64,000 nt of DNA, taken from Anaerolineales bacterium. GTDB lineage: Bacteria > Chloroflexota > Anaerolineae > Anaerolineales > UBA11858. Below the pieces are notes generated by a model, which saw only the letters and a list, made by a program, of their open reading frames with translations, searched no databases and had not been told where the DNA came from. Positions 1-64,000 of the stretch are shown here, one piece after another (within the stretch, counting starts at the first letter, position 1; each line of letters starts with the position of its first letter). A program made the position numbers and the translations under genes. The stretch is from assembly GCA_049644605.1 (NCBI GenBank), contig JBARSF010000005.1, positions 538 to 64,537 of the forward strand. Reading direction: 5' to 3'.

Positions 1-1
1 T

Positions 2-496
2 CGCCCCAGGAACAATTTTTATGGACCGCGAGAGAGTATTATTCCTAAGATCAATGAATTTAATTGGTATCGCGAGCAGTCGAAAGACCGGATCATCATT
101 GATAAAGGAGAAGCGAGTGTGCTTAATGATGTAAAACTATATTTTGATAAGACCTATTATCTGGATGGGGAAGAATTGAATCATTGCGAACACATCGGGG
201 ATATTCTCTTTTCCCAGGAATATTTGGGAAATCATCCTTGGATGCCGGAGGGTTTAGGTGTCAACAAAAGAGCTCCGGGTCCATTTGAAACCAGCCCGGG
301 TGCGGTTTATGAGATTGAACGGAGTATGGCAACAATTGCGAGGGTGATGACCCAGATGCGCTATCAGCTCTTGGTTGATTCTGAGATTGATTATAGCCAT
401 CTGATTGAGGTGGAACGGCCTATCTGGCAGAAAGTCCTCGACCGTTATGGGGTTGCCTTCCCGAATTACCTGCAGGGAAAAAAGGCGGAACAATGA
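2..496 (+). CDS. Small lipoprotein-family protein, 5'-truncated by the window edge (paralogue of 5224-6024 and 7976-8731)
   Basis: The frame is open from base 2, with no stop before the listed Met at 119. The C-terminus ERPIWQKVLDRYGVAFPNYLQ aligns with ETPIWQFMRNHYGEPL and EDPFWLYVHNRYGVELPSWLQ of the two paralogues. Its stop overlaps the next gene's start (ATGA at 493-496). Confidence 0.6.
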   Translation, partial: RPRNNFYGPRESIIPKINEFNWYREQSKDRIIIDKGEASVLNDVKLYFDKTYYLDGEELNHCEHIGDILFSQEYLGNHPWMPEGLGVNKRAPGPFETSPGAVYEIERSMATIARVMTQMRYQLLVDSEIDYSHLIEVERPIWQKVLDRYGVAFPNYLQGKKAEQ

Positions 497-2178
497 AACA
501 TCAATTCTTTTTGATGATCTTTACAGTTGTTGTGATTACCGCCGGTTGCCTGCCAACTGAAAGTGAGCAGGTAGCTGCCATCACTCAGATCGCAGAAGGC
601 ATTATCGCCACCCAGACCGCTCAGGCGCCAACCCCGACCACAGTTCCACCCACGCCAGTCTGGAAAGACGGCGATACTCGCGTCTCCCTGGTGGATGGGA
701 TGACCCAGATCTTTATTCCCGCTGGTGATTATTTACTGGGTTCCAACCAGGAGGAGATCGATTGGGCAATGGAATGCGGCGGGGCTGATTATACTGATGA
801 AGCTCCGCAGTATTCTGTCCAGCTGGATTCTTTCTGGATTGACCAGACCGAAGTCACGGTGGCTATGTTCAGGCAGTTTGTCGATGAGACCGGGTACCTC
901 ACATTAGCAGAGCGCACCGGTACCAGTTACGTCTATTTCGAGAGCGACTGGTCTTCTATACCCGGCGCCAGCTGGCAGGACCCCGGTGAATTTCTTCCGC
1001 CTGGTACGGATATTTATCCTCTAGGGGAGGATCATCCCGTTGGGAATGTCTCCTGGTATGATGCCTTTGCATACTGCGAGTGGGCTGTCCGCCGTTTGCC
1101 CACCGAGGTGGAATGGGAAGCGGCTGCCCGGGGAACGGACCAGCGGCGCTTCCCTTGGGGAGATGAGTTGACCGAGAGGGACCTGTTTAATCTGGAGGAG
1201 GGCGAGGATGCTTGTTATCAAACCGCTGAAGTGGACGATGGTTATGAAATTACGTCACCTGTGATGGATTTTCCTGATGGGGCCAGTCCATTTGGAGTTT
1301 TGGGAATGGCCGGGAATGTTAAAGAGTGGGTATATGACTGGTATTCACAGAGTTACTCAAATGTCCCCCTGATCAATCCGGTAAACATAGAGGAATCTGG
1401 ACTTAGGGTTGCCCGGGGCGGCAGCTACGCCAGCCAACTGGTTGATTCGCGCACAGCAAATCGAAGGGGCCTTAATCCCACCCTTAGTTTCAGCGATTTT
1501 GGTTTCCGCTGCGTTGAGTCGGAACACGATCTGATGGATCCTCCTTCCAATGAGGAATATATTGCTGACATCACCCTGTTGAAAAACTCCATCACGGTTT
1601 ATCTGTTTCCAGATACTTTTAAGATTGGATCCATCAAAGATGCCTCGAAATTCGAGATAACCGGACAATATGGTCAGTGCATGTATCTCCGGGTTGGTCT
1701 GCGCGAGGGTATGGATGGTTGGATAACAATGGATGACTCGATAAATCTCAATCTGCCCTGCAGTTCTTTTGAAGAAGTGCTGATCCGCCCTTTGTCCAGC
1801 ACCCTGGATGCAGGGGATTACGGCAGAGGGATCCTGACGGTGACTAACCTCGGCAGCTCCGACGCAGTAGTCATACTTTTAGAGGAGGATCACGGTTCTG
1901 AGGAGCAGTCTTTCGGTTACTGGACCTATGTTCGGGTTGGAGAAGAAGTGGTCCGAACGGATATCCCCAATGCCAATTACCAGGTCTATCTAACGTCCGG
2001 ATCGAATTGGGATCCCTCTCAAAACCGCTTCTTAGATGCGCTCAGCTATGAAAAGCTGGATGAACCGATGGAATTCACCAGCGATGGAAACAGATATACC
2101 ACCTGGCAGCTGAGTCTGGATACCACCGAAGGAGAGGCTAGCAGCCTTCCTGTAGATGAAAACGACTTCCCACAATGA
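493..2178 (+). CDS. Lipoprotein with a non-catalytic FGE/SUMF1-like (formylglycine-generating-enzyme fold) domain plus a conserved ~200-aa C-terminal domain, copy A
   Basis: Lipobox signal peptide MKHQFFLMIFTVVVITAGC, followed by a TQTAQAPTPTT Thr/Pro linker. FGE-fold motifs are present: YWIDQTEVT, NVSWYDAFAYCEW, RLPTEVEWEAAARG, GNVKEWVYDWY, RVARGGSY, FGFRCV. The Cys pair of true FGEs after RGGS is absent. The C-terminal tail is EGEASSLPVDENDFPQ. Confidence 0.85.
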   Translation: MKHQFFLMIFTVVVITAGCLPTESEQVAAITQIAEGIIATQTAQAPTPTTVPPTPVWKDGDTRVSLVDGMTQIFIPAGDYLLGSNQEEIDWAMECGGADYTDEAPQYSVQLDSFWIDQTEVTVAMFRQFVDETGYLTLAERTGTSYVYFESDWSSIPGASWQDPGEFLPPGTDIYPLGEDHPVGNVSWYDAFAYCEWAVRRLPTEVEWEAAARGTDQRRFPWGDELTERDLFNLEEGEDACYQTAEVDDGYEITSPVMDFPDGASPFGVLGMAGNVKEWVYDWYSQSYSNVPLINPVNIEESGLRVARGGSYASQLVDSRTANRRGLNPTLSFSDFGFRCVESEHDLMDPPSNEEYIADITLLKNSITVYLFPDTFKIGSIKDASKFEITGQYGQCMYLRVGLREGMDGWITMDDSINLNLPCSSFEEVLIRPLSSTLDAGDYGRGILTVTNLGSSDAVVILLEEDHGSEEQSFGYWTYVRVGEEVVRTDIPNANYQVYLTSGSNWDPSQNRFLDALSYEKLDEPMEFTSDGNRYTTWQLSLDTTEGEASSLPVDENDFPQ

Positions 2179-2225
2179 ATCACAATGTTTTTGATAATCA
2201 CTAATATCGTAGGCTGGATAACACC

Positions 2226-5183
2226 ATGACAGACGTATTTATTTCTTACTCCCGCAAGGATATCGCCTTTGCCCGTTTACTTCATGAAGCTTTAATCGAA
2301 AATGAACTCGAAACCTGGATTGACTGGCAGGACATTCCGCCCAGCACGGATTGGCTGGCGGAGGTCTATGAGGCCATCGAGGGGGCGGATGCTTTTGTTT
2401 TTGTGATCAGTGAAACCTCACTTAATTCCGAGATCTGCAGCCTGGAAATTAACCATGCCGCCCAGCATAATAAACGTCTGATCCCGATTGTGATCAAGGA
2501 TGTGGAGGCGGAACAGGTGCCCAAAGAGCTGTCAGTCCTGAACTGGATCTTCTTTGAGGAGGCGGGGGAAAGGTTCGCTGAAGCGATGGATGATCTGGTC
2601 ACTGCCATCACGGTTGATCAGGACTGGCTTAAGAAGCATACCCGGTTTGAGAATCGGGCATTGGCCTGGGAGCGAAAGGATCAGGATCGCGGCTTACTGC
2701 TGCGGGGGAGCGACCTCACAGAGGCTGAAGCCTGGCTGGCAGGAGCTGCCGGGAAGGATCCCCAGCCCACAGCGCTGCAGACCCAGTATATCCTCAAGAG
2801 CCGGGAGGATGCCACCCGCCGGCAGCGGATCACACTCGGTGCGGTAGGGGTAGGTTTGGTGGTGGCAGTCTGTCTGGGAATTCTGGCCTGGACGCAGCGC
2901 AATATTGCAGTCACGGAAGGATTTCAACGGGCTACAGCCGAGGCTGTAGCTGTTGCTGAGGCGGATACACGGGCAACGGCCCAAGCGGAGGCGGTAGCTG
3001 AAGCCAATGCTAGGGCGACTGCGCAGGTGGAGGCGGAAGTGCAGCGAGATGAAGCCGATAGACAATCAACAATTGCCCTGTCCCGGGCTTTATCTCTGAC
3101 AGCGATTGAACAGCAGGAAGTGCAACCGGTATTAGCACTTCTGCTCGCCGCGGAAGCATACGTGATGGATGATAATCTGCAGACCCGCAGCAGTTTACTG
3201 ACCGTACTTCAATCCAACACAGAGGTCGAACGGCGGTTTCTGCACGGACACCCAACGTGGGTGGGTAGTGTGGACTTTAGCCCGGATGGTCAGTTCCTGG
3301 CTTCAGGAGGACACAACGATGACATCATGTTGTGGAGGGCTGTTTCTGGTGAACAGGTTGGAGATACTGTGTATAACAAACCTGTTACTGGAAATTGGGG
3401 CGGAATTGACTGTGTAGTTTTCAGTCCGGATGGGAATTATCTTGCTACTACAGGCGCGTCGGCAATCGTGCTCTGGGAGGTAACCCAAGGTGGATTGAAA
3501 AATCCCCGGGAATTCATCAACCCAGGTGGCGGCATCCCGGCTGATATTGGAGAGAGCCTGGCATTCAGCCCGGATGGGGCTATGCTGGTCTCTGGGGGAC
3601 CGGAGAACTCATTCCTACTCTGGGATGCGGCTCTGGGAGAGGTGAGAACAACACTGAGCAATAGGCACAGCAAGGAGATTGATAGTATTGCATACAGCCC
3701 TGATGGTCTAATCATCGCATCCGCCAGTGCGGATGATAATGTTATTCTGTGGGATGCTGAAAACGGCAACCTGCTGCAGATACTTTCGGATGTTAATCCG
3801 GAAGCAAAAGAGGGTGTTGGTTTTACCGGGAGCCGCAGTATCGATTTCAGCCCGGATGGGCAAATTCTTGCCGCAGGATTAAGCGATGGGTCTGTCCGCT
3901 TGTGGGATGTGAACAGCGGGAAGGAAATTGGACAAACATTCCTCGGGCACACTGCCAGAGTGTTTGCTGTGGCTTTCAGTCCGGATGGGAATATTCTGGC
4001 ATCGGGCGGTTATGATGACACCTTGCTGCTTTGGGATGTGGAAACAGGGGAACTGCTCTACGAGCCGCTCACAGAGCACAGCGATTCGATTCTAGGCCTG
4101 GCTTTCGACCCAGCCGGCACAATGCTGGCATCCTCCAGTATGGATAATGACATTATCCTGTGGGAAATGGGTCGGGGTTCTTTACCCAAACTTCATTCGG
4201 ATTCAATTCTCAGCCTGGCCTTCAGCTCCGACAGCACGCTGTTGGCATCCAGCGCCAAAGACAACTCGATTCGTTTCTGGGATATTCAGAGTAGACAGCC
4301 ATATGGTCAACCTATCACCGGTTTGGATTCCAGCCAGACTAATCTCGCCTTCAGCCCGGAAGGAAAATTACTGGCAGCTTATTGTGATGGTATTTGTCTC
4401 TGGGACATTCAATCAAGCAGCCTATTAATGAAATGGAATGCGAATTCAGCCCTTTACCCCAGCCAACTGGTGTTTAATCCCCAGAAGGAGATGCTGGCGA
4501 CCGGTGATGGTGGAGGAAATATCCGCTTGTGGAACACTGCTGACGGTTCACAGATCGGTCAAACGGTATCAGCATTTGAGGGGGAGGTGTTTGCATTAGC
4601 TTTCAGCGAGGATGGGAATACACTATTCGCAGCCAATGCTTTTAACAGCCGGATGCTGACCTGGGATCTAATTACCGGAGAAAAAATCTATCTGCCGTTA
4701 GAAAGCAGCGGTAACGTAGGATACTTAATGAGCTTCAGCCCGGATGGAAAACTTCTAAGTTCAGGGACGGCAGGTGGAAATTGGAATGACGTTTTGATTT
4801 TCGATACTTCCAGTGGACAAGCGCTCTTTGAACCATTAAAAGGTCACACTGATTTTGTTTTGTCCCTGGCGTTCAACCCTGAAAATCAAATCCTGGCCAC
4901 AGGAAGTGCCGACCATACCGTCCGTTTATGGGATGTTGTCAGTGGACAGCCGATGGGCATGCCGCTGACAGGGCATAATGATTCTGTAGTTGCTTTAGCG
5001 TACAGTCCGGACGGGTCGTACCTGGCTTCAGCCAGCAGTGATGATCCCATCCGTCTTTGGGAAATGGATCCTGAGGCTTGGTTCACCAGAGCCTGTGAGA
5101 TTGCCAATCGCAGCCTGACAATCGAGGAGTGGGAGACATTTCTCCCTGGTCAGCCGTATCGGGAAACCTGCCCTGAGAATTAG
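2226..5183 (+). CDS. TIR domain - single TM helix - Ala/Glu-rich repeat - 14x WD40 protein
   Basis: N-terminal TIR motifs are DVFISYSRKD, WIDWQDIPPSTDW and AFVFVISETSLNSEICSLEI (candidate catalytic Glu). The TM helix ITLGAVGVGLVVAVCLGILAW is preceded by RRQR. An ATAEAVAVAEADTRATAQAEAVAEANARATAQVEAE repeat follows. There are 14 blades carrying FSPDG-type motifs and WD/LWD ends. No Walker A occurs between the TIR and WD40 regions. Confidence 0.85.
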   Translation: MTDVFISYSRKDIAFARLLHEALIENELETWIDWQDIPPSTDWLAEVYEAIEGADAFVFVISETSLNSEICSLEINHAAQHNKRLIPIVIKDVEAEQVPKELSVLNWIFFEEAGERFAEAMDDLVTAITVDQDWLKKHTRFENRALAWERKDQDRGLLLRGSDLTEAEAWLAGAAGKDPQPTALQTQYILKSREDATRRQRITLGAVGVGLVVAVCLGILAWTQRNIAVTEGFQRATAEAVAVAEADTRATAQAEAVAEANARATAQVEAEVQRDEADRQSTIALSRALSLTAIEQQEVQPVLALLLAAEAYVMDDNLQTRSSLLTVLQSNTEVERRFLHGHPTWVGSVDFSPDGQFLASGGHNDDIMLWRAVSGEQVGDTVYNKPVTGNWGGIDCVVFSPDGNYLATTGASAIVLWEVTQGGLKNPREFINPGGGIPADIGESLAFSPDGAMLVSGGPENSFLLWDAALGEVRTTLSNRHSKEIDSIAYSPDGLIIASASADDNVILWDAENGNLLQILSDVNPEAKEGVGFTGSRSIDFSPDGQILAAGLSDGSVRLWDVNSGKEIGQTFLGHTARVFAVAFSPDGNILASGGYDDTLLLWDVETGELLYEPLTEHSDSILGLAFDPAGTMLASSSMDNDIILWEMGRGSLPKLHSDSILSLAFSSDSTLLASSAKDNSIRFWDIQSRQPYGQPITGLDSSQTNLAFSPEGKLLAAYCDGICLWDIQSSSLLMKWNANSALYPSQLVFNPQKEMLATGDGGGNIRLWNTADGSQIGQTVSAFEGEVFALAFSEDGNTLFAANAFNSRMLTWDLITGEKIYLPLESSGNVGYLMSFSPDGKLLSSGTAGGNWNDVLIFDTSSGQALFEPLKGHTDFVLSLAFNPENQILATGSADHTVRLWDVVSGQPMGMPLTGHNDSVVALAYSPDGSYLASASSDDPIRLWEMDPEAWFTRACEIANRSLTIEEWETFLPGQPYRETCPEN

Positions 5184-5223
5184 GACTAATCTGAATTTGG
5201 ATAAAATACACAAGGAGAGAAGA

Positions 5224-6024
5224 ATGAAACGTTGGATGGGACTATCTTTACTCCTTATTTTCCTGTTGAGTGCCTGCGGTCCTTCCGAAGCGGACATACA
5301 AGCCACCGGTACGCAGGTGGCGGCTGAATTGTACGGCACACAGACTGCGCTGGCGCCCACTATCACGCCGACGATAACGCCCACACCAACGGAAACACTC
5401 ACACCGACACCTACATTCACACTTACAAACACTCCGCACCCGCCGACTGCCACCCTGACGGAAGCTGGCGTAGAGAAGCTGATGCTTTGCTACAAGGCGG
5501 CCGTGAGCCTCCAGGCCGATTGGGAGGTGCATCTCTTGATCTCTGGAAGAATGGGTTGGGAGTGGTACAACCCGGATAATGAATGGAAAAGCATAGATAA
5601 AATATCTCAGGAGCTGAATGCTTTCTGGTGGGAGCGCAGCCACCGAGCAGGTGGAATCAAGATTAAGTGGGTTAATTTAATAAATGTAACAGACAAAAGC
5701 CACGGTAATATTACCCTTATAGTGGATGGCGTGGAACTGCAGGAGTATAGGTGGGAACGCTCGGATTGTGATCAATATCTCAAAGAAATCTGGCTCTCCG
5801 ACACCAAACTCCTAATAGATCCTTGGGGGGGGGGTATGAAACGGATAAGCGAAGTCTCTTTCGCCTACAAGACTATCAATCAGGTTGTGAAGAAGATGCG
5901 CACAGAACTGCTGGAGATCTACGGCATCGATCCAGCCGAACTGGAAGCCATCGAAACCCCCATTTGGCAGTTCATGAGAAACCACTACGGCGAACCGCTC
6001 AGTAAAAATCGGTTTTGGGAATAG
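5224..6024 (+). CDS. Small lipoprotein, cassette copy B (unknown function)
   Basis: AAGGAGAG RBS before the ATG at 5224. Lipobox MKRWMGLSLLLIFLLSAC, then GTQTALAPTITPTITPTPTETLTPTP linker. EAGVEKLMLCYKAAVSLQADW is shared with copy C. The track ORF begins earlier, at 5197. The gene contains a G10 tract at 5825-5834. Confidence 0.7.
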   Translation: MKRWMGLSLLLIFLLSACGPSEADIQATGTQVAAELYGTQTALAPTITPTITPTPTETLTPTPTFTLTNTPHPPTATLTEAGVEKLMLCYKAAVSLQADWEVHLLISGRMGWEWYNPDNEWKSIDKISQELNAFWWERSHRAGGIKIKWVNLINVTDKSHGNITLIVDGVELQEYRWERSDCDQYLKEIWLSDTKLLIDPWGGGMKRISEVSFAYKTINQVVKKMRTELLEIYGIDPAELEAIETPIWQFMRNHYGEPLSKNRFWE

Positions 6025-6035
6025 AGGACAAAACT

Positions 6036-7742
6036 ATGAAGTTAAAACTAACTACATACCTGATGCTCGGGATCGCCTTCCTTGCCAGCGGCTGTGGCCC
6101 CAGCGAAAGTGAGCAGATCGCCACCATTACCCAGATTGCAGCCGGCATCATCGCCACGCAGACTGCCAATGCGCCTACCGCCACGCCCACCCCTACGTTG
6201 AGCCCCGGTGACACACGCACCTCACCGGTCGACGGCATGACCATGGTTTACATACCCCCGGGGGAGTATACACTTGGCTCGACCGAGGAGGATGTGGAAT
6301 GGGCGGTAGAGCAGTGCGGAAGAGCCAACAGCAGTTCCGAATATTCCTGGGATGACGAATGTGATACTGCTGAATTCCAGGACGAGATGCCCCAGCATAC
6401 TGTGCGGTTAGATCCATATTGGATTGACCAAACCGAGGTTACCGTGGCGATGTTCGCTCAATTTGTGGATGAGACAGGATACAAGACGGTAGCGGAGCGG
6501 TTTCAGTATAAGGATCTTACTTACACTGACAAATGGCGGTTTGAGAGAAACGCCGATTGGTCGAATCCATTTGGGCTTGAATCCGCTACCGAGGACTTGA
6601 AGGAGAACCCTGTCGTTAATGTCAGTTGGCAAGATGCCTGGACTTACTGTGAGTGGGCCGGTCGCAGGCTGCCAACCGAGGCTGAGTGGGAGGCCGCAGC
6701 CCGCGGGATGGATCTACGGATCTTTCCCTGGGGGGACGAGAGTCCACTAAATAATCATGCCAATTTGACTGATGACAGGAGTATTGTATTGGGACTCTCC
6801 AGCTCGTACAGCGATGGATATATGTGGATTTCCCCGGTGATGAGCTTCCCGGAGGGCGCCAGCCCCTTCGGTGTCTTGGGCATGGCCGGAAACGTCAAGG
6901 AATGGGTTTACGATTGGTACTCACCAGTGTATGATCTACCACCCCTTGCGGAGAACCCGATCAATACAACCGAAACCGAAATGCGCGTACGACGCAGCGG
7001 CAGCTTTGACACCTATCTCTCAGACATCCGCACAGCTAGCCGGGCGGGGAGCAGTCCGTACTGGACTGCCAGCGACTTGGGTTTCCGCTGTGTGTTATCG
7101 GAACTGGAATTACCAGATCCCCCGGAGCAAGACAGCTCCCCGCCTGACGCTGCGTTCGGGGATTGGAGAACGGTAGTATATGATAGCGTGGACATACATC
7201 AGTATGGGTATCTGAAAAGCTTTAGCGACCTGGAGATTCTAGGACAGTACTCCCAGTGCGAACACCTTAAAATCTCCACGCCGGATTACCCGGAAGGCTG
7301 GCTGCACGCAAAGGATGATGTTACCCTCTACAAGGATTGTTCGGATTTCGAGGAGATATTCATTCGACCTGCTTCTAAGAACTGGTATCACTATCCAAAG
7401 GGATTCGGGGTCCTTACCGTGAAGAACCAGGGAGAGAGCGATGCCTACCTCGTCCTGGTGGACATTGATAATGAGGAGAGTTACGAGATTTATGTGCGGG
7501 CTGGTGAGCAGGTGATCATGGAGGATATCCTCGATGGCACATATGAGGTTTACACAACCAGCGGCACTACCTGGGTTTCCTATGATAAGCGTTTCAAGGA
7601 TGCCGTAAGCTATGAGAAGCTTACAGAGCCAATGGTATTCACATCCACCGAAACCCAAGCGACCTGGTGGGAAATCGTTCTTCAAACTGTGGAAGGCGGA
7701 AATACTGGTAGTATCCCCATTAATGAAAGCGACTTTCCATGA
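6036..7742 (+). CDS. Lipoprotein with non-catalytic FGE/SUMF1-like domain, copy B
   Basis: AGAGGA RBS before the ATG at 6036 (the track ORF starts at 6015). Lipobox MKLKLTTYLMLGIAFLASGC. Same motif set as copy A: YWIDQTEVTVAMF, RLPTEAEWEAAARG, GNVKEWVYDWY, LGFRCV. C-terminal tail GNTGSIPINESDFP. Confidence 0.85.
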   Translation: MKLKLTTYLMLGIAFLASGCGPSESEQIATITQIAAGIIATQTANAPTATPTPTLSPGDTRTSPVDGMTMVYIPPGEYTLGSTEEDVEWAVEQCGRANSSSEYSWDDECDTAEFQDEMPQHTVRLDPYWIDQTEVTVAMFAQFVDETGYKTVAERFQYKDLTYTDKWRFERNADWSNPFGLESATEDLKENPVVNVSWQDAWTYCEWAGRRLPTEAEWEAAARGMDLRIFPWGDESPLNNHANLTDDRSIVLGLSSSYSDGYMWISPVMSFPEGASPFGVLGMAGNVKEWVYDWYSPVYDLPPLAENPINTTETEMRVRRSGSFDTYLSDIRTASRAGSSPYWTASDLGFRCVLSELELPDPPEQDSSPPDAAFGDWRTVVYDSVDIHQYGYLKSFSDLEILGQYSQCEHLKISTPDYPEGWLHAKDDVTLYKDCSDFEEIFIRPASKNWYHYPKGFGVLTVKNQGESDAYLVLVDIDNEESYEIYVRAGEQVIMEDILDGTYEVYTTSGTTWVSYDKRFKDAVSYEKLTEPMVFTSTETQATWWEIVLQTVEGGNTGSIPINESDFP

Positions 7743-7975
7743 TCATCACATAAGACTCAGAATGGTGATGATAGTTTTATGTCAACCCAAGAAAATAAAT
7801 TGAGTAAATAGCAGCTTATTCCACTATGACCATCAGTTCTCTAGTTTTAACTTAGATAATATAAAGATCAGTGCTTGAAGACATGGGGTGCAGTAAGTTT
7901 CTCACCCCTTGTTCGAGATATTGCCCTTGAGTAAATGAGTCAGATATGTTTCATAGATTTAGATTGGAGAGCTCA

Positions 7976-8731
7976 ATGAAAAGATGGATCATCCTTGTTT
8001 TTGTGCTGTTATTCATGTTGAGTGCTTGCGGACCCTCAGAAGCAGATATGCATGCCACTGTCACGCAGGTGGCGGCTGAGCTGTACGGTACGCAAACCGC
8101 ATTGGCGCCTACTGCTACTTCTACAAGCACACCATCAATCACACCAACGCCATCGGAAACACCAACGCCAACAATGATACCAACCATTACGAACACTCCG
8201 CTCCCACCAACCGCCACCCTGAGGGAGGCTGGTGTGGAGAAGCTGCTGTTGTGCTACAAGGCTGCTGTGAGCGTCCAGGCAGATTGGGCGGTGCATAGCT
8301 TGATCTTCTTCAAAGTTCACAGCTACTCTGATAAAAAGTATCAAGAGCTGAATGCTTTTCTCTGGGAGCGCAGTCACAGATCAGGTGGTATCAGGATCTT
8401 TGATAAAAATCCGTTCCCTTTGGGTAACGATACGCTGGTGGTGGATGGTGTGCAAATAGAGAGCCAAGTTTATGGACGCGAGGATTGTGATCCTTATTTA
8501 GGCACAATCATTGGTTCGGCCGGGGGCTTGCGTAATGGTCCCTGGGGTGTAGGGGCAGGCTCGCGGATCAGCCATTCTCGCTCGATTATTAATACTGCTG
8601 TGAGTAAAATGCGAAAAGAGTTACATGAGGTGTACGGGATCTACAACGTCGTATTGGATGGCATTGAGGATCCCTTCTGGTTGTATGTTCACAATCGCTA
8701 CGGTGTCGAACTTCCGAGCTGGTTGCAGTAG
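7976..8731 (+). CDS. Small lipoprotein, cassette copy C
   Basis: GGAGAG RBS before the ATG at 7976 (the track ORF starts at 7946). Lipobox MKRWIILVFVLLFMLSAC. It is collinear with copy B through the Thr/Pro linker, EAGVEKLLLCYKAAVSVQADW, and the C-terminal EDPFWLYVHNRYG. Confidence 0.7.
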   Translation: MKRWIILVFVLLFMLSACGPSEADMHATVTQVAAELYGTQTALAPTATSTSTPSITPTPSETPTPTMIPTITNTPLPPTATLREAGVEKLLLCYKAAVSVQADWAVHSLIFFKVHSYSDKKYQELNAFLWERSHRSGGIRIFDKNPFPLGNDTLVVDGVQIESQVYGREDCDPYLGTIIGSAGGLRNGPWGVGAGSRISHSRSIINTAVSKMRKELHEVYGIYNVVLDGIEDPFWLYVHNRYGVELPSWLQ

Positions 8732-8745
8732 AAAAGGATGTCCCT

Positions 8746-10458
8746 ATGAAAAGGAAATTATCATTGATCATGATCATGATCGGGATCGCGATGCTGTTTT
8801 TAGGATGTGGTCCGAATGAGTCCGAACAAATTGCCACTATCACCCAGATCGCTGCCGGAATCCTCGCTACCCAGACCGCCCAGGCGCCAACCATCACTCC
8901 AACTCCCTCTTTTGGGCCTGGGGACACAAGTGTCTCCCCTGTGGATGGAATGGTAATGCATTATATCCCGGGCGGTGAGTACATTCTAGGTTCCACGCAG
9001 GAAGATGTGGATTGGGCCGGAGAAGCATGTGTTCAGTTCAGTGAATATTGTAGTTCAAGTTCCTTCGAACATGAAATGCCTCAGCATAGTGTCCAGCTTG
9101 ATCCATACTGGATTGATCAGGTTGAGGTCACAATGGCTATGTTTACCAGGTTCATAGAGGAGACCGGTTATGAGACAGAAGCGGAGCGTATTCAGTATTC
9201 GTTTGTCAATGAAACTGGAACTTTTAAAGTCGTTCAGGACGCCGATTGGGAAAATCCATTTGGACCGGATTTTGAGCCCAAGGAGGAGGATCCAGTAGTG
9301 CATGTTAGCTGGTACGATGCCTGGGCATACTGCGCGTGGGCTGGACGCAGACTGCCTACTGAGGCCGAATGGGAGGCGGCTGCTCGTGGCACGGACCTGC
9401 GCCGTTTCCCATGGGGAGATACGCTTCCGGGAGACACACTCGCAAATCTAGCTGATATTAATTTAGATTCTTCCCGTATAAAAAACGAGGATGTGGATGA
9501 CGGTTTTCAAACAGTTAGCCCAGTGATGAGTTACCCCGAGGGCGCCAGCCCGTTTGGTGTCTTGGATATGGGAGGTAATGCCGCAGAATGGGTCTATGAT
9601 TGGTATACCCCTATGTATGATCTCCCTTCACCGGCTGTGAACCCGGTTAATACTACAGAAGTGGAAGTACGTGTGGTTCGAGGTGGCAGCTATAATAGTA
9701 TGCTCACTGCCGCCCGCACCTCAAGCAGAGGTGGGTCCAACCCTTATACGAGTACCAGCTATACCGGATTCCGCTGTGTGTCCTCAGACTTGGAACTACC
9801 TGACCCGCCTGACCGGGATATCACTCTGCCCGACCTGGCGCTTCTTGTGACAAAATCCGTCCTGGACCCCGAAGGACTAGAAATCCAAGGTTCTATATCG
9901 AGCGCCGATGATCTGAAAATCACCGGGCAATACAACCAGTGTTCACGCATAAAAATTTCCACTCCCGAGTTCTCGGAAGGATGGATAGATACGTGGAAGG
10001 TTGTGCTTTACAAGGATTGTTCTGAGCTGGAGGAGTATTTCTTGCGTCTCAGTTCTGGAACTTGGAAAGGAAGATATGAGCGCGGCGATGGGCGAGGTGC
10101 CCTGACGATTTCGAACCAAGGAAATATGGATGCGATGGTTGTGTTGAGCCGAGTTGAGCCAGAACGCGACCCTGATCTGGACGACAGTTTTTATGATTCC
10201 TGGATTTATATTCGATCGGGCGAACAAGCAACTATCGAGTACCTTCCTGATGGTCAATACGAGGTGTTCATCACCACAGGTACCACCTGGGTTCCATACG
10301 AAAAGCGATTCCAGCAGGCAGCCAGTTATGAGAAGCTTGAGGACTTCCTGGAGATCACTTCCACAGCTAGTACCTATTCGATTTGGGAGCTTACATTGGA
10401 GACTTCAGAAGGAGAAGCCGGCAGCATTCCAGTCAATGAGAGCGATTTTCCTCAATGA
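8746..10458 (+). CDS. Lipoprotein with non-catalytic FGE/SUMF1-like domain, copy C
   Basis: Lipobox MKRKLSLIMIMIGIAMLFLGC. Motifs YWIDQVEVTMAMF, RLPTEAEWEAAARG, GNAAEWVYDWY, VRGGSY, TGFRCV. C-terminal tail EGEAGSIPVNESDFPQ is nearly identical to that of copy A. Confidence 0.85.
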   Translation: MKRKLSLIMIMIGIAMLFLGCGPNESEQIATITQIAAGILATQTAQAPTITPTPSFGPGDTSVSPVDGMVMHYIPGGEYILGSTQEDVDWAGEACVQFSEYCSSSSFEHEMPQHSVQLDPYWIDQVEVTMAMFTRFIEETGYETEAERIQYSFVNETGTFKVVQDADWENPFGPDFEPKEEDPVVHVSWYDAWAYCAWAGRRLPTEAEWEAAARGTDLRRFPWGDTLPGDTLANLADINLDSSRIKNEDVDDGFQTVSPVMSYPEGASPFGVLDMGGNAAEWVYDWYTPMYDLPSPAVNPVNTTEVEVRVVRGGSYNSMLTAARTSSRGGSNPYTSTSYTGFRCVSSDLELPDPPDRDITLPDLALLVTKSVLDPEGLEIQGSISSADDLKITGQYNQCSRIKISTPEFSEGWIDTWKVVLYKDCSELEEYFLRLSSGTWKGRYERGDGRGALTISNQGNMDAMVVLSRVEPERDPDLDDSFYDSWIYIRSGEQATIEYLPDGQYEVFITTGTTWVPYEKRFQQAASYEKLEDFLEITSTASTYSIWELTLETSEGEAGSIPVNESDFPQ

Positions 10459-10579
10459 TGGAATTTCAGGCGTTTACTCGCTACCAGGAAATATGGTCCA
10501 CCTGGAGAGTATCCAAACTCAATAATGGGATTGTTCTGACCAGCAATAATGCCCGCAGTTTACGGGGCTAATTACCCTC

Positions 10580-12349
10580 TTATTGTCTTTCGATCTGAAA
10601 TCCTGCCCTAGCCAATAATCGAGGGAGATCGCGGATATATACTTTGTTTTTTTCCTTTTCGCTAGGCGGTAGCTCCTCCCAGGGGATCAGATTCGGATTA
10701 GTCTTTTGATCAGAGTCTTTTTTTGATCCATAACGCCAGCCTTCAGCTTTTTTCTCCCGGCACCAGGACTCATGCTCCAGCTTTGCCATGCGGGTGACCT
10801 CATCGTCCTGATTGTCCCCCTTTTCGCTGAATACAAAATTCTCTGCATCCCAATCCCGCAAGGGTGCGATCCGGTACCCTGCTGAATTTAACATCACCGG
10901 TATTCTATCAGCCTGGCGGCGGTTCTTTTCTTTGATATATTCCGACAGATTATCCCAGGGGACAAGAACCTCGCTGGGCTGTTGAGCAATTCCAGAAAGG
11001 TTGATCCCTTCCAGGTAGACCCCATGAAGATTGCGGGCCAGGACCTCATGGGTGCCCTTCTCGAGGATCTCGGCGGTGCAGGTCTGGTCAAGTAAATCAA
11101 AGATCCGTAGATTCCCGAAAGACTTCTGGGCACCTGGATCCTCGCCCAGCAGAAGCCCCAGTCCTCCACTTTCAATCATTCGCAGGATAATCGGAATCTG
11201 ATAATTTCGGAGTTGGTGGTTGAGTCTAAGCCCGGTTTGCAAACTGAATCCTTCATCATCCAGGCAGACATACACAAAATCTAGCGGGAAGGTATTGTCT
11301 TGATTAAAAAGGGATCCAATTCGTTCAAAATCCCCCGACAGGATATTCATGTTTACCGCATTAAATTCACACAATTCCTCAAGTTGTGGGGTTTGAATTT
11401 GGAGGGATTCCAGGATTTGTTCCGCGTTCAGGTCGATGATGGATATGTGTATCTTTCTCTTGGGATCCGGGTTGTGAATTCTCCACCCACGGGCAGCTTC
11501 CACAACTAACCGTTGTCCCATTTTACCCAAACCAACCACCAGTATGTGGGGTTGTTGATTGGTTGGTTCCCTCATCCAGGGAGGACTTTCTTGCAGCATC
11601 AGCCGGGCACCCCGGTCAAAGATATTAAACAGCTCCAACCGGAAATGCGCATTGTTGTTTGTATGCAGTTCTTTTTCCCGCAAAAGTTCCCAGAGCTGGG
11701 AATCAAAAATATGGATGATACAGGTCAAGGTACCGCCCTTTCTTGAGCGGGATAGTTTTTCAGCCTGCACAGCCACTTCTGCGTTTTTTCCATCGTCCCC
11801 TAATACCGAGATCAGGCATTTGGCCCGGTGAAGCTTAACTTTTTCCAGCAAATCTGGATCCACGGCATCTCCATGGATAACTATGGCTCCTGCCGAACGG
11901 GCATTTTCAATCCAATCGTTTCCTTCGTCCATTTCTATCACTACGACAGGATTTCCACCCTGGAGAAATTGTGTCGTGAGACGGAATCCCTTTCTGCCCA
12001 GCCCACAGATAATGATCTGATCCCGGATAAACCACAGCCGGATCCGGTCCGTTTGCTGGATAAAGAGGGAAGTAAAAGCCAAAAAGGCAGTATAAGCGGT
12101 AACGGCCGGGACTAAAAATCGAGCGATTTGCAGTTCCCAGCTGACAGGAGGGGGTACAGCGCCAGAATTCATGGAAATTAATCCCAACGTCAGGTAAAGA
12201 TTGTCCAGGAAAGTCCGTTCCCCTCCTGCAACCAAGCCGTTTTTCCAGAAACCAATAAATCCCAGAATCAGGGAAGATAAACCAAGAGTCAGGATAATGA
12301 ACCAGCTGTAATCAGACCAAATACTCCGTAAATATTTTCCCCTGCTCAT
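10580..12349 (-). CDS. 2TM pore-loop channel-like membrane protein with two RCK/TrkA-N-type Rossmann domains and two C-terminal RyR repeats
   Basis: TM1 is WFIILTLGLSSLILGFIGFW, followed by a pore-helix/filter-like LDNLYLTLGLISMNSG and then TM2 LQIARFLVPAVTAYTAFLAFTSLFI. GxGxxG motifs IIICGLGRKG and VVGLGKMGQ are present. RyR-type repeats are VPWDNLSEYIKEKNRRQADRIPVMLNSAGYRI and EHESWCREKKAEGWRYG...IPWEELPPSEKEKNKVYIRDLPRLLARAGFQI. Confidence 0.8.
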   Translation of the reverse strand: MSRGKYLRSIWSDYSWFIILTLGLSSLILGFIGFWKNGLVAGGERTFLDNLYLTLGLISMNSGAVPPPVSWELQIARFLVPAVTAYTAFLAFTSLFIQQTDRIRLWFIRDQIIICGLGRKGFRLTTQFLQGGNPVVVIEMDEGNDWIENARSAGAIVIHGDAVDPDLLEKVKLHRAKCLISVLGDDGKNAEVAVQAEKLSRSRKGGTLTCIIHIFDSQLWELLREKELHTNNNAHFRLELFNIFDRGARLMLQESPPWMREPTNQQPHILVVGLGKMGQRLVVEAARGWRIHNPDPKRKIHISIIDLNAEQILESLQIQTPQLEELCEFNAVNMNILSGDFERIGSLFNQDNTFPLDFVYVCLDDEGFSLQTGLRLNHQLRNYQIPIILRMIESGGLGLLLGEDPGAQKSFGNLRIFDLLDQTCTAEILEKGTHEVLARNLHGVYLEGINLSGIAQQPSEVLVPWDNLSEYIKEKNRRQADRIPVMLNSAGYRIAPLRDWDAENFVFSEKGDNQDDEVTRMAKLEHESWCREKKAEGWRYGSKKDSDQKTNPNLIPWEELPPSEKEKNKVYIRDLPRLLARAGFQIERQ

Positions 12350-12431
12350 ATCTCTCTCCAGTGATCCTTTGTGATTACGGTTTCCATCCTGAAATCAAAA
12401 CCACGCTATTTGATTAGCAAGAAATCAATGG

Positions 12432-12992
12432 TTAATCCGGAAAATTTTCGTAGAATACCTTTCCTTGATCTTCCCCAAGAGTGGTGGGCTCTTCCGTACC
12501 CGGTACCCGGTTGCCGGCCATGATCCAGGCCAGTGGCAGGCCAATCAGGCGTGCTGCAGCAGCAATCTCACCTGTCCCCCCAACCCCCTGGGCTTCCCGA
12601 CCATCCCACACCACCAGGATGACAGCACTATGTTCCAGTACGTATGTCCCAACAGCGGCATATGCATCCTCACGGGTTGGGGAAGGAGGTATGGTGAATA
12701 CCTGATCCGCTTGTGACACCAGCGCCTGGAATTCTTTTTTAGATTCTGGGGATTTGAATTCTGATGAATAAACATCTTGAGGAACGGGCAGCGGCACAAT
12801 TAGTTGAGCTCCGGGTCTTTTAAGCACACGTTGCGCTGCCAGGCGATCGGCTCCCTCCGCCAGGGAAGAGATCACCTGGAATGAGGGGTCTCCAAAAATC
12901 CTCTCAATGTGGGTGAGAGCCTGATCAATCCCTGCGGTGAGTTTATCCACCTCGGACAGGAAACGGTGACCGGAGACACCAATGGTAAGCAT
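12432..12992 (-). CDS. SLOG-superfamily-like small protein (YpsA/DUF1273-, LOG-, DprA-like Rossmannoid)
   Basis: Motifs GVSGHR (N-terminal), SLAEGADRLAAQ and GVGGTGEIAAAA are arranged as in SLOG proteins; compare DprA in this window, SGLARGIDGIAHQ...ERSGALITA. The start lies 3 nt after the upstream stop, suggesting translational coupling. Fold assignment rests on motifs only. Confidence 0.6.
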   Translation of the reverse strand: MLTIGVSGHRFLSEVDKLTAGIDQALTHIERIFGDPSFQVISSLAEGADRLAAQRVLKRPGAQLIVPLPVPQDVYSSEFKSPESKKEFQALVSQADQVFTIPPSPTREDAYAAVGTYVLEHSAVILVVWDGREAQGVGGTGEIAAAARLIGLPLAWIMAGNRVPGTEEPTTLGEDQGKVFYENFPD

Positions 12993-12995
12993 CGT

Positions 12996-15659
12996 TCAGG
13001 AATCCTTACCTTCATCATTCAAATCAGCTACTGTATATCCAATCTCAGTCAGCAGCCGGGGTATTGCCCGCACCAGGTCTCGGTCTTTATCCTTTTCAGC
13101 TTCAGGAAGATCTTCCCAGGGAATTAGTGCAGAATGCTGTTTCATAGATTTATTTGTTTCAGGAGCATATTTCCAACCGGCTTTGAGTTTGGAATTCATC
13201 CAGCGTTCATGCTCCATTATTGAGAGGCGTTCCAGGTCATCCTCTCCCTTGGGAAACTCCGCCGGCTCGTTGCTGCGGGCTGGAAGCATCACATACCCAA
13301 TCCGACCCAACTTGTGGGGAATATCACGAACTGCAGACCTGTTCTGTTCCTTTTCATCCTCTGGTAAATCTTCCCAGGGAAGAAGAGCACTGTGGGTTTT
13401 CCCATCATCGTTGGTGATTGGTCCGTATTTATATCCTTTCTCTTCCATTTTCTGGCAGAAGATTTGATGGTGGATGCTGGCCAATTTTTCCAACAGCTCT
13501 CCTTCTAAATTTACCTGCTGGACCAGGGCCAGGAATTCCTGCCCATTAACATGCAGGTCCAGCTGGCTTTCCGAAGGTAGACTGGAGCGGGAAAACCGGG
13601 TTTTGCTGGAAAGTTGGCTCATGGTTAAAATAGTTTCTATGGAGCGAACTCCGTGTTTGTAGTTACTTATATGCAGGAAAGCCCGCAGAACACCTTGATC
13701 GATATTTAATTTATTGTCTTGGAATAGATCGGGTTGATTAAGAAGCAGAATGGACCGCAGCAGGATCGCCCGCCGGATTATGGTATGGGGATCGTCCTCC
13801 CCCTGTTGCGGATTGGGACCGAGCACATTAACGTAGCCTTTTAACCGGCTAACAAAATCAGGCACTTTAGCAGCCCGGGCTTCTTCAGTGCTCAAACCTT
13901 TTCCAAAATCAGCCATTGTATGGCTGGTGCCGCCGGCAAAAACAAAGATTGAGCGCCCAATAGGATGAGTGATTTGTTCTTCCCGGAAGGCGCCGTCCTG
14001 CATGGGAGCCAGGAAGTAGCGCAACCATCCCAGGGTTTTATCACCTAAAGAGGTGTCAAACTCATCCCAGAATACCAGGGGAATTTTCCCATCAAGATTT
14101 ACATCCCTTACCTGATGGAGAGCATCCGGCAGCTCATCGATCGTATTCATCTGGGAGAGGTTAAATTCCAGTTTTTCGATCTTGCCGGGCGCAAGCGATT
14201 TTGCCACTTGCGTGATACCAAACGATTTCCCTGATCCAGGCGCCCCAAAAACCCCAATGGAAAGTGGGCGTTTTGGGCGATCCTGTTGGAGGTATTCATC
14301 CACCAAGGTGCAGATGGCCCGAAAACTTTCGATCTCCTGGCGATCCACAGTAACCAGATGACCAAATTTTCCAAAAGGAACATCGGGCAGAGCTGTTTCT
14401 ATGCCTTCCAGCACAGTTTGTTCCGCCACCTGGTCGAGATCATGCTGGTGCCGGTCATGTAAAATGGTCCAAAATTTACTTTGCTGAGTTTGACCAGCCT
14501 GTACCAGAGAGCGGACCGGATCTTGAACTTTGACATCAGCTAGAGGTTTTGCTGTTCCCGTTAACACCCTGGCGATATTTTGTATTGGAAAACGAACAGC
14601 GAATTTTTCACCGGGAGCTGGTTCTCCTTCATAACCATTCAGGTGAAGCTGGCGCAGGGCAGAGAAACCCGTTTGTATGCCTAGCGGGATGTCCGGATGG
14701 TCTTCTGAGATCATCAATTGATAAACCAGACCGGCAGTTAAACAGCTGGTATAGCCGATCATGCCCCCAGGATGATTTTGAATCCAGGTGCCTTCGATGG
14801 CCTCTGGGTCGAAGAATAATCGGCATTGGGTTGCCAGAGGAGAGGGCTGATTTTCCCCACTTGGATCTGGCCGGGAAAGCAGGGCTGCGCCCTCTGTGTA
14901 AAAAGAAAGCACCACATAGGCGCAGCGCGCTAGGCTATTCACGCGGGGATTGTGGACCAGTTCCCAGGCGACATCCTGAGCGGTTCGTTCCCAGGACAGT
15001 CCTTGGCTGATTTGGACTTCTGTCAGCCGCAGATCGTTGGCCGTAAGTATAACCACTAAACGATCTGCATGGTTTTTGAGGAGGTGATCCCAGAGGGGGC
15101 CCTGGGCAATGGGGCTGGCCATTTTAACCACAATCCAGGGAGTCTTCCCTGTTGCGGTCAGCGCTTTGGGCCAAAGAGCGGGCTGATCACGGAATCCCAA
15201 ATTTGCATCATCAAGGACGATTAAATCTGCTTCTAGGGGTTCATCCGCTATTTGGGAGGAAAGTGTATCCCCTGCTGGTAAATTACTGCTGCCTCCCAGA
15301 TCCAAGCCTAAAAAGTTTTCCACCCGCCAGGCTTTTCCGGTTGGGGATTTATATAAAGACCATAAAGAGTAAGAGTGATGGAATTGAGGATCACTTGGAA
15401 ATATTTGATCTGGGAAAGGAGTAGAGCTTAGAATCTTATGTCTGGCTTGAGTATCAGCAGCCTTGATTTGAGCAACTGCTTCGATTAAATCCGCTATTAG
15501 TGCTGCACCACCCCGCTGCGAATACGCTCGGGTCCAAGAGTTGGGATTCCAGGTCTGCGGAGCTCCATCACTGGATTGCCCTATATGGGCGATGTTCCAG
15601 TCGATGGTGATATCACCGGAAATTAATATAGTCCGGGGAGAAGAGGATTTTGAGGTCAT
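12996..15659 (-). CDS. Degenerate PfkB/ribokinase-like N-domain - AAA+ ATPase - tandem RyR repeats
   Basis: The N-terminal ~340 aa carries ILISGDITIDW, RGGAALIADLI, ADLIVLDD, RLVVILTANDLRL and HPGGMIGYTSCLTAG, which follow ribokinase-like order but lack the GAGD catalytic signature. Walker A is GAPGSGKS (nt 14223-14246), Walker B is PLVFWDEFD, and sensor-1-like is FVFAGGT. Two RyR repeats occupy nt 12999-13496: KMEEKGYKYG...LLPWEDLPEDEKEQNRSAVRDIPHKLGRIGY and EHERWMNSKLKAGWKYA...LIPWEDLPEAEKDKDRDLVRAIPRLLTEIGY. Confidence 0.8.
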   Translation of the reverse strand: MTSKSSSPRTILISGDITIDWNIAHIGQSSDGAPQTWNPNSWTRAYSQRGGAALIADLIEAVAQIKAADTQARHKILSSTPFPDQIFPSDPQFHHSYSLWSLYKSPTGKAWRVENFLGLDLGGSSNLPAGDTLSSQIADEPLEADLIVLDDANLGFRDQPALWPKALTATGKTPWIVVKMASPIAQGPLWDHLLKNHADRLVVILTANDLRLTEVQISQGLSWERTAQDVAWELVHNPRVNSLARCAYVVLSFYTEGAALLSRPDPSGENQPSPLATQCRLFFDPEAIEGTWIQNHPGGMIGYTSCLTAGLVYQLMISEDHPDIPLGIQTGFSALRQLHLNGYEGEPAPGEKFAVRFPIQNIARVLTGTAKPLADVKVQDPVRSLVQAGQTQQSKFWTILHDRHQHDLDQVAEQTVLEGIETALPDVPFGKFGHLVTVDRQEIESFRAICTLVDEYLQQDRPKRPLSIGVFGAPGSGKSFGITQVAKSLAPGKIEKLEFNLSQMNTIDELPDALHQVRDVNLDGKIPLVFWDEFDTSLGDKTLGWLRYFLAPMQDGAFREEQITHPIGRSIFVFAGGTSHTMADFGKGLSTEEARAAKVPDFVSRLKGYVNVLGPNPQQGEDDPHTIIRRAILLRSILLLNQPDLFQDNKLNIDQGVLRAFLHISNYKHGVRSIETILTMSQLSSKTRFSRSSLPSESQLDLHVNGQEFLALVQQVNLEGELLEKLASIHHQIFCQKMEEKGYKYGPITNDDGKTHSALLPWEDLPEDEKEQNRSAVRDIPHKLGRIGYVMLPARSNEPAEFPKGEDDLERLSIMEHERWMNSKLKAGWKYAPETNKSMKQHSALIPWEDLPEAEKDKDRDLVRAIPRLLTEIGYTVADLNDEGKDS

Positions 15660-15847
15660 GGGACTGCCTTTTTATAATCTGCGTGAATGAACAGGGTTCG
15701 CTTTTTACAGGAAGACTTATTACTTTTGTATATAGTATTCGTAACGTATAGCCTTTATAATTATAATCGTTTCTATGCTGAGAGGGGATGAGTACAGAAA
15801 AGCACTGAACAATTATTTCGAAAAAATGAAATCCAAATTAACAAGGT

Positions 15848-18169
15848 ATGAAATATATGTCTGCAGAGAATGTCAGCACCCAGGATTTTGATATCTTTGT
15901 CAGCTATTCCTCGCAGGATAAGTCCATAGCGGATGCAGTAGTTGCCGCCCATGAACAGGCCGGGATCCGCTGCTGGTATGCACCGCGTGATATCGCGCCG
16001 GGCGCAGATTGGGCAGATTCCATCACCAAGGCCATTCATGATTGTTCCATCATGGTGCTGATTTTTTCAAAAGAAGCCAATCGTTCCCAGCGGGTGATCG
16101 ATGAGGTCAATTATGCTATCAGCCAGGAAAAACCCCTGCTCCCTTTCCGGATTGAATCCTCAAATCCCACCGGTGCACTCAGCCTTCATTTATCTTCCCG
16201 GCACTGGTTGGATGCTTATGATCCCGGCTGGGAAGATCATATTGAGAGGCTGGTAAAGAGCGTAACGATAAATCTGGAAGATGCCGATGAGACGATCCAG
16301 ATCAGTGGGGGAGAAGCCGATTCCATTGTTGGGGAAAGAGCACAGAAGCAGCTGAAAAAACAAAAATCCTTCAAGAACCTTGGTTATCTTGCAGGAGGTT
16401 TGATAGTCGTTTCCCTTTTGGGGTATTTCGGGTGGAAGTATTTTGGAGAGGGAAAACTTGGGCTGGATCCTAGAAATTCCACAATCACACTGGAAGAATC
16501 TACACCAACCGAATCTTTGCCAGAACCAACTGAGATAGAAGAGACCAGCGAGGTGGTGCCCCCAGAAATACCTTCTTATACTGCGGTTCTGCATGGTTCA
16601 ATTGAAGAACAGGGGTTTTCGCTTGATCCCCAGAAGGAAAATACAGGTGATTTGGCACTGAATTTGTTTCTCACTTTGACAGCATATGATTATGAAAACG
16701 CGGCCGTGGTTCCGCGAGCAGCAGAAAGCTGGACAGTCAGTCCGGATGGGCGCATCTATACTTTTAAGTTACGGGCAGAGATCCCCTGGGTAATCCATGC
16801 TCTGGAAGGAGATACGGTTCAAATTACTGACGAAGATGGCAGCCCCCGATATGTGTCCGCCGCTGATTTTGAATATGCCTATAAAAGGTTGTGTGATCCC
16901 GCTATCGAAGATTTCCGTCTGCGACCCACGAACATTCAAGGGTGTAGTGATGTTTTGGAATATACAGATCCTGAGAATATTCCCCCGGAACTATTTGATG
17001 AGATTGGTGTGGAAGCAATATCAGATACAGAATTGATTTTTACTCTTGAAGAACCATCCGGCTATTTCCTGACCACAACATCTAATTTGTCTTTCTCAGC
17101 CGTGCCTGCCTGGGCATTAGAAAAATATAGTGAAGCCTGGACAAATCCTGGGCTGATGCCCACCAATGGAGTTTTTGTGATTGATGAGTGGGTTCCCGGG
17201 GAAAGGATCCGCTTGGTTCGCAATGAGCTCTTACCGATCGAAGTGCAGGGGGAGGGTAATATCAAAACGGTTGAGCTGATGATGTTAAATGACACCGAAG
17301 CTTATGAAATGTGGGGAACAGGTCAGATTGATTACGCATCCATCCCTGAAGAGTACCTTGCAAACCATCTTATCCAGAATTCAGATCAAACCAATCAAGC
17401 ATTGGATCAAATTGTTTATTATTTGATATTCAACTTGGATCAACCACCATTTGATAATATTCACCTCCGGCGGGCATTCTCCGCGGCTTTAAATAGAACT
17501 TATTTTGTCAACGATATCCTCCAGGAGGGAGGACTCCCAATGAACCATTTAGCGCCTCCTGGTGTGTTTGGCGCCCCGCCGGTGGACGAAGTAGGCGTTG
17601 GTTACGCCCTGAAGTATGCCCGGGCTGAATTAGAACTTGCCGGGTACCCCCAATGCCTGGATTTGCCAATGATTGATTTTACTGCTTTTTCCACCTCAAT
17701 AGATAAAAATGCTGATAAGATTGCACGTTCCTGGGAAGAAGGATTGGATTGCCCTGAGGGAACCATAAATTATCTAGGAAATGTCTTTGGTGATAATGGC
17801 TATCAGAGTGAGTGGGATATATTAGGGGCTGGTTGGAGAAGTGATTACCCTGATGAAGAAAACTGGGTAGGACCAGTTCTATATTGTGACAATAAAAGGT
17901 TTGTAGAACGAAGTTGTAATGAAATTGATGAGCTGATAGTTCAAGCCAGGGAGGAAATTAATGCTTCTAAACGCATTGAACTATACCGTCAAATTGAGGA
18001 ATCTTTTTTTGGTTATGAAGGAACTTTTCCGATTGCACCCCTTTATACACCATTCTTTTATACAGCCAGTTACGATTGGGTTGAGTATACCCAAGCCGGT
18101 TTTTGGATTGATGATTATTCAAAATATTGGATTGATATAGATGCCAAAGAGGCTGCACGGGGGGAGTGA
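15848..18169 (+). CDS. TIR domain - single TM helix - family-5 solute-binding (peptide/nickel SBP-like) domain protein, copy 1
   Basis: TIR motifs FDIFVSYSSQDK, IRCWYAPRDIAPGADW and IMVLIFSKEANRSQRVIDEVNYA. TM helix LGYLAGGLIVVSLLGYFGW is preceded by KKQK. SBP_5-like motifs follow: LFLTLTAYDYENAAVVPRAAESWTVSPDGRIYTFKLRAEIPW and ERIRLVRNE. No ABC permease or ATPase genes lie nearby. Confidence 0.85.
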   Translation: MKYMSAENVSTQDFDIFVSYSSQDKSIADAVVAAHEQAGIRCWYAPRDIAPGADWADSITKAIHDCSIMVLIFSKEANRSQRVIDEVNYAISQEKPLLPFRIESSNPTGALSLHLSSRHWLDAYDPGWEDHIERLVKSVTINLEDADETIQISGGEADSIVGERAQKQLKKQKSFKNLGYLAGGLIVVSLLGYFGWKYFGEGKLGLDPRNSTITLEESTPTESLPEPTEIEETSEVVPPEIPSYTAVLHGSIEEQGFSLDPQKENTGDLALNLFLTLTAYDYENAAVVPRAAESWTVSPDGRIYTFKLRAEIPWVIHALEGDTVQITDEDGSPRYVSAADFEYAYKRLCDPAIEDFRLRPTNIQGCSDVLEYTDPENIPPELFDEIGVEAISDTELIFTLEEPSGYFLTTTSNLSFSAVPAWALEKYSEAWTNPGLMPTNGVFVIDEWVPGERIRLVRNELLPIEVQGEGNIKTVELMMLNDTEAYEMWGTGQIDYASIPEEYLANHLIQNSDQTNQALDQIVYYLIFNLDQPPFDNIHLRRAFSAALNRTYFVNDILQEGGLPMNHLAPPGVFGAPPVDEVGVGYALKYARAELELAGYPQCLDLPMIDFTAFSTSIDKNADKIARSWEEGLDCPEGTINYLGNVFGDNGYQSEWDILGAGWRSDYPDEENWVGPVLYCDNKRFVERSCNEIDELIVQAREEINASKRIELYRQIEESFFGYEGTFPIAPLYTPFFYTASYDWVEYTQAGFWIDDYSKYWIDIDAKEAARGE

Positions 18170-18371
18170 GTATCAGCAAAATAAGTTTAGGTCTGAGTGT
18201 GTGAAAAAAATAATCCCAGGAATATTTCTGATTACTTCAGAGATATAAGTGCTTTTGTTTGGTATTTGTAAGCAGCCCTGGTGATCAACTGGCTGATGCT
18301 GTGTAGTATAATGACGGCTTCTCTTATCTAAAGAAATTCATTAGTTAAACAAAGGATAAACGGATCTAACA

Positions 18372-20690
18372 ATGAAACCTGAGGATCGCACTCCCCCCAA
18401 CTTTGATATTTTTGTCAGTTATTCCTCACAGGATAAGTTCATAGCAGATGCAGTAGTAGCCGCCCATGAACAGGTTGGGATCCGCTGCTGGTATACACCG
18501 CGTGATATCGCGCCTGGTGCTGACTGGGCAGACTCGATTACCCAGGCCATTCATGATTGTAAGATTATGGTGTTGATTTTCTCAAAGGAAGCTAATCGCT
18601 CCCAGCGAGTAATTGATGAGGTCAATTATGCCATCAGCCAGGAAAAACCCCTGCTTCCCTTCCGGATCGAACCTTCCAATCCCACTGGCGCCCTCAGCCT
18701 GCATTTATCTTCCCGGCACTGGTTGGATGCTTATGATACTGGCTGGGAAGCCCATATTAAGAGGCTGGTCAAGAGTGTTAAGACCAATCTGGAAAATGCC
18801 ACAGATACGATCCAGATCAGCGGAGGAGAAGCGCCTTCCATTGTAGGGGGAAGGGTCGCAAAACAAGCGAAAAGACAGGTCTCCCTCAAGACGCTTGGTT
18901 ACGTTGCAGGAGGATTGATAGTTGTTTCTTTGTTAGGATTTTTCGGCTGGAATTATCTGGGAAAAGGTAAACCAGAGCTAGCCCCTGAAATTACCTCCCC
19001 CTCACCAGTAGAATCTACTCCAACTGCATATCTTCCTGAACCAATTGAATCGCAAGAGACCAGCGATATAAATCCCGCAGAAGTATCTTCTCATAATGCA
19101 GTTCTTCATCTAGCTATCAAAGAGCAAAATCTTGTAATTGATCCTCTGATAGCAGGCATCCAATTTGTACCGTTTACACAAAGCTTATTTCTCACTTTAA
19201 CAGGATTCGATTATGAAAACGAGACTGTCTATCCGTATATAGCACAGAACTGGACCATCAGCCCGGATAGGCGTATATATACTTTTACGTTGAGACCAGA
19301 TATCCCCTGGGTAACCCATGCTCTCGGTGGAGAAACAGTTCAGGTTATTGATGAAGAAGGATATCCTCGTTTTCTAACAGCTTCTGATTTTGCGTATGCC
19401 TTTAAACGGTTGTGTGATCCCGGTTTCGATAACATCGATCTACGTCCCACAAATATTATAGGTTGCAGCGAAGTTCTGGAATATGCAAACCCGGGAAACA
19501 TCCCCCCGGAATTATTCGATGAAATTCGAGTGGAGGCAGTTTCAGATACAGAATTGGTGTTTTATCTTGAAGAACCTTCCGCTTATTTCTTGACCGATAC
19601 AGCTAATATTTCCTCCTCAGCTGTGCCTGGCTGGGCCATAGAAGAATATGGTGACTCCTGGACAAACCCGGAACTGATAGCTACTCATGGAGCTTTTGTG
19701 ATTGATGATTGGGTTCCCGGAGAGTCAATCCGCCTGGTTCGGAACGAACTCTTTCCGGTTGATATGCAAGGTGTCGGAAATATCCAAACAGTGGAGATGG
19801 TGTTGGAAGGCAGTGCCTATGACTTGTGGTTAAATAACGAGGTAGATATCGCGCAAGTCCCTGCCCCCGAAACTGGGTCTTTCCTGAAGCAGTTTCCAGC
19901 TCAAGCTCTCCCAGAGCTTGGTGATGTTCATCACTTTATGATTTTTAACAGCACTGAGTTCCCATTTGATAAACTTCACCTTCGACGTGCTTTTTCAGCT
20001 GGGTTAAACCGATCCTATTTGGTTAGAGATGTCTTCCAGGGAGGGTGGATGCCCATGATACACCTGGCGCCCCCGGGCACATTTGGCGCTCCACCGTTGA
20101 ATGAAGTGGGTGTTGGAGATGACCAGGAATTCGCCCGGTCAGAGTTAGAACTTGCAGGGTATCCAGAATGCCAGGGTCTGCCAATTATCAATTTCCTCAG
20201 TGCATCCGGATTCATGCTCGATATATCCGCGGAGGAAATTGCACGCTCCTGGGAGAAGACCCTGGGATGCCCTGAAGGGACGATAGAATACAAAGGGAAT
20301 ATATTGAGGGACGATAGTCTAAGTTCAAACGGGTGGGATATCCTGAGTATTGGGTGGATGGGTGAATACCCAGATCAAGAAGCCTGGGTAGGGGCAATCC
20401 TCTACTGCGACTCCGAATCCTGGATTAATGAGTTAATAAATCGAAGCTGCACCGAAGTTGATCAACTTATTATTCAGGCCAGGGAAGAAATTAGCCAATC
20501 TGACCGGATTCAACAATACCGTCAAATTGAGGAGTATTTTTTCGGTTATGAAGGGACCTTTCCAATTGCACCGATGTTTGCTCCAACGATATATACTGCA
20601 AAATCTCATTGGTTCGATGATAGTCAAGGCGGGAATATTTCCGATTGGATCATTGACATGGATGTCAAGCAGGCAGTGCTGGGCGAGTGA
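18372..20690 (+). CDS. TIR domain - single TM helix - family-5 solute-binding domain protein, copy 2
   Basis: Collinear paralogue of 15848-18169. By eye, the TIR part is about 90% identical at protein level with many synonymous DNA differences. The SBP part is clearly more diverged. Confidence 0.85.
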   Translation: MKPEDRTPPNFDIFVSYSSQDKFIADAVVAAHEQVGIRCWYTPRDIAPGADWADSITQAIHDCKIMVLIFSKEANRSQRVIDEVNYAISQEKPLLPFRIEPSNPTGALSLHLSSRHWLDAYDTGWEAHIKRLVKSVKTNLENATDTIQISGGEAPSIVGGRVAKQAKRQVSLKTLGYVAGGLIVVSLLGFFGWNYLGKGKPELAPEITSPSPVESTPTAYLPEPIESQETSDINPAEVSSHNAVLHLAIKEQNLVIDPLIAGIQFVPFTQSLFLTLTGFDYENETVYPYIAQNWTISPDRRIYTFTLRPDIPWVTHALGGETVQVIDEEGYPRFLTASDFAYAFKRLCDPGFDNIDLRPTNIIGCSEVLEYANPGNIPPELFDEIRVEAVSDTELVFYLEEPSAYFLTDTANISSSAVPGWAIEEYGDSWTNPELIATHGAFVIDDWVPGESIRLVRNELFPVDMQGVGNIQTVEMVLEGSAYDLWLNNEVDIAQVPAPETGSFLKQFPAQALPELGDVHHFMIFNSTEFPFDKLHLRRAFSAGLNRSYLVRDVFQGGWMPMIHLAPPGTFGAPPLNEVGVGDDQEFARSELELAGYPECQGLPIINFLSASGFMLDISAEEIARSWEKTLGCPEGTIEYKGNILRDDSLSSNGWDILSIGWMGEYPDQEAWVGAILYCDSESWINELINRSCTEVDQLIIQAREEISQSDRIQQYRQIEEYFFGYEGTFPIAPMFAPTIYTAKSHWFDDSQGGNISDWIIDMDVKQAVLGE

Positions 20691-20716
20691 AAAAAAAGAT
20701 GAAAATAATTCAAATC

Positions 20717-21120
20717 CCAGGCCAGCTTATAAGCCGCATTCTGTCTGATGTATATCCGGTTTACACCCCGGAGGGCTTCCTCCCTTTAATACACTGAGGT
20801 GATTATCTGTCTGGGGCGCGCTTCTCAGCGCGCCTCGGTGCAGCCTACCTGGAATTCGAGGGAGACGAGCAGCCTCCCCTCCCGAAGGAGTTCATCCCTG
20901 TTTGGCCTTGCTCCCGATGGGGGTTGCCCGGCCGCAGGCATTGCTGCCTGCGCCGGTGGTCTCTTACACCACCATTTCACCCTTACTCCCGAAGGAGCGG
21001 TATGTTTCTGTGGCCCGATCCGGCAGATCACTCCGCCCCGGACGTTATCCGGCACCGTGCTCGGTGGAGTGCGGACTTTCCTCGCCCTGCGAACAGGGCG
21101 CAACCACCTGGCTGACCTGG
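20717..21120 (-). ncRNA. rnpB: RNase P RNA, bacterial type A
   Basis: The minus strand reads CCAGGTCAGC...GAGGAAAGTCCGCAC (P4 5' strand)...AGTAAGGGTGAAATGGTGGTGTAAGAGACCACC...ACAGAATGCGGCTTATAAGCTGGCCTGG (P4 3' strand, with P1 closing onto the 5' end). Shadow ORFs on both strands fit a structured GC-rich RNA. Confidence 0.85.
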
Positions 21121-21192
21121 GGAACACATCATATCACTTTTTGAAATTTTCTAATAGGGTTTGACCCAGGGGTCAGCAACCGAGTGTGGAAA

Positions 21193-22494
21193 TTAAGGTG
21201 TAATCGCCTGGTGGTATTTTTTTAATACTGAAAAGATTTTATTTTCAATCCAGTTTTTGGGATGATTAGGCAATTCACCCTGGATGATTTTTGGATAGAT
21301 TTCCGGGAGGTGCTGGCTGATCAGCGGTAGAGGGATCTCAAAAGCAGTGAGATTGGAATACAGCTTTCTTAAAGCATCTTGTACTTTTGGTTTGTTCCAA
21401 TAATACCGGATTCGATCGTTGTAGCTGTATTTGCGCGAAAAGGCCAATCCCTCTTCCGTTCCGGAATAATAAGCTTCCCAATATTCAGGCTGGCCAACCA
21501 TTTCCTGGTCAATAACCGTACTTATGTTGGATAATTCTATCCGGGATTCATATCTGGCAATCCCCAATTCGATTTGTTCCAGGGCAAAAATCATTTCCCT
21601 GTAAACGAAGGTCAATTCAGGGCCAACTTTAAGGATCGCAAAATGATCTTTGACCAGGTTATTTAACGATGAGAGGGTTTGATAATCTGTGGAATGGGCT
21701 TCAAAAACCATTCCAGGTTCACCCATGATGAACTGTGACAGTAGCGCTGCCTGCCGGGGATCATAGTAGTGGACCGATTTATCATAAAACTCTACCCCAG
21801 GTTGAACCACTACAGCGATTACTCTTTCCCAGGCGGATTCCAAGCCACATTTAAGGAATTCACCTTTTGTGATCTGGATGGTTTCAGACACATTTTCCGG
21901 ACTGGTGACCTGGAGCTCATGGCCGCTGGATTGGTCACCCCCCGGCGAAGGGACTTCGGTGCCGATAATGTATAGGCAGTTTATCTTGTTATCTCTTGGA
22001 GCCGCTTCGGCCGCCTGGCATAATTGGGCAGTTCGTTGGGCGGATAATCGAACGTCAAGCGGTTGGTCCTGATCATCATCTCCGCAAAACATACTGGCGT
22101 CCAGATGAATTTTTCGATACCCGGCTGAGACATAGTCCTGTACGAGCTGGCAGGCATTCCCCATGGCAGCCTGGGCGGGCATGGATCTCCAGGGATAGGG
22201 ACCAAGATGATCTCCACCGAGGATTAAATTTGACGTTGGGAATTCTAATTTGGAGGAGATATCATAAAGATAGGCGACAAATTGCTCTGGCGTTTTACCG
22301 GAATATCCCCCGAATTGATTTACCTGGTTGCAGGTTGACTCTATCAGCACCGGGAAATCTTTCCCCGCAGAATAGTTTAACGTGCTCTCAATCACAGCTG
22401 GATGGGAAGAACAGACCGAGAAAACACCAAAGGGGGTTCCCCCTTTATTTTCCTGTAACCTGGATTGAAGGATGGCCAGCGGGTTTTTAGACAT
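21193..22494 (-). CDS. GatZ/KbaZ/AgaZ-family protein (tagatose-bisphosphate aldolase non-catalytic subunit / tagatose-6-P epimerase-like)
   Basis: The N-terminus GTPFGVFSVCSSHPAVIESTLNYSAGKDFPVLIESTCNQVNQFGGYSG is typical of the family, and the length (433 aa) fits. Confidence 0.8.
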   Translation of the reverse strand: MSKNPLAILQSRLQENKGGTPFGVFSVCSSHPAVIESTLNYSAGKDFPVLIESTCNQVNQFGGYSGKTPEQFVAYLYDISSKLEFPTSNLILGGDHLGPYPWRSMPAQAAMGNACQLVQDYVSAGYRKIHLDASMFCGDDDQDQPLDVRLSAQRTAQLCQAAEAAPRDNKINCLYIIGTEVPSPGGDQSSGHELQVTSPENVSETIQITKGEFLKCGLESAWERVIAVVVQPGVEFYDKSVHYYDPRQAALLSQFIMGEPGMVFEAHSTDYQTLSSLNNLVKDHFAILKVGPELTFVYREMIFALEQIELGIARYESRIELSNISTVIDQEMVGQPEYWEAYYSGTEEGLAFSRKYSYNDRIRYYWNKPKVQDALRKLYSNLTAFEIPLPLISQHLPEIYPKIIQGELPNHPKNWIENKIFSVLKKYHQAITP

Positions 22495-22501
22495 GGGATC
22501 C

Positions 22502-23515
22502 TTATGAATATTTTTTATACCAATCCTGGTATTGGTCCAATTCCTGAGAGGGGTAAAAATCTGTCCAGGGTCGGGCGTATTTTTCCGCTATTTCATTTAA
22601 CTCTGTCAGGCGTTTGTGAGCGACATCTCTTAACCATTTCACCCGTTCCGCGGACTGGAGCGGAATGCCCTCTTTCCAGACCGCCCGTCCTCCAATGAAA
22701 CCGGATGCTCCGGCTTGGCAGGCTATTTTTACCTGGTCTTCAAAAACCTCAAAATCCACACCAGCGCTTAATACAGTCCAGGGACACTTGGACACATCTG
22801 AAATGGACAGGCAAGCTTCCCTCCAAAAGGTCTGGTCCTGGTGATGGTTGGAATCCACAGGGAATTCGATCTTTAATATATCAGGCTCCAGAGAGCTTAA
22901 TCGTCTTACCAAACGGGCGATCAGGGATGGGCGATCCTTGGCGAATTCTATTGAATTCTTGTTTTGGTTTGGATCAATGCTGTAGGAAACCGCTTCCAGG
23001 AAAAAAGCGATGTCATGGTCCCGGCATTGCTGAGCGACCAGAGTTGTTAACTGATCTTGTTTCTCTGTTAATTCCCCCCCCTCGGGGTGATAATAAATTA
23101 AGAGTTTCACAGCATCCCCTCCCATCTTTTTTATTTGGGGAACCCCCCAATCCGGGAGAAGTGTTGAGCTTCGGGCTGTAGATTTTCCACTGTATCCGGT
23201 TTTTTCAACTGCAACCAGCAGTCCTGTTTTGGCTGGCAATTCATTCCTGGCGATTGCCTGGAAGGCGCCATATAAGGGATCCAGTAAGACCCCGCTTGCT
23301 ACTGGCGCCAGGGTTTTTATGACATCAAGTTTTGCGGAGACCACCTCTTGATAACTGGCTGGATCCTTTGAACCGGGATTTACCATCTTCACAAAGGATT
23401 GACGATGATCAAATGCCAGTATGGAGAAGACATTCTGTTCAGTTGAGGTTGATGTTAATCCTCGCCGTTTACCTATGGAAAGTACTTTTGGTTTCACACC
23501 CTGCTCCTGAATCAC
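22502..23515 (-). CDS. Class I aldolase, LacD/DeoC-like (putative tagatose-1,6-bisphosphate-type aldolase)
   Basis: ILAFDHRQSF near the N-terminus, DAVKLLIYY and FFLE segments, a TIM-barrel-sized protein, and a sugar-phosphate operon context. The exact substrate is uncertain. Confidence 0.55.
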   Translation of the reverse strand: MIQEQGVKPKVLSIGKRRGLTSTSTEQNVFSILAFDHRQSFVKMVNPGSKDPASYQEVVSAKLDVIKTLAPVASGVLLDPLYGAFQAIARNELPAKTGLLVAVEKTGYSGKSTARSSTLLPDWGVPQIKKMGGDAVKLLIYYHPEGGELTEKQDQLTTLVAQQCRDHDIAFFLEAVSYSIDPNQNKNSIEFAKDRPSLIARLVRRLSSLEPDILKIEFPVDSNHHQDQTFWREACLSISDVSKCPWTVLSAGVDFEVFEDQVKIACQAGASGFIGGRAVWKEGIPLQSAERVKWLRDVAHKRLTELNEIAEKYARPWTDFYPSQELDQYQDWYKKYS

Positions 23516-24441
23516 GCGTAGTATAAATTGACCAGCTGCTCCTGTAGTTTTTGTGTTTTTGCGGCTTCAAAACCATTGGTGATAGGGCTTGAATTAGTAT
23601 TTATACAATGAAGGAAGTGAATAATCTCCTTCTGGAAACCCCGGTCATCAAGCCATTTGTTTTCTGATTGTGCTTTCCAGATTTGTTTTTTTTCATCCGC
23701 AGTAATCTCTGCTACCGATTGGAATAAATCAATCAGAAGAGTTTTTTCATTCCCAATAATTGTAACCCGTTCCTGCCAGCGGCCAGCTTCACGGCTGTGT
23801 AATATGACACCTATGCCATGGGCATTCATCTTAAGATTACTTACAGCGCTTAACAGGTTGCCATCCACCTCTATGGCAGAAGTTGCCAAAGGAGTTAGTT
23901 CTTTACTGAACACCCGCAGTAAATCAACCTGGTGAATCAGATCTTCTCGAAAACTTTCCGCCAGGGCACGTTTTTGTTGAGAGGGACGGTGTTTTTCAAG
24001 GATAATAAGCCTGATTTGATTTTCCTTAACGATATCCAGTGTTTTCAACACAGGTTCTGCGAATCTACGGTTAAAACCAACCATAAAAACCAGGTTCTTC
24101 TTCTGCGCTTTTTGAGCGATTTGGAGAGTTTTTTTTGCTGAAGTTGTGGGGGGTTTTTCCACAAAGACATGGATTCCTTCATCCAACAGCCTGTCACAGA
24201 GCTCAAAGTGTGATTCTACGGGTGTAAGAACAAATGCGGCCTGGATACCCGAGTCTATAAATTCATTCCAATTTGTGGTCGTGTTTATCCCCGGCCAGGA
24301 TAACATAATACCCTCCCAGTTCCGGGAGCTTTCACTCAAAATCATATTGATAGATACATCGGGCATGGCGGTTAGTAACGGTAAAAAAGCCTTTTGTGTT
24401 ATGTATCCGCAGCCAATGATTCCGAGAGATATTTTTTTCAT
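23512..24441 (-). CDS. Gfo/Idh/MocA-family NAD(P)-dependent oxidoreductase
   Basis: MKKISLGIIGCGYITQKAFLPLL Rossmann N-terminus. The start was moved to 24441, giving an ATGA overlap with the upstream HAD gene's stop; the track ORF begins at 24531. Confidence 0.75.
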   Translation of the reverse strand: MKKISLGIIGCGYITQKAFLPLLTAMPDVSINMILSESSRNWEGIMLSWPGINTTTNWNEFIDSGIQAAFVLTPVESHFELCDRLLDEGIHVFVEKPPTTSAKKTLQIAQKAQKKNLVFMVGFNRRFAEPVLKTLDIVKENQIRLIILEKHRPSQQKRALAESFREDLIHQVDLLRVFSKELTPLATSAIEVDGNLLSAVSNLKMNAHGIGVILHSREAGRWQERVTIIGNEKTLLIDLFQSVAEITADEKKQIWKAQSENKWLDDRGFQKEIIHFLHCINTNSSPITNGFEAAKTQKLQEQLVNLYYA

Positions 24442-25088
24442 AAGGTGAAATGGGTTAATATCTGGGATGGTTTCTGGAAAATGTAATCCGGGTTTGATGC
24501 GGTCAATGTCTCTTTCGTATGCCCCCCCCACATGGCAGCTCCTGTGTGAACACCGGCGCTTTTCCCGGCTTTGATATCATACTCAGTGTCTCCCACAAAC
24601 AGGATTTTATCCGGAGAGATGTTAAAAAAATCCAGGGCGATTTGAATGCCTTCGGGGTGAGGTTTATGATTCTGGACATCATCGGCGGAAATCCAGAAAT
24701 CGATCCGAGGAGCGAAATCATAGGATATTTTAACGAGATCCATTTCCAGACCAGATTGAGATGAAATCACAGCCAGAGGATATCCGTTATCAGAGATGGT
24801 AGATATTAAGGAGGTGACTTCCGGGTATGGCGGAGCTAAAGCGCGATGTTTTTTCTCCAAAGCCACAGTTTCTTCAAGAAAAAGGTCTTTTCTGTTGTGG
24901 TCCAGAGTGTCAAAAAATAACTTGGGCGGTAACCCTGCAAATTTCGCCATCATAGATTTTGATATTGGGCCCAAATTATGTTTCTGGAATAGTTCCTTCA
25001 TAACCTCATATACCATCGGGGCAGAATTTATCAACGTACCGTCTAGATCCAGAAACAACCCCTTAAACACGGAATTTACCATACTCAT
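24438..25088 (-). CDS. HAD-superfamily phosphatase
   Basis: Motif I FLDLDGTLINS, motif III/IV region VGDTEYDIKAGKSAG. Confidence 0.8.
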   Translation of the reverse strand: MSMVNSVFKGLFLDLDGTLINSAPMVYEVMKELFQKHNLGPISKSMMAKFAGLPPKLFFDTLDHNRKDLFLEETVALEKKHRALAPPYPEVTSLISTISDNGYPLAVISSQSGLEMDLVKISYDFAPRIDFWISADDVQNHKPHPEGIQIALDFFNISPDKILFVGDTEYDIKAGKSAGVHTGAAMWGGHTKETLTASNPDYIFQKPSQILTHFTL

Positions 25089-25816
25089 CCCTCAGCACTT
25101 GTATTCCCTGGTGATGTGCTGTCCATTGCTAACTTCATTGCTTGAACGAGATTACCGGAAACTTTCCCGGTCCTTGTGTTTGGTTCACGGACGCCAGAGC
25201 CGGAATGGACATTATTAATTCCGGTGGCAGATATGATCTCCGCGATATTGTTGACCGTTATACCGCCGGCCAGGAAGAGGTCCAGATCCCCCTGAAGGAA
25301 ATCCGCGTACTCGATTATGCGGTTAAAGTTTTCTCCTGCCTGGCCGCTAATGCCATCTCCTCCAGACGTTCGCACACTCTTAAAACCCAGGGTCACCAAC
25401 TGTTTTAGGGTCTGAAAGGGATCTTTTGTGAGCTCCCAGGCGAGGTGAAAATGGAGATCCAGATCACCGGCTGCTTCTTGAAGGTATTCCAGGCTCTTTA
25501 GATCAAGTTGGTTATCGGCGGTCAGACATCCCAGTAAAAAACCTTTGATTGGCAAGATCTTTGCTGTGTGGATATCCCTTACCATGGCGGCGATATCCAA
25601 AGATGAATAGACATTCGATCGCGCATGCGGTCTCACCATACATAGAACATCACAGGATACCATACCGCAGATTTCGGCTAACATGCCTGCAGTGGGGGTC
25701 AGGCCATATTCCAGGTAATCACATTTGACTTCGATTTGATCCGCGCCGCCAGCTTCCGCTTCCAGGGCATCTCCGCAGGTTTCAACAACAACTTCTAAGG
25801 TCATTTGAATTTCCAA
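25085..25816 (-). CDS. cutC: CutC-family protein
   Basis: EVVVETCGDALEAEAGGADQIEV, MVRPHARSNVYS, HFHLAWE, SVRTSGG and LAGGGI are collinear with the CutC TIM-barrel family. Confidence 0.65.
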   Translation of the reverse strand: MEIQMTLEVVVETCGDALEAEAGGADQIEVKCDYLEYGLTPTAGMLAEICGMVSCDVLCMVRPHARSNVYSSLDIAAMVRDIHTAKILPIKGFLLGCLTADNQLDLKSLEYLQEAAGDLDLHFHLAWELTKDPFQTLKQLVTLGFKSVRTSGGDGISGQAGENFNRIIEYADFLQGDLDLFLAGGITVNNIAEIISATGINNVHSGSGVREPNTRTGKVSGNLVQAMKLAMDSTSPGNTSAEG

Positions 25817-26575
25817 TTAAAGGTAAAAGATCCTGTCCCCGTACTCTTTCCAGATCCGGTCGTTGTGTTCTCCACTGCCGTCAACATTGGCTGCGATCGT
25901 GATGGGAGGTTCGATACCCCGTTCAAGGAGCTTTTCAATGACCACTGTTGTTAGTGTGTGTAATAAAGCGATACTTGTAACGCCGGAGGCAGGAGAAAAT
26001 TTTACAGGAAAACCCTCGGCCTCTACCATCGCATCCCCTTTAGGGACTTTGTTGTCAAGCACCACATCTGCAAATTCGTACATCTTTTTACCGCTTGGGT
26101 GGCGAGATTCCACATTTTTTGTGTAGTTGTAGGAAGTGATACCAATGACTTTAATACCCCGTTCTTTGGCGAGTTTCGCCATTTCCACCGGGACTGCGTT
26201 GCGTCCGGAAACGGATACCAGGATTAGCACATCCTCTTTCTCAATGGGGTAATTATCCAGCAGGACTTTTGCGTATCCTTCCAGGCGTTCAAAAGCGGAA
26301 GTCATTTTTGCCGGACGGACATTTAAACTGTCAATTCCGGGTCCATAGATGGGATTCACGAGAATTAAACCCCCCGCGCGGTATACCAAATCCTGGATGG
26401 GCAAAGAAGAGTGGGTGCACCCAAAACCGAAGATGCGTTTCCCGTTTTCTACTGCATCAGTAATGATGAGGGCTGCTTTTTCTAATCCATCCGTTTCCTC
26501 ATCCCGAATCTGGTTTAACAGCGTTATCAAACTATTAAGATAGGTATCAGAAAGTTTAGTCATGAGGTTCTCCAT
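25817..26575 (-). CDS. SIS-domain protein (UPF0309-like sugar-phosphate isomerase/binding)
   Basis: GKRIFGFGCTHSS and VLILVSVSGRNAVPVEMA are SIS motifs. Confidence 0.65.
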   Translation of the reverse strand: MENLMTKLSDTYLNSLITLLNQIRDEETDGLEKAALIITDAVENGKRIFGFGCTHSSLPIQDLVYRAGGLILVNPIYGPGIDSLNVRPAKMTSAFERLEGYAKVLLDNYPIEKEDVLILVSVSGRNAVPVEMAKLAKERGIKVIGITSYNYTKNVESRHPSGKKMYEFADVVLDNKVPKGDAMVEAEGFPVKFSPASGVTSIALLHTLTTVVIEKLLERGIEPPITIAANVDGSGEHNDRIWKEYGDRIFYL

Positions 26576-26578
26576 TTT

Positions 26579-27742
26579 TTATTTTTTGTAGATAATTTTT
26601 CCACCAACGATAGTGGTTTCCACGGAATAATCCTGATCAAATATTGTGATATCCGCTCTGAGTCCAGGTTCAAGGGCTCCTCGCTCGTGCTCTAAATTAA
26701 GTGATTTTGCAGGCGTCAGACTGGCCATTTGAATTGCCTCAGGGAAGGATATATCACAAAATTCCATTGTATTGCGGACTGCCTGGTCCATGGTTAAAAT
26801 GCTGCCGGCAAGACTGCCGGAAGCTATCCGGGCCACGCCGTCTTTTACGGTCACAGTTTGTCCCAAGAGATCAAACTCCCCGTTACCCAACCCAGCAGCT
26901 CGAATCGCGTCAGTGATTAGGACTGTTCGGTTGACGCCTTTTGCTTTCAGGAGAGTTTTCACAACGGCCGGATGAACATGAACTCCATCGGTGATCACTT
27001 GCGCAAAGACCCGATCATCCGACAAAACAGCACCAACGACACCTGGACGGCGGTGATGGAGTGGGTTCATACCGTTAAAAATATGGGTGGCTTGTCTTAA
27101 TCCATTATCAATTGCTTCCTGCATCAGGTCATAACTGGCAACCGAGTGGCCAACTGCAAATTCAACCCCTTGTTTTACACCGAACTTGATCAGATCCATT
27201 GCCCCTTCCAATTCAGGCGCGACGGTCATCAGTCGGATTTTGCCGTTCTTAAACCAGCTTTGATACCTGGCTGGCTCAGGATCCCGTAAGTGGATAGCCG
27301 GCTGCGCCCCTTTTCTCTCTTCACATAAATAGGGACCTTCCAGATGAATTCCCAGGGCTACCGCCCCATCCCCTGAGGGGGCGTAATCCTGGAATGCCTC
27401 TATCACAGCTGTAATATCTTCATTAGATGCTGTGCCGGTTGTGAGCAGGTATCCTGTTACACCACGGCTGGCAAAAAAGCTGCCTAAGGTTTGGTATGTT
27501 TTGGATCCAGGATCCATCGCGTCGGCAAAATTCGATCCATGAACATGGATATCGATTAATCCGGGCGTGATCCATTTTCCAGGGGTGTTTATTTGATGAT
27601 CTTTCTTTTCTGGTTTAAATTGCTCATCAGGGATGATTGCTGAAATTACTTCACCATCAAAAATGAGGGTGTGGTTTTCTAATACACAAGTAGGGGTGAC
27701 TAGTTTTCCCCCCGATAGAATAGTCCTCACGGTGTTCTCCAA
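26579..27742 (-). CDS. nagA: N-acetylglucosamine-6-phosphate deacetylase
   Basis: GLIDIHVHG, GIHLEGPY, ATHIFNGM and ITDAIRAAG motifs of the NagA amidohydrolase family. Confidence 0.85.
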   Translation of the reverse strand: MENTVRTILSGGKLVTPTCVLENHTLIFDGEVISAIIPDEQFKPEKKDHQINTPGKWITPGLIDIHVHGSNFADAMDPGSKTYQTLGSFFASRGVTGYLLTTGTASNEDITAVIEAFQDYAPSGDGAVALGIHLEGPYLCEERKGAQPAIHLRDPEPARYQSWFKNGKIRLMTVAPELEGAMDLIKFGVKQGVEFAVGHSVASYDLMQEAIDNGLRQATHIFNGMNPLHHRRPGVVGAVLSDDRVFAQVITDGVHVHPAVVKTLLKAKGVNRTVLITDAIRAAGLGNGEFDLLGQTVTVKDGVARIASGSLAGSILTMDQAVRNTMEFCDISFPEAIQMASLTPAKSLNLEHERGALEPGLRADITIFDQDYSVETTIVGGKIIYKK

Positions 27743-27793
27743 AAAACAGCGAAGAGGGTCTTCCCTCTTCGCTGTTAGTTATAGCTTGGTGAT

Positions 27794-29110
27794 TTATGCT
27801 CCGAACAGTTTGGCGATGAGCCAAATCAGGATACCTGGAGCGATGGCATCTGGTACTGTAAAGCCCAGATCAGTAGCGCCCATAGCAGCCAAGTCACCAA
27901 ACACTTGGAATTCATAGGCAAAACTTATGACAAACCAGCCCACGAAACCCCACAGGAAACCTCCCGCCCAGGCGCCTCTTCGGCCGCCGGTCGCATTACC
28001 AAAGATTGCTCCTGCGCCGCTGGCAAAGAAGGCAACGATCATACTGGGCAGCGGTACTGGCCAGCCAATTAATGCAAGAGCGATCATCCCTAAAACCTGG
28101 CCAATAGTGCCGGAGATCAATCCGATAATCAAAGAGTTGGGGGCAAAGGGGTAAATCACCGGGCAGTCTAGAGCCGGGATTGCACCAGGGATCAATTTCT
28201 CAGCCACACCCTTGAAGGCAGGCACGATCTCGGCAATCAGCATACGGACTCCCTGGAGCAGCACCAGAACCCCAGCTGTAAATCCAAGAGCCTGCAGTAG
28301 CGTGAACACAAACCAGTTCTGGCCGCCGCTGATGGTTTCATGAACTCCGGCAATCCCGACCTGGGTAATAGCCAGGATAACAGCAACCAAGCCTACCACA
28401 ACCATGATCAATGATATGGAAATAGCCATATCCCGGAAGAAGCTCAGAGCATCAGGCATTTCGGAATCTTCAGCTGAATCATTGGGGTCACCGATCAGCT
28501 TGCCAACCCAGGCAGCCACCATGTTTAGCAAGGTCTGTCCATGGCCAAAGGCAATTTCATTATTACCAACGATTTTACGCATCACCGGTTGGGCAAGGGC
28601 AGGTGCCAGGGTCATGTACAGCCCATCTACGACGGAAGCCAGGAGGACGGTCCAGAAAAGATTTAAACCGAAGGATTGGAACAAAATCGCAAAGGCGCCA
28701 GCATGGATCCAGATCATATGCCCGGTGAGATAGATGTATTTATATTTGGTTACCCGAGCAAGAACGAGATGGATAACATACCCAAACAACATCGTCCAGG
28801 CGATTGCCGCTCCGATATTGGCTTGATTTGCAGCCTGTACTGCGCCAACCACTGCCTCGTCAAAGGAGACGAAAGTCGTAAAGCCTCCTGCGGGAATTCC
28901 TACTTCAAACATGGCCTGGATAGGCACCAAAGCATTAATTAATGCCCCAATACCCACACTCATGATTAACAAACCAAGAATGGTTTTAATTGTTCCAGAG
29001 ATAACCTCTGAGGCGGGTTTCTTTTGAATCAGCAAACCTATTAAGGCTATCAAACCCAGGATAAAAGCGGGAAGGGTAATTAATTCTAGTAGTACTTTAA
29101 ACAGTTCCAT
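27794..29110 (-). CDS. PTS EIIC component, ascorbate/UlaA-SgaT family
   Basis: 438-aa polytopic membrane protein with an N-terminus typical of UlaA/SgaT permeases (LITLPAFILGLIALIGLLIQKK...GTIKTILGLLIM). It sits directly downstream of EIIA and EIIB genes. Confidence 0.8.
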   Translation of the reverse strand: MELFKVLLELITLPAFILGLIALIGLLIQKKPASEVISGTIKTILGLLIMSVGIGALINALVPIQAMFEVGIPAGGFTTFVSFDEAVVGAVQAANQANIGAAIAWTMLFGYVIHLVLARVTKYKYIYLTGHMIWIHAGAFAILFQSFGLNLFWTVLLASVVDGLYMTLAPALAQPVMRKIVGNNEIAFGHGQTLLNMVAAWVGKLIGDPNDSAEDSEMPDALSFFRDMAISISLIMVVVGLVAVILAITQVGIAGVHETISGGQNWFVFTLLQALGFTAGVLVLLQGVRMLIAEIVPAFKGVAEKLIPGAIPALDCPVIYPFAPNSLIIGLISGTIGQVLGMIALALIGWPVPLPSMIVAFFASGAGAIFGNATGGRRGAWAGGFLWGFVGWFVISFAYEFQVFGDLAAMGATDLGFTVPDAIAPGILIWLIAKLFGA

Positions 29111-29191
29111 TTTATTCTCTCCTAAGATAGATAAATATAAATAATTCTAAACTATGGGGTATTCGGGTTTTGTATCACCTCCTTTGATCCC

Positions 29192-29473
29192 CTAACTCTC
29201 GAGTTCTTTGATCGCTCCGATGACCTTCTCTGATATTTCCTGTTTGTCTACTAGGTTTTTGATATAAACGACCTTGGTTTCTGATCCTTTTAGATGGCTT
29301 TCCATATCTGTTGGAGCTACAACAAGATCTACCTGTTGACCCTTAAACGAACCCAGATCCCAAGGAATTATCTGATGCCCCGTGATACCCTCTGCTTTGA
29401 GGACATCCTCAATGAACATTTTTAACATCATGCTGGTGCCAAAGCCCATGCCGCATATAGTAGCAATTTTCAT
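29192..29473 (-). CDS. PTS EIIB component (UlaB/SgaB-like)
   Basis: MKIATICGMGFGTSMML, with the active-site Cys near the N-terminus. 93 aa. Confidence 0.75.
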   Translation of the reverse strand: MKIATICGMGFGTSMMLKMFIEDVLKAEGITGHQIIPWDLGSFKGQQVDLVVAPTDMESHLKGSETKVVYIKNLVDKQEISEKVIGAIKELES

Positions 29474-29940
29474 AGTCCTTTCCTTTTGGAAGCTAAGATT
29501 TTTAGGATATCTTGTTTTGTGCTGGCTGCGCGTACGTTGTTTATGAAATTATTGTCACTAAAGCAAGCGGCTATTTCTTGAAGAGCTGTGATGTGGTTTT
29601 CTTTATTGAGAGCCGCAAATCCAATCACGATATCTACCGGATCATTCGCCTCGCTCCCGAACTCTACGGGATTATCCAGGGTTATTAATGAAAAACCTGT
29701 TTGGATTACTCCATCTTCTGGGCGAGCATGGGGCATGGCAATGCCCGGGGCAATTACATAATAGGGCCCCAGGGTTTTCAGGGTTTCCTTCATCGCTTCT
29801 GTATAGGAGGGACGGGTGAGACCTTTATTTACCATGATCAAACCAGCACTATCAACAGCTTCTTCCCATGAATTGGCTTTAATATTTACAGCAATATGAT
29901 CGCTGGTTAACGAATCAAACAAACCAATTGAAGTTTTCAT
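29470..29940 (-). CDS. PTS EIIA component (mannitol/fructose/Ntr EIIA_2 type)
   Basis: GIAMPHARPEDGV with the phospho-His. 156 aa. 4-nt overlaps with both neighbouring genes. Confidence 0.75.
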   Translation of the reverse strand: MKTSIGLFDSLTSDHIAVNIKANSWEEAVDSAGLIMVNKGLTRPSYTEAMKETLKTLGPYYVIAPGIAMPHARPEDGVIQTGFSLITLDNPVEFGSEANDPVDIVIGFAALNKENHITALQEIAACFSDNNFINNVRAASTKQDILKILASKRKGL

Positions 29941-31001
29941 AAGTCTAAAATCACCACCGCAGAAAGATTTTGAGGGTTGTCAGGATCTAATCCTTTGGCA
30001 AGTGCTTTTTCAAAAGACAGAATTTGTAAAGGGGGAAGATATAAAACATCACCAAATGAGCCTGCCTGGGAAAGCCCTATTGGAACATAGTAGTCGATCC
30101 AACCTGGGATATCATCCTCTATTTCACCTCCGATTGCCAGGATCTTCCCTCCCAGTTCCTTCATGTCCTTTAAAACTCGAAGTTCATGCTGTAAATTATC
30201 TTTTCGAAGCAATCCAACCACAAGGCTCTGGTTATTTACCATCGACATGGGGCCATGACGGAATTCTAAAAAGTGATATGCTTCCGAATACGATAATGAC
30301 ATTTCTTTCATTTTTAACATCGCTTCGCAGGCGAGGCCGTAATTCTGATTGGATCCCAGGAAGAAGAAGCGGTCGATTTGTTTGTCATTAGCGATTCTTT
30401 TCATCAGGCCGCTGTAATTTTTTATTAAGGCGGTTCCGGATTCGGCTAATTTTCCCGGCAAACCATCTTTTACTTCCCCCTCAAGAAGATAAGAAATCCC
30501 CAACATCATGTTGGTGAAAGACCTCGTTTGGGCGATGGATTTTTCCTGGGCCGCTGGTGTGGCGATCAGCGTATCTGCTAAAAGGGCAAGTTCAGACTCA
30601 GGGTAGCAGGTCACCACGCTGGTATTTATTTTTCCATTCTCCTTGATCTGTTTTACGGCAGCAATTGTTTCACTGGTTGTTCCCGAACGGGAAATGGCCA
30701 GTAATTGAATTGAATGATCGGAAATTATCCAGGAACCGGGAAACATCATTAGTTCTGATGCAGGCAGAGGCTGGGAAAAAACTCCCAGCTTGCTCTGAAT
30801 GATGTTTGCGGCCCAGATCGATATGTAATAGGTTGATCCGCAGCCAGTTACCAGATATTGGTCAAGTCCGTTATTTGCGGGGGGAGTATTAATTTGTGCC
30901 TTACTAAACTCAGTTAATGTTTGAGTCCATACTTGGGGTTGAGAATATATTTCTCGCTGGGTATTCAAACCTTTATTTCCCATAAATCCTATCTGCCTCA
31001 A
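29937..31001 (-). CDS. Double-SIS-domain sugar-phosphate isomerase/deaminase (AgaS/GlmS-isomerase-like)
   Basis: LVTGCGSTYY and LLAISRSGTTSET SIS motifs, a second SIS half (FFLGSNQNYGLACEAMLKMKE), and C-terminal LSAVVILD. Confidence 0.7.
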   Translation of the reverse strand: MRQIGFMGNKGLNTQREIYSQPQVWTQTLTEFSKAQINTPPANNGLDQYLVTGCGSTYYISIWAANIIQSKLGVFSQPLPASELMMFPGSWIISDHSIQLLAISRSGTTSETIAAVKQIKENGKINTSVVTCYPESELALLADTLIATPAAQEKSIAQTRSFTNMMLGISYLLEGEVKDGLPGKLAESGTALIKNYSGLMKRIANDKQIDRFFFLGSNQNYGLACEAMLKMKEMSLSYSEAYHFLEFRHGPMSMVNNQSLVVGLLRKDNLQHELRVLKDMKELGGKILAIGGEIEDDIPGWIDYYVPIGLSQAGSFGDVLYLPPLQILSFEKALAKGLDPDNPQNLSAVVILDL

Positions 31002-31008
31002 TTAAACG

Positions 31009-31788
31009 CTATATGAGCACCACTTCTACACCCTGCTCTTGGATTTTATTGATATGAAACTGGTGGGATTCCTTTGAGGTAATAATCATTGCGGCTTTGT
31101 TGATGGGTGCCACTCGATTGGTGGCTACCTGTCCAATTTTTGTATGATCTGCTACAACTATAATTTTTTCAGAGATCCCAAAGATCATGCGATCAGTCAT
31201 TAACTCATCCGGGTTTTCACACGTAAAACCGTATACCGGATGGATGCCCCGCATCCCAATAATGACTTTATTTACCCTGATATTCTGTAAGACCGGTTCT
31301 GAGAAAACACCAATCAGCGAAAGTTCGCCCCTGCGGAGAACACCACCAACAGTAATGATATTCATGTTGGAGTTATTAGATAACTCATGAAGTATCGGCA
31401 CAGAATTGGTCACTACTGTAATATCATCCCGGATGATAAGCTCCCTGGCAACGTACAGCGTTGTTGTTCCCGATCCCAGGAAAATCGTTTCTCCCAGTTC
31501 TATATACTCAGCCACCCAGACCGCAATTCGTTTCTTCTCTTCAGCCATCACGTTCATGCGTTCGATGATGGGGGGTTCTATTCGATTCCTGGTTTCAGCT
31601 GAAAGCAAGGCCCCGCCGTGGATTCTCTCAATTAAACCGCGATCTTCCAGGGCAACCAGGTCCCGCCGAATAGTCATCGCTGAGACTTGGTATTTTTCCT
31701 TTAAGATAAGAACATTGACGCTGCCGTGTTCTTTTAACTCTTCAATGATATGCTGCTGCCGTTCTTCTTTGAACATAAATGAATGCAT
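31009..31788 (-). CDS. DeoR/GlpR-family transcriptional regulator
   Basis: The N-terminal HTH (ERQQHIIEELKEHGSVNVLILKEKYQVSAMTIRRDLVALEDRGLIERIHGGA) plus a DeoR C-terminal sensor domain. Confidence 0.85.
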   Translation of the reverse strand: MHSFMFKEERQQHIIEELKEHGSVNVLILKEKYQVSAMTIRRDLVALEDRGLIERIHGGALLSAETRNRIEPPIIERMNVMAEEKKRIAVWVAEYIELGETIFLGSGTTTLYVARELIIRDDITVVTNSVPILHELSNNSNMNIITVGGVLRRGELSLIGVFSEPVLQNIRVNKVIIGMRGIHPVYGFTCENPDELMTDRMIFGISEKIIVVADHTKIGQVATNRVAPINKAAMIITSKESHQFHINKIQEQGVEVVLI

Positions 31789-31833
31789 AAATTCGATTGT
31801 TATTCTTGCTGTACCCTTATTATTGTATGATTA

Positions 31834-31869
31834 TGTTCGTTTGTCAATAAAATGAACACAATCGAACAC
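31834..31869. promoter_or_regulatory. Candidate operator upstream of the DeoR-family gene
   Basis: TGTTCG (31834-31839) is the exact inverted complement of CGAACA (31863-31868). TGAACAC and CGAACAC direct repeats are spaced 10 bp apart (31853 and 31863). The site lies 45-80 nt upstream of the regulator's start. Confidence 0.25.
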
Positions 31870-32106
31870 CATTAACAGTGATGTAATAAATCCTCTTTTT
31901 CGACCGCGAATGTTAAAACACCCTTCCGGTGAAGTAGTTATGGAGTTAATTTCCAGATCTGGGCAGGGAAATTTAGTTGAGGAAAACCAGCGAGAAGGGT
32001 AGACAAAATTCCTTCCTTCCTTTAAAATGTCCCTTCGTAATAAGAAAACTACTTTATGATAAAATTATCCCTGTAAAACTGGGATATTATTGATGGAGGA
32101 AACACC

Positions 32107-32376
32107 TTGGGCCTAAAATCATCACAAAAACGAGAACGACAGAACGAAAAACGAAGAATGCGGAATCGATCATACAAAAGCAAAGCGCGCACCTTGGTTA
32201 GGAAAGCATTTCTTGCCATGGAAGAACAAAACCTGGAGTCCGCTCGGGAAGCTACAACTGAAGCAGTCAAGGCGCTTGATAAAGCGGCTGCGAAAGGCGC
32301 GATTCATGATAATAATGCCTCCCGCAGAAAGAGCCGCCTGATGACCCGTTTGGCCGCGATGGAAAAAGGCGCCTAG
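32107..32376 (+). CDS. rpsT: 30S ribosomal protein S20
   Basis: KSSQKRERQNEKRRMRNRSYKSKARTLVRKA is typical of S20. TTG start lies 6 nt after a GGAGGA RBS. Confidence 0.9.
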   Translation: MGLKSSQKRERQNEKRRMRNRSYKSKARTLVRKAFLAMEEQNLESAREATTEAVKALDKAAAKGAIHDNNASRRKSRLMTRLAAMEKGA

Positions 32377-32400
32377 TATCGCCAACCCCATGAGTTCATC

Positions 32401-32433
32401 AGCGGGAGCTTTTGCAGCTCCCGCTTTTTGTTT
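32401..32433 (+). terminator. Rho-independent terminator after rpsT
   Basis: AGCGGGAGCT-tttgc-AGCTCCCGCT stem, followed by TTTTGTTTT. Confidence 0.7.
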
Positions 32434-32530
32434 TGAGGGAGCTCATCATGTTATAATCTCGGTGCAGAACTTTTAGAATCAAAGCAGAGTTGTCTGGTTT
32501 TGATCCCCATTAGAATTCCCGAGTGTTGTT

Positions 32531-34291
32531 ATGTTCCAGGAAGAATACAACCAGGTAGAACAGCAGATCCAGAGCATATTTAAAGAAAATTCAATTCCCA
32601 TTCCGGAAGACCTGGGATGGACTCCGGTACCCTTTTCAGGAGAATGGGGTATTTCCACCTCGTTTTTTAAGACTGCCGCGCTGGAAGCAAAAAGCGGAAA
32701 ATCCCTCAATATCCCTCAACGGGCGGAAGAAATCGCCAAGATAACAGCGGAGAATCTTCCCCCGCAAAAATATTTCCCCCGCGTTGAAGCAGCCGGGGGT
32801 TATCTGAATCTGTATTTTGACTCGCGATTATTCAGCGCCCGGGTTGTGCAGAAGATTTTATCAACAGAGCTTTTTGGAAAGGGTGAACCTAAAGGGAAAA
32901 CCCTGATGGTGGAATTTTCGCAACCCAATACCCACAAAGCTTTCCATGTTGGTCACTTAAGAGGCGCCATTTTGGGAGATGCAGTGTGCCGGATCCTGGA
33001 ATATGCCGGCTTTGATGTGATCCGGACCAATTATTACGGGGATATAGGACTGCATGTCATCAGGTGGCTCTGGAATTATCAAAAATTCCATGAGGGAGAA
33101 ACCCCACCGGCTGATGCGACACGCTGGATGGGAGATCTCTATGCGGAAGCTACCTCCCGATTGGAGGAAAATCCCGAACTTGAAACTGAAGTCAGAGAGC
33201 TGTACAGCAAATGGGACAGCCAGGATCCTGAGGTCGTAGCATTGTGGAAGAAAACACGCCAATGGTCTGTGGATGGATTTCAGGAGCTGTATGATGTCTT
33301 GGATATTCATTTTGACCGTTTTTATGCCAACAGCGAGGTGGAATTCCAGGGCAAGGAAATGGTTGATGATTTAATCAAGAAGGGGATCGCAGAAGATCTG
33401 CGTCCGGATGATGCTGTGATTGTCCGGCTTGATGAACTGCTAAAATTAAAAAAGGAAAAGTACCGGGTTCTGGTTATCTTAAGGTCCGATAGCACAGCGC
33501 TCTACTCCACGGAAGATCTAGCCCTTGCGAAGCTAAAGTTTGAGGAATACCCATTAGATAAATCCATCTATGTTGTGGATGTCCGTCAGTCGCTGCATTT
33601 CCAGCAGGTCTGGAAAACGCTGGAAATTGCCGGTTATTCCTGGGCTGAACATTGTGAACATCTGTCTTTTGAATTGGTCAATCTTCCAGGAAATGTAGTC
33701 ATGGCTTCCAGGGAAGGCACTGTTGTACTGCTGGAGGATTTAATCCGGGAAGCAAAATCCAGAGCACTCGAGGTGGTTGAAGAGAAGAACCCTGACCTTT
33801 CCCAGGAGGAAAAGCAGGATATATCCCGGGCAGTGGGGCTAGGGGCGATCAAGTACCCTATGCTGGACAGGGAAAATACGCGGATTGTCACTTTTGACTG
33901 GGAGACCGCTCTTGATTTTAATGGGCAAGCTGCTCCTTATATTCAATATGCCCACGTTAGAGCCAATAGCATTCTTAAGAAAGCTGATGGGGTGCCCTCA
34001 GCGGGTTCTCATCCGACGTATGATCTGGATCCAACAGAGATATCCTTAATTGAGAATCTTTCCCAGTTCCCAGGGGTGATCCAGAACGCTGCCGAGGGAT
34101 ATAAACCGGTGTACCTGACCCATGCAGTATTTGAAGCAGCCCGGGCGTTTAACGCCTTTTACCGGCAAGCTCCGGTGTTAACGGCGGAGCCGGAGATGCG
34201 GGATTTCCGGCTGCAGCTGGTAGAAGCATCCCGGAGAGTCCTTGAAACCGGCTTAAATTTATTGGGAATAGAAGCCCCTAAAGTCATGTGA
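32531..34291 (+). CDS. argS: Arginine--tRNA ligase
   Basis: Class I HIGH motif AFHVGHLRG, the N-terminal Arg-tRNA-synthetase additional domain, and a C-terminal DALR-type anticodon-binding region (YIQYAHVRANSIL). Confidence 0.9.
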   Translation: MFQEEYNQVEQQIQSIFKENSIPIPEDLGWTPVPFSGEWGISTSFFKTAALEAKSGKSLNIPQRAEEIAKITAENLPPQKYFPRVEAAGGYLNLYFDSRLFSARVVQKILSTELFGKGEPKGKTLMVEFSQPNTHKAFHVGHLRGAILGDAVCRILEYAGFDVIRTNYYGDIGLHVIRWLWNYQKFHEGETPPADATRWMGDLYAEATSRLEENPELETEVRELYSKWDSQDPEVVALWKKTRQWSVDGFQELYDVLDIHFDRFYANSEVEFQGKEMVDDLIKKGIAEDLRPDDAVIVRLDELLKLKKEKYRVLVILRSDSTALYSTEDLALAKLKFEEYPLDKSIYVVDVRQSLHFQQVWKTLEIAGYSWAEHCEHLSFELVNLPGNVVMASREGTVVLLEDLIREAKSRALEVVEEKNPDLSQEEKQDISRAVGLGAIKYPMLDRENTRIVTFDWETALDFNGQAAPYIQYAHVRANSILKKADGVPSAGSHPTYDLDPTEISLIENLSQFPGVIQNAAEGYKPVYLTHAVFEAARAFNAFYRQAPVLTAEPEMRDFRLQLVEASRRVLETGLNLLGIEAPKVM

Positions 34292-34458
34292 GATTCTCCA
34301 GGAATCAGGAAATACTGCAGAAATTAATCCGAATTCTGAAGGAGATTTTAATACCAGTGTTGTGGTTATTTATAGGCACCTCAAGGTATACCTAAAAAAA
34401 CCATTCGTCTTACGAAGATATTCATAATTTTTACCCTGACAAATCCTGGTTCTCTACT

Positions 34459-35742
34459 ATGCCATTATTAAACTGGTCCTCAAAAACAGAATTTATCCCG
34501 CAAGGTGGGACACTTAACACGGAATCAATCCTCTATCCATTTGGAACGCAGGATTCTGATCAACAGCCTCAGAACCGGTTGATCCTGGGAGATAACCTGC
34601 TGGTAATGAATTCTTTGATGGGGGATTATGAAGGCAAGATAGACCTCATCTATGCCGATCCTCCATTTTTCACTAATAAAGGATACTCTGCCAGGATTGG
34701 CAGGGGAGAGGATTCCCGAAAACCAGAAGACTGGCAGCTTGCTGAAGGTTATCCAGATGAATGGACAGATATGGAATCCTACCTGGACATGCTTTATCCC
34801 CGCCTGCTGCAGATCTACAAATTATTATCTCCAACAGGTTCGTTTTATCTCCACCTGGATTGGCACGCGAATTCATATGCACGGGTGCTGTTAGATGAGG
34901 TATTTGGGTATGATAATCTCAGAAATGAGATCATCTGGACCTATCATGGACCTTCTCCAATCAGGAGTGCCTTTAACCGAAAACACGATATGATCTTGTT
35001 TTATTCCAAATCAAATCAATATACATTTAATGTTGATCAAGTCCGCATTCCCTACAGTGCCAATACCGTAGAAACATTCAAATCCTCAAAAAAAGCAGGG
35101 TTTGGAAAAACCCCTGATTTGGACAGGGGTAAAGTGCCTGAAGATTGGTGGTATTTTCCAGTAGTTGCCAGGCTGCACAATGAACGAACCGGATATCCAA
35201 CCCAGAAACCTGAGAGTCTAATGGAAAGGATTATCATGGCTTCCTCCAACCCGGGTGATATTGTGGCAGATTTTTTTGGGGGAGCAGGCACTACAGCGAT
35301 TATTGCTGCCCGGCTGAACCGGCGGTTCATTAGTTCAGACACCCAACCTCGAGCCCTTCATACCAGCCGTTCCCGGTTGGTTCTGGATCTTCAGGAGAAA
35401 AGAAAAGAAAAACCTTGGGACAGGGAAGGGGATTACTCAATAATGGTCCAGCGGGAAGGGTCCTTTAAGGAACCTTCCTACTCAACGTTGGAAGAACTCG
35501 GACTAACCAAACTGGAAATTAATCAGGGGGTGATTAACCTGCCGGCCGACTTGCTCTCTGAGATTGAATATTGGGAATTGGATCCGGATTGGAATGGGGA
35601 GATTTTTCACAGCAGGGTACAGGGCGCGAGGCCCTGGAGGAAGGGGGATATTCCAACTCCCATCCCCGTGCCGGATGCGGTTGGACAGATATGTTTAAGA
35701 TTTGTATTAATTAATGGAGCTTTAATCCAGCAGGTTCTTTAA
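34459..35742 (+). CDS. Beta-class N6-adenine/N4-cytosine DNA methyltransferase (probably N6A), orphan
   Basis: Motif IV DLIYADPPF precedes motif I DIVADFFGGAGTTAIIA, which is the beta-class order. A ~120-aa C-terminal extension follows. No nuclease-like neighbour is present. Confidence 0.8.
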   Translation: MPLLNWSSKTEFIPQGGTLNTESILYPFGTQDSDQQPQNRLILGDNLLVMNSLMGDYEGKIDLIYADPPFFTNKGYSARIGRGEDSRKPEDWQLAEGYPDEWTDMESYLDMLYPRLLQIYKLLSPTGSFYLHLDWHANSYARVLLDEVFGYDNLRNEIIWTYHGPSPIRSAFNRKHDMILFYSKSNQYTFNVDQVRIPYSANTVETFKSSKKAGFGKTPDLDRGKVPEDWWYFPVVARLHNERTGYPTQKPESLMERIIMASSNPGDIVADFFGGAGTTAIIAARLNRRFISSDTQPRALHTSRSRLVLDLQEKRKEKPWDREGDYSIMVQREGSFKEPSYSTLEELGLTKLEINQGVINLPADLLSEIEYWELDPDWNGEIFHSRVQGARPWRKGDIPTPIPVPDAVGQICLRFVLINGALIQQVL

Positions 35743-35768
35743 ATAAAATACCCCGCCGTTCAGCGGGG
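35741..35768 (-). terminator. Hairpin terminator downstream of the response-regulator gene (possibly bidirectional)
   Basis: CCCCGC-cgttca-GCGGGG hairpin (35751-35768). On the minus strand it is followed by TATTTTATTT. A T8 run lies 13 nt downstream on the plus strand. Confidence 0.45.
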
Positions 35769-35795
35769 GAAACGGTGATGTTTTTTTTACTGGTT

Positions 35796-36473
35796 TTACA
35801 GGTCGAGTTTATATCCTTTACCCCGCATTGTTAAAATCAGTTTTGGCTTGTCTGGATCTATTTCGATAATTTTTCTCAACCAGTTGATATGCACATCAAG
35901 GGAACGGGTGTCCTCGGTGTAGTCGGTCTTCCAAATCTTGATGAACATTTTTTTTCTGTCGAGAACTACCCCTTTTTGTTTGATCATCATCTTTAATAAC
36001 TCCGCCATCCGGGGAGTTACGTGCTCTTCTTTCCCGTTGCAGCGAATAACCTGGCGGTCCATATCAAGATGAATTGGTCCGATTCTTAAGATTTCGTCTC
36101 CATCCCCGGGCGTAAAGGGGATAATCCGGTTTTCGAGTTTACGGATGGTAAAGGGCAGTACTAGCTGAATCTCCGCCACGATTTGGTTGGTGGGGAGATT
36201 ATCAGGTGAATTTATCAGGATGATGGGAATGGCAGGGTATTTCGCTTGAACAGATTTGCATATCCGCGATCCAGTGGTCCGCATCGAGGCAGCGTCAACG
36301 ACCATCACATCCGGTTTTGCGCGATTGAGTTTCTGCAGGGCATCTTTTCCCGTGGCAACAAAAGTGACTTTATACCCTTTGGCTTCCAGACCAGGGACGA
36401 ATGACGGAATATCCCCTCTTCTCTTTCCTGCCCAGAGTATTCTTGTCTTTCGATTAGGTTTTTCAGTCATCAA
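35796..36473 (-). CDS. OmpR/PhoB-type winged-helix regulator with an atypical (pseudo-)receiver domain
   Basis: The C-terminal trans_reg_C motifs are LTPRMAELLKMMI, VHINWLRKII, and RGKGYKL. The receiver keeps DVMVVDAAS but has ILWAGKRRGD in place of the DD acidic pair and LPF in place of KPF. Confidence 0.8.
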   Translation of the reverse strand: MMTEKPNRKTRILWAGKRRGDIPSFVPGLEAKGYKVTFVATGKDALQKLNRAKPDVMVVDAASMRTTGSRICKSVQAKYPAIPIILINSPDNLPTNQIVAEIQLVLPFTIRKLENRIIPFTPGDGDEILRIGPIHLDMDRQVIRCNGKEEHVTPRMAELLKMMIKQKGVVLDRKKMFIKIWKTDYTEDTRSLDVHINWLRKIIEIDPDKPKLILTMRGKGYKLDL

Positions 36474-36774
36474 GAGCTTCCACCAGGAAAATCTTCTAGA
36501 TTGCTATCAGAGGGTTGTGCAATTATAACGTGAAAGGGCAATAATGGCAAATACAAATTTCTTAAGATTCAACAATAACGCGGTTACAAATCCATAGCTT
36601 GGCTGAATGTTCCTCGATCGTTTAATTTTGTGCAGATTTATACGGCCTGACTCTATTTTATATGAACCTTAAGAAAAATCGTTAGGGATATCGCAGTTGT
36701 AAACCATCTGCAAAGATATTCACTGGGGGATGATACAATTTTAGATATCATTTTATCAACTACAGGGTTATTAA

Positions 36775-38043
36775 ATGTTAATCCATTCTGCCGCACAACT
36801 GATAACTTTAGCTGGAGGACCTCAACGGGGATTAAACCTTGGGGACTTGGGGTTAATTGAGGATGGTGCGGTTTTATTCAGGGCAGGAAGAATTGTGGAG
36901 ACAGGCTCATCCGCTGCCCTGCTGCAGAAATATTCAGAAGAAGAGAGAATGGATGTACGCGGAAAAGTAGTGATGCCGGGATTTGTTGATCCGCATACCC
37001 ATATTATCTGGGCAGGAGACCGGTCCGCAGAATTTGAACTCCGCTTACAGGGAGCATCTTACCTGGAAATTATGGAAGCGGGCGGGGGCATAGTTTCTAC
37101 AGTGAAGGCAACCAGAAAAGCTTCTTTAGAGCAGCTGAAAGAAAGTGCTCGATCGAGGCTGAAACGGATTTTTTCCCACGGCACCACAACCCTGGAAGGG
37201 AAAACCGGCTACGGCTTGAACACTGAAACAGAGTTATTAACCTTGCAGGCTTTATTGGAACTGGACCGGGAGGAGCCACAGGATATTGTTCTTACCTTTT
37301 TAGGTGCCCATGCGATCCCTCCAGAATATACGGGGAATACCCCTGGATATGTGGACCTGGTTTGTGAAGAAATGCTTCCAGCCCTTGCCAATTGGTGGCT
37401 GACCCAGACCAATAAACCTTATCCCTATGTGGATGTATTTTGTGAGACAGGTGCTTTTGATCTGACCCAGAGTCGGCAAATTCTGGAAAAGGCTCGGGAA
37501 CTCGGATTTCCATTGAAGATTCATGCGGACGAATTTGATAACCTGGGTGGTGTGAGTTTAGCTGTCGAATTGGGAGCAGCTTCTGCCGATCATCTGGTAG
37601 CCACTTCTCCTGATGATAGTAAGGTGCTGGGCGAATCGGACACAGTCGCGGTAGCTTTACCGTGCACGCCTTTTGGATTGGCGGAACAGAAATATACACC
37701 GGCAAAAGACATTCTGGAAGCAGGAGGAATTCTGGCCATTGCCACAGATTGCAATCCGGGAACTGCCTGGTGTGAGAGCATGCAGTTTGCTGCAGCGCTT
37801 GCTTGCAGGTATATGAAACTTGCTCCTAAGCAGGCAATTGCAGCGGCGACGATTAATGCCGCTGCCGCGATCGGGATGGATAAAAAAATTGGATCTTTAG
37901 AGCCCGGGAAACAAGCGGATATAATTGTGTTGGATATCCCTGACTACAGGCATATCGGTTACCGATTTGGAACCAATCTGGTAAAAACGGTGATCAAACA
38001 AGGACAGGTTTATCAGGGTGAGGAGGAATTGTGGATCTTCTAG
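36775..38043 (+). CDS. hutI: Imidazolonepropionase
   Basis: GFVDPHTHIIWAGDR, EIMEAGGGIVSTVKATR and KIHADEF motifs of HutI amidohydrolases. Confidence 0.85.
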   Translation: MLIHSAAQLITLAGGPQRGLNLGDLGLIEDGAVLFRAGRIVETGSSAALLQKYSEEERMDVRGKVVMPGFVDPHTHIIWAGDRSAEFELRLQGASYLEIMEAGGGIVSTVKATRKASLEQLKESARSRLKRIFSHGTTTLEGKTGYGLNTETELLTLQALLELDREEPQDIVLTFLGAHAIPPEYTGNTPGYVDLVCEEMLPALANWWLTQTNKPYPYVDVFCETGAFDLTQSRQILEKARELGFPLKIHADEFDNLGGVSLAVELGAASADHLVATSPDDSKVLGESDTVAVALPCTPFGLAEQKYTPAKDILEAGGILAIATDCNPGTAWCESMQFAAALACRYMKLAPKQAIAAATINAAAAIGMDKKIGSLEPGKQADIIVLDIPDYRHIGYRFGTNLVKTVIKQGQVYQGEEELWIF

Positions 38044-38216
38044 ATAATTCACTTTTAATTTGGGTTGTCATTGCAGTTGTAGGATTATTTGTTTTACGCG
38101 TTATTCTTAAAGTTACTAAAAAGGTGCTCACGCTTGGAATTTTAATTTGTGTGGCTGTAGCGGTGTATCTCTATGTCACGCAAACCTTATTCCCGGCTGT
38201 AAAGGCCTTCCCCTAA
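38031..38216 (+). CDS. Small two-TM membrane protein (hypothetical)
   Basis: GTG start lies 4 nt after an AGGAGG RBS. Two hydrophobic helices are present: LLIWVVIAVVGLFVLRVIL and LTLGILICVAVAVYLYV. There is no homology evidence. Confidence 0.4.
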   Translation: MDLLDNSLLIWVVIAVVGLFVLRVILKVTKKVLTLGILICVAVAVYLYVTQTLFPAVKAFP

Positions 38217-38265
38217 AGTTCGCTACCCTGACAGAGATACCAGTACAATAATCAGGAGATTTTGC

Positions 38266-38895
38266 ATGCCGACCATTGAAGAGGCCAGGGCCTTTTACCC
38301 GGAGGACGATCCAGTTCACGGTTTTTCCCACATTCTCCGTGTCTACCGATTATGCGAAAGAATTGGCAAAGCGGAAAACGCCAACCTGGATATTGTCAGG
38401 GCGGCTGCGCTTCTTCATGATGTGGGGGGGGATGTGGATGTGCGAAAAGAACACCATCTTGCGGCGGCTGAGTTTGCAGAAAAAACCTTATTAAAAGAAG
38501 GTTGGTCTGAAGAGTCAATCCAGGCAGTGATTCATTGTATCCGGGCTCATCGATTCCGGGATAATTCAGAGAAACCGCAAACCCTGGAAGCTCAGGTCCT
38601 CTTTGATGCTGACAAGATTGATGCCATTGGCGCGGTCGGTGTTGCTCGGGCGGTTTCTTATGCAGTCCGGGCAGGAATGGATGTGTATGCTCCCCCTTCG
38701 GCTTTATATATATCCACCGGTGAAATGGAACCGGGAGAATCCCAAACAGTTGCCCATGAATACTTATACAAACTTCGCCATATTAAGGATCGATTATTTA
38801 CGGAGGCAGGCCGTTCCCTGGCAGCTGGACGGCATGAACTGATGGTTAATTTCTTTAATGGGTGGCTGGAGGAGATTGGGGAATACCCCGGTTAA
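38266..38895 (+). CDS. HD-domain phosphohydrolase
   Basis: HGFSHILRV...AALLHDVG...FDADKIDAIG give the H...HD...D metal-binding pattern. Confidence 0.75.
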   Translation: MPTIEEARAFYPEDDPVHGFSHILRVYRLCERIGKAENANLDIVRAAALLHDVGGDVDVRKEHHLAAAEFAEKTLLKEGWSEESIQAVIHCIRAHRFRDNSEKPQTLEAQVLFDADKIDAIGAVGVARAVSYAVRAGMDVYAPPSALYISTGEMEPGESQTVAHEYLYKLRHIKDRLFTEAGRSLAAGRHELMVNFFNGWLEEIGEYPG

Positions 38896-38907
38896 CATTG
38901 GGGGTGA

Positions 38908-39711
38908 TTAATCCCGTCGGAGAAATTCCTCCAAATCTGTGAGATTTATTCGGGATGTCAGATCCAGGCTCAGAGGGGTAACTGAAATTTCTTTATTATT
39001 TATCACAGCGTGGGAGTCAGTTCCCTGGGGGGATTTGTCCCAATCCGGCGCGATATCATATCCGATTTCATTTCCGGATTCAGTGAGATTTTCCGGCACA
39101 GTGGGCTGATAAAATCGCATCATGGATAACCTGGTGGTTTGCCAGGGTGTTTCTGGTGTTGCCTGGGCTGGAATTTCTACCTTCAGCAATTGCACATCAG
39201 GAGGCATGGTTTTTGTTAAAAGAAGCTGGGAGAAATACTTTGTGAAGTATCCAGCTGTGCTGAAATTTACGTCACGTGAATAGGATATATGGTATTTTTT
39301 ATCCGTTTCCAAGGAAATTGCCAGGGAGGGAATGCCGGCTGAGGCAGCTTCCAGGGCAGCACCCACAGTTCCCGAGATGGTGACCCCACTGCCGACATTC
39401 AGCCCATAATTGATACCGGAAACGACCAGGTCCGGTTTTCTTGGCAGCAGTTTCAGCGCCCCGTATAAGACCGCCATAGCCGGAGTGCCGCCGATCGCAT
39501 GAACGGTCCAGACTTTGCCATTAACTTCAAGGGATTCCTTGTGAACTTGAGAATCATAGATACCGGGCATGCTCCGACCTGTTCCGGAAGCCTGTTCTCT
39601 TGGCGCAACCACGGTTACAAAACCCAACTCATCCAGGGCTTCTGCCGCAGCCCACAGGCCTGGAGATTGGATTCCATCATCGTTTGTCAGCAGGATTTGT
39701 AATTCTTCCAT
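38908..39711 (-). CDS. surE: 5'/3'-nucleotidase SurE
   Basis: ILLTNDDGIQSPGL N-terminus, SGINYGLNVG, and GTVGAALEA. Confidence 0.9.
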   Translation of the reverse strand: MEELQILLTNDDGIQSPGLWAAAEALDELGFVTVVAPREQASGTGRSMPGIYDSQVHKESLEVNGKVWTVHAIGGTPAMAVLYGALKLLPRKPDLVVSGINYGLNVGSGVTISGTVGAALEAASAGIPSLAISLETDKKYHISYSRDVNFSTAGYFTKYFSQLLLTKTMPPDVQLLKVEIPAQATPETPWQTTRLSMMRFYQPTVPENLTESGNEIGYDIAPDWDKSPQGTDSHAVINNKEISVTPLSLDLTSRINLTDLEEFLRRD

Positions 39712-39727
39712 ATAGATTTGATTTCCT

Positions 39728-39754
39728 CAATAAAAAGAGCGGAAATATCCGCTC
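39728..39754 (-). terminator. Rho-independent terminator after the tRNA cluster
   Basis: The minus strand reads GAGCGGA-TATT-TCCGCTC followed by TTTTTATTG. Confidence 0.6.
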
Positions 39755-39765
39755 ATCATTTCAGG

Positions 39766-39838
39766 CACCCTCGGCGTGATTCGAACACGCGACCCCTTAC
39801 TCCGCAAGCAAGTGCTCTATCCACTGAGCTACGAGGGC
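39766..39838 (-). tRNA. tRNA-Arg (anticodon GCG)
   Basis: The minus strand reads GCCCTCG-TA-GCTC-AGTGGATA-GAGC-A-CTTGC-TTGCGGA-GTAAG-GGGTC-GCGTG-TTCGAAT-CACGC-CGAGGGT-G. The cloverleaf folds, with U33 and G37. The 3' end is encoded as CC, not a full CCA. Confidence 0.8.
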
Positions 39839-39847
39839 AGACAATCA

Positions 39848-39940
39848 TGGCGGGGAGGGTGGGATTCGAACCCACGGTCGAGCTTTATTCCCGACAACCG
39901 CTTAGCAGGCGGCCCCAATCAGCCACTCTGGCACCTCCCC
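39848..39940 (-). tRNA. tRNA-Ser (anticodon GCT), class II with long variable arm
   Basis: Acceptor stem GGGGAGG/CCTCCCC. Anticodon stem-loop GCCGC-CTGCTAA-GCGGT. Long variable arm. T-arm GTGGG-TTCGAAT-CCCAC. Discriminator G and an encoded CCA. Confidence 0.85.
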
Positions 39941-39956
39941 GGGAGAGTCTTTTTAA

Positions 39957-40046
<90 letters not shown>

Positions 40047-40122
40047 CGATAAAAGGTTCTCCGAGCGGTGAGATTTTACCATAGCTGAGAAAGGGAAGCA
40101 ATGTTGTTCAGCCCCTCATCCC

Positions 40123-40151
40123 TTGACTCATCTCCATCCGCACGCTAAAAT
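40123..40151 (+). promoter_or_regulatory. Sigma-70-like promoter upstream of ffh
   Basis: TTGACT (40123-40128), a 17-nt spacer, then TAAAAT (40146-40151). It lies about 75 nt upstream of the ffh start. Confidence 0.45.
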
Positions 40152-40224
40152 GATTTTTCGCGGATGGCTCCGTTGATGGATTTGTCATCCGCTGTTTTTG
40201 TGGAGTTTGCAGGATCGGAATGTT

Positions 40225-41544
40225 ATGTTTGATCAATTGACAAAACGCCTGGATGAGATCTTTTATTCTCTGCGACGGCGGGGAAAACTCTCTGAGAAAG
40301 ATGTTGATACCGCAATGCGTGAAATCCGGCTGGCACTGCTTGATGCAGATGTCCAGTATGGTGTGGTGCGTGATTTTATTGCCCGGGTAAAAGATCGAGC
40401 TATAGGCCAGGAAGTCTCCAAAGCGCTTAATCCTGGCCAGCAAGTTGTGAAAATTGTGCACGAAGAGCTGATCCAGACCCTGGGAGAGCCAATCCCCCTC
40501 AAGGCAGCTGAAAATCAGCCGTTGGTGATTATGCTGGCCGGTTTACAGGGTTCTGGAAAAACAACTGCTGCTGGCAAGATTGGACGTTTATTAAAGAAGC
40601 AGGGTGAACAGGTCTTGCTGATTGCGGCTGATCCTTATCGACCGGCTGCAGTGGATCAATTAAAAAGCCTTGGTGATCAGCTTTCTATTCCAGTTTTTTC
40701 TGATCAAACTCTTACCCCTCCCCAGCTGGCAGAGGAAGCATTAAGGCAAGCCCAACTCTCTGGAATAACAGCCTTAATTCTTGATACAGCGGGAAGATCA
40801 CAAATCGATGAGGATCTGATGGATGAACTGCAAGCTGTCCAAAAGGCCTGTAACCCGGATGAGATCCTGCTGGTTGTAGATGCAATGATTGGTCAGGAAG
40901 CAGTCAACGTGGCGGAAGGATTTATCAATGCTGCTCCGATCACCGGACTGGTGATGAGCAAAATGGACGGTGATGCCCGCGGAGGAGCCGCAATCTCGAT
41001 CCGGTCTGTGACGGGAGTTCCGATTAAATTCCTGGGAACAGGAGAAGGACTTGAAGCGCTGGAGGGATTTGATCCATCCAGGCTGGCATCAAGAATCCTG
41101 GGCATGGGAGATGTAATTGGATTAATTGAACGGGCAGAAGAAACTATTGATGAAGAAACCGCCCGCCTGCAAACTGAGCGTTTGTTTTCAGGTGAATTTA
41201 CTTTGGATGATTTTTCTAAACAATTATCCCAGGTCATGAATATGGGACCAATTGGAAAATTAATGGGCATGATGCCGGGAGAATTTGGTAAAATGTCCCA
41301 ATCAATTGATCCTCAGGAAGCTGAGAAGAGAATGCGCAGGACCCAGGCTATCATTCAATCCATGACTGCCGCGGAAAGGCAAAATCCAAAGATCCTGAAT
41401 GCCAACCGCAGGAAACGGATAGCCGCGGGCTCAGGCACACAGGTTTATGATGTAAATCAACTGGTGAAGCAGTACCGTGATGCGCAGCGTTTGTTTAAGG
41501 AAATTAAGAAATCAGGCCTGGGAAACCTGCCGCGATTTTCTTAA
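40225..41544 (+). CDS. ffh: Signal recognition particle protein Ffh
   Basis: MFDQLTKRLDEIF N-terminus, GLQGSGKTT, DTAGR and the M-domain (MGMMPG). The start was moved from the track's 40198 to 40225. Confidence 0.9.
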   Translation: MFDQLTKRLDEIFYSLRRRGKLSEKDVDTAMREIRLALLDADVQYGVVRDFIARVKDRAIGQEVSKALNPGQQVVKIVHEELIQTLGEPIPLKAAENQPLVIMLAGLQGSGKTTAAGKIGRLLKKQGEQVLLIAADPYRPAAVDQLKSLGDQLSIPVFSDQTLTPPQLAEEALRQAQLSGITALILDTAGRSQIDEDLMDELQAVQKACNPDEILLVVDAMIGQEAVNVAEGFINAAPITGLVMSKMDGDARGGAAISIRSVTGVPIKFLGTGEGLEALEGFDPSRLASRILGMGDVIGLIERAEETIDEETARLQTERLFSGEFTLDDFSKQLSQVMNMGPIGKLMGMMPGEFGKMSQSIDPQEAEKRMRRTQAIIQSMTAAERQNPKILNANRRKRIAAGSGTQVYDVNQLVKQYRDAQRLFKEIKKSGLGNLPRFS

Positions 41545-41629
41545 CATTCTGAGTTTTAGTGTATAATAGTCTCCGCTGTGGAAACACCGCAGCGGATTGA
41601 AGCAGGAAATAAATTAAGGAGTACATGTT

Positions 41630-42532
41630 ATGGTTCGAATTCGTTTACGCCGTGCTGGAGGAAAAGGTCAGCCCACTCATCGTATTGTGGCTGCTGACAA
41701 AGAAAGTCCCCGGGATGGCAGATTTATTGAGATCCTGGGTGATTATAATCCGAGGACTGAACCCGCGACTATTCGCGTCAAAGAAGAGCGGGTTTATCAT
41801 TGGCTGAGCGTAGGCGCCCAGCCTTCAAATGCAGTCCTGCAAATATTCAGGGTTGTCGGATTGATGGAGCGGTATCAGCGTTATAAAGATGGCGAAGATA
41901 TTGAAGTCCTGGTCGCAGAAGGAAAACAGGTTGAGAAAGACCGCAATATTGATCCCCGCACACGCCGGGATGATCTTGTGAAAAAATCACCTCCGAAGAA
42001 GAAAGAAAAACCAGAAGAAGAAGAACTTCCTGAAGCAGCCGAAGCCGAAGTGGAAGCTGTTGAGGTGGAAGCGGAACCGGAACCCGAAGTCGAAGCTGTT
42101 GAGGTGGAAGCGGAACCGGAACCGGAACCCGAAGCCGAAGTGGAAGCTGTTGAGGTGGAAGCGGAACCCGAAGTCGAAGTGGAAGCTGTTGAAGTGGAAG
42201 CGGAACCCGAAGTGGAAGCTGTTGAGGTAGAAGCAGAACCGGAACCGGAATCGGAAGCTGAACCCGAGGTAGAATCGGTTGAAATAGAACCTGAGCCTGA
42301 ACCTGAGGTTGAAGAGGTCGTGGAAGAAGAGCCACAAGCTGAGGTTAAAGAAGAAACCGCCCCACAGGAAGAACAAAAAGAAGAAGCTCCAGAACCAGTA
42401 CTTGAAGTGAAGATCACCGATGCTGCTAAAAAACTGGCAGAAGATGCGGGAATTGATCTAGCCAAAGTAAAGGGAAGCGGGAAAGATGGGAATATCTTAA
42501 AATCGGATATTACTAAACTGATTCAGGACTAA
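41630..42532 (+). CDS. rpsP: 30S ribosomal protein S16 fused to an acidic Glu/Val/Ala/Pro tandem-repeat tail and a C-terminal E3-binding (peripheral subunit-binding)-like domain
   Basis: The S16 core is MVRIRLRRAGGKGQPTHRIVAADKESPRDGRFIEILGDYNP. Residues ~128-256 are EAEVEAVEVEAEPEPE-type repeats. Residues 261-298, ITDAAKKLAEDAGIDLAKVKGSGKDGNILKSDITKLI, match the PSBD consensus (xPAARKLAxExGIDLxxVxGTGxxGRIxKxDV). Confidence 0.85.
   Translation: MVRIRLRRAGGKGQPTHRIVAADKESPRDGRFIEILGDYNPRTEPATIRVKEERVYHWLSVGAQPSNAVLQIFRVVGLMERYQRYKDGEDIEVLVAEGKQVEKDRNIDPRTRRDDLVKKSPPKKKEKPEEEELPEAAEAEVEAVEVEAEPEPEVEAVEVEAEPEPEPEAEVEAVEVEAEPEVEVEAVEVEAEPEVEAVEVEAEPEPESEAEPEVESVEIEPEPEPEVEEVVEEEPQAEVKEETAPQEEQKEEAPEPVLEVKITDAAKKLAEDAGIDLAKVKGSGKDGNILKSDITKLIQD
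42035..42310 (+). repeat. In-frame imperfect tandem repeat inside rpsP
   Basis: The core GAAGCTGTTGAGGTGGAAGCGGAACC (minor variants in the last two copies) recurs at 42053, 42092, 42143, 42182 and 42215. Spacings are 39, 51, 39 and 33 nt, all multiples of 3. Degenerate GAACC(T/G)GA units continue to about 42310. Confidence 0.85.
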
Positions 42533-42583
42533 CCTGGCAAAATCAGGATTGATACTCCTTTTTAGATATTGCGGAGGAAAACT

Positions 42584-42820
42584 TTGATAGATTTGATAAC
42601 CTATATAGCCCGGTCGTTAGTGGAAGATCCAACACAGGTAAAAGTGTCTCACCAGCGCCACCGGGACAGCATCAATTTCCAGCTTGAAGTAGCTCAGGAA
42701 GATATGGGTCGAGTGATCGGGAAAAATGGCCGCGTTGCCAATGCGATCCGTACTCTGCTGAATGTGCCAGCCTCCGGAATTGGAAAAAGAGTAAATCTTG
42801 ATATTGTAGAACCACAATGA
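42584..42820 (+). CDS. KH-domain RNA-binding protein (YlqC/UPF0109 family)
   Basis: IDLITYIARSLVEDPTQVKV...VAQEDMGRVIGKNGRVANAIRTLL contains the GxxG KH motif. TTG at 42584 lies 6 nt after GGAGG; the track ORF starts at 42569. Confidence 0.8.
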   Translation: MIDLITYIARSLVEDPTQVKVSHQRHRDSINFQLEVAQEDMGRVIGKNGRVANAIRTLLNVPASGIGKRVNLDIVEPQ

Positions 42821-43374
42821 ATGCCGAAAAGAATATAAGTAACAACACAGGTTCGTCCCCCAAGGATGAACCTGTGTTTATTGTTATTGGGAAGTTTCGC
42901 CGTCCCCACGGCATCCGGGGGGAAATTGTTATGACCGTCCTGACAGATTTTCCTGAATTGATCTCACCTGGGAAGAAAGTGTTTGTCGGCGAGCAGCACT
43001 ACCCATACCTGGTAAAAACTACCCGCTGGCATGGTGCCGATTTACTTGTTTCCCTGGAAGAACTCCCTGACCGGACTGCAGTGGAAATCTTCCGGAATAT
43101 TATGGTATATATGAAAGCAGAAGATATACCAGACCTGCCTGAGGGAGATTATTACATCCACCAGCTGGTTGGCCTGGAAGTCATCACAGACCAGGGTCAG
43201 ATATTAGGAACAATCAAAGAGATTATCATTACAGGGGCCAATGATGTTTATCTGATTGAATCAGCTGAGGGAGAGGAAATTTTAATCCCGGCGATTGACC
43301 AGGTTGTTCTGGATATTAATCAGGAAGAGGGAAAAGTACTGGTTCATATCATTCCCGGCTTATTAGATATATAA
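42817..43374 (+). CDS. rimM: 16S rRNA processing protein RimM
   Basis: IGKFRRPHGIRGEI, followed by a PRC-barrel C-terminus. ATGA overlap with the KH gene. Confidence 0.85.
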   Translation: MNAEKNISNNTGSSPKDEPVFIVIGKFRRPHGIRGEIVMTVLTDFPELISPGKKVFVGEQHYPYLVKTTRWHGADLLVSLEELPDRTAVEIFRNIMVYMKAEDIPDLPEGDYYIHQLVGLEVITDQGQILGTIKEIIITGANDVYLIESAEGEEILIPAIDQVVLDINQEEGKVLVHIIPGLLDI

Positions 43375-43487
43375 TCAACATAGCAGGGGTATATCTCGGG
43401 GGAAATTCACTATGATAATCAAATCTCGATTAGTTTTTTACCACTTGTCCTGGAGGCTCTCTGAGAAGGACTTCTGGGCAAACTCAC

Positions 43488-43517
43488 TTGACATAGGTGA
43501 AAAAATTATGGTATTCT
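43488..43517 (+). promoter_or_regulatory. Candidate sigma-70 promoter with extended -10 upstream of dprA
   Basis: TTGACA (43488-43493), an 18-nt spacer ending in TGG, then TATTCT (43512-43517). Confidence 0.35.
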
Positions 43518-43568
43518 TTGCCCGGCTTGTGTAAAAAAACGCAGCCAGGTTGAACATGGGGGCTAGAA

Positions 43569-44705
43569 ATGAAATTAGATACCAAGTATTGGGTTGGATT
43601 TAACCTTGTAAAAGGAATTGGCCCGGTTCGCCTGGAAAAGCTTCTTGATTATTTTGGGGATATCCGTACAGCCTGGGAAGCCAGGCCCTATCAGCTGCAA
43701 GCTGCTGGTTTGAACGATAATCTGCGTGATCGGATGTTAAAAATCCGGAATCAAGTATCCCTGGAAGATTTGACCCAAAAGATTGTCAGACAGGGAATTC
43801 AGGTGATAACTTGGGATGACCCAGCATATCCTGAACAACTGCGTCAGATTACCCAATCTCCGTTTGTCCTTTATATTAAAGGAGAGCTTGTAAATGAGGA
43901 TGATTGGGCGGTGGCGATTGTGGGCACAAGGCGGTATAGTGATTATGGACGGCAGATAACCGAAAATATTTCCCACACATTGGCACGGAATGGGATTACA
44001 ATCATCAGCGGTTTAGCCCGCGGCATTGATGGGATTGCCCATCAAGCAGCTTTGGAAGCTGGTGGACGGACAATTGCAGTCTTGGGTAGTGGAGTAGATA
44101 TCACCTATCCGCCAGAACACCGTGATCTGGGAGAGGATATTTCAAGGCAGGGTGCGCTGATTAGCGATTACCCGCTTGGGACTCCGCCCGATGGATCTAA
44201 CTTCCCGCCCAGGAATAGAATTATTTCAGGCTTATCAAAAGCGATACTTGTGATTGAAGCAGGAGAAAGAAGCGGCGCGCTTATTACAGCTACTTACGCA
44301 GCGGAACAGGGAAAGGATGTGTTTGCAGTTCCAGGAAAAATAACTTCACCGGTGAGCAAGGGCACAAATCTATTGATAAAACAAGGAGCACACCCTTTGC
44401 TTGAATCACAGGATATCTTGGATGTACTGAATATGACCCTGATCGCGGAACAGAGAGTTATGAGGAAATCCCTGCCGAGTGACCCAAAAGAGGCAGTCTT
44501 ATATCAGGCGATTGGAGAGGAACCCCTGCATGTTGATGAGATATGTTCACAGGTTAATATGCCTATTGAGGAGGTTACCTCAACCTTGGCTTTGATGGAA
44601 TTGAAAGGCATGGTACGAAAAACTTTTGGTATGAAGTATATTGCGGTTCAGGAATTGTCTGCCAGTTATCAGATCCAGCCGGGTCAGAACAGGGAGGGTA
44701 GATAA
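43569..44705 (+). CDS. dprA: DNA-processing protein DprA/Smf
   Basis: IVGTRRYSDYG, SGLARGIDGIAHQAAL, VIEAGERSGALITA, and a C-terminal winged-helix region. Confidence 0.85.
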   Translation: MKLDTKYWVGFNLVKGIGPVRLEKLLDYFGDIRTAWEARPYQLQAAGLNDNLRDRMLKIRNQVSLEDLTQKIVRQGIQVITWDDPAYPEQLRQITQSPFVLYIKGELVNEDDWAVAIVGTRRYSDYGRQITENISHTLARNGITIISGLARGIDGIAHQAALEAGGRTIAVLGSGVDITYPPEHRDLGEDISRQGALISDYPLGTPPDGSNFPPRNRIISGLSKAILVIEAGERSGALITATYAAEQGKDVFAVPGKITSPVSKGTNLLIKQGAHPLLESQDILDVLNMTLIAEQRVMRKSLPSDPKEAVLYQAIGEEPLHVDEICSQVNMPIEEVTSTLALMELKGMVRKTFGMKYIAVQELSASYQIQPGQNREGR

Positions 44706-44706
44706 C

Positions 44707-45798
44707 ATGTATGAGAATTATTTTGCAGTTATCATGGCTGGGGGTGGAGGTACCCGACTCTGGCCGCTTTCGCGCAAGAGTCGCCCTAAACAAATGCTTG
44801 CCTTGGGCCAGGAAAGAACTTTGTTTCAAGTTGCAGTCGATCGCCTCCAGGGAGTTTTTTCTCCGGATCGTATTTATGTAGTAACGGTGGAGGAACAGTC
44901 GCCCGGGCTGCAAGAGCAGTGTCCCGAGATCCCTCCTGACAATTATTTATTGGAACCCATGCCTCGGGGGACAGCTTCGGTAGTTGGTTATGCAGCAGCA
45001 ATTCTGGGGAAACGAGACCCTGATTCCGTGATGGCTGTCTTGACAGCTGACCATATTATTGGTAATTTAAAGCTTTTCCAGCAGATATTAATCGCCGCTT
45101 ATCAGGTTGCTGAGGAGAATCGTCTGGTTACTCTTGGTGTGACCCCTACCTATCCCGCAACTGGATATGGGTACACGCGGCGAGGGGAACTGGTCGGCAA
45201 TTACCAGGACTTGGATGTCTTTCAAGTCCTGGAGTTCACAGAAAAACCCCCTCTCTCAGAAGCAGAACGCATGCTCTCCAGTGGGGAATATGCCTGGAAC
45301 TCAGGAATGTTTTTCTGGCGAACGGAGGTTATCCTTAATGAAATCTCCCGGCAAATGCCAGAACTTTCCTCCCAGCTTCAAGTGATAGTTCAAGCCTGGG
45401 ATACTCCAGACCAGTGGAATGTCCTCCGGAAGGTATGGCCTGATATCAAGCCGGAAACTATAGATTTCGGAATAATGGAAAATGCAGGTGAGGTCGCTGT
45501 AATCCCTGCTGCTGGACTAGAATGGAATGATGTAGGAAGTTGGGAAGCATTATTTGATGTACTGCAAGCTGACAAAGATGGAAATATTTCCCAGGGAGGG
45601 GAGCACATTTCCCTGGATACATCGGGCACATTAGTATATACAGCGGAAAATCCCAGGACTGTGGTAACGATAGGCGCTGCGAATTTAATTATCGTGGATA
45701 CGGGAGATATTCTGCTGATTTGTAATCGGGATCAGGCCCAGGAAGTTCGCCAGGTAGTTAAGAAACTGGAAAATGAGGACCGAAACGATTTGATTTGA
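44707..45798 (+). CDS. Mannose-1-phosphate guanylyltransferase-like nucleotidyltransferase
   Basis: AVIMAGGGGTRLWPLSR N-terminal NTP-transferase motif. The start was moved to 44707, 2 nt after the dprA stop; the track ORF starts at 44641. Confidence 0.8.
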   Translation: MYENYFAVIMAGGGGTRLWPLSRKSRPKQMLALGQERTLFQVAVDRLQGVFSPDRIYVVTVEEQSPGLQEQCPEIPPDNYLLEPMPRGTASVVGYAAAILGKRDPDSVMAVLTADHIIGNLKLFQQILIAAYQVAEENRLVTLGVTPTYPATGYGYTRRGELVGNYQDLDVFQVLEFTEKPPLSEAERMLSSGEYAWNSGMFFWRTEVILNEISRQMPELSSQLQVIVQAWDTPDQWNVLRKVWPDIKPETIDFGIMENAGEVAVIPAAGLEWNDVGSWEALFDVLQADKDGNISQGGEHISLDTSGTLVYTAENPRTVVTIGAANLIIVDTGDILLICNRDQAQEVRQVVKKLENEDRNDLI

Positions 45799-45875
45799 GG
45801 GAGCACACAAGACTCTCTCTGTACAGAATTGATGTTAACTTATTATAGGTATTCAAAGAAGCCTGGAGGTTGAAT

Positions 45876-48197
45876 TTGAAGGCATATTGTGTAAAGTGTA
45901 AAGATAAACAGGAAATGACATCGCCCGTCGCGGAATTCACATCTACGGGAACTCCAGCGACCCGGGGGATATGTTCAGTTTGTGGAACTGGTGTGTATCG
46001 CATGGGAAAAACAGAATCCCACCAGGGGATGACTCCACCCGAAAACACAAAACGGAAATCTCAGAAAGAAAAACCACGCAAAGGAAAACTGGTGATAGTA
46101 GAATCACCGGCCAAAGCCCGGACGATAGGCAGGTACCTTGGAAAGGATTACAAGGTAAAAGCTTCCGTGGGTCATGTACGGGATTTACTCAAGTCAAAAT
46201 TATCAATCGACGTTGAAAATAATTTTGAACCCAGATACAGGGTTCCAAATGAGAAGAAGGAAGTCGTAAAAGAAATTAAAGCTTTAGGTCAGGAAGCTGA
46301 AGAAATTTTTCTGGCGACCGACCTTGACCGGGAAGGGGAGGCAATTGCCTGGCACTTAATGGAAGCTGCAGATTTTGAGCCTGAACGAACGAGACGGGTT
46401 ATCTTTCACGAGATTACCAAATCAGCAATAGAAACCTCTTTTGCGAATCCAGTTGGGTTGAATATGGATCTGGTGGATGCACAGCAAGGAAGAAGGATTG
46501 TTGATCGTCTGGTTGGATTTAAAATCAGCCCAATCTTATGGTCCAAGGTGCGCAGCAGGTTATCTGCGGGAAGGGTGCAGTCTGTTGCATTAAGATTAAT
46601 TGTAGACCGGGAGAGGGAGATTGATGCTTTTGTCCCGGAAGAGTACTGGACAATTGATGCAGAACTCTGCCCTGAAGGGAACTCTCCGGATAGCCTTACT
46701 TATTTTGCCAACCTTACCCATCTGGATGGCAATAAAATTGACCTCAAATCACAGGAAACCCTTGATCCGATCATGCAAGATATGCAATCAGCCCGGTATG
46801 AAGTGCGGAAAATCCGCCGGGGGAGTCGAGAACGCAACCCGTATCCCCCATTCATCACCAGCACGCTGCAGCAGGATGCTTCCCGGCAGTTGAAATATTC
46901 TGCCAAAAAGACCATGGCTGTCGCTCAGCAGCTTTATGAAGGCATTGATGTTGGTAATGGTGGAGAAACTGGTTTGATAACCTATATGCGTACTGATTCT
47001 ACACATGTATCTGAGGGTGCGCAGAAGGGTGCCAGGGAATTTATCCAAGCCAAATATGGTAAGGACTATGCTCCGGAGGAAATTCCCCAATATGTTACCA
47101 AGTCAAAGCGGGCGCAGGAGGCGCATGAAGCGATCCGGCCAACATCTGTAAATCGAACGCCAAAGACTCTCAAGGCATCCCTGAACAACTCTCAATATAA
47201 GTTATACAAATTGATCTGGCAGCGATTTGTCGCTTCCCAAATGTCAGCAGCTGTTTATGATACTTTAAGTGTGATCGTCGGTGCAGACGGATCAGCTCAT
47301 GCCTATGTCCTGCGGGCATCAGGGTCAAAAGTGAAATTCCCGGGATTCCTGAAAGTTTACGATCGAAATAACGGAAAAGCATCTCAAGCTGCCAGAGACC
47401 TGGAGCGGATTCCAGAGAATTTAGCTGAAGGCCAGCAGCAGGATTTAATTAACCTGCTTCCAGAACAGCATTTCACAAAACCACCCGCCAGGTATTCAGA
47501 AGCATCGCTGGTCAGTGCTCTGGAGGAAAATGGAATTGGTAGACCGTCTACATATGCACCTATCATGGGAACACTGCAGCAGCGTGGATACGTGCTAAAA
47601 GATGGACGGCGTTTATTTCCGACTGAAATTGGATTTGTTGTTAATGATAAGGTTTCGGAATTTTTCCCTTCAATTGTTGATGTAGGTTTTACTGCTCAAA
47701 TGGAAGGAGATTTGGATCTGGTTGCTTCCGGGGATGAGCAATGGCAGAATATCGTAGGCGAGTTTTATGGTCCGTTCTCTGAGCGAGTAAAGATTGCCGA
47801 ACGGGATATGCCCAAAGCGGAAATCAGCCTAAAACCGGTTGGTAGAGCATGTCCAAAATGCGGTCACGATCTGGTCCAGAAATGGGGACGTTTCGGTCCA
47901 TTTATTGCCTGCAGTGACTATCCTAATTGTAAACATTCTGAGCCCTGGTTGGAAAAAATTGGTGTGACCTGTCCTGAAGATGGAGGAGACCTGGTTGAAC
48001 GGCGGACTAGAAAAGGCCGCGTATTTTATGGTTGCGAAAATTATCCTGAATGTGAATTTTCATCCTGGAAGCGACCGCTGGCTGAGCCTTGCCCCAGTTG
48101 CGGAGGTTTATTGGTAGCAGCCAATAAAAACCATGCCCTGTGCACGGTCTGCAGCCTTGAGTTTAAACTGGATGAACTCCAAAAAGAATCTGGATGA
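45876..48197 (+). CDS. topA: DNA topoisomerase I with an N-terminal CxxC...CxxC zinc ribbon and C-terminal zinc fingers
   Basis: TOPRIM LVIVESPAKARTIGRYLG, catalytic region GLITYMRTDS, and C-terminal CPKCGH/CPSCGG fingers. The likely TTG start at 45876 lies 6 nt after GGAGG. The track start at 45870 abuts the RBS. Confidence 0.9.
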   Translation: MKAYCVKCKDKQEMTSPVAEFTSTGTPATRGICSVCGTGVYRMGKTESHQGMTPPENTKRKSQKEKPRKGKLVIVESPAKARTIGRYLGKDYKVKASVGHVRDLLKSKLSIDVENNFEPRYRVPNEKKEVVKEIKALGQEAEEIFLATDLDREGEAIAWHLMEAADFEPERTRRVIFHEITKSAIETSFANPVGLNMDLVDAQQGRRIVDRLVGFKISPILWSKVRSRLSAGRVQSVALRLIVDREREIDAFVPEEYWTIDAELCPEGNSPDSLTYFANLTHLDGNKIDLKSQETLDPIMQDMQSARYEVRKIRRGSRERNPYPPFITSTLQQDASRQLKYSAKKTMAVAQQLYEGIDVGNGGETGLITYMRTDSTHVSEGAQKGAREFIQAKYGKDYAPEEIPQYVTKSKRAQEAHEAIRPTSVNRTPKTLKASLNNSQYKLYKLIWQRFVASQMSAAVYDTLSVIVGADGSAHAYVLRASGSKVKFPGFLKVYDRNNGKASQAARDLERIPENLAEGQQQDLINLLPEQHFTKPPARYSEASLVSALEENGIGRPSTYAPIMGTLQQRGYVLKDGRRLFPTEIGFVVNDKVSEFFPSIVDVGFTAQMEGDLDLVASGDEQWQNIVGEFYGPFSERVKIAERDMPKAEISLKPVGRACPKCGHDLVQKWGRFGPFIACSDYPNCKHSEPWLEKIGVTCPEDGGDLVERRTRKGRVFYGCENYPECEFSSWKRPLAEPCPSCGGLLVAANKNHALCTVCSLEFKLDELQKESG

Positions 48198-48220
48198 TAT
48201 CTAGTTATGCTTGATTTTTA

Positions 48221-48257
48221 CAGCGGTGGAGAGTTGTTTTCCACCGCTGTTTATGTT
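48221..48257 (+). terminator. Rho-independent terminator after topA
   Basis: CAGCGGTGGA-gagttgttt-TCCACCGCTG, followed by TTTATGTT. Confidence 0.7.
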
Positions 48258-48470
48258 AAGGGTCATTTTCTTTGGGGAAATGCTGCCAAAACCATTAAAA
48301 TAAGTGTATTACTGATATGAAAAATAAGTTGATGATTGGCACAGACCTTGCATCTACTAGCATGAGTGTCCAGAGTTGGTGAGGGCATTGCAGGAAAACC
48401 GTCTCTCGTCTACAATATCAATATCTGGCCTCCAGTTGCTTCAACTTTCAAAATCATATGGAGATTGATA

Positions 48471-49508
48471 ATGAATAACATCCAGGATAGTTTTAAAAAA
48501 GGTTTTAACAGCCCTCCCATAATGGCAGTGGTTGGCATCGTAGTCGGGATCATTTTAGGCGTGCTTTACGGGTGGGTGATTGACCCAGTAGAGTTTGTCG
48601 ATGCTTCCATCTTTCAACTGAGAGACGATTTAAAGTCAGAGTACCTTCGGATGGCGATTGATTCCTATGCTTTGAATCAAGATGCCGCCCTGGCAGAAGA
48701 GCGCTATAACCGTCTTGGAGAGGATGCTTCGACTATCTTATTTGAGATTGAATCTTACCCTGGGACACAATTGATCAGTGATATAGATTCATTCCGTGAT
48801 GTCGCAGAATTAACCAGCCTGACTGAAACCCTGGAGGAGTTGGAGCCAGAGGAAGAATCCAGTAGTAACTTCCTCCTCTGGGCGCTGCTGATTACGATTG
48901 TCCTGGCAAGCGCTCTGGTGATCCGATATTTCCTTGGAAAACGCGCCGGGGGAAAACCCGCTCCCAAATCAGCAGTCAGCATGGCACAAGAAATCACTTC
49001 CAAGATCGATACCACTGATTTTGGTGATCGGGGAGAATCTCCCCCTATGCATCAATTTGTGACAACCTATGTTTTGGGGGATAATCTTTTTGATGACTCG
49101 TTCAGCATTGAATCCGCAGCTGGCGAATTTCTGGGAGAATGCGGCGTAGGGATCTCGGAAGCTATTGGCGTGGGAGAGCCGAAACGGGTGACCGCCTTTG
49201 AAGTCTGGTTATTTGACCAGAATGATATCAAAACAGTTACAAAAGTTTTGATGAGTGGGCACGCATTTTATGATGAAGTCATCCGGTCAGAACTGGAAAA
49301 GAAAGGTGAGCCTGTGCTGGCAGATCCGGGAGTGGAGTTTGTCCTGGCGACAAATAACCTGCGAATTATTGGACGGGTAATGGATATGGGTTATGGGGAA
49401 GGACCTCTACCCGAAGACAGCTTCTTTGACCGGTTGTCCATTGAGTTATCAGTTTGGCCAAATGAAGAGGCAAGTGAACCAGAAGCTTTTGATTTTGACG
49501 AATTCTAA
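48471..49508 (+). CDS. Hypothetical two-TM membrane protein
   Basis: GGAG lies 7 nt before the ATG at 48471. TM helices are MAVVGIVVGIILGVLYGWVI and FLLWALLITIVLASALVIRYFL. No family was recognised. Confidence 0.5.
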   Translation: MNNIQDSFKKGFNSPPIMAVVGIVVGIILGVLYGWVIDPVEFVDASIFQLRDDLKSEYLRMAIDSYALNQDAALAEERYNRLGEDASTILFEIESYPGTQLISDIDSFRDVAELTSLTETLEELEPEEESSSNFLLWALLITIVLASALVIRYFLGKRAGGKPAPKSAVSMAQEITSKIDTTDFGDRGESPPMHQFVTTYVLGDNLFDDSFSIESAAGEFLGECGVGISEAIGVGEPKRVTAFEVWLFDQNDIKTVTKVLMSGHAFYDEVIRSELEKKGEPVLADPGVEFVLATNNLRIIGRVMDMGYGEGPLPEDSFFDRLSIELSVWPNEEASEPEAFDFDEF

Positions 49509-49523
49509 ATAGGGTATGGAACT

Positions 49524-49569
49524 AAAAAAGACTTCGGAATTTTTCATAAATTCCGAAGTCTTTTATTTT
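49524..49569. terminator. Bidirectional rho-independent terminator between convergent genes
   Basis: A 13-bp stem GACTTCGGAATTT-ttcat-AAATTCCGAAGTC is flanked by an A-run (5') and TTTTATTTT (3'). Confidence 0.7.
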
Positions 49570-49588
49570 AACAGGTGGACGAACAAGT

Positions 49589-50062
49589 TTATTCAATGCC
49601 TAAGATTTTCAGAGAGAAATCCCCATCGGGAGTTTTAATTGTTACTTTATCCCCTATTTTTTTTTCCATCAGCGCGCTGCCAATAGGGGAGACATGGGAG
49701 ATTTTATTTTGCATCGGGTCAGCTTCCTTGCTTCCCACCAGGTAGTATATCTCAGGAGGATCATCTTCCTCCTGCACGGTAACTTTACAGCCCACTCCCA
49801 CTGTATCCTGTCCGTTTGAATTCTCTTTCACAACAATGGCATAGTTTAACGTGTGTTTGATTTCCAGGATTTTCCCTTCCAGGAATCCCTGGTCTTCTTT
49901 CGCCTTGTGATAATCCGCGTTTTCAGATAGATCACCCATCTCAATCGCTGACTTTAATCTGGCAGCTATCTCAGTCCGGCGGGGTCCTTCCAGTTCTTTC
50001 AATTCAATTTGAAGTTTTTCTTTCCCTGCTTCGGTTAAATATATTTTTCCATCGTCCTGCAT
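49589..50062 (-). CDS. greA: Transcription elongation factor GreA
   Basis: The coiled-coil N-domain contains LSENADYHKAKEDQ, and the C-terminal has VSPIGSALMEKKIGD. Confidence 0.9.
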   Translation of the reverse strand: MQDDGKIYLTEAGKEKLQIELKELEGPRRTEIAARLKSAIEMGDLSENADYHKAKEDQGFLEGKILEIKHTLNYAIVVKENSNGQDTVGVGCKVTVQEEDDPPEIYYLVGSKEADPMQNKISHVSPIGSALMEKKIGDKVTIKTPDGDFSLKILGIE

Positions 50063-50090
50063 GCTGTTCTATTCCTTTAATACTAGATGT

Positions 50091-51242
50091 CTATGGTTTT
50101 TCCAGAGGATTAAATATTTTCTGATGCTCATCGATCGCAAACCGATCTGTCATGCCTGCTATATAATCACAAATTGCCCGTTCCAATCCTATTTCGTCAA
50201 CACCATCCAGAATATGTTTGGGAAGCAGCAGGGGATCTTTTAGATAAGCGGCAAACAGATCGCCGATTATCCTTTCAGCTTTTACCTGCATTCGAATGAC
50301 CCGATGATTTTGATAGAGGTTCTTAAAGAGAAAATCCTTCAATTCCCGGTTATTTTGTCCCATTTGATCACTGAATCGAATCACATTGTGTGATAATTTT
50401 TGCAGTTCTTCCACGGTTGAGACACCACTTTTCTCGAGTTCCAGGTTTGTTGTTTGAATACAATCGTTAACTTCCATACCAATCATCTGGCGGATGATCC
50501 TCTTTCGGTCCAATTCCTCAAGTTCGCCACCTTTCCAACCGATGGTTTTTACTAGAATTTTCCAGAGAGGCAAATCCTCAAGCATGGAAGTAGTTAATAG
50601 CCCAGAGGTTAACCCATCATCCAGGTCATGCGCTGAGTAGGCAAGCTCATCAGCAGCATTGGCTATTTGTGCCTCCAAATGCCCCCGGAGATCTGGGTCG
50701 TAATCTTCAGCGTCTGAGATATCATATTCTGTCTCATGTTTAACGATACCTTCCCGGGTTTCCCAGGTCAAGTTCAGCCCCGGAAAATCCTTGAAACGCC
50801 TTTCAAGCTTGGTAACAATCCGCAGGGATTGTTTATTATGGTCAAATCCCCCGTGTTCTTCCATGAGTTGATCTAGTATCTGTTCCCCGGAATGTCCAAA
50901 AGGGGAGTGCCCTAAGTCATGGGCGAGGCAGATTGCCTCTTCCAGATCTTCATTGGCTCCCAGCGCTCTGGCCACTGTCCGGCCAATTTGCGCTACTTCC
51001 AGGGTGTGAGTTAATCGGGTGCGGTAATAATCCCCTTCAGAGTTCAGAAATACCTGAGTTTTGTATTCCAGACGACGAAAAGCAGTTGTGTGCAGGATTC
51101 GATCCCGGTCACGTTGAAATGCTGTCCGATAGACAGGCGTGGAATCAGGATACTTTCGGCCTTTGCTGTCCTGACTCCGGATTCCGTAGGGAGCCAGACA
51201 TATATTTTCCTTTTCTTCCCGCTGTTCTCTTTTGATTAACAT
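50091..51242 (-). CDS. dGTP triphosphohydrolase-like HD-domain protein
   Basis: RTAFQRDRDRILHTTAFRRLEYKTQVF, RLTHTLEVAQIGR, and LAHDLGHSPFGH. Confidence 0.85.
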   Translation of the reverse strand: MLIKREQREEKENICLAPYGIRSQDSKGRKYPDSTPVYRTAFQRDRDRILHTTAFRRLEYKTQVFLNSEGDYYRTRLTHTLEVAQIGRTVARALGANEDLEEAICLAHDLGHSPFGHSGEQILDQLMEEHGGFDHNKQSLRIVTKLERRFKDFPGLNLTWETREGIVKHETEYDISDAEDYDPDLRGHLEAQIANAADELAYSAHDLDDGLTSGLLTTSMLEDLPLWKILVKTIGWKGGELEELDRKRIIRQMIGMEVNDCIQTTNLELEKSGVSTVEELQKLSHNVIRFSDQMGQNNRELKDFLFKNLYQNHRVIRMQVKAERIIGDLFAAYLKDPLLLPKHILDGVDEIGLERAICDYIAGMTDRFAIDEHQKIFNPLEKP

Positions 51243-51314
51243 GGGTTCCTCACTTCCCTGAGGCAGGTAAGCAAATCCAGTTTAATGCAGCCCTGGGCTG
51301 CTGTCAACCAGACC

Positions 51315-53042
51315 TTATTTTACAGAGGATTCAATTTGATCTGCCAAATTATTGATCTCTATCAGGTAGTTTTTCAGGGTTTGGTGTGCCTGTTGATTTT
51401 TTTCGGTCTCGGATCGGACAAATCGAGTGTATGGAGCGATAGTATCTCTGATTTCCTGCAATCCTCGTTTAATTTCCTGGTTAAAGTGAGTTGTCAAAGA
51501 TACTGTCAGTTGATCCCGCATCTCGGAAACTTTTTTGTGCATTTCTTTTTTCGCGTTCCTGCGCCTGGTAGGAATGATGAATAAACCCAGAGCAGCCATA
51601 GCACCCGCGAGCAGAATACCGGTCACGTCGATTGCTAGTGTTGTTGCCAGGATAGATACCAGGGTTCCGAGACCCACCGCTCCGGCACTAATTGCAGCTG
51701 CAGTTGCAACAGCATTTTGAGATCTGCGGGCGATTTCACTAGCTTCGTAGGTTTTATCATAGTTTTCCAATACTCGGTTTGCTTCTTTTTGAATGCTGTT
51801 GATCAAACGTTCCCGGTCATATATAAAATTCCCGATATCGCCGACCATTCTTCCCTTGTGTTTCTGCCGTCCCTCAGCAATATGTGATGTGATTGCCTGC
51901 CACTGCCGCAAGTTGGTATCGACCAACCAATCAATGATCGCTGTCACTTTACTTTCAATTTGCTCAGGGACATTGGCCACTACCAGATCCTCAAAATCTT
52001 TCTGGATCTTTCCTTTTTTCATCAAATCAAAGACACGGGCCAAACGGATATATTCGGTGAAGAAATCCTGGCCGCGCTGTTCCATTTCCAGGAGGATCTT
52101 GATAATATCCGACATTCTGAGCTGGAAGTTTTCTTCCATATCTTTCTGAAAGATTACCAGCTGATCCTCCACGTCCTTGATTAAAACCAGATCATCCTGG
52201 AGCAATTTCAGTCGATGTTCAAAGAACTCAGCATATTGACTGGAAATATGTTTGCCGACACCAAGGGGATTAAGAAGTTTTAACTTTAATCGGCTTTTCT
52301 GATCCAGGGTTGTGAGTATATAGTTCTCCAGTGCTTCAAAACGGCTCTCTTGCCACAACTCGGGTTTTCCCTGTTTGGCTTTAAGCGCTAATTGGGCAGA
52401 GATCGGATATATTTCGGGAGTCATATTAAGCGTCTTTTGGGCATTTTCTGCCACAAAAACCTGGATTTCATCCAAAGCTTTATCGTTTTGTAGGATGTCA
52501 ATTTTGTTTATGACCAGGACAACTTTTTTACCCCAGGATTGAATTTGTTCTAAAAACAACCGCTCACTTTCGGTAAAGGGTCGGTCAGCGGATGTGACAA
52601 ACAGGATCAAATCCGAACGGGGGACAAAAAGAGAGGTGATTTCTTCATGTTTCCGAATGATGGCATTGGTCCCGGGTGTGTCAACGATGCTGATTTCTTT
52701 CAGGAAAGGGGCATCAACGGATAAGCTTTCAATATTCTCTGAAAGATTGGTTTTTTCTTTCGTCTCACCATAGCGCAGTATATTCACTTTAGTTGTCGTG
52801 GGAGTCACCCCTTCTTCCAGGATCCTATCACCCAGAAGGGCGTTAATAAAGGCGCTTTTCCCGGCATTAAACTCACCTACCACTACCAGTAGAAAGAAAT
52901 CATCCAGCTGCCTGATAGATTCCGTCAGAGCTTCCTGGTCCTCTTCTTTAACCCCATACTCAACTAATGAGAGCCGAAGCTGATTCAACAGATCCCGCTC
53001 TTTCGTCAGCAATTGTTTTTGTTTTTTAGATAAAATTTCCAT
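51315..53042 (-). CDS. Bacterial dynamin-like GTPase with C-terminal membrane hairpin
   Basis: P-loop GEFNAGKSAFINALLG, G2/G3 VDTPGTN and G4 INKID. Near the C-terminus is a hydrophobic hairpin, AISAGAVGLGTLVSILATTLAIDVTGILLAGAMAALGLFIIP. Confidence 0.8.
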   Translation of the reverse strand: MEILSKKQKQLLTKERDLLNQLRLSLVEYGVKEEDQEALTESIRQLDDFFLLVVVGEFNAGKSAFINALLGDRILEEGVTPTTTKVNILRYGETKEKTNLSENIESLSVDAPFLKEISIVDTPGTNAIIRKHEEITSLFVPRSDLILFVTSADRPFTESERLFLEQIQSWGKKVVLVINKIDILQNDKALDEIQVFVAENAQKTLNMTPEIYPISAQLALKAKQGKPELWQESRFEALENYILTTLDQKSRLKLKLLNPLGVGKHISSQYAEFFEHRLKLLQDDLVLIKDVEDQLVIFQKDMEENFQLRMSDIIKILLEMEQRGQDFFTEYIRLARVFDLMKKGKIQKDFEDLVVANVPEQIESKVTAIIDWLVDTNLRQWQAITSHIAEGRQKHKGRMVGDIGNFIYDRERLINSIQKEANRVLENYDKTYEASEIARRSQNAVATAAAISAGAVGLGTLVSILATTLAIDVTGILLAGAMAALGLFIIPTRRRNAKKEMHKKVSEMRDQLTVSLTTHFNQEIKRGLQEIRDTIAPYTRFVRSETEKNQQAHQTLKNYLIEINNLADQIESSVK

Positions 53043-53137
53043 ACATCCTCATCGTCTCTGAAGGTGATCTCTATTATAACCGATACAAATTAGTGATAAA
53101 TCTGGGGAATTCGGTGAGAGAAAAAACACCGCAAATG

Positions 53138-53962
53138 CTACTTATGAAGGACGGTCCCTTGAATTTCTCCGCCCAGGACGGATTGAATACTTCCCGGTTC
53201 TTCGCCTGAGAAAATAACCGTTTCCAGGTCCGGGAATTTACGATTAAGTTGAAGCATTTGCCCCACTTTGGCTCTCATTCCTCCGGTAACATCTGTTGCG
53301 TCGGACTGCTGGATATTTTCCAGGAGTGAGAGCTCATCGGCCGGGGTGATTTCTTTTAAAAGGGAGGCACATTCCGGGTAATCCGCCCACACCCCAGGAT
53401 CATGACCGGCAAGCAGGATTCGCTCAGGAGTGATATGTCCCGCGAGATGGATAAAAAGATCTTCTGTAGAAAGGATGGTGCCTCCACGCACTGTGTCAAA
53501 GACCACATCCCCAAAAACAACCGGAAGCAAGCCCTGGTTTAGGGCAGCTTGGAGAGGGTTAAGGTTCCAGGAAATGATTTCCCGATCCTGGGTGAGGATG
53601 GATGCAGAGGGAGCAAATGCGAGCGCGGGCAGTTTTGCTTCGATTAATGAATTAATCACAATCCTGTTTAATGCGGATGCGTCGTGCCATACTTCAGCAA
53701 AACCCTTCCAATCCTCAATGGATTTTACGCCCTCTAGCGTTCCGTGTTTTTTTCCTGAAAAATGCCCAAAAGACCCGGAGCCGTGCCCTAACACAAGCTG
53801 CAGCCGGGGGTTTGTTTTTAACGCCTCGGTTATCTCCCCGGTAATGCGGTTAATAACCTCCAGGCGCGGAGAACGGGCAGTATGTTTATCGGTAATTAAA
53901 GAGCCGCCGAGTTTTAGGAAAACAAGGGAATCCCCTGAGTGAGTTGGCTGGATATGTTCCAT
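53138..53962 (-). CDS. Isopentenyl phosphate kinase (amino-acid-kinase fold)
   Basis: FLKLGGSLITDK and LVLGHGSGSFGH motifs. The ATG at 53962 is preferred over the track start at 54022. It clusters with mevalonate kinase. Confidence 0.7.
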   Translation of the reverse strand: MEHIQPTHSGDSLVFLKLGGSLITDKHTARSPRLEVINRITGEITEALKTNPRLQLVLGHGSGSFGHFSGKKHGTLEGVKSIEDWKGFAEVWHDASALNRIVINSLIEAKLPALAFAPSASILTQDREIISWNLNPLQAALNQGLLPVVFGDVVFDTVRGGTILSTEDLFIHLAGHITPERILLAGHDPGVWADYPECASLLKEITPADELSLLENIQQSDATDVTGGMRAKVGQMLQLNRKFPDLETVIFSGEEPGSIQSVLGGEIQGTVLHK

Positions 53963-54070
53963 AAAGGTATTGTAATCAGAGCTTTTAGCCGGGTCAAGAG
54001 ATGGGAACAGGGCGGGTACCAACCCTCCCTGTATCAGGAGTTTAGTGGATTTGTTATCTAATAAACTGAT

Positions 54071-55084
54071 TTAGGACCAGAAGGCTGGCCAAATCAATTT
54101 GATAACTGTATCTGCGATGATAGCCAGAAAAAACCATCCCCCAAAACGGCGGGTGTGGTGAAAAGCAGCCGCTACAAAATAATTCGGCCACACATCCGGG
54201 AACTCTTCCGGTTTTTCGTCCGGTTTATGATGAGATAATATGGGCCAAATTTCAATCAATGTAGGCAGCGCGGCTAATACAAGCAGCATCACGGGGGTGA
54301 AGAAGCGGATGTAGATTAAATACAGGACTATGAGGTACCCGAAAATTAATAGAACAGTCATGGTCCACCGGGATATTGTTTCTCCCAGCACGACCGGAAG
54401 GGTGTAAATCTTGCGTTCTTTATCCTGTTGGAGTTTATCAATGTGTTTGCCGAACAGCATGGCGGTGACTCCAAATGCATGCGGTAAACTTGCCAGAGCA
54501 ATAGACCAATCCCAGGGTAATCCGGTGATGACGTAATATCCTCCTCCAACCATCAACGGTCCCCAGACAGCAAGTATGGCAAACTCTCCCAGGGCGATAT
54601 ATTTCAGGGGCCAGGTATAAAACAACACAAAAAAGACGCCGAGCCCCATGAAAAACCAGGTAAGCTCACCCCGCATAATGCCCAGGACAACACCGCAGGC
54701 AGCAGCCACTGCTCCAGTAACAGCAGCATAAGTGAGCAGTTCTTTTTTAGTCATCAAGCCGTGGATAAGAGGATGCGGACCATATTGAGCTCGATAGTAG
54801 TTATCCACATCCACTCCCCGGACAAAATCCGTATAATCATTCAGAAAATTATTTGTTCCATGAGCCAGGTACAGTCCAATGGTAACTAACAGCCAGCGCC
54901 AAAGATCAAATTTACCGGCCTGGAAAGCAAAAATTCCTGCGAACGCCGCTGATAGAATAGTTGTCACCAGAACAGCTGCCCTGGTAGCAATCAGCCAGCG
55001 GGAAACCAGATCCAATTCATCCCATTCCTCTTTGGTGATCTGGGGGATAATTTGTAAGGCTTTTCGCCACATCGCAAAATTCAT
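54071..55084 (-). CDS. UbiA-family prenyltransferase (MenA-like)
   Basis: NNFLNDYTDFVRGVD Asp-rich motif in a polytopic membrane protein. Confidence 0.7.
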   Translation of the reverse strand: MNFAMWRKALQIIPQITKEEWDELDLVSRWLIATRAAVLVTTILSAAFAGIFAFQAGKFDLWRWLLVTIGLYLAHGTNNFLNDYTDFVRGVDVDNYYRAQYGPHPLIHGLMTKKELLTYAAVTGAVAAACGVVLGIMRGELTWFFMGLGVFFVLFYTWPLKYIALGEFAILAVWGPLMVGGGYYVITGLPWDWSIALASLPHAFGVTAMLFGKHIDKLQQDKERKIYTLPVVLGETISRWTMTVLLIFGYLIVLYLIYIRFFTPVMLLVLAALPTLIEIWPILSHHKPDEKPEEFPDVWPNYFVAAAFHHTRRFGGWFFLAIIADTVIKLIWPAFWS

Positions 55085-55223
55085 TTTTTTGCTATTCTCC
55101 TTCTTTAAAACTTCCTACCTATCATACCATATGGGGCATTAAGTCAAAAGCAGGGGGATTGGTTAAAACTGTCCCTGCCAAGATATGTATTTATGAAAGC
55201 TGACAGCCAGTTATTCGGGAGTT

Positions 55224-56180
55224 TTAATCAGGACTACGGCTGGATCGAACAGGAGAGAGGATGGTGTGGACGGCACCGGTTTTAACCAGTTCTTTTGCGA
55301 TCTGTTCAGATCCCTCTTTTACCAGCGCGATGATATTTCCCCCCAACCCTCCACCGGATAATTTTGCGCCCAGTGCACCAGCTTTCCTGGCGGCACTCAC
55401 CAACTGATCCAGTTCAGGGCTGGAGACACCCAATTCCACCAGCAGGTCGTGATTCTGGTCCATTAGCGGACCGAGATCCTCAGGTGAACCTGATTGAATC
55501 AGATCATAAGCCTTGTTTGATATTTCACCAATAGATTTAAAAATCCTATCATAATGATCAGGGTCGTTAATCCAATTTTGATGGACAAGTTGAACTGCAT
55601 CCCCTGTATGACCCGGAATCCCGCTGTTCGCAATCAGGATTGAAAAAGGAACCGGGATCGAGAGGAATCGAAACGGCTCTCCCTTTTTATAATAGATCGG
55701 TTTTTGATGGGCGATAACTGTATTGTCGATCCCAGAAGGGGTTCCATGGTGGATTTTTTCTACTTCAAAAGTGAGCTGAGAAACCTGATCATCAGTGAGC
55801 CGTTTTCCTAAAAAAGCGGAGAAGGCCCGAATTACTGCGGCAGATACTGCTGCTCCCGAGCCCAATCCTGAAGCTGTTGGGACTGTTGAAGTAACCCGGA
55901 TTTTGCAGGCAGGAACTGAGGTTGAGTCTCGACCCCTAATTACCGAGCCTACGGCCGCTCGCAGTGGATGGTCAGGATCGAGATCTTTAAATGCGACCGA
56001 GAGAGCGACGTCAGGGGCTTCAATCTGGATTTCACCCGATTTTCCACCAATCACCGCGCTGACATTCGCTCGGGCCTGGACAGCGGTTACAGGAACAGCC
56101 AGCGCAGGTTCTCCGTAAACGACTGCATGTTCACCAAAAAGGATGATTTTGCCGGGGGCAGTAGCAGAAAAAGCAGGCAT
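55224..56180 (-). CDS. mvk: Mevalonate kinase (GHMP kinase)
   Basis: APGKIILFGEHAVVYG, GHMP motif VPTASGLGSGAAVSAA, and GAKLSGGGLGG. Confidence 0.85.
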   Translation of the reverse strand: MPAFSATAPGKIILFGEHAVVYGEPALAVPVTAVQARANVSAVIGGKSGEIQIEAPDVALSVAFKDLDPDHPLRAAVGSVIRGRDSTSVPACKIRVTSTVPTASGLGSGAAVSAAVIRAFSAFLGKRLTDDQVSQLTFEVEKIHHGTPSGIDNTVIAHQKPIYYKKGEPFRFLSIPVPFSILIANSGIPGHTGDAVQLVHQNWINDPDHYDRIFKSIGEISNKAYDLIQSGSPEDLGPLMDQNHDLLVELGVSSPELDQLVSAARKAGALGAKLSGGGLGGNIIALVKEGSEQIAKELVKTGAVHTILSPVRSSRSPD

Positions 56181-56181
56181 G

Positions 56182-57072
56182 TTAATAAATATAGAAAATG
56201 ATTAAGATGCTGAATATCCAGAGTAATATTGCTGCTTGAAGGGGGCGATCTGAGAGCGCAATTTCTTCCGGTGCCCCTCCCTCGCCAATTTGAATGAGGA
56301 ATAAATATCGGAAGATCCCATAAAGCACAAAAGGAATGGTTAACATCATGGAATGATTCTCAGGTAAATTTGGAGCTGAGAATGTATACAGGCTGTAGGC
56401 CACAATGGTTGTTCCGGAAACGATATTAATCAGCTGGTCCAGCAGGCTGATAGTGTATCCACCAAGGCCGGAGGGTAATGTTCCAGAATGGTTTGTTTTT
56501 AATATTAAATCAGCTCGCCGTTTTCCCAAACCGATAAACAGAGCAAACAGGGAGGTCACCACGTACAACCAGGGGGAAAAGCGTTTTACCTCAATTAAAG
56601 TAACACCTGATGTCACCCGCAAGATGTAAAAAGATGCCAGAACAAGGACATCAATTAAGGGGATGTGTTTTAACCAGGATGAGTATATTAAATTCATGAA
56701 CAAGTACAGGACACAAATACCAAGGAATTCCACTGAAAGACGATAAGCCAGGGGAAGGGCAATTACGATTAATCCGATCCCTGCCACCCAGGCAGCTGTT
56801 AATGGAAGCTCACCTGAGGCAATTGGACGATTTTTCTTGTTAGGATGGTTTTGATCTGCTTCAAGATCCGCAATATCATTAAAAATATATACGGCGCTGG
56901 AGAGCAGACTGAACAGGGCAGCTCCAGCGAGGGTGTGAAGAAAAGCGGATTGATCAAGAAGTTTCCGGTCAAAGACCAGCGCGGTAAAAATGAAAACGCT
57001 TTTTGCCCACTGCTTTGGGCGCATGGATTTAATCAAGGCGATAAACATATTGAAATAATAGCATGTTTCCAA
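56182..57072 (-). CDS. UbiA-family prenyltransferase (decaprenyl-phosphate phosphoribosyltransferase-like)
   Basis: FNDIADLEADQNHPNKKNRPIASG motif in a polytopic membrane protein. Its stop lies 1 nt before the mvk start. Confidence 0.7.
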   Translation of the reverse strand: METCYYFNMFIALIKSMRPKQWAKSVFIFTALVFDRKLLDQSAFLHTLAGAALFSLLSSAVYIFNDIADLEADQNHPNKKNRPIASGELPLTAAWVAGIGLIVIALPLAYRLSVEFLGICVLYLFMNLIYSSWLKHIPLIDVLVLASFYILRVTSGVTLIEVKRFSPWLYVVTSLFALFIGLGKRRADLILKTNHSGTLPSGLGGYTISLLDQLINIVSGTTIVAYSLYTFSAPNLPENHSMMLTIPFVLYGIFRYLFLIQIGEGGAPEEIALSDRPLQAAILLWIFSILIIFYIY

Positions 57073-57133
57073 GGGGGATGGTAGGTCTTGCAGGTATTCG
57101 GTCAGCGTGGCTTTGGCATGTTAAAATAAGAGT

Positions 57134-57919
57134 ATGGCAGGAAAAAAGCGGGTTGATCAAATCCTGGTAGAAAAAGGTTTGGTAAAAGATCTTGAGGAAG
57201 CCAAACGTCTGGTTATGGCGGGAAAAGTTCGTCACTTGGGGCAGGTAGTCATGAAAGCCTCCCAGAAAATCTCTGACGGGGATCATATTTCCCTACTCCA
57301 GGAACCAAAATATGTATCCCGGGGAGGCGAAAAATTAAAGGCTGCCTTTGATCATTTTCCGATTTATGTCAGGGACAAAGTTTGTGCGGATGTTGGCGCC
57401 TCAACGGGGGGGTTCACCGATTGTCTTCTGTTACAGGGCGCTTCCAAAGTCTATACAGTTGACGTTGGATATGGGATTCTGGATTGGGGGTTACGCAATG
57501 ATCCTCGGGTTGAGGTTATGGAACGTACCAATGTCCGATCTGTAGAAAAATTACCTGAGTCAGTCTCGTTTATCACTGCTGATGTGTCATTCATTTCACT
57601 AAAAAAGATCCTTCCGGTAGTTAATGGATGGTTTTCATCCGGAGGTGGGGAAGCAGTTGTTTTAGTTAAGCCGCAGTTTGAGGCAACCCGGGAGGAAGCC
57701 GCTCGTGGTATGGGAGTGATATTGGACCCAGAGATTCATCAACGTATCTTATTGGAGGTGCTGGGTTTTGCCAGTCAAATCGGCTTTCAGGTCAATGGAG
57801 TGATACGCTCTCCGCTTTTTGGTCCGGACGGGAACACTGAATTTCTGGCTTGGTTAAAATTTCCTTCCGAACCGGGGTCAGTGGAACAAATCCAAACAAC
57901 AATTTCTTCCCTGTTCTAA
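57134..57919 (+). CDS. tlyA: TlyA-family rRNA 2'-O-methyltransferase
   Basis: N-terminal S4 domain (KRVDQILVEKGLVKDLEEAKRLVMAGKV), VSRGGEKL and the SAM motif ADVGASTGGFTDCLL. Confidence 0.85.
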   Translation: MAGKKRVDQILVEKGLVKDLEEAKRLVMAGKVRHLGQVVMKASQKISDGDHISLLQEPKYVSRGGEKLKAAFDHFPIYVRDKVCADVGASTGGFTDCLLLQGASKVYTVDVGYGILDWGLRNDPRVEVMERTNVRSVEKLPESVSFITADVSFISLKKILPVVNGWFSSGGGEAVVLVKPQFEATREEAARGMGVILDPEIHQRILLEVLGFASQIGFQVNGVIRSPLFGPDGNTEFLAWLKFPSEPGSVEQIQTTISSLF

Positions 57920-57994
57920 GGTGAAGGACGGTTTTTTGATGTACATAATGGGCTGGATTTGAGTAAATTCCAGTATGACCACCATAAAAACTAA

Positions 57995-59230
57995 ATGATT
58001 ACCAAAGACCGCATGTTTTACAGATTTTCCTTATATGGTTTTCTAAAAAACCTCCGGTTTTTTGATCCCTTTATCCTGTTGATATTCAGGTCCTATGGAT
58101 TGACTTTTTTACAGATCGGAATTTTATATTCCATCCGCGATGTTGCCACCAATATTCTTGAAATCCCTACGGGTGTGGTTGCAGACTCCTTTGGCAGAAG
58201 GCGAGCCATGGTGGCGGCCTTCTTGTCCTACATAACCTCATTCATGGTTTTTTATTTTCTAAAAGATTTCCTTTATCTGTCCCTGGCGATGGTGTTGTTT
58301 GCATTCGGGGAGGCTTTCCGTTCTGGGACACATAAAGCCTTGATTCTTGAATACCTGAAGGTTCAGGGGATTAGTGACCTGAAAGTTGCCTATTATGGGT
58401 TAACCCGCAGCGCTTCCCAATTAGGTTCTGCTGTGAATGCCTTGATTGCAGCTGGCCTGGTATTTTATTCTGGCAGTTACCGGGTGATGTTCCTGGCTTC
58501 CACCATTCCTTATTTTCTGGATTTAATAAATGTGATTTCCTATCCAAAATCACTGGATGGAAAGCTTCAACGAATCCGGAAAGAGGAGATTTTGACCCGG
58601 ATAAAAACTACAACCCGCGAATTTATTCAGATATTTTCAAATAAATCTGTGATGAGAGCAATTCTTAACAGTGCGGGATTTGCAGGTGTGTTTAAATCAT
58701 CAAAGGATTATTTACAACCGGTATTGGCAGCTTTGGCTCTCTCTGTATCGATCTTCAATAATCTGGAAGATACACGACGGGAAGCCGTAATTATCGGACT
58801 GGTATATTTTGGGATCTTCGCTCTCACCAGCCTGGCCTCGAGAAGGGCATATCAAGTTAGTGAACGATTCAGGAGCTTGTCGCGGGCAGTAAATCTGACT
58901 TATCTAATGGGTGCCGGTTTGCTGATCCTTTCTGGGATTATGTCCAGGCAGCAAATCATCCTGGTGGCTGTGTTATGTTTTATTGGTTTATATGTGATAA
59001 ATAATATCCGCCGACCCATTAATGTGGGAATCATCAGCGATCAAATTTCCTCCCAGGTAATGGCTTCAGGATTATCAACGGAATCTCAGTTTACTACGAT
59101 CTTCTCAGCATTGTTTTCTCCCTTAATGGGATTCCTGGCGGATAGTTTTGGAGTGGGCAACGGGATTGCCATGATGGGTGTGGGGATGTTAGCCCTTTAT
59201 TCCCTGGTCCGCGTTAAGGAAAAAGTATAA
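57995..59230 (+). CDS. MFS transporter
   Basis: About 12 hydrophobic segments, plus the MFS loop motif ADSFGRRRAM between TM2 and TM3. Confidence 0.7.
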   Translation: MITKDRMFYRFSLYGFLKNLRFFDPFILLIFRSYGLTFLQIGILYSIRDVATNILEIPTGVVADSFGRRRAMVAAFLSYITSFMVFYFLKDFLYLSLAMVLFAFGEAFRSGTHKALILEYLKVQGISDLKVAYYGLTRSASQLGSAVNALIAAGLVFYSGSYRVMFLASTIPYFLDLINVISYPKSLDGKLQRIRKEEILTRIKTTTREFIQIFSNKSVMRAILNSAGFAGVFKSSKDYLQPVLAALALSVSIFNNLEDTRREAVIIGLVYFGIFALTSLASRRAYQVSERFRSLSRAVNLTYLMGAGLLILSGIMSRQQIILVAVLCFIGLYVINNIRRPINVGIISDQISSQVMASGLSTESQFTTIFSALFSPLMGFLADSFGVGNGIAMMGVGMLALYSLVRVKEKV

Positions 59231-59294
59231 GGGCACTTATAAATCCCGGATTAATCCCAAGTCAGCCATACTTCGGGTATACTATGACCTGTTT

Positions 59295-61097
59295 ATGGAT
59301 ATTAATAAAATTCGTAATTTTTCAATCATTGCCCATATAGACCATGGTAAATCCACCCTGGCCGATCGGTTGCTGCAGCTCACCGGCACAGTATCAGCCC
59401 GGGATATGGCAGATCAGGTTCTGGATGATATGGATTTGGAGCGGGAAAAGGGAGTGACTATCAAAGCCTCTGCCGTTCAAATGAAATATTCAGCCAGTGA
59501 CGGGCAGGAATATGAACTAAATCTGATCGACACCCCCGGACACGTTGATTTTGGTTATGAGGTTTCTCGGGCTTTAGCAGCCTGTGAAGGAGCTTTGCTG
59601 GTTGTTGATGCTGCCCAGGGCATGGAAGCCCAAACACTTGCCAATATGTATGCTGCTTTGGAAGCGGATCTGGAGATCATCCCCATCATTAACAAAATCG
59701 ATTTGCCGGCTGCCAGACCGGATGAAATAGCTCAAAATATCAGGGATTTATTGGGAACTCCTCCCGAAAGTATTCTTAGGATATCTGCTAAGGAAGGGGA
59801 AAATATCCAACCCGTTATCGAGAAAATCATTCAGGAAGTTCCTCCCCCGGAGGAAGAGAATAAAAATCAACTGAGAGCATTGATCTTTGATTCCCATTAC
59901 GATTCATATAAAGGTGTGATTGCTTATATCCGGGTATTTGACGGGACTATCACCGGGAAGGATAAACTTCACCTGATGGCCGCCGATAAAGATATTGAAC
60001 CATTTGAACTGGGTGTCTTCTCCCCAGCAATGACACCAGTGGAGACACTCCACCCTGGAGAAGTTGGGTATATTGCAACTGGATTAAAATCGGTCCATGA
60101 GTGCCGGGTTGGCGATACCATAACCTATGCCGGAAATCCAGCCCCCCAGCCTCTTCCCGGGTACAAACAGGCCAAACCGATGGTGTTTGCAGGTTTTTTC
60201 CCGGTGATTAATGAGGAATATGGAAATTTGCGAGACGCCCTGGAAAAACTCCAGCTAAATGATGCTGCCCTGGTTTATGAACCTGAGTCCTCAAAAGCAT
60301 TAAATCTGGGATTCCGATGCGGATTTCTGGGCATGTTCCACATGGAAATTATCCAGGAAAGGTTGGAACGGGAATATAATCTGGATATCATAGCCACTGC
60401 TCCCTCAGTAAAATATCGCGCGATAAAACGGAATGGGGATATGATGGAAATTGATTCACCTGCGGAGCTGCCCGACCGGAGTGACCTGGAAGAAATCCAG
60501 GAGCCCTGGATGAACTTGCAGGTGTATCTGCCTCTGGAGTATTATGGTCCCGTGATGGAATTGGTGACCAGGCGTCGGGGAATTTTTATCAGCCAGGAAT
60601 ATCCATCACCCGACCGGGTGCAGTTAAATTTTCAGATTCCGCTTTCTGAATTAATTGTGGATTTTTTTGATTACTTAAAATCAATCTCCCGGGGGTATGC
60701 TTCGATGGATTATTCTTTTGCGGACTACCGAAGAGAGAACCTGGTAAAACTGGAGATTTTGGTCAATGGAGAACCTGTCGATGGGATGGCATCCATTGTG
60801 CACCGGGATAAAGCCTTCCGGAAGGGCAAGGTTCTTGTCTCCAGATTAAAGGAAATCATCCCTCCCCAGCATTTTGCCGTACCAATCCAGGCATCTGCTG
60901 GAGGAAAAATAATTTCCCGGACGGATGTGAAAGCATTCCGGAAGGATGTCACTGCCAAACTTTACGGGGGTGATGTAACCAGGAAAAGGAAATTACTGGA
61001 AAATCAGAAAGAAGGCCGGAAAAGATTAAAAAGGATTGGCAATATTGATCTCCCACAAGAGGCTTTTATGGCAGTATTAAGGCTTGAGGATGACTAA
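59295..61097 (+). CDS. lepA: Elongation factor 4
   Basis: IRNFSIIAHIDHGKSTLADRLL, LIDTPGHVDF, and INKIDLP. The LepA-specific C-terminal domain is also present. Confidence 0.95.
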   Translation: MDINKIRNFSIIAHIDHGKSTLADRLLQLTGTVSARDMADQVLDDMDLEREKGVTIKASAVQMKYSASDGQEYELNLIDTPGHVDFGYEVSRALAACEGALLVVDAAQGMEAQTLANMYAALEADLEIIPIINKIDLPAARPDEIAQNIRDLLGTPPESILRISAKEGENIQPVIEKIIQEVPPPEEENKNQLRALIFDSHYDSYKGVIAYIRVFDGTITGKDKLHLMAADKDIEPFELGVFSPAMTPVETLHPGEVGYIATGLKSVHECRVGDTITYAGNPAPQPLPGYKQAKPMVFAGFFPVINEEYGNLRDALEKLQLNDAALVYEPESSKALNLGFRCGFLGMFHMEIIQERLEREYNLDIIATAPSVKYRAIKRNGDMMEIDSPAELPDRSDLEEIQEPWMNLQVYLPLEYYGPVMELVTRRRGIFISQEYPSPDRVQLNFQIPLSELIVDFFDYLKSISRGYASMDYSFADYRRENLVKLEILVNGEPVDGMASIVHRDKAFRKGKVLVSRLKEIIPPQHFAVPIQASAGGKIISRTDVKAFRKDVTAKLYGGDVTRKRKLLENQKEGRKRLKRIGNIDLPQEAFMAVLRLEDD

Positions 61098-62094
61098 AGT
61101 GCGAATTAATAAATATCAGGTTAGATTGTTGCTGGGGATCCTGATCAGTTTGGTTACCTTGATTGCCCTGTTCTGGTTTATTGACGGGGATGAAGTTCTT
61201 TCTGCCCTGAAACAGATGAACTTCATCTGGATAATTCCAGGGCTTCTTTTATTGTTCATTTCACTCGTCACGCGGGCAGGGGCTTGGAGGCTGATTTTAA
61301 AAAAGCGGATTTCCCTTCAGCAGTCTTTCCTGGTGGTGAATGCCGGGTATTTTGTTAATACAATCCTTCCCTTCAGGATTGGTGAGATCACAAGGGCCTT
61401 TTTATTAATTCCCGCTGGTTTTAAATTCTGGGAGGCACTGCCGACTATTCTCCTGGAGCGCATGTTTGATATCGTATTCGCGGTAAGTCTATTTTTGGCA
61501 GCTCTTCCATTTTTATTAGATTTTTCCCAGGGAATCATTTACGCCTCTATTCTGGCAAGTATGGTCCTGATTGGATTTGGTTTGTTATTTTACCTCGTGA
61601 AGAATCAGAATCGAGTCTTGTCCTGGCTTGAAGGATTAACCCTCCCCTGGACCAAGGCCCAATCCTGGTTGGTTAATCAGCTGCGATCTGTAATCTCAGG
61701 GTTGGTAATTCTCACAGATCCCGGGCAGCTGGTACGTACATTGGTATTTATGTTCTTAAGCTGGGCAATTGCCCTTATTTATCAATATCTCCTGTTGAGA
61801 GCTTTTATTCCGGATGCGAAATTGATCTGGGCAGTGTTTGCGTTAGGCGCTCTTGCCCTGGGGGTGTCTGTTCCATCATCTCCTGGTAACATTGGTTTAT
61901 ATGAAGCGAGCCTTACCCTGGCATTAACAGCATTTGGAGTGGATCGATCAGTGGCATTTACTTATGCGCTTACCAGTCATGTGTTAAGCCTGGTGATAAC
62001 AACCCTGTTCGGTTCCTTTGCACTGGTCCGGGAAGGATATGCTCTGCGGGATATCTGGCAGTTCAGTAAACAACAGCGAAAGGAAGAAAACTGA
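61084..62094 (+). CDS. Flippase-like/lysylphosphatidylglycerol-synthase TM-region family membrane protein (UPF0104)
   Basis: Polytopic protein of about 8 TM helices, with the RAGAWRLIL and PFRIGEITR motifs typical of this family. It overlaps the lepA end. Confidence 0.65.
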   Translation: MRMTKVRINKYQVRLLLGILISLVTLIALFWFIDGDEVLSALKQMNFIWIIPGLLLLFISLVTRAGAWRLILKKRISLQQSFLVVNAGYFVNTILPFRIGEITRAFLLIPAGFKFWEALPTILLERMFDIVFAVSLFLAALPFLLDFSQGIIYASILASMVLIGFGLLFYLVKNQNRVLSWLEGLTLPWTKAQSWLVNQLRSVISGLVILTDPGQLVRTLVFMFLSWAIALIYQYLLLRAFIPDAKLIWAVFALGALALGVSVPSSPGNIGLYEASLTLALTAFGVDRSVAFTYALTSHVLSLVITTLFGSFALVREGYALRDIWQFSKQQRKEEN

Positions 62095-63119
62095 TGGGTA
62101 CTTGCACATTGATAACTGGCGGGGCAGGTTTTATTGGAATAAATTACGCAGCGCGCCTGATTTCCAGAGGTGACCAGGTGATTATTTTTGATAATCTCTC
62201 CCGGGAAGGAACACCCAGGAATATCGAGTGGCTCAAGAACACTTATGATGAAGATTCATTCCAGCTTATCATCGGAGATGTTCGGGATGCTGATGAGATT
62301 AAAGCTGCCGCACAAACAGCGGATCTGGTCCTGCACTTAGCAGCCCAGGTTGCTGTAACAACCTCAGTTATCGACCCCAGGACTGATTTCGACATCAATG
62401 CGCTGGGGACCTTGAATGTTTTAGAAGCAGCCCGCCAATCCCCAAAACAACCCCCGGTCCTGTATTCCTCTACAAATAAAGTGTATGGAGACCTGGAAGA
62501 TGTTAAGGTAAAAGAAGGTGATAACAGTTATTATTTCCCGGATCACCCAGACGGGATCCCAGAAAGCCAAATATTAGATTTCCATTCCCCTTATGGATGT
62601 TCTAAAGGGGCGGGGGATCAATATGTCCGGGATTATCACCGGATTTTTGGTCTGCCAACCGTGGTATTCCGCCAGAGCTGTATCTATGGACCTCATCAAT
62701 TCGGAATTGAGGACCAGGGCTGGGTCGCCTGGTTTGTCATAGCTGCTGTAACCGGTCGACCAATCACAATCTACGGCGACGGAAAACAAGTCCGGGATTT
62801 ATTGTATGTCGACGATCTGTTAACGGCTTATGACCTGGCAGTTACCCATATTGATAAGACAGCCGGACAAATATATAATATTGGGGGTGGCTCACAGAAT
62901 ACTCTCTCGATTTGGAAGGAATTTGGCCCTTTATTGGAGAGAGAACTGGGACAAGAGATCCCGGTATCCTGGGAGCCTTGGCGTCCTGGAGATCAGCGGG
63001 TGTTTATTGCTGATATACGGAAGGCAAACAAGGATTTTGGGTGGGAACCGGAAATTGATGTTGAAGCTGGAATCCGGAAGTTATTTGATTGGGTGCGCGC
63101 CCATCAGGATTTGTTCTAA
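62094..63119 (+). CDS. NAD-dependent sugar epimerase/dehydratase (extended SDR, CDP-paratose-2-epimerase-like)
   Basis: ITGGAGFIGINY, SSTNKVYG, and the YGCSKGAGD (YxxxK) catalytic motif. Confidence 0.85.
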   Translation: MGTCTLITGGAGFIGINYAARLISRGDQVIIFDNLSREGTPRNIEWLKNTYDEDSFQLIIGDVRDADEIKAAAQTADLVLHLAAQVAVTTSVIDPRTDFDINALGTLNVLEAARQSPKQPPVLYSSTNKVYGDLEDVKVKEGDNSYYFPDHPDGIPESQILDFHSPYGCSKGAGDQYVRDYHRIFGLPTVVFRQSCIYGPHQFGIEDQGWVAWFVIAAVTGRPITIYGDGKQVRDLLYVDDLLTAYDLAVTHIDKTAGQIYNIGGGSQNTLSIWKEFGPLLERELGQEIPVSWEPWRPGDQRVFIADIRKANKDFGWEPEIDVEAGIRKLFDWVRAHQDLF

Positions 63120-63164
63120 AAGCTCCCAGGAAGTAAAAGTTAAGGTTTAAACCGTTTGATTTTT

Positions 63165-64000
63165 ATGAAAATATTAACTGTTTTAACCTACTATCGACCA
63201 CATACCAGCGGGTTAACCATCTACGTGGAACGGTTGGCGAAATCGCTCGTTCAGCTGGGCCATGAAGTAACCGTGCTGACTTCCCAATATGAGAAAAACC
63301 TGCCCCGGGATGAAATTCAAGATGGAGTCAGGATTATTCGCGCACCGGTATTATTCCGGATCAGTAAGGGTGTGATCATGCCTACCTTCGGGTGGCTGGC
63401 CTGGAAACTGGTCCTGAATCATGATGTAGTCCATTTACATCTGCCCCAATTTGATGCAGCTGGGGTGGCACTTCGCGGTAGATTGTCAGGAAAGCCAACC
63501 TTCATCACCTATCATTGTGACCTCAAGCTGCCGAAAAGCTTTTTTAATTGGATCATCAATAGTATCGTTCATTTGATGAATTATCTGGCAGGGATGCTGG
63601 CGAATAGAATCGGTGCCTATACGGATGATTTTGCGTCTTCCTCTCCCTACCTGCAGCGTTTTTCTGAGAAAGTGCGGGTGATTTTTCCCCCAGTCAAGAC
63701 CCCAAAAACCTCAGCCAAGCAGGTAAAGGAGTTTCAGAAAGTTAATAATCCTCAGGGACTATCCCCTGTGATCGGTATGGCAACCCGCTTTGCTTCAGAA
63801 AAAGGAGTTGAAGTCCTCTTAAATGCCTTGCCTAAAGTTATGGCTTCCTTCCCGAAAACCGCAGTTCATTACGCCGGACAATTCCAGGATGTCATGGGCG
63901 AGGGGGACTATTACGAGAGATTGCTGCCCTCAATTCAGATCTACCAGGAGAAAGGGCAATGGGTGTTTCTGGGTCTTCTAACTCAGGCGGAGATGGCTCT
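63165..64000 (+). CDS. Glycosyltransferase (GT-B, family 4-like), 3'-truncated by the window edge
   Basis: The ATG at 63165 opens a frame that runs to the window end. MKILTVLTYYRPHTSGLTIYVERLAKSLVQLGHEVTVLT is a typical GT4 N-terminus. It is absent from the ORF track because no stop lies within the window. Confidence 0.75.
   Translation, partial: MKILTVLTYYRPHTSGLTIYVERLAKSLVQLGHEVTVLTSQYEKNLPRDEIQDGVRIIRAPVLFRISKGVIMPTFGWLAWKLVLNHDVVHLHLPQFDAAGVALRGRLSGKPTFITYHCDLKLPKSFFNWIINSIVHLMNYLAGMLANRIGAYTDDFASSSPYLQRFSEKVRVIFPPVKTPKTSAKQVKEFQKVNNPQGLSPVIGMATRFASEKGVEVLLNALPKVMASFPKTAVHYAGQFQDVMGEGDYYERLLPSIQIYQEKGQWVFLGLLTQAEMA

What the first reader, a model, noticed from the sequence alone, without database searches (positions are those of the whole stretch)
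2226..5183. TIR - TM - Ala/Glu repeat - double seven-bladed WD40 protein without any NTPase module
Fourteen WD40 blades (FSPDG-type motifs) follow a single predicted TM helix and an ATAxAEAVAEAxxRATAQ repeat. No Walker A is present between the TIR and WD40 regions, so this is not a STAND/NLR-like (Avs-type) protein.

If the TM prediction holds, the propellers and the Cys-containing tail (ACEIANRSL...RETCPEN) would be extracytoplasmic. That is the same outside-sensor/inside-TIR layout as the two TIR-SBP proteins 10 kb away. Comparative-genomic work on conflict systems of multicellular bacteria has described WD40, FGE-like and TIR modules co-occurring.
Basis: partly seen in the sequence, partly recalled or inferred. 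Interest (0 to 1): 0.65.

Follow-up and report, generated by a model that had tools for sequence, protein, structure and literature searches.

The report
Membrane TIR receptor with outside WD40 sensor
This gene encodes a single-pass membrane protein with a TIR signalling enzyme inside the cell and a double WD40 propeller most likely outside, and it sits in a conserved gene island with ryanodine-receptor-type (RyR) domain proteins, which may read the TIR's product.

Summary
ORF 2226..5183 encodes 985 aa: TIR (1-129), a three-helix module (130-200), one transmembrane helix (202-224), a helical Ala/Glu stalk with 14-residue period, 14 WD40 blades modelled as two propellers, and a conserved two-Cys tail. 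There is no NTPase.

It belongs to a large, uncharacterised family (5,688 cluster representatives; at least six phyla). The "linker" occurs only with TIR among the proteins checked, in 1, 3, 5 or 7 tandem TIR-linker units. The sensor after the membrane helix varies: WD40, ankyrin, CHASE2 or FGE.

An outside location for the propellers is supported by charge bias (146/171 homologues) and by sister TIR-TM proteins in the same operons that carry periplasmic-type domains.

The conserved partner is not the FGE lipoproteins. It is a triad at 10580..15659: P-loop NTPase-RyRx2, a 186-aa protein, and 2TM-TrkA_N-RyR. TIR or TIR-like genes lie beside 37 of 80 triad homologues, and beside 5 of 5 on long contigs. 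Two 2026 preprints show that phage RyR domains bind or cleave cADPR-type TIR signals.

Best reading, which is inferred and untested: an outside-sensing, Thoeris-like TIR-to-RyR signalling system. I rate it a new variant of a known kind.

The parts
2226..2612 (+). TIR domain (aa 1-129), predicted cytoplasmic, with conserved Glu74 in the C-x-x-E motif
   Evidence: Pfam TIR_2 E 4e-26. AF2 pLDDT is above 90. Foldseek matches SPARTA, SARM1, MyD88 and TLR TIR domains at E about 1e-6. E74 is invariant.
2613..2825 (+). TIR-coupled helical module 'LNK' (aa 130-200; helices 132-150, 161-172, 183-201). It contains the HTRFENRALAWERK...LLRG..L..AEAWL motif.
   Evidence: No Pfam family matches. An exhaustive phmmer search gave 5,688 cluster representatives at E<=1e-3. 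It was always paired 1:1 with a TIR in the 142 best hits, in 1, 3, 5 or 7 tandem units.
2829..2897 (+). Single transmembrane helix (aa 202-224), N-in orientation, preceded by RRQR
   Evidence: Kyte-Doolittle 2.58. It is conserved at the same position in homologues. The positive-inside bias holds in 146/171 homologues.
2898..3113 (+). Ala/Glu-rich helical stalk (aa 225-296) with three 14-residue repeats. It is continuous with the TM helix in the N-terminal model.
   Evidence: 14-residue period and 29% Ala. A single helix 183-295 is modelled at pLDDT above 90. The full-length model has a low-confidence kink at 230-248.
3114..3224 (+). Short helices preceding the first blade (aa 297-333), with the conserved LLLA.EA motif
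   Evidence: AF2 helices 301-314 and 318-329. L306, L307 and L324 are nearly invariant.
3225..4190 (+). WD40 propeller 1 (blades 1-7, aa 334-655), predicted extracytoplasmic
   Evidence: Pfam WD40 and beta-propeller models. Blade markers. AF2 and Foldseek match to 2ymu. Only about 24% identical to homologues whose TIR is 53-88% identical.
4191..5066 (+). WD40 propeller 2 (blades 8-14, aa 656-947), predicted extracytoplasmic
   Evidence: Same evidence as for propeller 1.
5067..5183 (+). Conserved C-terminal two-helix tail with two Cys (C957, C982), motif W..aC..anRNLT.eEW..Y...PY..TCP, then the stop codon
   Evidence: The tail is 36-60% identical across the family while the propellers are about 24% identical. 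The Cys pair is conserved. AF2 helices 949-960 and 966-972.
10580..12349 (-). Partner gene: TM segments + TrkA_N (RCK/KTN) + C-terminal RyR domain, convergent with the TIR-WD40 gene
   Evidence: Pfam TrkA_N E 1e-20 and RyR E 2e-19. The RCK part matches KefC, TrkA and Kch. 399 homologues share this architecture. A TIR-WD40 gene lies directly next to it in L167-L170.
12432..12992 (-). Partner gene: 186-aa protein (motifs GVTGHR, AEGADR, GGTGEIV). The same domain is fused to SLATT pore domains elsewhere.
   Evidence: It follows the P-loop-RyR gene in 29-37 of 80 loci. Fusion to SLATT_1/SLATT_3 in L111. No Pfam, NCBIfam, PADLOC or PDB sequence match.
12996..15659 (-). Partner gene: unknown N-terminal domain (about 420 aa) + P-loop NTPase (GAPGSGKS, VFWDEFD) + two RyR repeats. 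Repeat 2 keeps the H-W-H-D ligand/catalytic set.
   Evidence: Pfam RyR E 4e-24 (two stretches) and a weak nSTAND5 hit. Sequence. Residue mapping. TIR or TIR-like genes lie beside 37/80 homologues.
15848..18169 (+). Sister receptor: TIR - TM - SBP_bac_5 (OppA/DppA-like peptide-binding domain), divergent from the P-loop-RyR gene
   Evidence: Pfam TIR_2 E 5e-24 and SBP_bac_5 E 8e-49. TM helix and E74 equivalent seen in the alignment. NCBIfam OppA-like.
18372..20690 (+). Second TIR - TM - SBP_bac_5 paralogue
   Evidence: Pfam. Alignment.
5197..10458 (+). Two tandem pairs of lipoproteins (275/261 aa of unknown family, then 575/570 aa FGE-sulfatase). They lie between the TIR-WD40 gene and the TrkA_N-RyR gene and are tightly packed with the TIR gene (13-nt gap). 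A third pair lies at <1..2178.
   Evidence: Lipobox-like N-termini and Pfam FGE-sulfatase E about 1e-58. These pairs are absent from this position in the syntenic relatives L167-L170. They are probably an insertion; an accessory role is not excluded.

Best explanation
The gene encodes a type II (N-in) single-pass membrane receptor. The TIR domain and its coupled three-helix module sit in the cytoplasm. One helix crosses the membrane and continues as an Ala/Glu-rich stalk of about 70 residues. That stalk carries a double seven-bladed WD40 propeller, capped by a two-Cys tail, on the outer face of the membrane.

Proposed mechanism:
1. A ligand, still unknown, binds the fast-evolving propellers and clusters or re-orients receptor molecules.
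2. This brings the cytoplasmic TIR domains together, which is the usual requirement for TIR catalysis.
3. The TIR domains cleave or cyclise NAD+.
4. The resulting ADPR-type product (cADPR or an isomer) is read, and perhaps also degraded, by the RyR-domain proteins encoded in the same island: the P-loop NTPase-RyRx2 protein and the membrane TrkA_N(RCK)-RyR protein. A 186-aa protein is also involved; elsewhere it is fused to SLATT pore domains.

The gene is one of several interchangeable TIR 'sensor' genes of this system. The two TIR-TM-SBP5 genes are others. In logic it resembles Thoeris, which uses several ThsB sensors with one effector set, but the sensing is done outside the cell.

Shown here: the domain anatomy, the absence of an NTPase, conservation of Glu74, family size and modularity, and the gene-neighbourhood association.

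Inferred: the topology, TIR enzymatic activity, the identity of the signal, RyR domains as its receivers, and the physiological output (ion flux or growth arrest).
For: Anatomy.

Topology:
- Positive-inside bias in 146/171 homologues, with an uncharged span of 20-30 residues.
- The TM helix is conserved directly after the last TIR-linker unit.
- A relative carries CHASE2 in the C-terminal slot, followed by further TM helices.
- TIR-TM proteins occupying the same operon positions carry classical extracytoplasmic domains: SBP_bac_5, Bmp/PnrA, Peripla_BP_6, PQQ_2/BamB-like, LVIVD, fn3/PsbP, Lectin_C, FGE-sulfatase.
- Published predictions give the same layout for orthocaspase-TM-WD40 (PMC7475262) and for Ser/Thr kinase-TM-WD40/TPR/FGE proteins (PMC11032199).

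Catalytic potential: E74 is invariant and aligns with the Glu of TLR2 and Cat1. The fold matches the NADase TIRs of SPARTA and SARM1.

Sensor-like evolution: the cytoplasmic module is 53-88% identical to homologues while the propellers are about 24% identical. The probable orthologue in L168 is about 85-90% identical over the first 230 aa but about 25% identical in the propellers.

Link to the RyR proteins:
- 6/80 family loci in species-representative genomes have RyR genes within 6 kb, all in Chloroflexota.
- Reciprocally, 37/80 metagenomic loci of the P-loop-RyR protein carry a TIR or DUF4062 (TIR-like) gene in the available flank. These are mostly adjacent and on the same strand, in the order P-loop-RyR, 186-aa, TrkA_N-RyR, TIR-TM-X, TIR-LNK-TM-WD40.
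- 5/5 long contigs anchored on TrkA_N-RyR have adjacent TIR genes, and 4/5 have a TIR-WD40 of about 1000 aa convergent with it, as in the window.

RyR domains and TIR signals: phage RyR-domain proteins bind 2'cADPR/3'cADPR at nanomolar affinity or hydrolyse them (PMC13232231). RyR Tad sequesters gcADPR/cADPR (bioRxiv 10.64898/2026.06.04.730250). The ligand residues H75/W78/H100/D117 map to H-W-H-D in repeat 2 of the window's P-loop-RyR protein, and to H-W-N-N in the TrkA_N-RyR protein, which would make the latter a binder rather than a hydrolase. The 186-aa domain is fused to SLATT in other loci. SLATT is the effector of cADPR-signalling type VII Thoeris.
Against: - No experiment and no dedicated topology predictor was available. 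Export of a 760-residue WD40 domain through Sec is assumed, not shown.
- Ankyrin repeats, usually cytoplasmic, also occur after the TM helix in some relatives.
- Most family members (74/80 genome loci) have no RyR gene within 6 kb. Outside Chloroflexota none was seen. The RyR link may therefore hold only for one branch, and the family may often work alone or with other partners: SLATT_3/DUF4231 in 7 loci, TPR-S in 6.
- In this window the gene is separated from the RyR genes by 5.4 kb of FGE-lipoprotein genes, with which it is tightly packed.
- Binding of cADPR-type ligands has been shown only for phage RyR domains, not cellular ones. The TrkA_N-RyR protein lacks two of the four ligand residues.
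- The pore nature of its TM region is unproven: no Ion_trans Pfam hit and no PDB match.
- Matches to curated ThsB models are far below their cut-offs.
- The full-length model bends the stalk at 230-248 with low confidence.
Confidence: 0.5

Rival explanations
1. It is a stand-alone suicide or arrest receptor. The protein has the same N-in topology and outside sensing, but the TIR simply depletes NAD+ when receptors cluster. There is no diffusible signal and no dedicated downstream partner. The RyR genes nearby would be unrelated, or would only buffer or degrade by-products.
For: Most family members stand alone among housekeeping genes (L004, L005), and 74/80 loci have no RyR neighbour. Many bacterial TIRs, such as those of SPARTA and TIR-STING, are NAD+-depleting effectors, and the fold matches them. 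Tandem arrays of 3-7 TIR units in relatives look like built-in effector oligomers.
Against: In the lineage of this window the gene lies beside the RyR triad in 4/5 long contigs and in several metagenome loci, in operon-like order. Several different TIR sensors share one triad, which fits a shared downstream reader better.
Confidence: 0.2
2. It is an ordinary environmental signal-transduction receptor, not a conflict system. TIR acts as an output domain that makes a second messenger in response to extracellular solutes or surface proteins, and this regulates K+ transport or metabolism through the RCK-RyR and NTPase-RyR proteins.
For: Sister receptors use nutrient-type binding proteins: OppA/DppA-like, PnrA-like and Peripla_BP_6, plus CHASE2. 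The partner carries a TrkA_N/RCK domain typical of K+ transport regulators. The island is syntenic beside rpsT-argS in several relatives, so it is inherited vertically rather than carried on a mobile element.
Against: The ectodomain turns over extremely fast next to a near-identical cytoplasmic module. Sensor content varies between close relatives, and one relative has lost the system entirely. DUF4062-NACHT-TPR proteins and SLATT fusions occupy the same slots. All of these are typical of conflict or immunity loci.
Confidence: 0.15
3. In this genome the WD40 ectodomain works with the adjacent FGE-sulfatase and partner lipoproteins, which act as lipid-anchored co-receptors. They would capture a ligand and dock onto the propellers, in the way accessory proteins serve Toll-like receptors.
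For: The TIR-WD40 gene lies between three paralogous lipoprotein pairs on the same strand, with gaps of 47 and 13 nt and no terminator-like site. All of these proteins would share the extracytoplasmic compartment. FGE-sulfatase is itself fused as the ectodomain of TIR-TM receptors in L168 (35% identical to FGE2) and L069.
Against: The association is not conserved. FGE homologues lie near 3/80 family loci and 2/80 triad loci, and the partner lipoprotein near none. The syntenic relatives L167-L170 have the TIR-WD40 gene directly next to TrkA_N-RyR without these genes. FGE-sulfatase proteins are common in such genomes, so chance adjacency is plausible.
Confidence: 0.12
4. The hydrophobic helix is only a membrane anchor or an oligomerisation helix, and the WD40 propellers are cytoplasmic. 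The protein would then be a membrane-tethered intracellular sensor, like the repeat part of NLR-type proteins but without the NTPase.
For: WD40 and ankyrin repeats are classically cytoplasmic. Some relatives have ankyrin repeats after the helix. The full-length model bends back at 230-248.
Against: With a single TM helix, the TIR and WD40 parts must lie on opposite sides of the membrane. TIR needs cytoplasmic NAD+, and the charge bias puts the N-terminus inside in 146/171 homologues. The same slot holds obligately periplasmic domains in paralogues. The hydrophobic span (23 uncharged residues, Kyte-Doolittle 2.58) is typical of a true TM helix.
Confidence: 0.05

Closest known systems
Thoeris anti-phage systems (ThsB TIR sensors plus signal-activated effectors; types I-XI)
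   Same: One or several TIR 'sensor' genes sit beside a constant set of genes that carry domains able to bind ADPR-derived signals. TIR has the conserved catalytic-type Glu. Sensor content varies between relatives. SLATT-type domains appear in the same neighbourhoods.
   Different: Here the TIR proteins are membrane receptors with large extracytoplasmic sensor domains. The putative readers are RyR-domain proteins, which are not among the Thoeris effectors I found described and are absent from PADLOC 2023. The match to curated ThsB/ThcB models is far below cut-off. No phenotype is known.
Phage RyR-domain proteins RyDEP and RyR Tad (PF02026)
   Same: The partner proteins in the island carry the same Pfam domain. 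The four ligand/catalytic residues (H, W, H, D) are conserved in repeat 2 of the P-loop-RyR protein.
   Different: Those are small phage counter-defence proteins that sequester or destroy host signals. Here the domain is cellular, fused to an NTPase or to a membrane RCK protein, and encoded next to the TIR genes, which suggests a receiver or regulator role.
Orthocaspase-TM-WD40 proteins of cyanobacteria, and Ser/Thr kinase-TM-WD40/TPR/FGE proteins of Planctomycetota
   Same: A cytoplasmic N-terminal catalytic domain, a single TM helix and a C-terminal WD40 array predicted to be outside the cytoplasm (PMC7475262; PMC11032199).
   Different: The output domain is TIR plus its own helical module, not a caspase or a kinase. 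A conserved downstream gene set (the RyR triad) can be named here.
Animal Toll-like receptors
   Same: A single-pass receptor with an outside repeat-protein sensor and an inside TIR. By sequence, TLR2, TLR15 and MyD88 TIRs are among the closest solved structures.
   Different: The polarity is opposite: TIR is N-terminal, giving a type II protein. The sensor is a WD40 propeller, not an LRR solenoid. The TIR is probably enzymatic rather than an adaptor. There is no evidence of common descent of the whole architecture.
STAND/NLR-like bacterial sensors (Avs, NACHT-WD40, TIR-NB-repeat proteins)
   Same: An N-terminal effector with C-terminal WD40 repeats as the presumed sensor.
   Different: There is no NTPase module and there is a TM helix in its place. 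Activation must therefore rely on something other than nucleotide-driven oligomerisation.
Npun_R6612-type bacterial 14-blade WD40 domain (PDB 2ymu)
   Same: It is the best structural match: 34% identity, E 5e-47.
   Different: That entry is a propeller fragment with highly repetitive blades. Here the blades are only 16-50% identical to each other.

Membership tests
TIR domain superfamily (Pfam TIR_2, PF13676), enzymatic subclass | TIR fold (flavodoxin-like beta-alpha core) | tested here: met
   TIR_2 E 4e-26, 92 bits against a cut-off of 28. AF2 pLDDT above 90, and Foldseek matches SPARTA, SARM1, MyD88 and TLR TIR domains.
TIR domain superfamily (Pfam TIR_2, PF13676), enzymatic subclass | Conserved catalytic Glu at the start of helix alpha-C (C/W-x-x-E motif) | tested here: met
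   E74 is invariant in 76 and in 59 aligned homologues. It aligns with the Glu of TLR2 'CKYEL' and Cat1 'CWDEL'. Residue-level structural superposition was not available.
TIR domain superfamily (Pfam TIR_2, PF13676), enzymatic subclass | NAD+ cleavage or cyclisation activity | not testable with these tools
   This needs a biochemical assay.
Thoeris | TIR gene(s) encoded beside an effector that carries a binding domain for the TIR-made signal | tested here: inconclusive
   Adjacency to RyR-domain genes is strong (37/80, 5/5). That cellular RyR domains bind the signal is inferred only from phage proteins.
Thoeris | Match to curated ThsB/ThcB TIR models at their cut-offs | tested here: not met
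   NCBIfam ThcB4 scores 30 bits against a cut-off of 220. PADLOC ThsB models give only partial matches, E 1e-8 to 7e-3.
Thoeris | A known Thoeris effector (SIR2-SLOG, Macro-TM, caspase-like, DUF6650, SLATT, etc.) in the locus | tested here: not met
   The window's island has none by Pfam. PADLOC has no hit for the three partner proteins. The 186-aa domain is fused to SLATT only in other loci.
Thoeris | Protection against phage | not testable with these tools
   This needs a phage challenge in a host that expresses the island.
STAND / NLR-like (Avs-type) sensors | P-loop NTPase module between the effector and the repeats | tested here: not met
   No Walker A. No NTPase family in residues 1-342. 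The region is modelled as helices and a TM segment.
Effector-TM-WD40 single-pass receptors (orthocaspase and kinase types) | N-terminal cytoplasmic catalytic domain, one TM helix, C-terminal WD40 array | tested here: met
Effector-TM-WD40 single-pass receptors (orthocaspase and kinase types) | Extracytoplasmic location of the WD40 array | tested here: inconclusive
   Charge bias and comparative evidence favour it. There is no experimental test or dedicated predictor.
Animal Toll-like receptors | Type I topology with an N-terminal LRR ectodomain and a C-terminal TIR | tested here: not met
   TIR is N-terminal and the ectodomain is WD40. The resemblance is functional only.
vWA-MoxR / iSTAND ternary conflict systems with FGS (FGE-sulfatase) domains (Kaur et al. 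2020) | vWA and MoxR components, with the FGS domain fused to the vWA component | tested here: not met
   No vWA or MoxR family was found among the Pfam-scanned ORFs of 1..20.7 kb. The FGE-sulfatase proteins here are separate lipoproteins.

The most novel reading that the evidence does not exclude
The island encodes an undescribed outside-in TIR pathway. Single-pass TIR receptors with interchangeable extracytoplasmic sensors (WD40, peptide- or nucleoside-binding proteins, PQQ/LVIVD propellers, lectin/FGE domains) convert an external cue into a cADPR-type messenger. The cue could be phage particles, debris from lysed kin, or neighbouring-cell surface molecules. The messenger is read by cellular RyR-domain proteins, including an RCK-coupled membrane protein that may gate ion flux. 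This would be a bacterial counterpart, and possibly a forerunner, of both Toll-like-receptor topology and the animal cADPR-ryanodine-receptor axis.
Probability: 0.3. Interest if true: 0.9.

Novelty: new variant of a known kind. Interest (0 to 1): 0.72.

Why it matters
Known bacterial TIR systems sense events inside the cell. A large, widespread family of TIR proteins whose sensor lies outside the membrane would mean that bacteria can start NAD-derived signalling from extracellular cues, as animal Toll-like receptors do with adaptor TIRs.

Two 2026 preprints showed that phage RyR domains bind or cleave cADPR-type signals. The finding that cellular RyR-domain proteins (an NTPase and an RCK membrane protein) are encoded next to TIR genes gives those results a natural host-side context. 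It also makes a long-standing question directly testable in a simple system: do RyR repeat domains read cADPR-like molecules?

The receptor's near-constant cytoplasmic module and rapidly changing propellers offer a tractable model of how sensor specificity diversifies.

Tried and rejected
- Exact look-up of the window's protein in public assemblies found nothing on record.
- A search with the last blade plus the Cys tail, meant to find other N-terminal effectors on the same ectodomain cassette, returned only two fragments. A regular-expression scan of local ORFs for the tail found only fragments of the same family. Whether caspase, kinase or NACHT proteins share this cassette therefore stays open.
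- Profile searches of the 186-aa protein family and of the N-terminal domain (about 420 aa) of the P-loop-RyR protein against PDB sequences gave nothing significant. Pfam, NCBIfam and PADLOC have no model for them. 'SLOG-like' for the 186-aa protein rests only on motifs and on its fusion to SLATT.
- The promoter and terminator scan was not above chance.
- I considered and rejected a STAND/NLR reading (no P-loop), a vWA-MoxR ternary system (components absent), a diversity-generating retroelement target (the FGE domains are not C-terminal, no reverse transcriptase was seen among the Pfam-scanned ORFs of 1..21 kb, and no dedicated search was made), and a mobile-element origin (the island is syntenic next to rnpB/rpsT/argS in relatives).
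- Literature searches found no description of TIR-TM-WD40 proteins or of cellular TIR-RyR gene clusters. That is absence from the searched library, not proof of absence.

Full report
**1. What is there**

The ORF at 2226..5183 (+) starts with ATG and encodes 985 residues.

- Pfam places a TIR_2 domain at residues 4-124 (E 4e-26) and finds nothing else in the first 342 residues.
- WD40 and beta-propeller models cover about 340-955.
- Fourteen blade signatures (FSPDG-like) are present.
- A single segment, 202-224, is strongly hydrophobic (Kyte-Doolittle 2.58) and is preceded by RRQR. No other segment comes close.
- There is no Walker A motif.
- The segment after the membrane helix is 29% Ala and has a 14-residue (two-heptad) period, with three copies of xAxAVAEAxxRATA.

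AlphaFold2 on residues 1-345, with 76 homologues, gave pLDDT 93.5. It shows a TIR (1-129), two short helices, then one continuous helix 183-295 that runs through the membrane segment and the Ala/Glu repeat, then three short helices. The full-length model (pLDDT 90.4) shows 14 four-stranded blades and a two-helix tail. It bends the stalk at 230-248 with low confidence. Its best PDB match is the 14-blade double propeller 2ymu (E 5e-47), followed by other tandem seven-bladed proteins.

**2. The family**

A search with the N-terminal 342 residues found hundreds of relatives, mostly from Anaerolineae and other Chloroflexota assemblies. They have the same TIR, the same linker and a hydrophobic helix at about 200-230, followed by WD40 or, in some, ankyrin repeats.

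An exhaustive HMMER search with the linker plus membrane helix found 5,688 cluster representatives at E<=1e-3 and 2,730 at E<=1e-10. I annotated the best 142 with family-specific HMMs. The linker module always accompanies a TIR, one to one. Proteins carry 1, 3, 5 or 7 tandem TIR-linker units. The membrane helix follows the last unit within a few residues. The C-terminal part is usually WD40, and one relative has CHASE2 followed by further membrane helices. The 'linker' is therefore a TIR-coupled domain, not a generic effector-to-WD40 adaptor.

In one genome per species, at least 526 loci encode relatives. They occur in Chloroflexota, Verrucomicrobiota, Cyanobacteria, Proteobacteria, Actinobacteria and Acidobacteria. 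Glu74, at the position of the catalytic Glu of enzymatic TIRs, is invariant. It aligns with the Glu of the C-x-x-E motif of TLR2 and of the NADase Cat1. The fold matches the SPARTA and SARM1 TIR domains.

**3. Topology**

With one membrane helix, the two ends must lie on opposite sides of the membrane.

- Lys/Arg is enriched on the N-terminal flank in 146 of 171 homologues (mean 4.7 against 2.9), and the uncharged span is 20-30 residues.
- TIR chemistry needs cytoplasmic NAD+.
- The strongest argument is comparative. In the same operons, other TIR-TM proteins carry domains that are extracytoplasmic by nature: SBP_bac_5 (the two paralogues in this window), Bmp/PnrA, Peripla_BP_6, PQQ/BamB-like and LVIVD propellers, fn3/PsbP, C-type lectin and FGE-sulfatase.
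- The literature predicts the same layout for orthocaspase-TM-WD40 proteins and for kinase-TM-WD40 proteins.
- The two conserved Cys of the tail would fit a disulfide outside the cell. I could not measure their distance in the model.

I regard the N-in, WD40-out topology as likely (about 0.85) but unproven.

**4. Sensor-like evolution**

Across 59 full-length homologues the TIR and linker are 53-56% identical on average. The propellers are only 24% identical, and the tail 36%. The closest homologue is 88% identical in the TIR and 24-25% identical in the propellers.

The probable orthologue in a syntenic relative (L168) is about 85-90% identical over the first 230 residues and has a conserved tail, but its propellers are about 25% identical. 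The blades within the protein are 16-50% identical to each other, so there has been no recent homogenisation. A constant signalling module joined to a rapidly replaced or diverging sensor is what one expects of a receptor under diversifying pressure.

**5. Surroundings**

The gene lies in a 20.7-kb island that ends at rnpB (20714..21119). In order, the island holds:

- a lipoprotein/FGE-sulfatase lipoprotein pair (<1..2178);
- the TIR-WD40 gene;
- two more such pairs (5197..10458);
- on the other strand, a TM-TrkA_N-RyR protein (10580..12349), a 186-aa protein (12432..12992) and a P-loop NTPase with two RyR repeats (12996..15659);
- two TIR-TM-SBP5 genes (15848..20690).

In a related genome, the region between residue ~150 of the TIR-WD40 gene and the last 200 nt of the first TIR-SBP gene is missing. 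What remains is a chimeric 220-aa TIR ORF between rnpB and rpsT-argS. The island is therefore dispensable and variable.

**6. The conserved partners**

FGE-lipoprotein homologues are near only 3 of 80 family loci, and the partner lipoprotein near none.

RyR-domain genes, in contrast, are within 6 kb in 6 of 80 loci, all Chloroflexota and often on the same strand.

The reciprocal test is stronger. Of 80 metagenomic loci encoding homologues of the P-loop-RyR protein, 37 carry a TIR or a DUF4062 (TIR-like) gene in whatever flank was available. Counting TIR genes only, 22 of the 36 loci of at least 9 kb do. The typical order is P-loop-RyR, 186-aa protein, TrkA_N-RyR, TIR-TM-X, TIR-linker-TM-WD40.

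All five long contigs anchored on TrkA_N-RyR homologues have TIR genes directly adjacent. Four have a TIR-WD40 gene of about 1000 aa convergent with TrkA_N-RyR, at gaps of 5-265 nt. Three lie beside rpsT-argS, as the window does. The window has the same convergent layout, with the two lipoprotein pairs inserted in between. The finding's gene is thus one of several exchangeable TIR sensor genes attached to a constant RyR triad.

**7. Why RyR matters**

Two 2026 preprints report the following.

- A phage 'RyR Tad' sequesters gcADPR and cADPR.

Using the spacing H-3-W-22-H-17-D, which matches the alignment to animal RyR repeats:

| RyR domain in the window | Residues at the four positions |
|---|---|
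| P-loop-RyR protein, repeat 2 | H, W, H, D |
| P-loop-RyR protein, repeat 1 | H, F, H, N |
| TrkA_N-RyR protein | H, W, N, N |

The last pattern suggests a binder without the catalytic acid.

The 186-aa domain is fused to SLATT pore domains in other loci. SLATT is the effector of the cADPR-signalling type VII Thoeris. The TrkA_N part matches the nucleotide-binding RCK/KTN domains of KefC, TrkA and Kch.

None of the three partner proteins has a PADLOC or NCBIfam model. The Thoeris survey I read, which lists 29 putative types, mentions no RyR-domain effector in the passages I searched. I found no paper that describes cellular TIR-RyR clusters or TIR-TM-WD40 receptors.

**8. Mechanism proposed**

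Shown: the anatomy, the conserved Glu, the family modularity and the gene association.

Inferred: ligand binding to the outside propellers clusters receptors. The stalk/TM helix transmits this. The cytoplasmic TIR-linker modules associate and turn over NAD+ into an ADPR-type signal. RyR-domain proteins bind it and possibly terminate it. The output runs through the NTPase and the membrane RCK protein.

Rivals are a stand-alone NAD+-depleting receptor, a housekeeping solute-sensing pathway, cooperation with the adjacent FGE lipoproteins, and a cytoplasmic location for the propellers. Each is listed with its evidence in the rival explanations.

**9. Comparison and verdict**

The protein works like a Thoeris ThsB sensor joined to a receptor topology reminiscent of Toll-like receptors. 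It is a member of neither: curated ThsB models are not met, and its polarity and ectodomain differ from Toll-like receptors. It is not a STAND protein. It shares its layout with caspase- and kinase-TM-WD40 proteins.

I class it as a new variant of a known kind. The architecture itself is common in databases but uncharacterised. The link to cellular RyR-domain proteins is, as far as I could find, undescribed, and it makes the locus considerably more interesting than the single gene suggested.

Noticed in passing
window 20714-21119 (-): Bacterial RNase P RNA (class A, 257 bits). It marks the right edge of the TIR/RyR island. It is 92% identical to the relative's copy, whereas housekeeping protein genes such as argS are about 74% identical at DNA level.
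   Followed up: partly
L001 9999-10666 against window 2224-2672 and 17976-18172: In a related genome, a 220-aa ORF joins the first ~150 codons of the TIR-WD40 gene (86% nt identity) to the last 200 nt of the TIR-SBP gene (70%). This implies a deletion of about 15 kb that removed the propellers, the FGE pairs and the whole RyR triad.
   Followed up: yes
proteins P0121-P0262 (relatives, not in the window): Relatives carry tandem TIR-linker units almost only in odd numbers (1, 3, 5, 7). Counts of 4 or 6 were seen only in a few proteins, some of them probably incomplete or with unequal TIR and linker counts. I have no explanation.
   Followed up: partly
window <1-2178, 5197-7742, 7946-10458: Three tandem paralogous pairs of predicted lipoproteins. 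Each pair has a protein of about 270 aa from no known family, followed by a 560-575-aa FGE-sulfatase protein with a C-terminal beta-rich extension. All have Thr/Pro-rich linkers after the lipobox Cys.
   Followed up: partly
L091, L104, L108, L111-L113, L123, L124, L153, L155, L156: DUF4062 (TIR-like NADase)-NACHT/AAA_16-TPR proteins occupy the TIR slot next to the P-loop-RyR gene in 11 of 80 loci. The RyR triad therefore pairs with cytoplasmic STAND-type sensors as well as with membrane receptors.
   Followed up: partly
L111 13506-15107 and 9 other loci: The 186-aa partner domain (GVTGHR motif) is fused to SLATT_1/SLATT_3 two-TM pore domains in a protein of about 534 aa that replaces or accompanies the stand-alone form.
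   Followed up: partly
L009 9156-9473; L010 156-713; L171 15709-16338: Small stand-alone RyR-domain proteins (105-209 aa) are encoded in the same clusters. They are the size of the phage sponge/hydrolase proteins and may act as host-encoded signal buffers.
   Followed up: no
window 12996-15659 (-), residues 1-420: The N-terminal domain (about 420 aa) of the P-loop-RyR protein is highly conserved, with many invariant Trp, Asp and Gly residues. It matches no Pfam, NCBIfam, PADLOC or PDB sequence. It may be the effector domain of the system.
   Followed up: partly
window 39764-40046 (-): A cluster of three tRNA genes: Arg-GCG, Ser-GCT and Ser-TGA.
   Followed up: no
window 45870-48197 (+): Topoisomerase I with an N-terminal DUF5679 zinc-ribbon-like domain, in addition to the usual C-terminal zinc fingers.
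   Followed up: no
window 51315-53042 (-): A dynamin-family GTPase (575 aa) among housekeeping genes.
   Followed up: no
L049 688-3012 and 6 other TIR-family loci: Outside Chloroflexota, several TIR-linker-TM genes lie near a DUF4231/SLATT_3 protein that also matches Peptidase_C39_2 and a chitinase-like domain. This may be an alternative downstream partner.
   Followed up: no

Follow-up and report, generated by a model that had tools for sequence, protein, structure and literature searches.

What do the two large proteins of a short bacterial operon have in common that both should end in a tandem pair of RyR repeats? The window analyzed here is a 64,000-nucleotide stretch of contig JBARSF010000005.1 from an Anaerolineales bacterium, and the three genes in question, A, B and C, lie side by side within it (Table 1). 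A preliminary description saw in them a heteromeric ATPase-channel machine and regarded the function of bacterial RyR repeats as unknown. The latter statement is outdated: in phages, RyR domains serve to bind TIR-made isomers of cADPR or to cleave them (PMC13232231; 10.64898/2026.06.04.730250). With moderate confidence we read A, B and C as a widespread, undescribed Thoeris-like signalling system around TIR enzymes, in which the RyR pairs and the SLOG protein would sense an ADPR-type signal and C would depolarize the membrane.

Domains of the three genes

The gene order first described holds, with gaps of 3 nt (ACG) between A and B and 82 nt between B and C, on which ORF calls and sequence agree. 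GGAGAG precedes the C start codon, and a promoter and terminator scan, otherwise uninformative, found no terminator-like site in either intergenic gap.

Table 1. Features of the operon and the adjacent TIR genes, in window coordinates
Feature	Position	Strand	Basis or remark
Terminator-like hairpin	10552..10566	-	directly past C stop; consensus match only
Gene C, 589 aa: two TM, two Rossmann/RCK modules, tandem RyR pair; predicted membrane effector	10580..12349	-	ORF call
C RyR repeats 1 (shortened) and 2	10583..11029	-	Pfam
C Rossmann/RCK modules, GLGRKG...E139 and GLGKMG...D306	11030..12034	-	TrkA_N; motifs
C membrane part, two hydrophobic segments flanking conserved FLDNLYLTLGLISxNSG	12035..12346	-	hydropathy, conservation
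Gene B, 186 aa: stand-alone SLOG-fold protein	12432..12992	-	ORF call; AF2 and Foldseek
Gene A, 887 aa: ribokinase/PfkB-like, P-loop (AAA+/STAND-like) ATPase, tandem RyR pair	12996..15659	-	ORF, Pfam, AF2, Foldseek
A RyR repeats 1 and 2	12999..13514	-	Pfam; Foldseek
A P-loop ATPase domain, Walker A GAPGSGKS, Walker B VFWDEFD	13515..14369	-	motifs; sub-threshold Pfam
A N-terminal ribokinase/PfkB-like fold, aa 1 to ~430	14370..15659	-	Foldseek on AF2 model
TIR_2, one TM and SBP_bac_5, receptor-like; candidate signal producer, divergent from A	15848..18169	+	Pfam
Second TIR-TM-SBP_bac_5 gene, paralogous	18372..20690	+	

The A family numbers 2,630 representatives (clusters at 50% identity) at E ≤ 1e-30. 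Foldseek with the AF2 model, whose N-terminal blocks mostly have pLDDT 75-93, aligns the N-terminal ~400 aa with PfkB-family kinases (E = 1e-8 to 1e-7, TMt 0.45-0.61; matches include 3ie7, 2f02, 7c1x, HldA, ketohexokinase and ribokinase), and the model predicts a ribokinase-like alpha/beta fold with a beta-lid. The earlier PfkB-like label is thus borne out by the fold (E around 1e-8, TM 0.5-0.6) but not by the profile: PF00294 (PfkB) had no match at E ≤ 0.1 in any of 41 A-family members. Invariant in this region are D20, the GG dipeptide G50-G51, D150-D151, D284 and E289; the GAGD motif (of the catalytic DTxGAGD) is absent, and the invariant D284-P...E289 might be its substitute. The AAA+ assignment of the next domain likewise stands in part. 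Its Walker A and B motifs can be recognized, yet the score of the window protein against Pfam AAA is 16.5 bits (cut-off 21.2), and across the 41 family members the matches to Pfam AAA (39/41, up to 8.9e-6) and nSTAND_NTPase5 (36/41) are all below threshold. AF2 models this domain poorly, with confidence of 30-70.

Searches of B by sequence (Pfam, NCBIfam, PADLOC and PDB profile search) all gave no match, and only the fold search succeeded. Its AF2 model (pLDDT 95) has YpsA as best Foldseek match (E = 2e-7, TM 0.63-0.66); other matches are DprA, ShosA, TM1055, MCP, LOG, TRPM4 and the SLOG domain of ThsA, the last with bound 3'cADPR. The predicted fold is SLOG, Rossmann-like with glycine-rich loops, in agreement with the SLOG-like label first given to the gene, and the motifs GxxGHR, LAEGADR and WDG...GGTG are kept. 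No curated SLOG-family Pfam model matched B above its gathering score; sub-threshold matches among 45 relatives are to YAcAr (12 relatives, best E = 2.2e-4) and DprA (9). A phosphoglycerate-kinase match of B in the PDB was dismissed as spurious. Relatives of B occur in at least 585 species.

Residues 112-202 of C match TrkA_N (E = 1.4e-20). Of the 2TM/RCK/RCK architecture originally proposed, the two TM segments and this first RCK module hold, while the second is seen as a motif only, accompanied by weak NAD_binding matches. The glycines and the acidic residue of both Rossmann motifs are invariant. As for the pore, the TVGYG selectivity filter is absent, the conserved loop being LGLISxNSG, and Ion_trans_2 had no match at E ≤ 1 in 32 C-family members. 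In an hhalign comparison of the C family with MthK, the RCK part alone aligns; C residue 98 corresponds to MthK residue 99, and RCK starts at the same distance past TM2. The putative channel identity of C comes from this architecture and not from a pore profile.

RyR pairs and their pockets

The Pfam RyR profile (PF02026, cut-off 27.4) hits two stretches in each large protein, at 85.2 bits for A (E = 3.9e-24) and 69.8 bits for C (E = 2.4e-19), and Repeat12 chains of ryanodine receptors in the PDB match the repeats with E down to 2e-22. The AF2 model of the A pair matches 6uhi (E = 1.5e-9, TMt 0.65) as well as Repeat12 of human RyR3 (Foldseek), and according to this model the tandem pair folds as one closed pseudo-two-fold helical domain of the Repeat12 type. 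The sequence motif ascribed to three of the four repeats is generally present, except that A repeat 1 reads HHQIF/GYKYG instead of H..W/GW.Y, and C repeat 2 reads EKEKNK instead of EK..R. The fourth, called degenerate, is C repeat 1; it is indeed shortened, yet has the His, aromatic and Asn positions that are invariant in the family.

We mapped pocket positions by ungapped register on RyDEP gp78 (H75/W78/H100/D117), taking the sequence from the accession given in the RyDEP paper. The equivalents are H/F/H/N and H/W/H/D in A repeats 1 and 2, and H/Y/S/N and H/W/N/N in C repeats 1 and 2. The H75 equivalent is therefore invariant and the W78 equivalent always aromatic, while the H100 equivalent is variable outside A repeat 2, the only repeat with the full RyDEP set. 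The D117 equivalent is Asn in the other three window repeats; in A repeat 2 it is Asp in 40/41 close and 37/38 cross-phylum relatives. Because the H..W motif is family-wide in RyR and may be partly structural, pocket conservation supports ligand binding only moderately. We also considered a division into enzyme (Asp, A repeat 2) and sensor (Asn, channel). This is weakened by the Asp found in 10/27 cross-phylum C repeats 2, and by the sponge RyR Tad, which is non-catalytic and binds through the equivalent Asp (10.64898/2026.06.04.730250).

Phage RyDEP cleaves 2'/3'cADPR (structure PDB 35TM), and 6/8 phage RyR homologues tested bind these signals, the two measured having nanomolar affinity (PMC13232231). 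RyR Tad binds 3'cADPR with a Kd of 43 nM, and also 2'cADPR and cADPR (10.64898/2026.06.04.730250). Our RyR-repeat search of phage genomes found many phage RyR proteins; DyoEdafos is not among the matches listed.

Another possible use of a module shared by two proteins would be as a homotypic adaptor, like the effector-associated domains (EADs) of Kaur et al. 2020, whereby the RyR pairs couple the ATPase (or another RyR-tagged partner) to the channel, C is gated or assembled through ATP hydrolysis by A, and B is a small-molecule sensor. We consider this rival, which is close to the idea of the preliminary description, unlikely but live. EAD-like coupling would lead one to expect one small domain shared by two proteins of an operon, as seen here, and single-repeat RyR proteins of phages and Bacteroides do form a Repeat12-type domain by homodimerizing (PMC13232231). 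However, the tandem repeats already give a closed two-fold domain in one chain, so each protein provides the classical dimer interface by itself. The A and C pairs moreover belong to clearly different sub-clades (cross-HMM ~100 bits, self ~260 bits), the ligand-contacting residues are strongly constrained, and the RyR pair is missing from 21 of the best 150 A-family representatives. Gene neighbourhoods bear on the same question from both sides, and are taken up below.

Gene neighbourhoods and TIR genes

The three genes are colinear in 12/80 species loci anchored on B and in 7/19 C-anchored metagenome loci with enough flank, so the operon does recur in many genomes, but A occurs without C in 27/43 loci. 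Homotypic coupling gains from several arrangements: (i) C adjoins another protein that ends in an RyR pair in 16/21 C-anchored loci, and a second RyR-pair gene is present in 12/20 B-anchored loci that have C; (ii) there are A-C pairs that lack B (L089, L134); (iii) in both A-B and C-B fusion proteins SLOG comes directly after the RyR pair. It loses from others. C is the only RyR protein in seven loci (L007, L015, L025, L004, L129, L133, L138), and A is the sole system gene on plasmids, such as pCF009-b of Clostridium estertheticum and pA of Methylobacterium sp. FF17, both from cultured carriers. The RyR-pair partner of C in the 16 loci is A-type in eight and non-A-type in eight; in one related locus (L087) it is 602 aa long, and its N-terminal domain is unrelated. 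The RyR module shared within an operon, pointed out in the preliminary description, is thus a conserved theme, and A, B and C are linked, yet A and C each also occur without the other and do not form an obligate pair.

Within the system B acts as the hub: it adjoins A, or is fused to A, to C or to SLATT pore domains. After A-B, the place of the channel may be taken by SLATT, NurA, RNase H-like or metallophosphatase genes, and B-SLATT fusions follow TIR-WD40 or TIR-nSTAND1 genes. Given this exchange of effectors, the ATPase-channel machine is not supported in the form proposed. The preliminary description had also overlooked the adjacent TIR genes, which shift the reading towards a conflict system controlled by a nucleotide signal.

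Two TIR genes with predicted receptor-like architecture lie next to the operon in the window (Table 1), and an ortholog of the first, 72% identical, has the same divergent position in locus L006. A TIR domain is present in 40/80 B-anchored species loci; the other half have none within the sequence covered, which weighs against a TIR-based system. In the B-anchored loci TIR density rises 4.2-fold from the 4-10 kb range to the nearest 4 kb (p = 7e-6), and at 8-10 kb it is zero. A TIR domain is also found in 9/12 C-anchored metagenome loci with full flanks, and an adjacent TIR gene in 4/4 A- or C-anchored contexts that had been chosen regardless of TIR. In an alignment of 56 system-linked TIR domains, Glu at the usual catalytic position is identical in at least 90%. 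Fusions elsewhere include TIR-WD40, TIR-NACHT, TIR-lectin and TIR-FGE-sulfatase. PADLOC gave the TIR proteins domain-level matches only, and A, B and C no model match.

Genomes of the Anaerolineae type are TIR-rich in general, which is a further count against a TIR-based reading.

The system is spread patchily over about ten phyla, plasmids included, consistent with horizontal transfer; further cultured carriers are Intrasporangium oryzae, Humibacillus xanthopallidus and Nocardioides sp. URHA0020. Toxin-antitoxin and restriction-modification genes are among some neighbours.

Classical ligands of TrkA_N/RCK domains are ATP, ADP or NADH. C might be an RCK-regulated cation channel of housekeeping ion homeostasis, whose RyR pair and Rossmann sites sense the energy state through adenine nucleotides or NAD(H), much as human RyR Repeat12 binds ATP/ADP, with A and B as metabolic regulators and the TIR neighbours coincidental. 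Both Rossmann motifs of C are intact, human RyR3 Repeat12 with ADP or AMP-PCP (9l9b, 9l91) is among the fold matches of A, and ordinary signalling or metabolic genes surround some A genes, all of which suits such a role. We nevertheless judge it very improbable, given the absence of a K+ selectivity filter from C, the lack of any Trk/Ktr/Kdp gene link in the loci read, the nuclease and pore effectors that take the place of the channel, the patchy spread, the B-SLATT fusions beside TIR genes, and a TIR enrichment that depends on distance.

Many bacterial TIR domains consume NAD+. If those of the system were plain NADases, a drop in NAD+ (or an increase in ADPR) could be sensed by the RCK sites of C and lead to channel opening, with the RyR pairs and B there to buffer by-products or break them down instead of receiving the signal. 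The dinucleotide-binding motifs, invariant in both RCK modules of C, agree with this, and the RyDEP-type His/Asp pair in A repeat 2 would suit degradation. Sensing of NAD+ depletion leaves unexplained, though, the TIR plus B-SLATT systems, the A-B systems lacking C, and the presence of RyR pairs on effectors of unrelated types; we give it as little credence as ion homeostasis.

Proposed signalling and comparison with known systems

We return to the Thoeris-like reading, favoured because of the domain identities, and because ligand binding by phage RyR domains is published, TIR genes are enriched nearby and the pocket residues are kept, effectors are swapped as is typical of conflict systems, the spread is patchy and includes plasmids, with toxin-antitoxin or restriction-modification genes among some neighbours, and the 3'cADPR-bound SLOG domain of ThsA structurally matches B. 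What we observe are the domain identities, the conserved gene linkage, the fusions, the TIR enrichment and the conservation of pocket residues; the ligand, the direction in which the signal runs, the activity of C as a channel and a possible defence phenotype belong to the scheme that we infer. In it, sensor-fused TIR proteins (here the two membrane TIR-SBP5 receptors), once triggered, would turn NAD+ into an ADP-ribose-derived signal, to be read by B and by the tandem RyR domains at the C-termini of A and C. Ligand on the RyR pair, possibly together with NAD/ATP sensing at the two RCK Rossmann sites, would open C, and the resulting collapse of membrane potential would lead to growth arrest or abortive infection. 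A, with its ribokinase-like domain and ATPase, would be a second signal-controlled module; since only its RyR repeat 2 keeps the complete RyDEP His/Asp pair, it may in addition process the signal or clear it. A point against this reading is that the SBP5 sensors, being extracellular, hint at a trigger other than phage.

A more specific form of this proposal is put forward tentatively, as possible more than probable. C would be a cation channel gated through its Repeat12-type RyR domain by a TIR-made cADPR isomer, and A a new signal-controlled effector or processing enzyme combining an RyR glycosidase site with the ribokinase-like domain and ATPase. With SLOG they would make up a multi-receptor Thoeris-like system, perhaps responsive to extracellular cues through the SBP5-TIR receptors and not to phage alone.

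If the RyR pairs are receptors for TIR-made nucleotides, host bacteria, and not phages only, use the ryanodine-receptor repeat as a signalling module. It would be a fourth sensor fold for nucleotide-based immunity after SLOG, Macro and SAVED/CARF, and would supply a reason for phage-borne RyR 'sponges'. Gating of C by a cADPR isomer would be a prokaryotic precedent for the long-debated opening of ryanodine receptors by cADPR. C would then offer a small, tractable bacterial channel for study of how Repeat12 ligands are coupled to gating, a matter debated for the 2-MDa animal receptor and cADPR. The A family, at about 2,600 clusters (50% identity), would be a new effector or processing architecture.

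Thoeris anti-phage systems (types I-XI) pair the TIR protein ThsB with a signal-activated effector, e.g. SIR2-SLOG ThsA, Macro-TM or, in type X, an ion channel. Adjacent TIR genes, a SLOG-fold protein, membrane or pore effectors and effector swapping are common to Thoeris and A-B-C, and the type X channel may be related to C. ThsB is a small protein, whereas the TIRs here are large sensor fusions of the TIR_2 type, and the system has up to three candidate receptor modules as well as a ribokinase-like ATPase, the latter having no Thoeris counterpart. In a survey of Thoeris systems, the 'SLOG and 4TM' candidates resemble our B-SLATT fusions, and RyR, TrkA and AAA terms do not occur in its text or in the part of its supplement searched (10.64898/2025.12.03.692087). 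The literature searched contains no description of the present system.

RyDEP (PDB 35TM) and RyR Tad share with A and C the PF02026 family, the two-fold four-helix domain and the pocket positions (His, Trp, His, Asp/Asn), although at the position of RyDEP Asp117 only one of the four repeats here keeps Asp, the other three having Asn. They are phage single-repeat homodimers that cleave or sequester host signals; here the pair is tandem, encoded by the host and joined to proteins of effector type, which points to a role as receptor.

Adenine nucleotides are ligands of Repeat12 (R12) of ryanodine receptors, whose modulation by cADPR is a proposal of long standing. The eukaryotic receptor carries a tandem RyR pair on a cation-channel protein, as C, a putative channel, would do, and the modelled A pair matches 6uhi and 9l9b in fold. 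Homology is confined to the repeats; the receptor has an unrelated 6-TM pore, and C is small, with two TM, RCK and a C-terminal RyR pair. In MthK and TrkA-KtrA, as in C, two TM are followed at once by RCK, and GxGxxG and the acidic residue are intact. C differs from them in having no TVGYG filter and no Ion_trans_2 match, in its two RCK-like modules per chain followed by an RyR pair, and in its context, that of a conflict system as opposed to K+ uptake.

The families of A, B and C carry no curated model, and ryanodine, TrkA and ribokinase go unmentioned in PMC7159879, on the SLOG-SLATT and EAD-coupled conflict systems of Burroughs et al. 2015 and Kaur et al. 2020. The syntax of those systems is nonetheless the same, with TIR, WD40, NACHT and FGE-sulfatase sensors and SLATT pores. 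They too repeat a small domain on two proteins of an operon, and they are enriched in filamentous or multicellular lineages, as is the case here (PMC7159879).

The operon and its proteins

Genes A, B and C form an operon on the minus strand with the order, coordinates and spacing given in the preliminary description: the TGA stop of A is followed by ACG and the ATG of B (a 3-nt gap), and the TAA stop of B is separated from the ATG of C by 82 nt with a GGAGAG motif at their end. The terminator scan detected no terminator-like hairpin inside the operon and one after C. The tandem RyR (ryanodine-receptor-type) repeats attributed to both large proteins are borne out by the Pfam RyR profile PF02026, which matches two stretches at the C-terminus of A (E=3.9e-24) and two at that of C (E=2.4e-19), far over the curated cut-off; in PDB the pairs match Repeat12 chains of ryanodine receptors, with E down to 2e-22.

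Features of the window and of three related loci
Feature	Position	Strand or placement	Size	Basis
FGE-sulfatase-domain lipoprotein	493-2178
TIR-WD40, third TIR gene of window	2226-5183		985 aa
Small lipoprotein	5197-6024		261-275 aa
FGE-sulfatase-domain lipoprotein	6015-7742
Small lipoprotein	7946-8731		261-275 aa
FGE-sulfatase-domain lipoprotein	8746-10458
Terminator-like hairpin	10552-10566	after C		terminator scan
Gene C	10580-12349	minus	589 aa	ORF
Gene B	12432-12992	minus	186 aa	ORF
Gene A	12996-15659	minus	887 aa	ORF
TIR_2 + one TM + SBP_bac_5	15848-18169	divergent from A		Pfam
TIR_2 + one TM + SBP_bac_5, paralogue of first	18372-20690	divergent from A		Pfam
Dynamin-family GTPase	51315-53042		575 aa
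A-B-RNase H-like cluster, Acidobacteriota	L001:4361-7942
Third-class RyR-pair protein	L087:5111-6919	upstream of C	602 aa
NTPase gene, then RyR-domain gene	L088:12721-14338		331 aa, 209 aa

B has no match in Pfam, NCBIfam or PADLOC and lies outside every curated family; sub-threshold YAcAr or DprA matches appear in some relatives. Its AlphaFold2 model, for which 45 relatives were used, has very high confidence (pLDDT 95), and its best PDB fold matches belong to the SLOG superfamily throughout: YpsA at the top (E=2e-7), and DprA, ShosA, TM1055, the Moco carrier protein and LOG. Also among these best matches are the ThsA SLOG domain with 3'cADPR bound and the TRPM4 N-terminal domain. The label SLOG-like was right at the fold level.

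The AlphaFold2 model of A reaches moderate confidence as a whole (pLDDT 71.5), with the N-terminal ~380 residues and the RyR pair well modeled, the latter resembling a closed Repeat12 domain (6uhi, human RyR3 bound to ADP or dantrolene). Of the labels proposed for A, PfkB-like stands for the fold of the N-terminal domain (E~1e-8 to PfkB-family kinases, with matches to phosphofructokinase-2/LacC, pseudouridine kinase, HldA, ketohexokinase and ribokinase) but not for its sequence: none of 41 A-family members has a match to the PfkB profile, and no clear canonical GAGD motif is seen in the family, so any kinase activity is putative. Likewise, the AAA+ label agrees with clear Walker A and Walker B motifs in the middle domain, which is poorly modelled, but AAA and nSTAND5 matches there are only sub-threshold.

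C has the two hydrophobic segments and two Rossmann modules expected of a 2TM/RCK/RCK protein. The segments flank a highly conserved FLDNLYLTLGLISxNSG stretch, from which the TVGYG filter is absent; the modules have invariant GxGxxG motifs and acidic residues, and the first of them matches TrkA_N at E=1.4e-20. No Ion_trans_2 match was found for C, and its alignment to MthK covers the RCK part only, with RCK onset at equal distance after TM2; we therefore infer the channel-like character from architecture.

Gene neighborhoods, fusions and RyR partners

All three families are large, occurring mainly in Anaerolineae and other Chloroflexota yet in many phyla; searching with the A profile yields 2,630 representatives at E<=1e-30, counted as 50%-identity clusters. 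Purpose-built HMMs, one per domain, were used to score 80 B-anchored species loci from GTDB genomes, out of at least 585 species with a B relative. Of these, 41 have A beside B, 26 contain C, 12 have a colinear A-B-C, and 27 lack both A and C. In a C-anchored set of 59 metagenome loci, B lies directly upstream of C in 16 of the 40 with enough flank, and the complete A-B-C occurs in 7/19. The genes are therefore syntenic rather than scattered, and the trio is one among several architectures. Fusions tie the parts together: A-B in five loci (and in 8 of the best 150 A-family representatives), C-B in one case, and many fusions of B to SLATT pore domains in Actinomycetota. Effectors are swapped, with SLATT, NurA nuclease, RNase H-like or metallophosphatase genes replacing C after A-B, and A is solitary on plasmids of the cultured bacteria Clostridium estertheticum (L091, pCF009-b) and Methylobacterium sp. 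FF17 (L092, pA).

Several loci have unusual company: (i) On the Methylobacterium plasmid, A adjoins a very large SIR2-family gene. (ii) The Acidobacteriota cluster has a RelE/MqsA-type toxin-antitoxin pair immediately upstream, and genes for ThiF (E1-like) and for a large WD40 protein are nearby. (iii) In L088, a full A-B-C-TIR-TIR cluster is followed, after a few kb, by genes for an nSTAND1/NACHT-like NTPase and a small RyR-domain protein. (iv) L087 encodes, immediately upstream of C, a RyR-pair protein of a third class, which has a ~430-aa N-terminal domain without a Pfam match, a C-terminal RyR pair, and TIR genes on both sides; the class recurs in L095, L096, L103 and L127, and all these loci, L087 included, belong to a clade without A and B.

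The heteromeric ATPase-channel machine first proposed for the operon is partly supported, having in its favor the synteny and the RyR pairs on two of its proteins. Its modern form, in which RyR pairs are homotypic adaptors, is the strongest rival to a ligand-binding role. A second RyR-pair gene is found in 16 of 21 C-anchored loci (A-type in 8, non-A-type in 8, such as the L087 protein with its unrelated N-terminal domain), and A-C pairs without B occur in L089 and L134. However, tandem RyR pairs are, judging from the A model, self-contained domains, several loci have C as their sole RyR protein, A can stand alone, and 21 of the best 150 A-family representatives lack the RyR pair.

TIR genes near the system

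Missed in the preliminary description were the adjacent genes with TIR (NAD-processing) domains. The two divergent from A share 85% nucleotide identity in the TIR part and 72-74% in the extracellular SBP part; the presumed SBP5 sensor ectodomains are diverging faster than the enzymatic parts, a hint that the trigger may be extracellular. L006, from a different Chloroflexota genome (B 63% identical), likewise has a divergent TIR-SBP5 gene, 72% identical, and in L008 and L010 the TIR-TM part is retained but joined to a different ectodomain. TIR domains occur in 40 of the 80 B-anchored loci. Their density, 0.46-0.97 per 10 kb up to 4 kb from B, drops to zero at 8-10 kb (rate ratio 4.2 for the inner 4 kb over 4-10 kb, binomial p=7e-6), and the genes lie in fixed positions: divergent from A, or directly after C, after B, or before B-SLATT. 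Pfam-confirmed partners are TIR-WD40, TIR-nSTAND1-WD40, NB-ARC-TIR, TIR-lectin and TIR-FGE-sulfatase. Four extra contexts, drawn from the A and C match lists without reference to TIR, all have an adjacent TIR gene. By alignment, Glu occupies the usual catalytic position in at least 90% of 56 linked TIR domains.

In other genomes, A/B/C systems are flanked by TIR-WD40 genes like that of the window. Two of three paralogous FGE-sulfatase lipoproteins are each preceded by a paralogous small lipoprotein without a Pfam match, so this stretch has the look of a two-gene module duplicated in tandem. Together with the TIR genes, the stretch makes up a ~20-kb island of conflict/sensor-type genes; housekeeping genes begin at ~21 kb, and the dynamin-family GTPase among them is unrelated to A/B/C. 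In L087 an FGE-sulfatase domain is fused to TIR, adjoining C.

RyR pocket positions, proposed signaling and known systems

The bacterial function of RyR repeats had been called unknown; phage data have changed this background. RyDEP (mycobacteriophage DyoEdafos gp78, PDB 35TM) is a homodimeric RyR/Repeat12-type glycosidase cleaving the TIR products 2'cADPR and 3'cADPR, which 6/8 tested phage homologues bind, two of them shown to be nanomolar sponges (PMC13232231; 2026 preprint). RyR Tad binds 3'cADPR (Kd 43 nM), 2'cADPR and cADPR (10.64898/2026.06.04.730250; 2026 preprint). Three of the four window repeats align to gp78 ungapped from H75 to D117. The fourth, repeat 1 of C, had been called degenerate; it is shortened, requiring an eight-residue gap, but still keeps the pocket His, aromatic and Asn.

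Window residues at gp78 pocket positions
Repeat	H75	W78	H100	D117
A repeat 1	H	F	H	N
A repeat 2	H	W	H	D
C repeat 1	H	Y	S (D in most relatives)	N
C repeat 2	H	W	N	N

Across the families, all four repeats have the H75-equivalent His without exception, and the W78 equivalent is always aromatic. At position 117, repeat 1 of A and of C has Asn and repeat 2 of A has Asp (40/41 close and 37/38 cross-phylum relatives); repeat 2 of C has Asn in the window clade and Asp in 10/27 distant C proteins. Such conservation at the sequence level, extending even to the shortened repeat, is consistent with a ligand pocket; the H..W motif is a feature of the whole RyR family and could be partly structural. Adaptor and ligand-receptor roles could operate side by side, e.g. 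in ligand-induced assembly.

The locus is best read as a Thoeris-like system (TIR-based anti-phage signaling). The analysis shows its domains, gene linkage and fusions, the swapping of effectors, the enrichment of TIR genes and the conserved residues, from which we infer ligand, gating and phenotype as follows. Sensor-fused TIR enzymes would produce an NAD-derived signal, to be received by the SLOG protein B and the RyR pairs of A and C; C would depolarize the membrane, and A, with its ribokinase-like domain and ATPase, would act as a further module under signal control and, with the His/Asp pair in its repeat 2, may process the signal as well. Readings of C as a housekeeping channel, or of the system as a sensor of NAD depletion, are less likely. 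The finding is of high interest for bringing together RyR repeats encoded by the host, a protein resembling an ion channel and TIR enzymes, with every proposed step testable by standard biochemistry.

No PADLOC model matches A, B or C. A Sorek lab survey of TIR systems (10.64898/2025.12.03.692087) describes 29 putative Thoeris types, including 'SLOG and 4TM' candidates, probably the B-SLATT fusions found here, and type X, with an ion-channel effector and unknown signal; its text and the portions of its supplementary files consulted do not mention RyR, PF02026, TrkA or AAA. The conflict systems of Kaur et al. 2020 (PMC7159879) have the same genomic syntax as the A/B/C loci, but ryanodine, TrkA and ribokinase are all unmentioned there. 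Against these sources, to the extent covered, we therefore rate A/B/C as TIR-based nucleotide signaling in which the receptor module and two effector architectures are undescribed, C being compared with the type X channel by description only.

Follow-up and report, generated by a model that had tools for sequence, protein, structure and literature searches.

The window, by which we mean the whole stretch of 64,000 nucleotides of Anaerolineales DNA that was analysed, encodes two tandem paralogues, A and B, that by their sequence features are predicted to be single-pass membrane proteins with a TIR domain inside the cell and an OppA-like solute-binding protein (SBP) domain outside. Divergently upstream of A lies a three-gene cassette (10580-15659), overlooked by the original prediction for this region, whose products (R887, p186 and T589) carry RyR Repeat12 (R12)-like and SLOG domains and, in one case, a GsuK-like channel body. 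From the domain assignments, the membrane orientation, the pattern of selection and the linkage of genes that we observe, we lean slightly towards a pathway in which a peptide-like ligand outside the cell would act through the TIR domain to yield an NAD-derived messenger, to be read by R12 and SLOG sensors that include an ion channel. A more specific version, with SBP, lectin and propeller ectodomains all feeding a cADPR-type messenger that gates the channel via its RyR Repeat12 domain, and with SLOG and NTPase-R12 proteins as partners, is more tentative, and we give it somewhat less than an even chance.

Gene A (15848..18169, forward strand) encodes 773 amino acids (770 in the database copy, which begins at Met4), and gene B (18372..20690, forward strand) encodes 772. 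The order TIR, transmembrane (TM) helix, SBP originally proposed for both proteins is borne out by Pfam and hydropathy. The TIR_2 domain (PF13676, cut-off 28 bits) occupies aa 16-136 of A (15893..16255; 85.5 bits) and aa 13-133 of B (18408..18770; 82.1 bits), and the SBP_bac_5 core (PF00496, cut-off 32.4 bits) occupies aa 287-683 of A (16706..17896; 167 bits) and aa 285-680 of B (19224..20411; 142 bits). Between the two sits a single hydrophobic helix, at aa 178-196 in A (16379..16435; LGYLAGGLIVVSLLGYFGW) and at about aa 175-193 in B (18894..18950). In A, six Lys or Arg residues fall within 15 residues on the N-side of the helix versus three within 15 on the C-side; the means for 91 family members are 4.1 and 1.6, with an N-side excess in 81 of them, and by the positive-inside rule these counts agree with the N-in orientation, cytoplasmic TIR and outside SBP that had been claimed. 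The six cysteines of the ectodomain, invariant in all 62 full-length relatives, also agree with an extracytoplasmic location. The N-terminal signal peptide or lipobox of SBPs is absent from A and B, in which the SBP is placed after the internal helix.

The TIR domain is under strong purifying selection, and the sensor part is more diverged. Over the whole protein A and B are 62% identical (BLASTP). Their TIR domains share 92% of residues and 87% of nucleotides, with only 70% identity at third codon positions (dS 0.66, dN 0.04, omega 0.06; Nei-Gojobori), and their SBP parts share 57% of residues (dS 1.28, dN 0.30, omega 0.235, or 0.24 when rounded, by the same method), falling to 25-30% in a hypervariable patch at about aa 461-540. 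The earlier estimates made by eye, about 90% for the TIR with many synonymous differences and about 60% for the SBP, were thus close to the measured values, and the reading of purifying selection on the TIR rather than recent duplication stands on the omega of 0.06, the dS of 0.66 and the lack of a recent conversion tract. Recent gene conversion was rejected as the cause of the TIR similarity, the longest stretch of identical DNA, 36 nt, lying within what shuffled sequences give (mean 30.5, 95th percentile 44). The lower dS of the TIR as compared to the SBP (z about 3) leaves room for an old homogenisation.

The TIR of A carries Box1 (FDIFVSY), Box2 (RDIAPG) and a putative catalytic residue, Glu86. 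All 62 full-length relatives keep this Glu, which in the alignment matches the one in the SRWCLDEL motif of the RPV1 TIR, the catalytic residue of RPV1/RUN1. By this conserved Glu in the alphaC region the TIR domains of A and B appear to be of the enzyme type, with NADase or cyclase activity as a prediction. PADLOC recognised the TIR part alone (SAVED-TIR and Ago-TIR models) and assigned it to none of its known systems; its ThsB models reached the TIR at an E-value of about 0.007, with no match in the neighbouring genes.

For the ectodomain of A, a sequence search of the PDB gave OppA (3tcf/9rd1) as the nearest solved relative, with an E-value of 2e-35 over aa 258-722, and MppA as the second (E 4e-23). 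Together with Pfam scores above the cut-off, this upholds the assignment as a full family-5 SBP. Asp419 of OppA, which in the OppA structures anchors the peptide's alpha-amino group, corresponds to Asp666 in A and to Glu in B, and the position is Asp or Glu in 56 of 62 relatives; the equivalent of the carboxylate anchor, Arg413, is not conserved. A and B thus share with the cluster C, family-5 SBPs of ABC importers (OppA, MppA, DppA) their fold family and, in most members, the alpha-amino-anchoring Asp, and differ from them by the internal TM tether in place of a signal peptide or lipobox, the TIR fusion, the loss of the Arg413 equivalent, the six family-specific cysteines, and the lack of nearby transporter genes.

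That last difference bears on a transport reading, in which A and B would bind peptides at the membrane for an Opp/Dpp importer whose genes lie elsewhere, the TIR being a cytoplasmic, non-enzymatic scaffold or uptake regulator. SBPs of monoderm bacteria need a membrane tether, the best matches (OppA, MppA, DppA) are transport SBPs, the family is annotated as oligopeptide transport SBP, and our view takes in 64 kb of the genome; the SBP could dock to a transporter encoded outside it. However, ABC permease and ATPase genes (BPD_transp, ABC_tran) are absent from the entire window, as had been claimed, and from the surroundings of the three TIR-SBP5 homologues examined (P0024, P0028, P0060); the same TIR-TM module is joined elsewhere to ectodomains other than SBPs (lectin, FGE-sulfatase, propellers); and the TIR, which keeps the Glu aligned with the plant catalytic residue, is far more constrained than the SBP. 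We regard a role in transport as very improbable. Two further candidates in the window were dismissed on inspection: a suspected Opp operon at 51315-57072 (reverse strand) consists of genes for a dynamin-like GTPase, an amino-acid kinase, two UbiA proteins and a GHMP kinase, and a 775-aa ORF at 45870, suspected to be a third paralogue, encodes topoisomerase I.

The architecture is not confined to this locus. About 60-70 protein clusters (at 90% identity) from Anaerolineae metagenomes have the order TIR-TM-SBP_bac_5, all labelled in the databases only as "ABC transporter substrate-binding protein" or oligopeptide transport SBP, and a scan of 185,579 species genomes returned full or nearly full-length copies in nine genome loci (L006-L014). 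TIR-TM-SBP5 proteins are one branch of a large TIR-TM-X family with varied ectodomains, among them other SBP types, Bmp, lectin, FGE-sulfatase and beta-propellers. In the literature searched we found no paper on a transmembrane fusion of TIR and a solute-binding protein in bacteria, nor a description of a system linking TIR with Chloroflexi and extracellular sensing, or RyR with Thoeris or an ion channel; RyR or SBP fusions are not mentioned in two papers of the Aravind group (PMC9503650, PMC7159879). Within the literature searched, the TIR-SBP_5 fusion still counts as undescribed, as the original prediction had it, but not as a singleton.

Of immediate interest for the output of these receptor-like proteins is the cassette. 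Its first gene, R887 (12996..15659, reverse strand; 887 aa), is separated from A by a divergent intergenic region of 188 bp (15660..15847) that we infer to be a shared control region; one promoter-like site lies at 15650-15678 on the forward strand, and the promoter and terminator scan of 15500-21300 gave no more sites than expected by chance. In R887 the N-terminal region (aa 1-440) is followed by a weak match to P-loop/AAA-like NTPases (aa about 443-536) and then by a tandem R12-like domain (aa about 720-877; 12999..13502, reverse strand), identified by Pfam (RyR, PF02026: 85.2 bits, cut-off 27.4), by matches to RyR Repeat12 structures in the PDB, by residue analysis and by co-occurrence with TIR genes. 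Its N-terminal 384 aa gave no Pfam, NCBIfam or PADLOC match, and a 16-sequence profile of the N-terminal 440 aa found nothing in the PDB.

The second gene, p186 (12432..12992, reverse strand; 186 aa), likewise gave no match in Pfam, NCBIfam or PADLOC. Its AF2 model (pLDDT 91.5) places it by Foldseek in the YpsA clade of the SLOG superfamily, the best match being YpsA (2nx2; E 2.4e-7, TM-score 0.64-0.66), followed by DprA, LOG and the SLOG domain of ThsA, which binds 3'cADPR (PDB 7uxs). The model suggests that p186 is a nucleotide-binding or nucleotide-processing module, and p186-like SLOG domains are found fused to R887-like proteins at six loci (L116, L120, L125, L126, L131, L158).

The third gene, T589 (10580..12349, reverse strand; 589 aa), begins with a two-TM pore-like module (aa 1-106; 12032..12349), continues with tandem RCK/TrkA_N lobes (aa 111-420; TrkA_N 74 bits in Pfam) and ends in an R12-like domain (aa about 425-588; 10586..11077; RyR 69.8 bits), all on the reverse strand. 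With its AF2 model (pLDDT 81.9) Foldseek retrieved full-length GsuK first (E 1e-11), then TrkA, MthK (E 7e-8) and the R12 domain of RyR3. T589 shares with GsuK and MthK the succession of TM1, pore helix, loop and TM2, followed by tandem RCK lobes; it differs from them by the added R12 domain and by its filter, which reads LISMNSG and not TVGYG. The K+ selectivity signature T[VI]GYG is absent, with ISMNSG in its place inside a strongly conserved stretch of the pore loop, LDNLYLTLGL[IL]S[ML]N[ST]G, and Pfam gave no Ion_trans_2 match. The model indicates a channel-like fold, for which ion conduction is a prediction.

Two 2026 preprints (PMC13232231; bioRxiv 10.64898/2026.06.04.730250) show that RyR-domain proteins of phages bind TIR-made cADPR isomers or break them down, acting on 2'cADPR, 3'cADPR and cADPR via His, Trp, His and Asp residues, and the R12 domains of the cassette were scored at the corresponding positions (H, W, H, D at 0, +3, +25, +42). 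They match both the Pfam RyR family and animal Repeat12 structures and keep the four residues wholly or in part. Repeat 2 of R887 keeps all four RyDEP ligand or catalytic residues, as do 21 of 27 R887-like proteins, and T589 reads HWNN in the window copy, with loss of the phosphate-contacting His, and HWHN in most orthologues. The phage proteins (RyDEP, RyR-Tad) are small homodimeric anti-defence sponges or glycosidases. R887 and T589, by contrast, are cellular proteins encoded beside TIR genes, and their R12 module is built of tandem repeats and attached to an NTPase or a channel part. This layout suggests a role as signal receiver, which for R12 in bacteria would be previously undescribed.

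The same residues allow another reading, in which the TIR does signal and the RyR-domain proteins mainly degrade or buffer the signal, as RyDEP and RyR-Tad do, the true effector being located elsewhere. The complete RyDEP dyad (His 0, Asp +42) in repeat 2 of R887, present in 21 of 27 orthologues, fits such a role (PMC13232231). Against it, T589-like proteins lack the acid, their R12 domain is fused to a channel-like body nearest to the ligand-gated GsuK, which is the layout of an effector, and no other candidate effector adjoins the TIR genes in the window. We consider it unlikely that quenching is the main function, and we retain T589 as the likely effector.

A third TIR protein, also overlooked before, is encoded at 2226..5183 (forward strand; 985 aa). 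It consists of a TIR_2 domain (aa 4-124), a TM helix (about aa 202-222) and WD40 propellers, and its TIR is only 25% identical to that of A; it probably serves as an additional sensor for the same cassette. The cassette and this protein together provide the mechanistic content of the finding.

The linkage of TIR genes and cassette recurs in several gene orders and with several sensor types. The cassette is arranged with a TIR gene in operon-like fashion at L001 (gaps of 3, 58 and 119 bp), L013 (a 20-bp gap) and L130, and divergently from it in the window and at L002. It accompanies TIR-TM proteins with ectodomains other than SBP5 at L016, L017, L018 and L024, and occurs also beside TIR-TM-Bmp, TIR-WD40 and TIR-FGE-sulfatase proteins; at five loci (L166, L167, L168, L130, L120) RyR/T589 genes directly adjoin a TIR-WD40 gene. 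Among 80 TIR-seeded genome loci, 13 have a RyR ORF at 20-1600 bp from the TIR gene, and 11 of these 13 are among the 19 closest TIR relatives. Conversely, of the 24 SLOG-seeded loci that extend over 8 kb or more, 11 contain a TIR gene and about half do not, and all three evaluable T589-seeded loci contain one. Many of the positive loci are in synteny with one another in related Anaerolineae, and the counts therefore do not all represent independent cases.

Some TIR-SBP5 loci (L004/P0060, L012) have no cassette within 9-10 kb of the TIR-SBP5 gene. Such loci would fit a terminal NADase, in which an outside cue makes the TIR deplete NAD+ and leads to growth arrest or suicide through no diffusible messenger, the RyR, SLOG and channel genes being independent or modulatory. 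Many bacterial TIR proteins are plain NADases, and the conserved Glu in the TIR of A is compatible with this activity. The operon-like linkage repeated across sensor types and gene orders speaks against it, however, as do the partners themselves, which hold three kinds of module known or predicted for ADPR-type ligands (R12, SLOG and RCK). A terminal NADase seems to us improbable, and we prefer the messenger pathway.

In that pathway, the OppA-like Venus-flytrap domain would bind, outside the cell, a peptide-like ligand whose amino group is free; oligopeptides and cell-wall peptides are candidates. Binding would alter the oligomeric state of the receptor and let the N-terminal TIR domains assemble into an NAD+-cleaving form, producing a messenger derived from ADP-ribose, probably a cADPR isomer. 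T589, as a GsuK-like RCK-gated channel with R12, would be the likely effector, ion flux changing the membrane potential. R887, with its NTPase and R12 parts, may sense the messenger or, given the His/Asp dyad kept in repeat 2, hydrolyse it, and p186 as a YpsA-type SLOG protein may act as a messenger sensor or processor. Different inputs would reach one shared output through A, B and the TIR-TM-WD40 protein located 8 kb away, and this would account for the divergence of the sensors alongside a conserved TIR. The biological role may be immune or one of physiological sensing.

Three known designs come close to this arrangement. In Thoeris (ThsB TIR and ThsA SLOG-SIR2, with newer types V-XI) a TIR protein is likewise encoded beside proteins with ADPR-signal-binding domains, a SLOG-fold protein is present, and the expected logic runs from a sensor TIR over an NAD-derived messenger to an effector. 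The TIR proteins of A and B differ in being membrane-anchored with an extracytoplasmic ligand domain, which implies an outside cue as input and not the intracellular phage cue of Thoeris. Here the effector candidates carry R12 (RyR) domains, in one case on a GsuK-like channel body; a ThsA-type SIR2 or Macro effector is lacking, p186 being a YpsA-type SLOG without SIR2, Macro or TM part; and the locus lies amid housekeeping genes and not in a defence island. A 2025 survey of Thoeris mentions neither RyR, nor solute-binding domains, nor Chloroflexi.

The Toll-like-receptor topology of the original prediction holds for the sidedness and fails for the domain order, since A and B have an N-terminal TIR, a C-terminal ectodomain and an N-in orientation, the reverse of the receptor arrangement. 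They resemble Toll-like and IL-1 receptors in crossing the membrane once between a ligand-binding ectodomain and a TIR on the cytoplasmic side, in their Box1 (FDIFVSY) and Box2 (RDxxPG, here RDIAPG) motifs (PMC7075850), and in forming paralogues with conserved TIR and diversified ectodomains. They differ, besides the order, by an ectodomain that is an SBP and not LRR or Ig, and by an output that, as judged from the conserved Glu aligned with the catalytic Glu of plant TIRs, is probably enzymatic and not adaptor scaffolding. Common descent of the two architectures is not implied.

The periplasmic-binding-protein fold serves as an outside sensor coupled to a cytoplasmic signalling domain in BvgS, natriuretic-peptide and class C GPCR-type receptors, and A and B follow the same design principle, with a TIR as output and not a kinase, cyclase or 7TM domain. 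We found no description of a Venus-flytrap sensor coupled to a TIR in the literature searched.

To our knowledge, bacterial TIR nucleotide signalling is known only from cytoplasmic anti-phage sensors. The proposed pathway, if true, would be the first in which a TIR system takes its input from an extracellular receptor domain; it would also be a prokaryotic counterpart, possibly an evolutionary source of parts, of the animal axis that leads from SARM1/CD38 over cADPR/ADPR to RyR/TRPM2. Confirmation would mean that bacterial TIR signalling is able to pass information across the membrane and that orphan bacterial RyR-domain proteins, now annotated as "NAD-binding protein" or "hypothetical", are receivers of TIR messengers; it would also offer a simple bacterial model for the long-debated direct action of cADPR on the Repeat12 region of the animal RyR. 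The TIR-TM-X family would represent a natural collection of exchangeable sensors built on a single signalling chassis, and in filamentous Chloroflexota the system may serve environmental or kin sensing, and not only phage defence.

Two tandem ORFs on the forward strand, A (15848..18169, 773 aa) and B (18372..20690, 772 aa), lie where the original prediction had placed them and encode proteins in which an N-terminal TIR_2 domain (85.5 bits over aa 16-136 in A and 82.1 bits over aa 13-133 in B; Pfam cut-off 28) is followed by one transmembrane (TM) helix and, in the C-terminal two thirds, by an SBP_bac_5 domain (167 bits over aa 287-683 in A and 142 bits over aa 285-680 in B; Pfam cut-off 32.4). 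These matches, far above the cut-off, bear out the assignment of the solute-binding protein (SBP) region to family 5. The best NCBIfam models for A and B (OppA, OppA-like SBP, and DppA) all score far under their equivalog cut-offs, and we therefore regard both proteins as members of the fold family rather than as orthologues of a named transporter SBP. The one hydrophobic helix of A (aa 178-196) lies between TIR and SBP, with 6 Lys/Arg in the 15 residues on its N-side vs 3 in the 15 on its C-side; over 91 family proteins these counts average 4.1 and 1.6, with the higher number before the helix in 81. Together with the lack of an N-terminal signal sequence and six ectodomain cysteines invariant in 62 of 62 relatives, this asymmetry puts the TIR in the cytoplasm and the SBP outside. 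Within A's TIR (15893..16255), Glu86, also invariant in the 62 relatives, aligns in the RPV1 TIR with the glutamate of the motif SRWCLDEL, the catalytic residue of plant TIR NADases. The domain further carries metazoan-style Box1 (FDIFVSY, A aa 14-20) and Box2 (RDIAPG, fitting RDxxPG, aa 47-52) motifs, with the Box2 residues R47 and D48 invariant in 62 of 62; a published survey (PMC7075850) describes Box2 as missing from most prokaryotic TIRs. Its best PDB sequence matches include a metazoan TIR-STING fusion protein and "Toll-receptor-related 2". Toll-like receptors are alike in sidedness, in Box1/Box2 motifs, and in joining a conserved TIR to diversified ectodomains, but their ectodomain is unrelated and the domain order in A and B is reversed; the Toll-like-receptor topology originally proposed holds for sidedness and not for order.

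The two proteins are 62% identical over their whole length (BLASTP). Separate Nei-Gojobori estimates for the halves, as the prediction had proposed, give for the TIR (aa 14-140; 92% identical in protein and 87% in DNA) dS 0.66, dN 0.04, and omega 0.06, vs dS 1.28, dN 0.30, and omega 0.235 for the SBP (aa 256-773; 57% identical in protein), the identities being close to the 90% and 60% first estimated. Third codon positions of the TIR are only 70% identical, and its longest identical DNA run, 36 nt, is within expectation (shuffle mean 30.5, 95th percentile 44); the similarity is therefore kept by purifying selection, as had been supposed, and recent conversion or duplication as its source is ruled out. 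Synonymous divergence is lower in the TIR than in the SBP (pS 0.44 vs 0.62, about 3 standard errors by our own estimate), which leaves room for older homogenisation or codon constraint. The asymmetry holds between genomes too: compared with its orthologues, A keeps a TIR identity of 91-93% at an SBP identity of 68-79%, and one of 57-65% at an SBP identity of ~40%. The most diverged patch between the paralogues falls inside the SBP, at about aa 461-540 of A (17228..17467) and the matching part of B (25-30% identity, pN about 0.5).

Among solved structures, sequence comparison ranks OppA of E. coli and Salmonella (E 2e-35 to 1e-32) nearest to the SBP, with further OppA proteins, DppE, and MppA (E 4e-23), which binds murein tripeptide, after them. 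OppA R413-A-G-W-C-A-D419 aligns with G-A-G-W-R-S-D666 of A. The equivalent of Asp419, which in OppA forms the salt bridge to the peptide alpha-amino group, is acidic (D or E) in 56 of the 62 family members; the carboxylate anchor Arg413 is not retained. Our best guess from this pattern is accordingly a ligand that resembles a peptide and has its amino terminus free. The whole 64 kb contains no gene for an ABC permease or ATPase, in agreement with the predicted absence of a transporter partner, and none adjoins the homologues examined.

A search of 5.8 billion clustered proteins gave about 70 TIR + SBP_bac_5 clusters (40-79% identical, 740-810 aa); those with a name are called "ABC transporter substrate-binding protein" or "oligopeptide transport system substrate-binding protein" and come from Anaerolineales/Chloroflexota. 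Scanning 185,579 genomes, one per species, turned up nine loci (L006-L014) that encode TIR-SBP5 at full or nearly full length, eight of them in Chloroflexota MAGs and the ninth on a short contig whose bin is labelled Bacteroidales. The fusion, of which the original author knew no description, has none in the literature we searched, but its architecture is not confined to the window. Relatives of the TIR (45-67% identical) carry other ectodomains, in 44 of 44 cases with one TM helix after the TIR: Peripla_BP_6, Bmp, Phosphonate-bd, FGE-sulfatase, C-type lectin, BNR, PD40, WD40, or PQQ propellers, and ectodomains that match no Pfam family. Exhaustive HMMER searching with aa 1-200, in a database clustered at 50% identity, returned 1,200 cluster representatives at E <= 1e-30, a number that rises to 13,463 when the threshold is relaxed to E <= 1e-10. 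From these counts and the variable ectodomains we place A and B in a large modular family (TIR-TM-X) of which the TIR-SBP5 branch is a modest, Anaerolineae-centred part.

A third TIR gene in the window (2226..5183, +) encodes a 985-aa TIR-WD40 protein in which TIR_2 (aa 4-124, no more than 25% identical to the TIR of A) and a TM helix (about aa 202-222) are joined to WD40 propellers. Three ~570-aa paralogues surround it (493..2178, 6015..7742, and 8746..10458, +), with a hydrophobic lipoprotein-like N-terminus and an FGE-sulfatase domain (formylglycine-generating-enzyme-like, C-type-lectin fold), and the two ORFs between them (5197..6024 and 7946..8731) gave no hits. FGE-sulfatase is also an ectodomain of TIR-TM proteins (L015, L167, and P0079).

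Divergently upstream of A, on the reverse strand, lies a cassette of R887 (12996..15659), an NTPase-like protein with RyR Repeat12 (R12) domains, p186 (12432..12992), a SLOG protein, and T589 (10580..12349), a GsuK-like putative channel with R12. In another locus, L001, R887, p186, T589, and TIR-SBP5 are all co-directional (gaps 3, 58, and 119 bp); L002 and L014 have the window's divergent layout, with a 603-aa RyR variant replacing R887; and in L013 a T589-like gene lies 20 bp upstream of TIR-SBP5. The full trio adjoins 415-464-aa TIR-TM proteins with a non-SBP ectodomain in L016, L017, L018, and L024, and L130 holds R887, SLOG, T589, TIR-TM-Bmp, and TIR-WD40 genes. In the T589-seeded L166-L168 (domain labels from the database's precomputed Pfam) an RyR protein and T589 are followed by one or two TIR-WD40 genes, with an additional TIR-FGE-sulfatase gene in L167. 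The TIR-WD40 type directly adjoins RyR/T589 genes in L120, L130, L166, L167, and L168. In raw counts that ignore kinship (our own TIR and RyR HMMs on six-frame ORFs, with support from Pfam on selected proteins and from the database's precomputed Pfam labels), an RyR-domain ORF lies 20-1600 bp from the TIR gene in 13 of 80 TIR-seeded genome loci (11 of the 13 belong to the 19 nearest relatives of the TIR, and Coriobacteriia/actinobacterial MAGs contribute two of the 13), and a TIR gene is present in 11 of 24 SLOG-seeded metagenome loci (>= 8 kb) and in all three evaluable T589-seeded loci. Several positive loci share ArgRS/S20/methylase synteny with the window, so that not all are independent; the remaining ones vary in gene order, orientation, flanking genes, and sensor type. 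The linkage tracks the TIR-TM module, not the SBP, and a minority of TIR-SBP5 loci have no cassette nearby. In at least six loci (L116, L120, L125, L126, L131, and L158) one polypeptide of 1075-1278 aa combines the R887-like and the p186-like SLOG protein, and such Rosetta-stone-type fusions suggest that the two act together. At L159 (11586-19280) four or five consecutive TIR genes, two with PQQ/BamB-like beta-propellers, lie a few kb from an R887-like/SLOG pair and look like a local expansion of TIR sensors. The TIR/RyR locus keeps its place in the chromosome among related Anaerolineae (L002, L166, L167, and L168), with ArgRS, S20, an N6_N4 DNA methylase, a response regulator, and a PTS EIIC-GAT/DeoR sugar cluster in its vicinity. 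Which sensor genes stand there differs by genome (SBP5 x2, SBP5 x1, WD40 x1-2, FGE-sulfatase), which suggests sensor turnover at a fixed site.

For p186 there is no Pfam match; its predicted structure (pLDDT 91.5) best matches B. subtilis YpsA (E 2.4e-7, TM 0.64-0.66) and further matches DprA, LOG proteins, the 3'cADPR-bound SLOG domain of ThsA, and TRPM4, and by this model it is a YpsA-clade SLOG protein. The T589 model (pLDDT 81.9) shows a long helix, short helix, loop, and long helix at aa 2-106, then two Rossmann lobes and a helical C-terminal domain, and best matches full-length GsuK (E 1e-11), a K+ channel of the two-TM type that has tandem RCK domains and whose structure was determined with NAD and ADP, followed by TrkA, MthK, and human RyR3 Repeat12. 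The loop, LDNLYLTLGL[IL]S[ML]N[ST]G, hardly varies among 33 homologues (51-81% identical overall) but is not a K+ filter. R887 aa 1-440, conserved at a mean column identity of 54% over 16 orthologues, have no relatives found by Pfam or by PDB search with a profile; a weak P-loop/AAA-like region follows (E 1e-4 to nSTAND_NTPase5, under cut-off), and two RyR repeats (85 bits, Pfam) match the RyR1-3 Repeat12 region and a B. thetaiotaomicron RyR-like protein. Phage RyDEP hydrolyses 2'cADPR and 3'cADPR (catalytic His75 and Asp117; binding Trp78 and His100), other phage RyR-domain proteins sequester 3'cADPR, 2'cADPR, and cADPR with nanomolar affinity, and the phage RyR pocket coincides with the RyR3 Repeat12 adenine-nucleotide and dantrolene site (RyR-domain preprints of 2026: PMC13232231; 10.64898/2026.06.04.730250). 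Read at the four ligand positions (0, +3, +25, and +42), R887-like repeat 2 has HWHD in 21 of 27 and repeat 1 mostly HFHN; the T589-like second repeat has HWHN in most orthologues and HWNN in the window, one ligand-contact histidine being lost. By these residues T589 looks like a non-catalytic binder, as animal RyRs do, and R887 could bind or cleave. SLOG is the fold reading 3'cADPR in ThsA, and RCK is an NAD/ADP-binding fold in GsuK; with R12, the cassette by analogy brings several ADPR-type ligand-binding modules beside TIR genes.

Directly downstream of ORF B lies a bacterial class A RNase P RNA (20714..21119, -; RF00010, 256.7 bits), which accounts for G+C-rich overlapping pseudo-ORFs at 20799..21164 on both strands. 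Elsewhere in the window are an N6_N4 DNA methyltransferase (34459..35742, +), with no restriction enzyme among the adjacent ORFs scanned and kept near ArgRS in the syntenic L166 and L168; a three-tRNA cluster (39766..40046, -; Rfam tRNA, 54-64 bits); a 300-aa ribosomal protein S16 (41630..42532, +) with a long C-terminal extension including an E3_binding motif; and topoisomerase I (45870..48197, +) with an N-terminal DUF5679 zinc-ribbon-like domain.

The architecture, topology, selection pattern, modular family, cassette linkage, cassette folds, and key-residue conservation are established. In the mechanism we propose, extracellular ligand binding would alter receptor oligomerisation, and the TIR domains would then assemble and turn NAD+ into a cADPR-type messenger. 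By binding to R12 of T589 this messenger would open a cation pathway; sensing, processing, or terminating the signal would fall to R887 and p186, and A, B, and the TIR-TM-WD40 protein (2226..5183) may be alternative inputs to one output. To the whole chain, from ligand through TIR and messenger to R12 channel, we give slightly better than even chances. Thoeris, with its path from TIR through an ADPR-derived signal to SLOG or another sensor-effector, is nearest in its working, but effector type, PADLOC models, and genomic setting all place the A/B locus outside it. The cue could be either phage attack or wall damage, in an immune role, or nutrients or kin peptides, in a physiological one; from the variety of nutrient-type SBPs and the housekeeping, syntenic setting of the window (ArgRS, RNase P RNA, SRP54, S16, TopA) we lean towards general environmental sensing. 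TIR nucleotide signalling as such is already known; the literature searched gives no description of a bacterial transmembrane TIR receptor family or of a cellular TIR + RyR-domain operon, and what would be new is an extracellular receptor domain as the input to TIR signalling, with an R12-gated channel as its candidate output.
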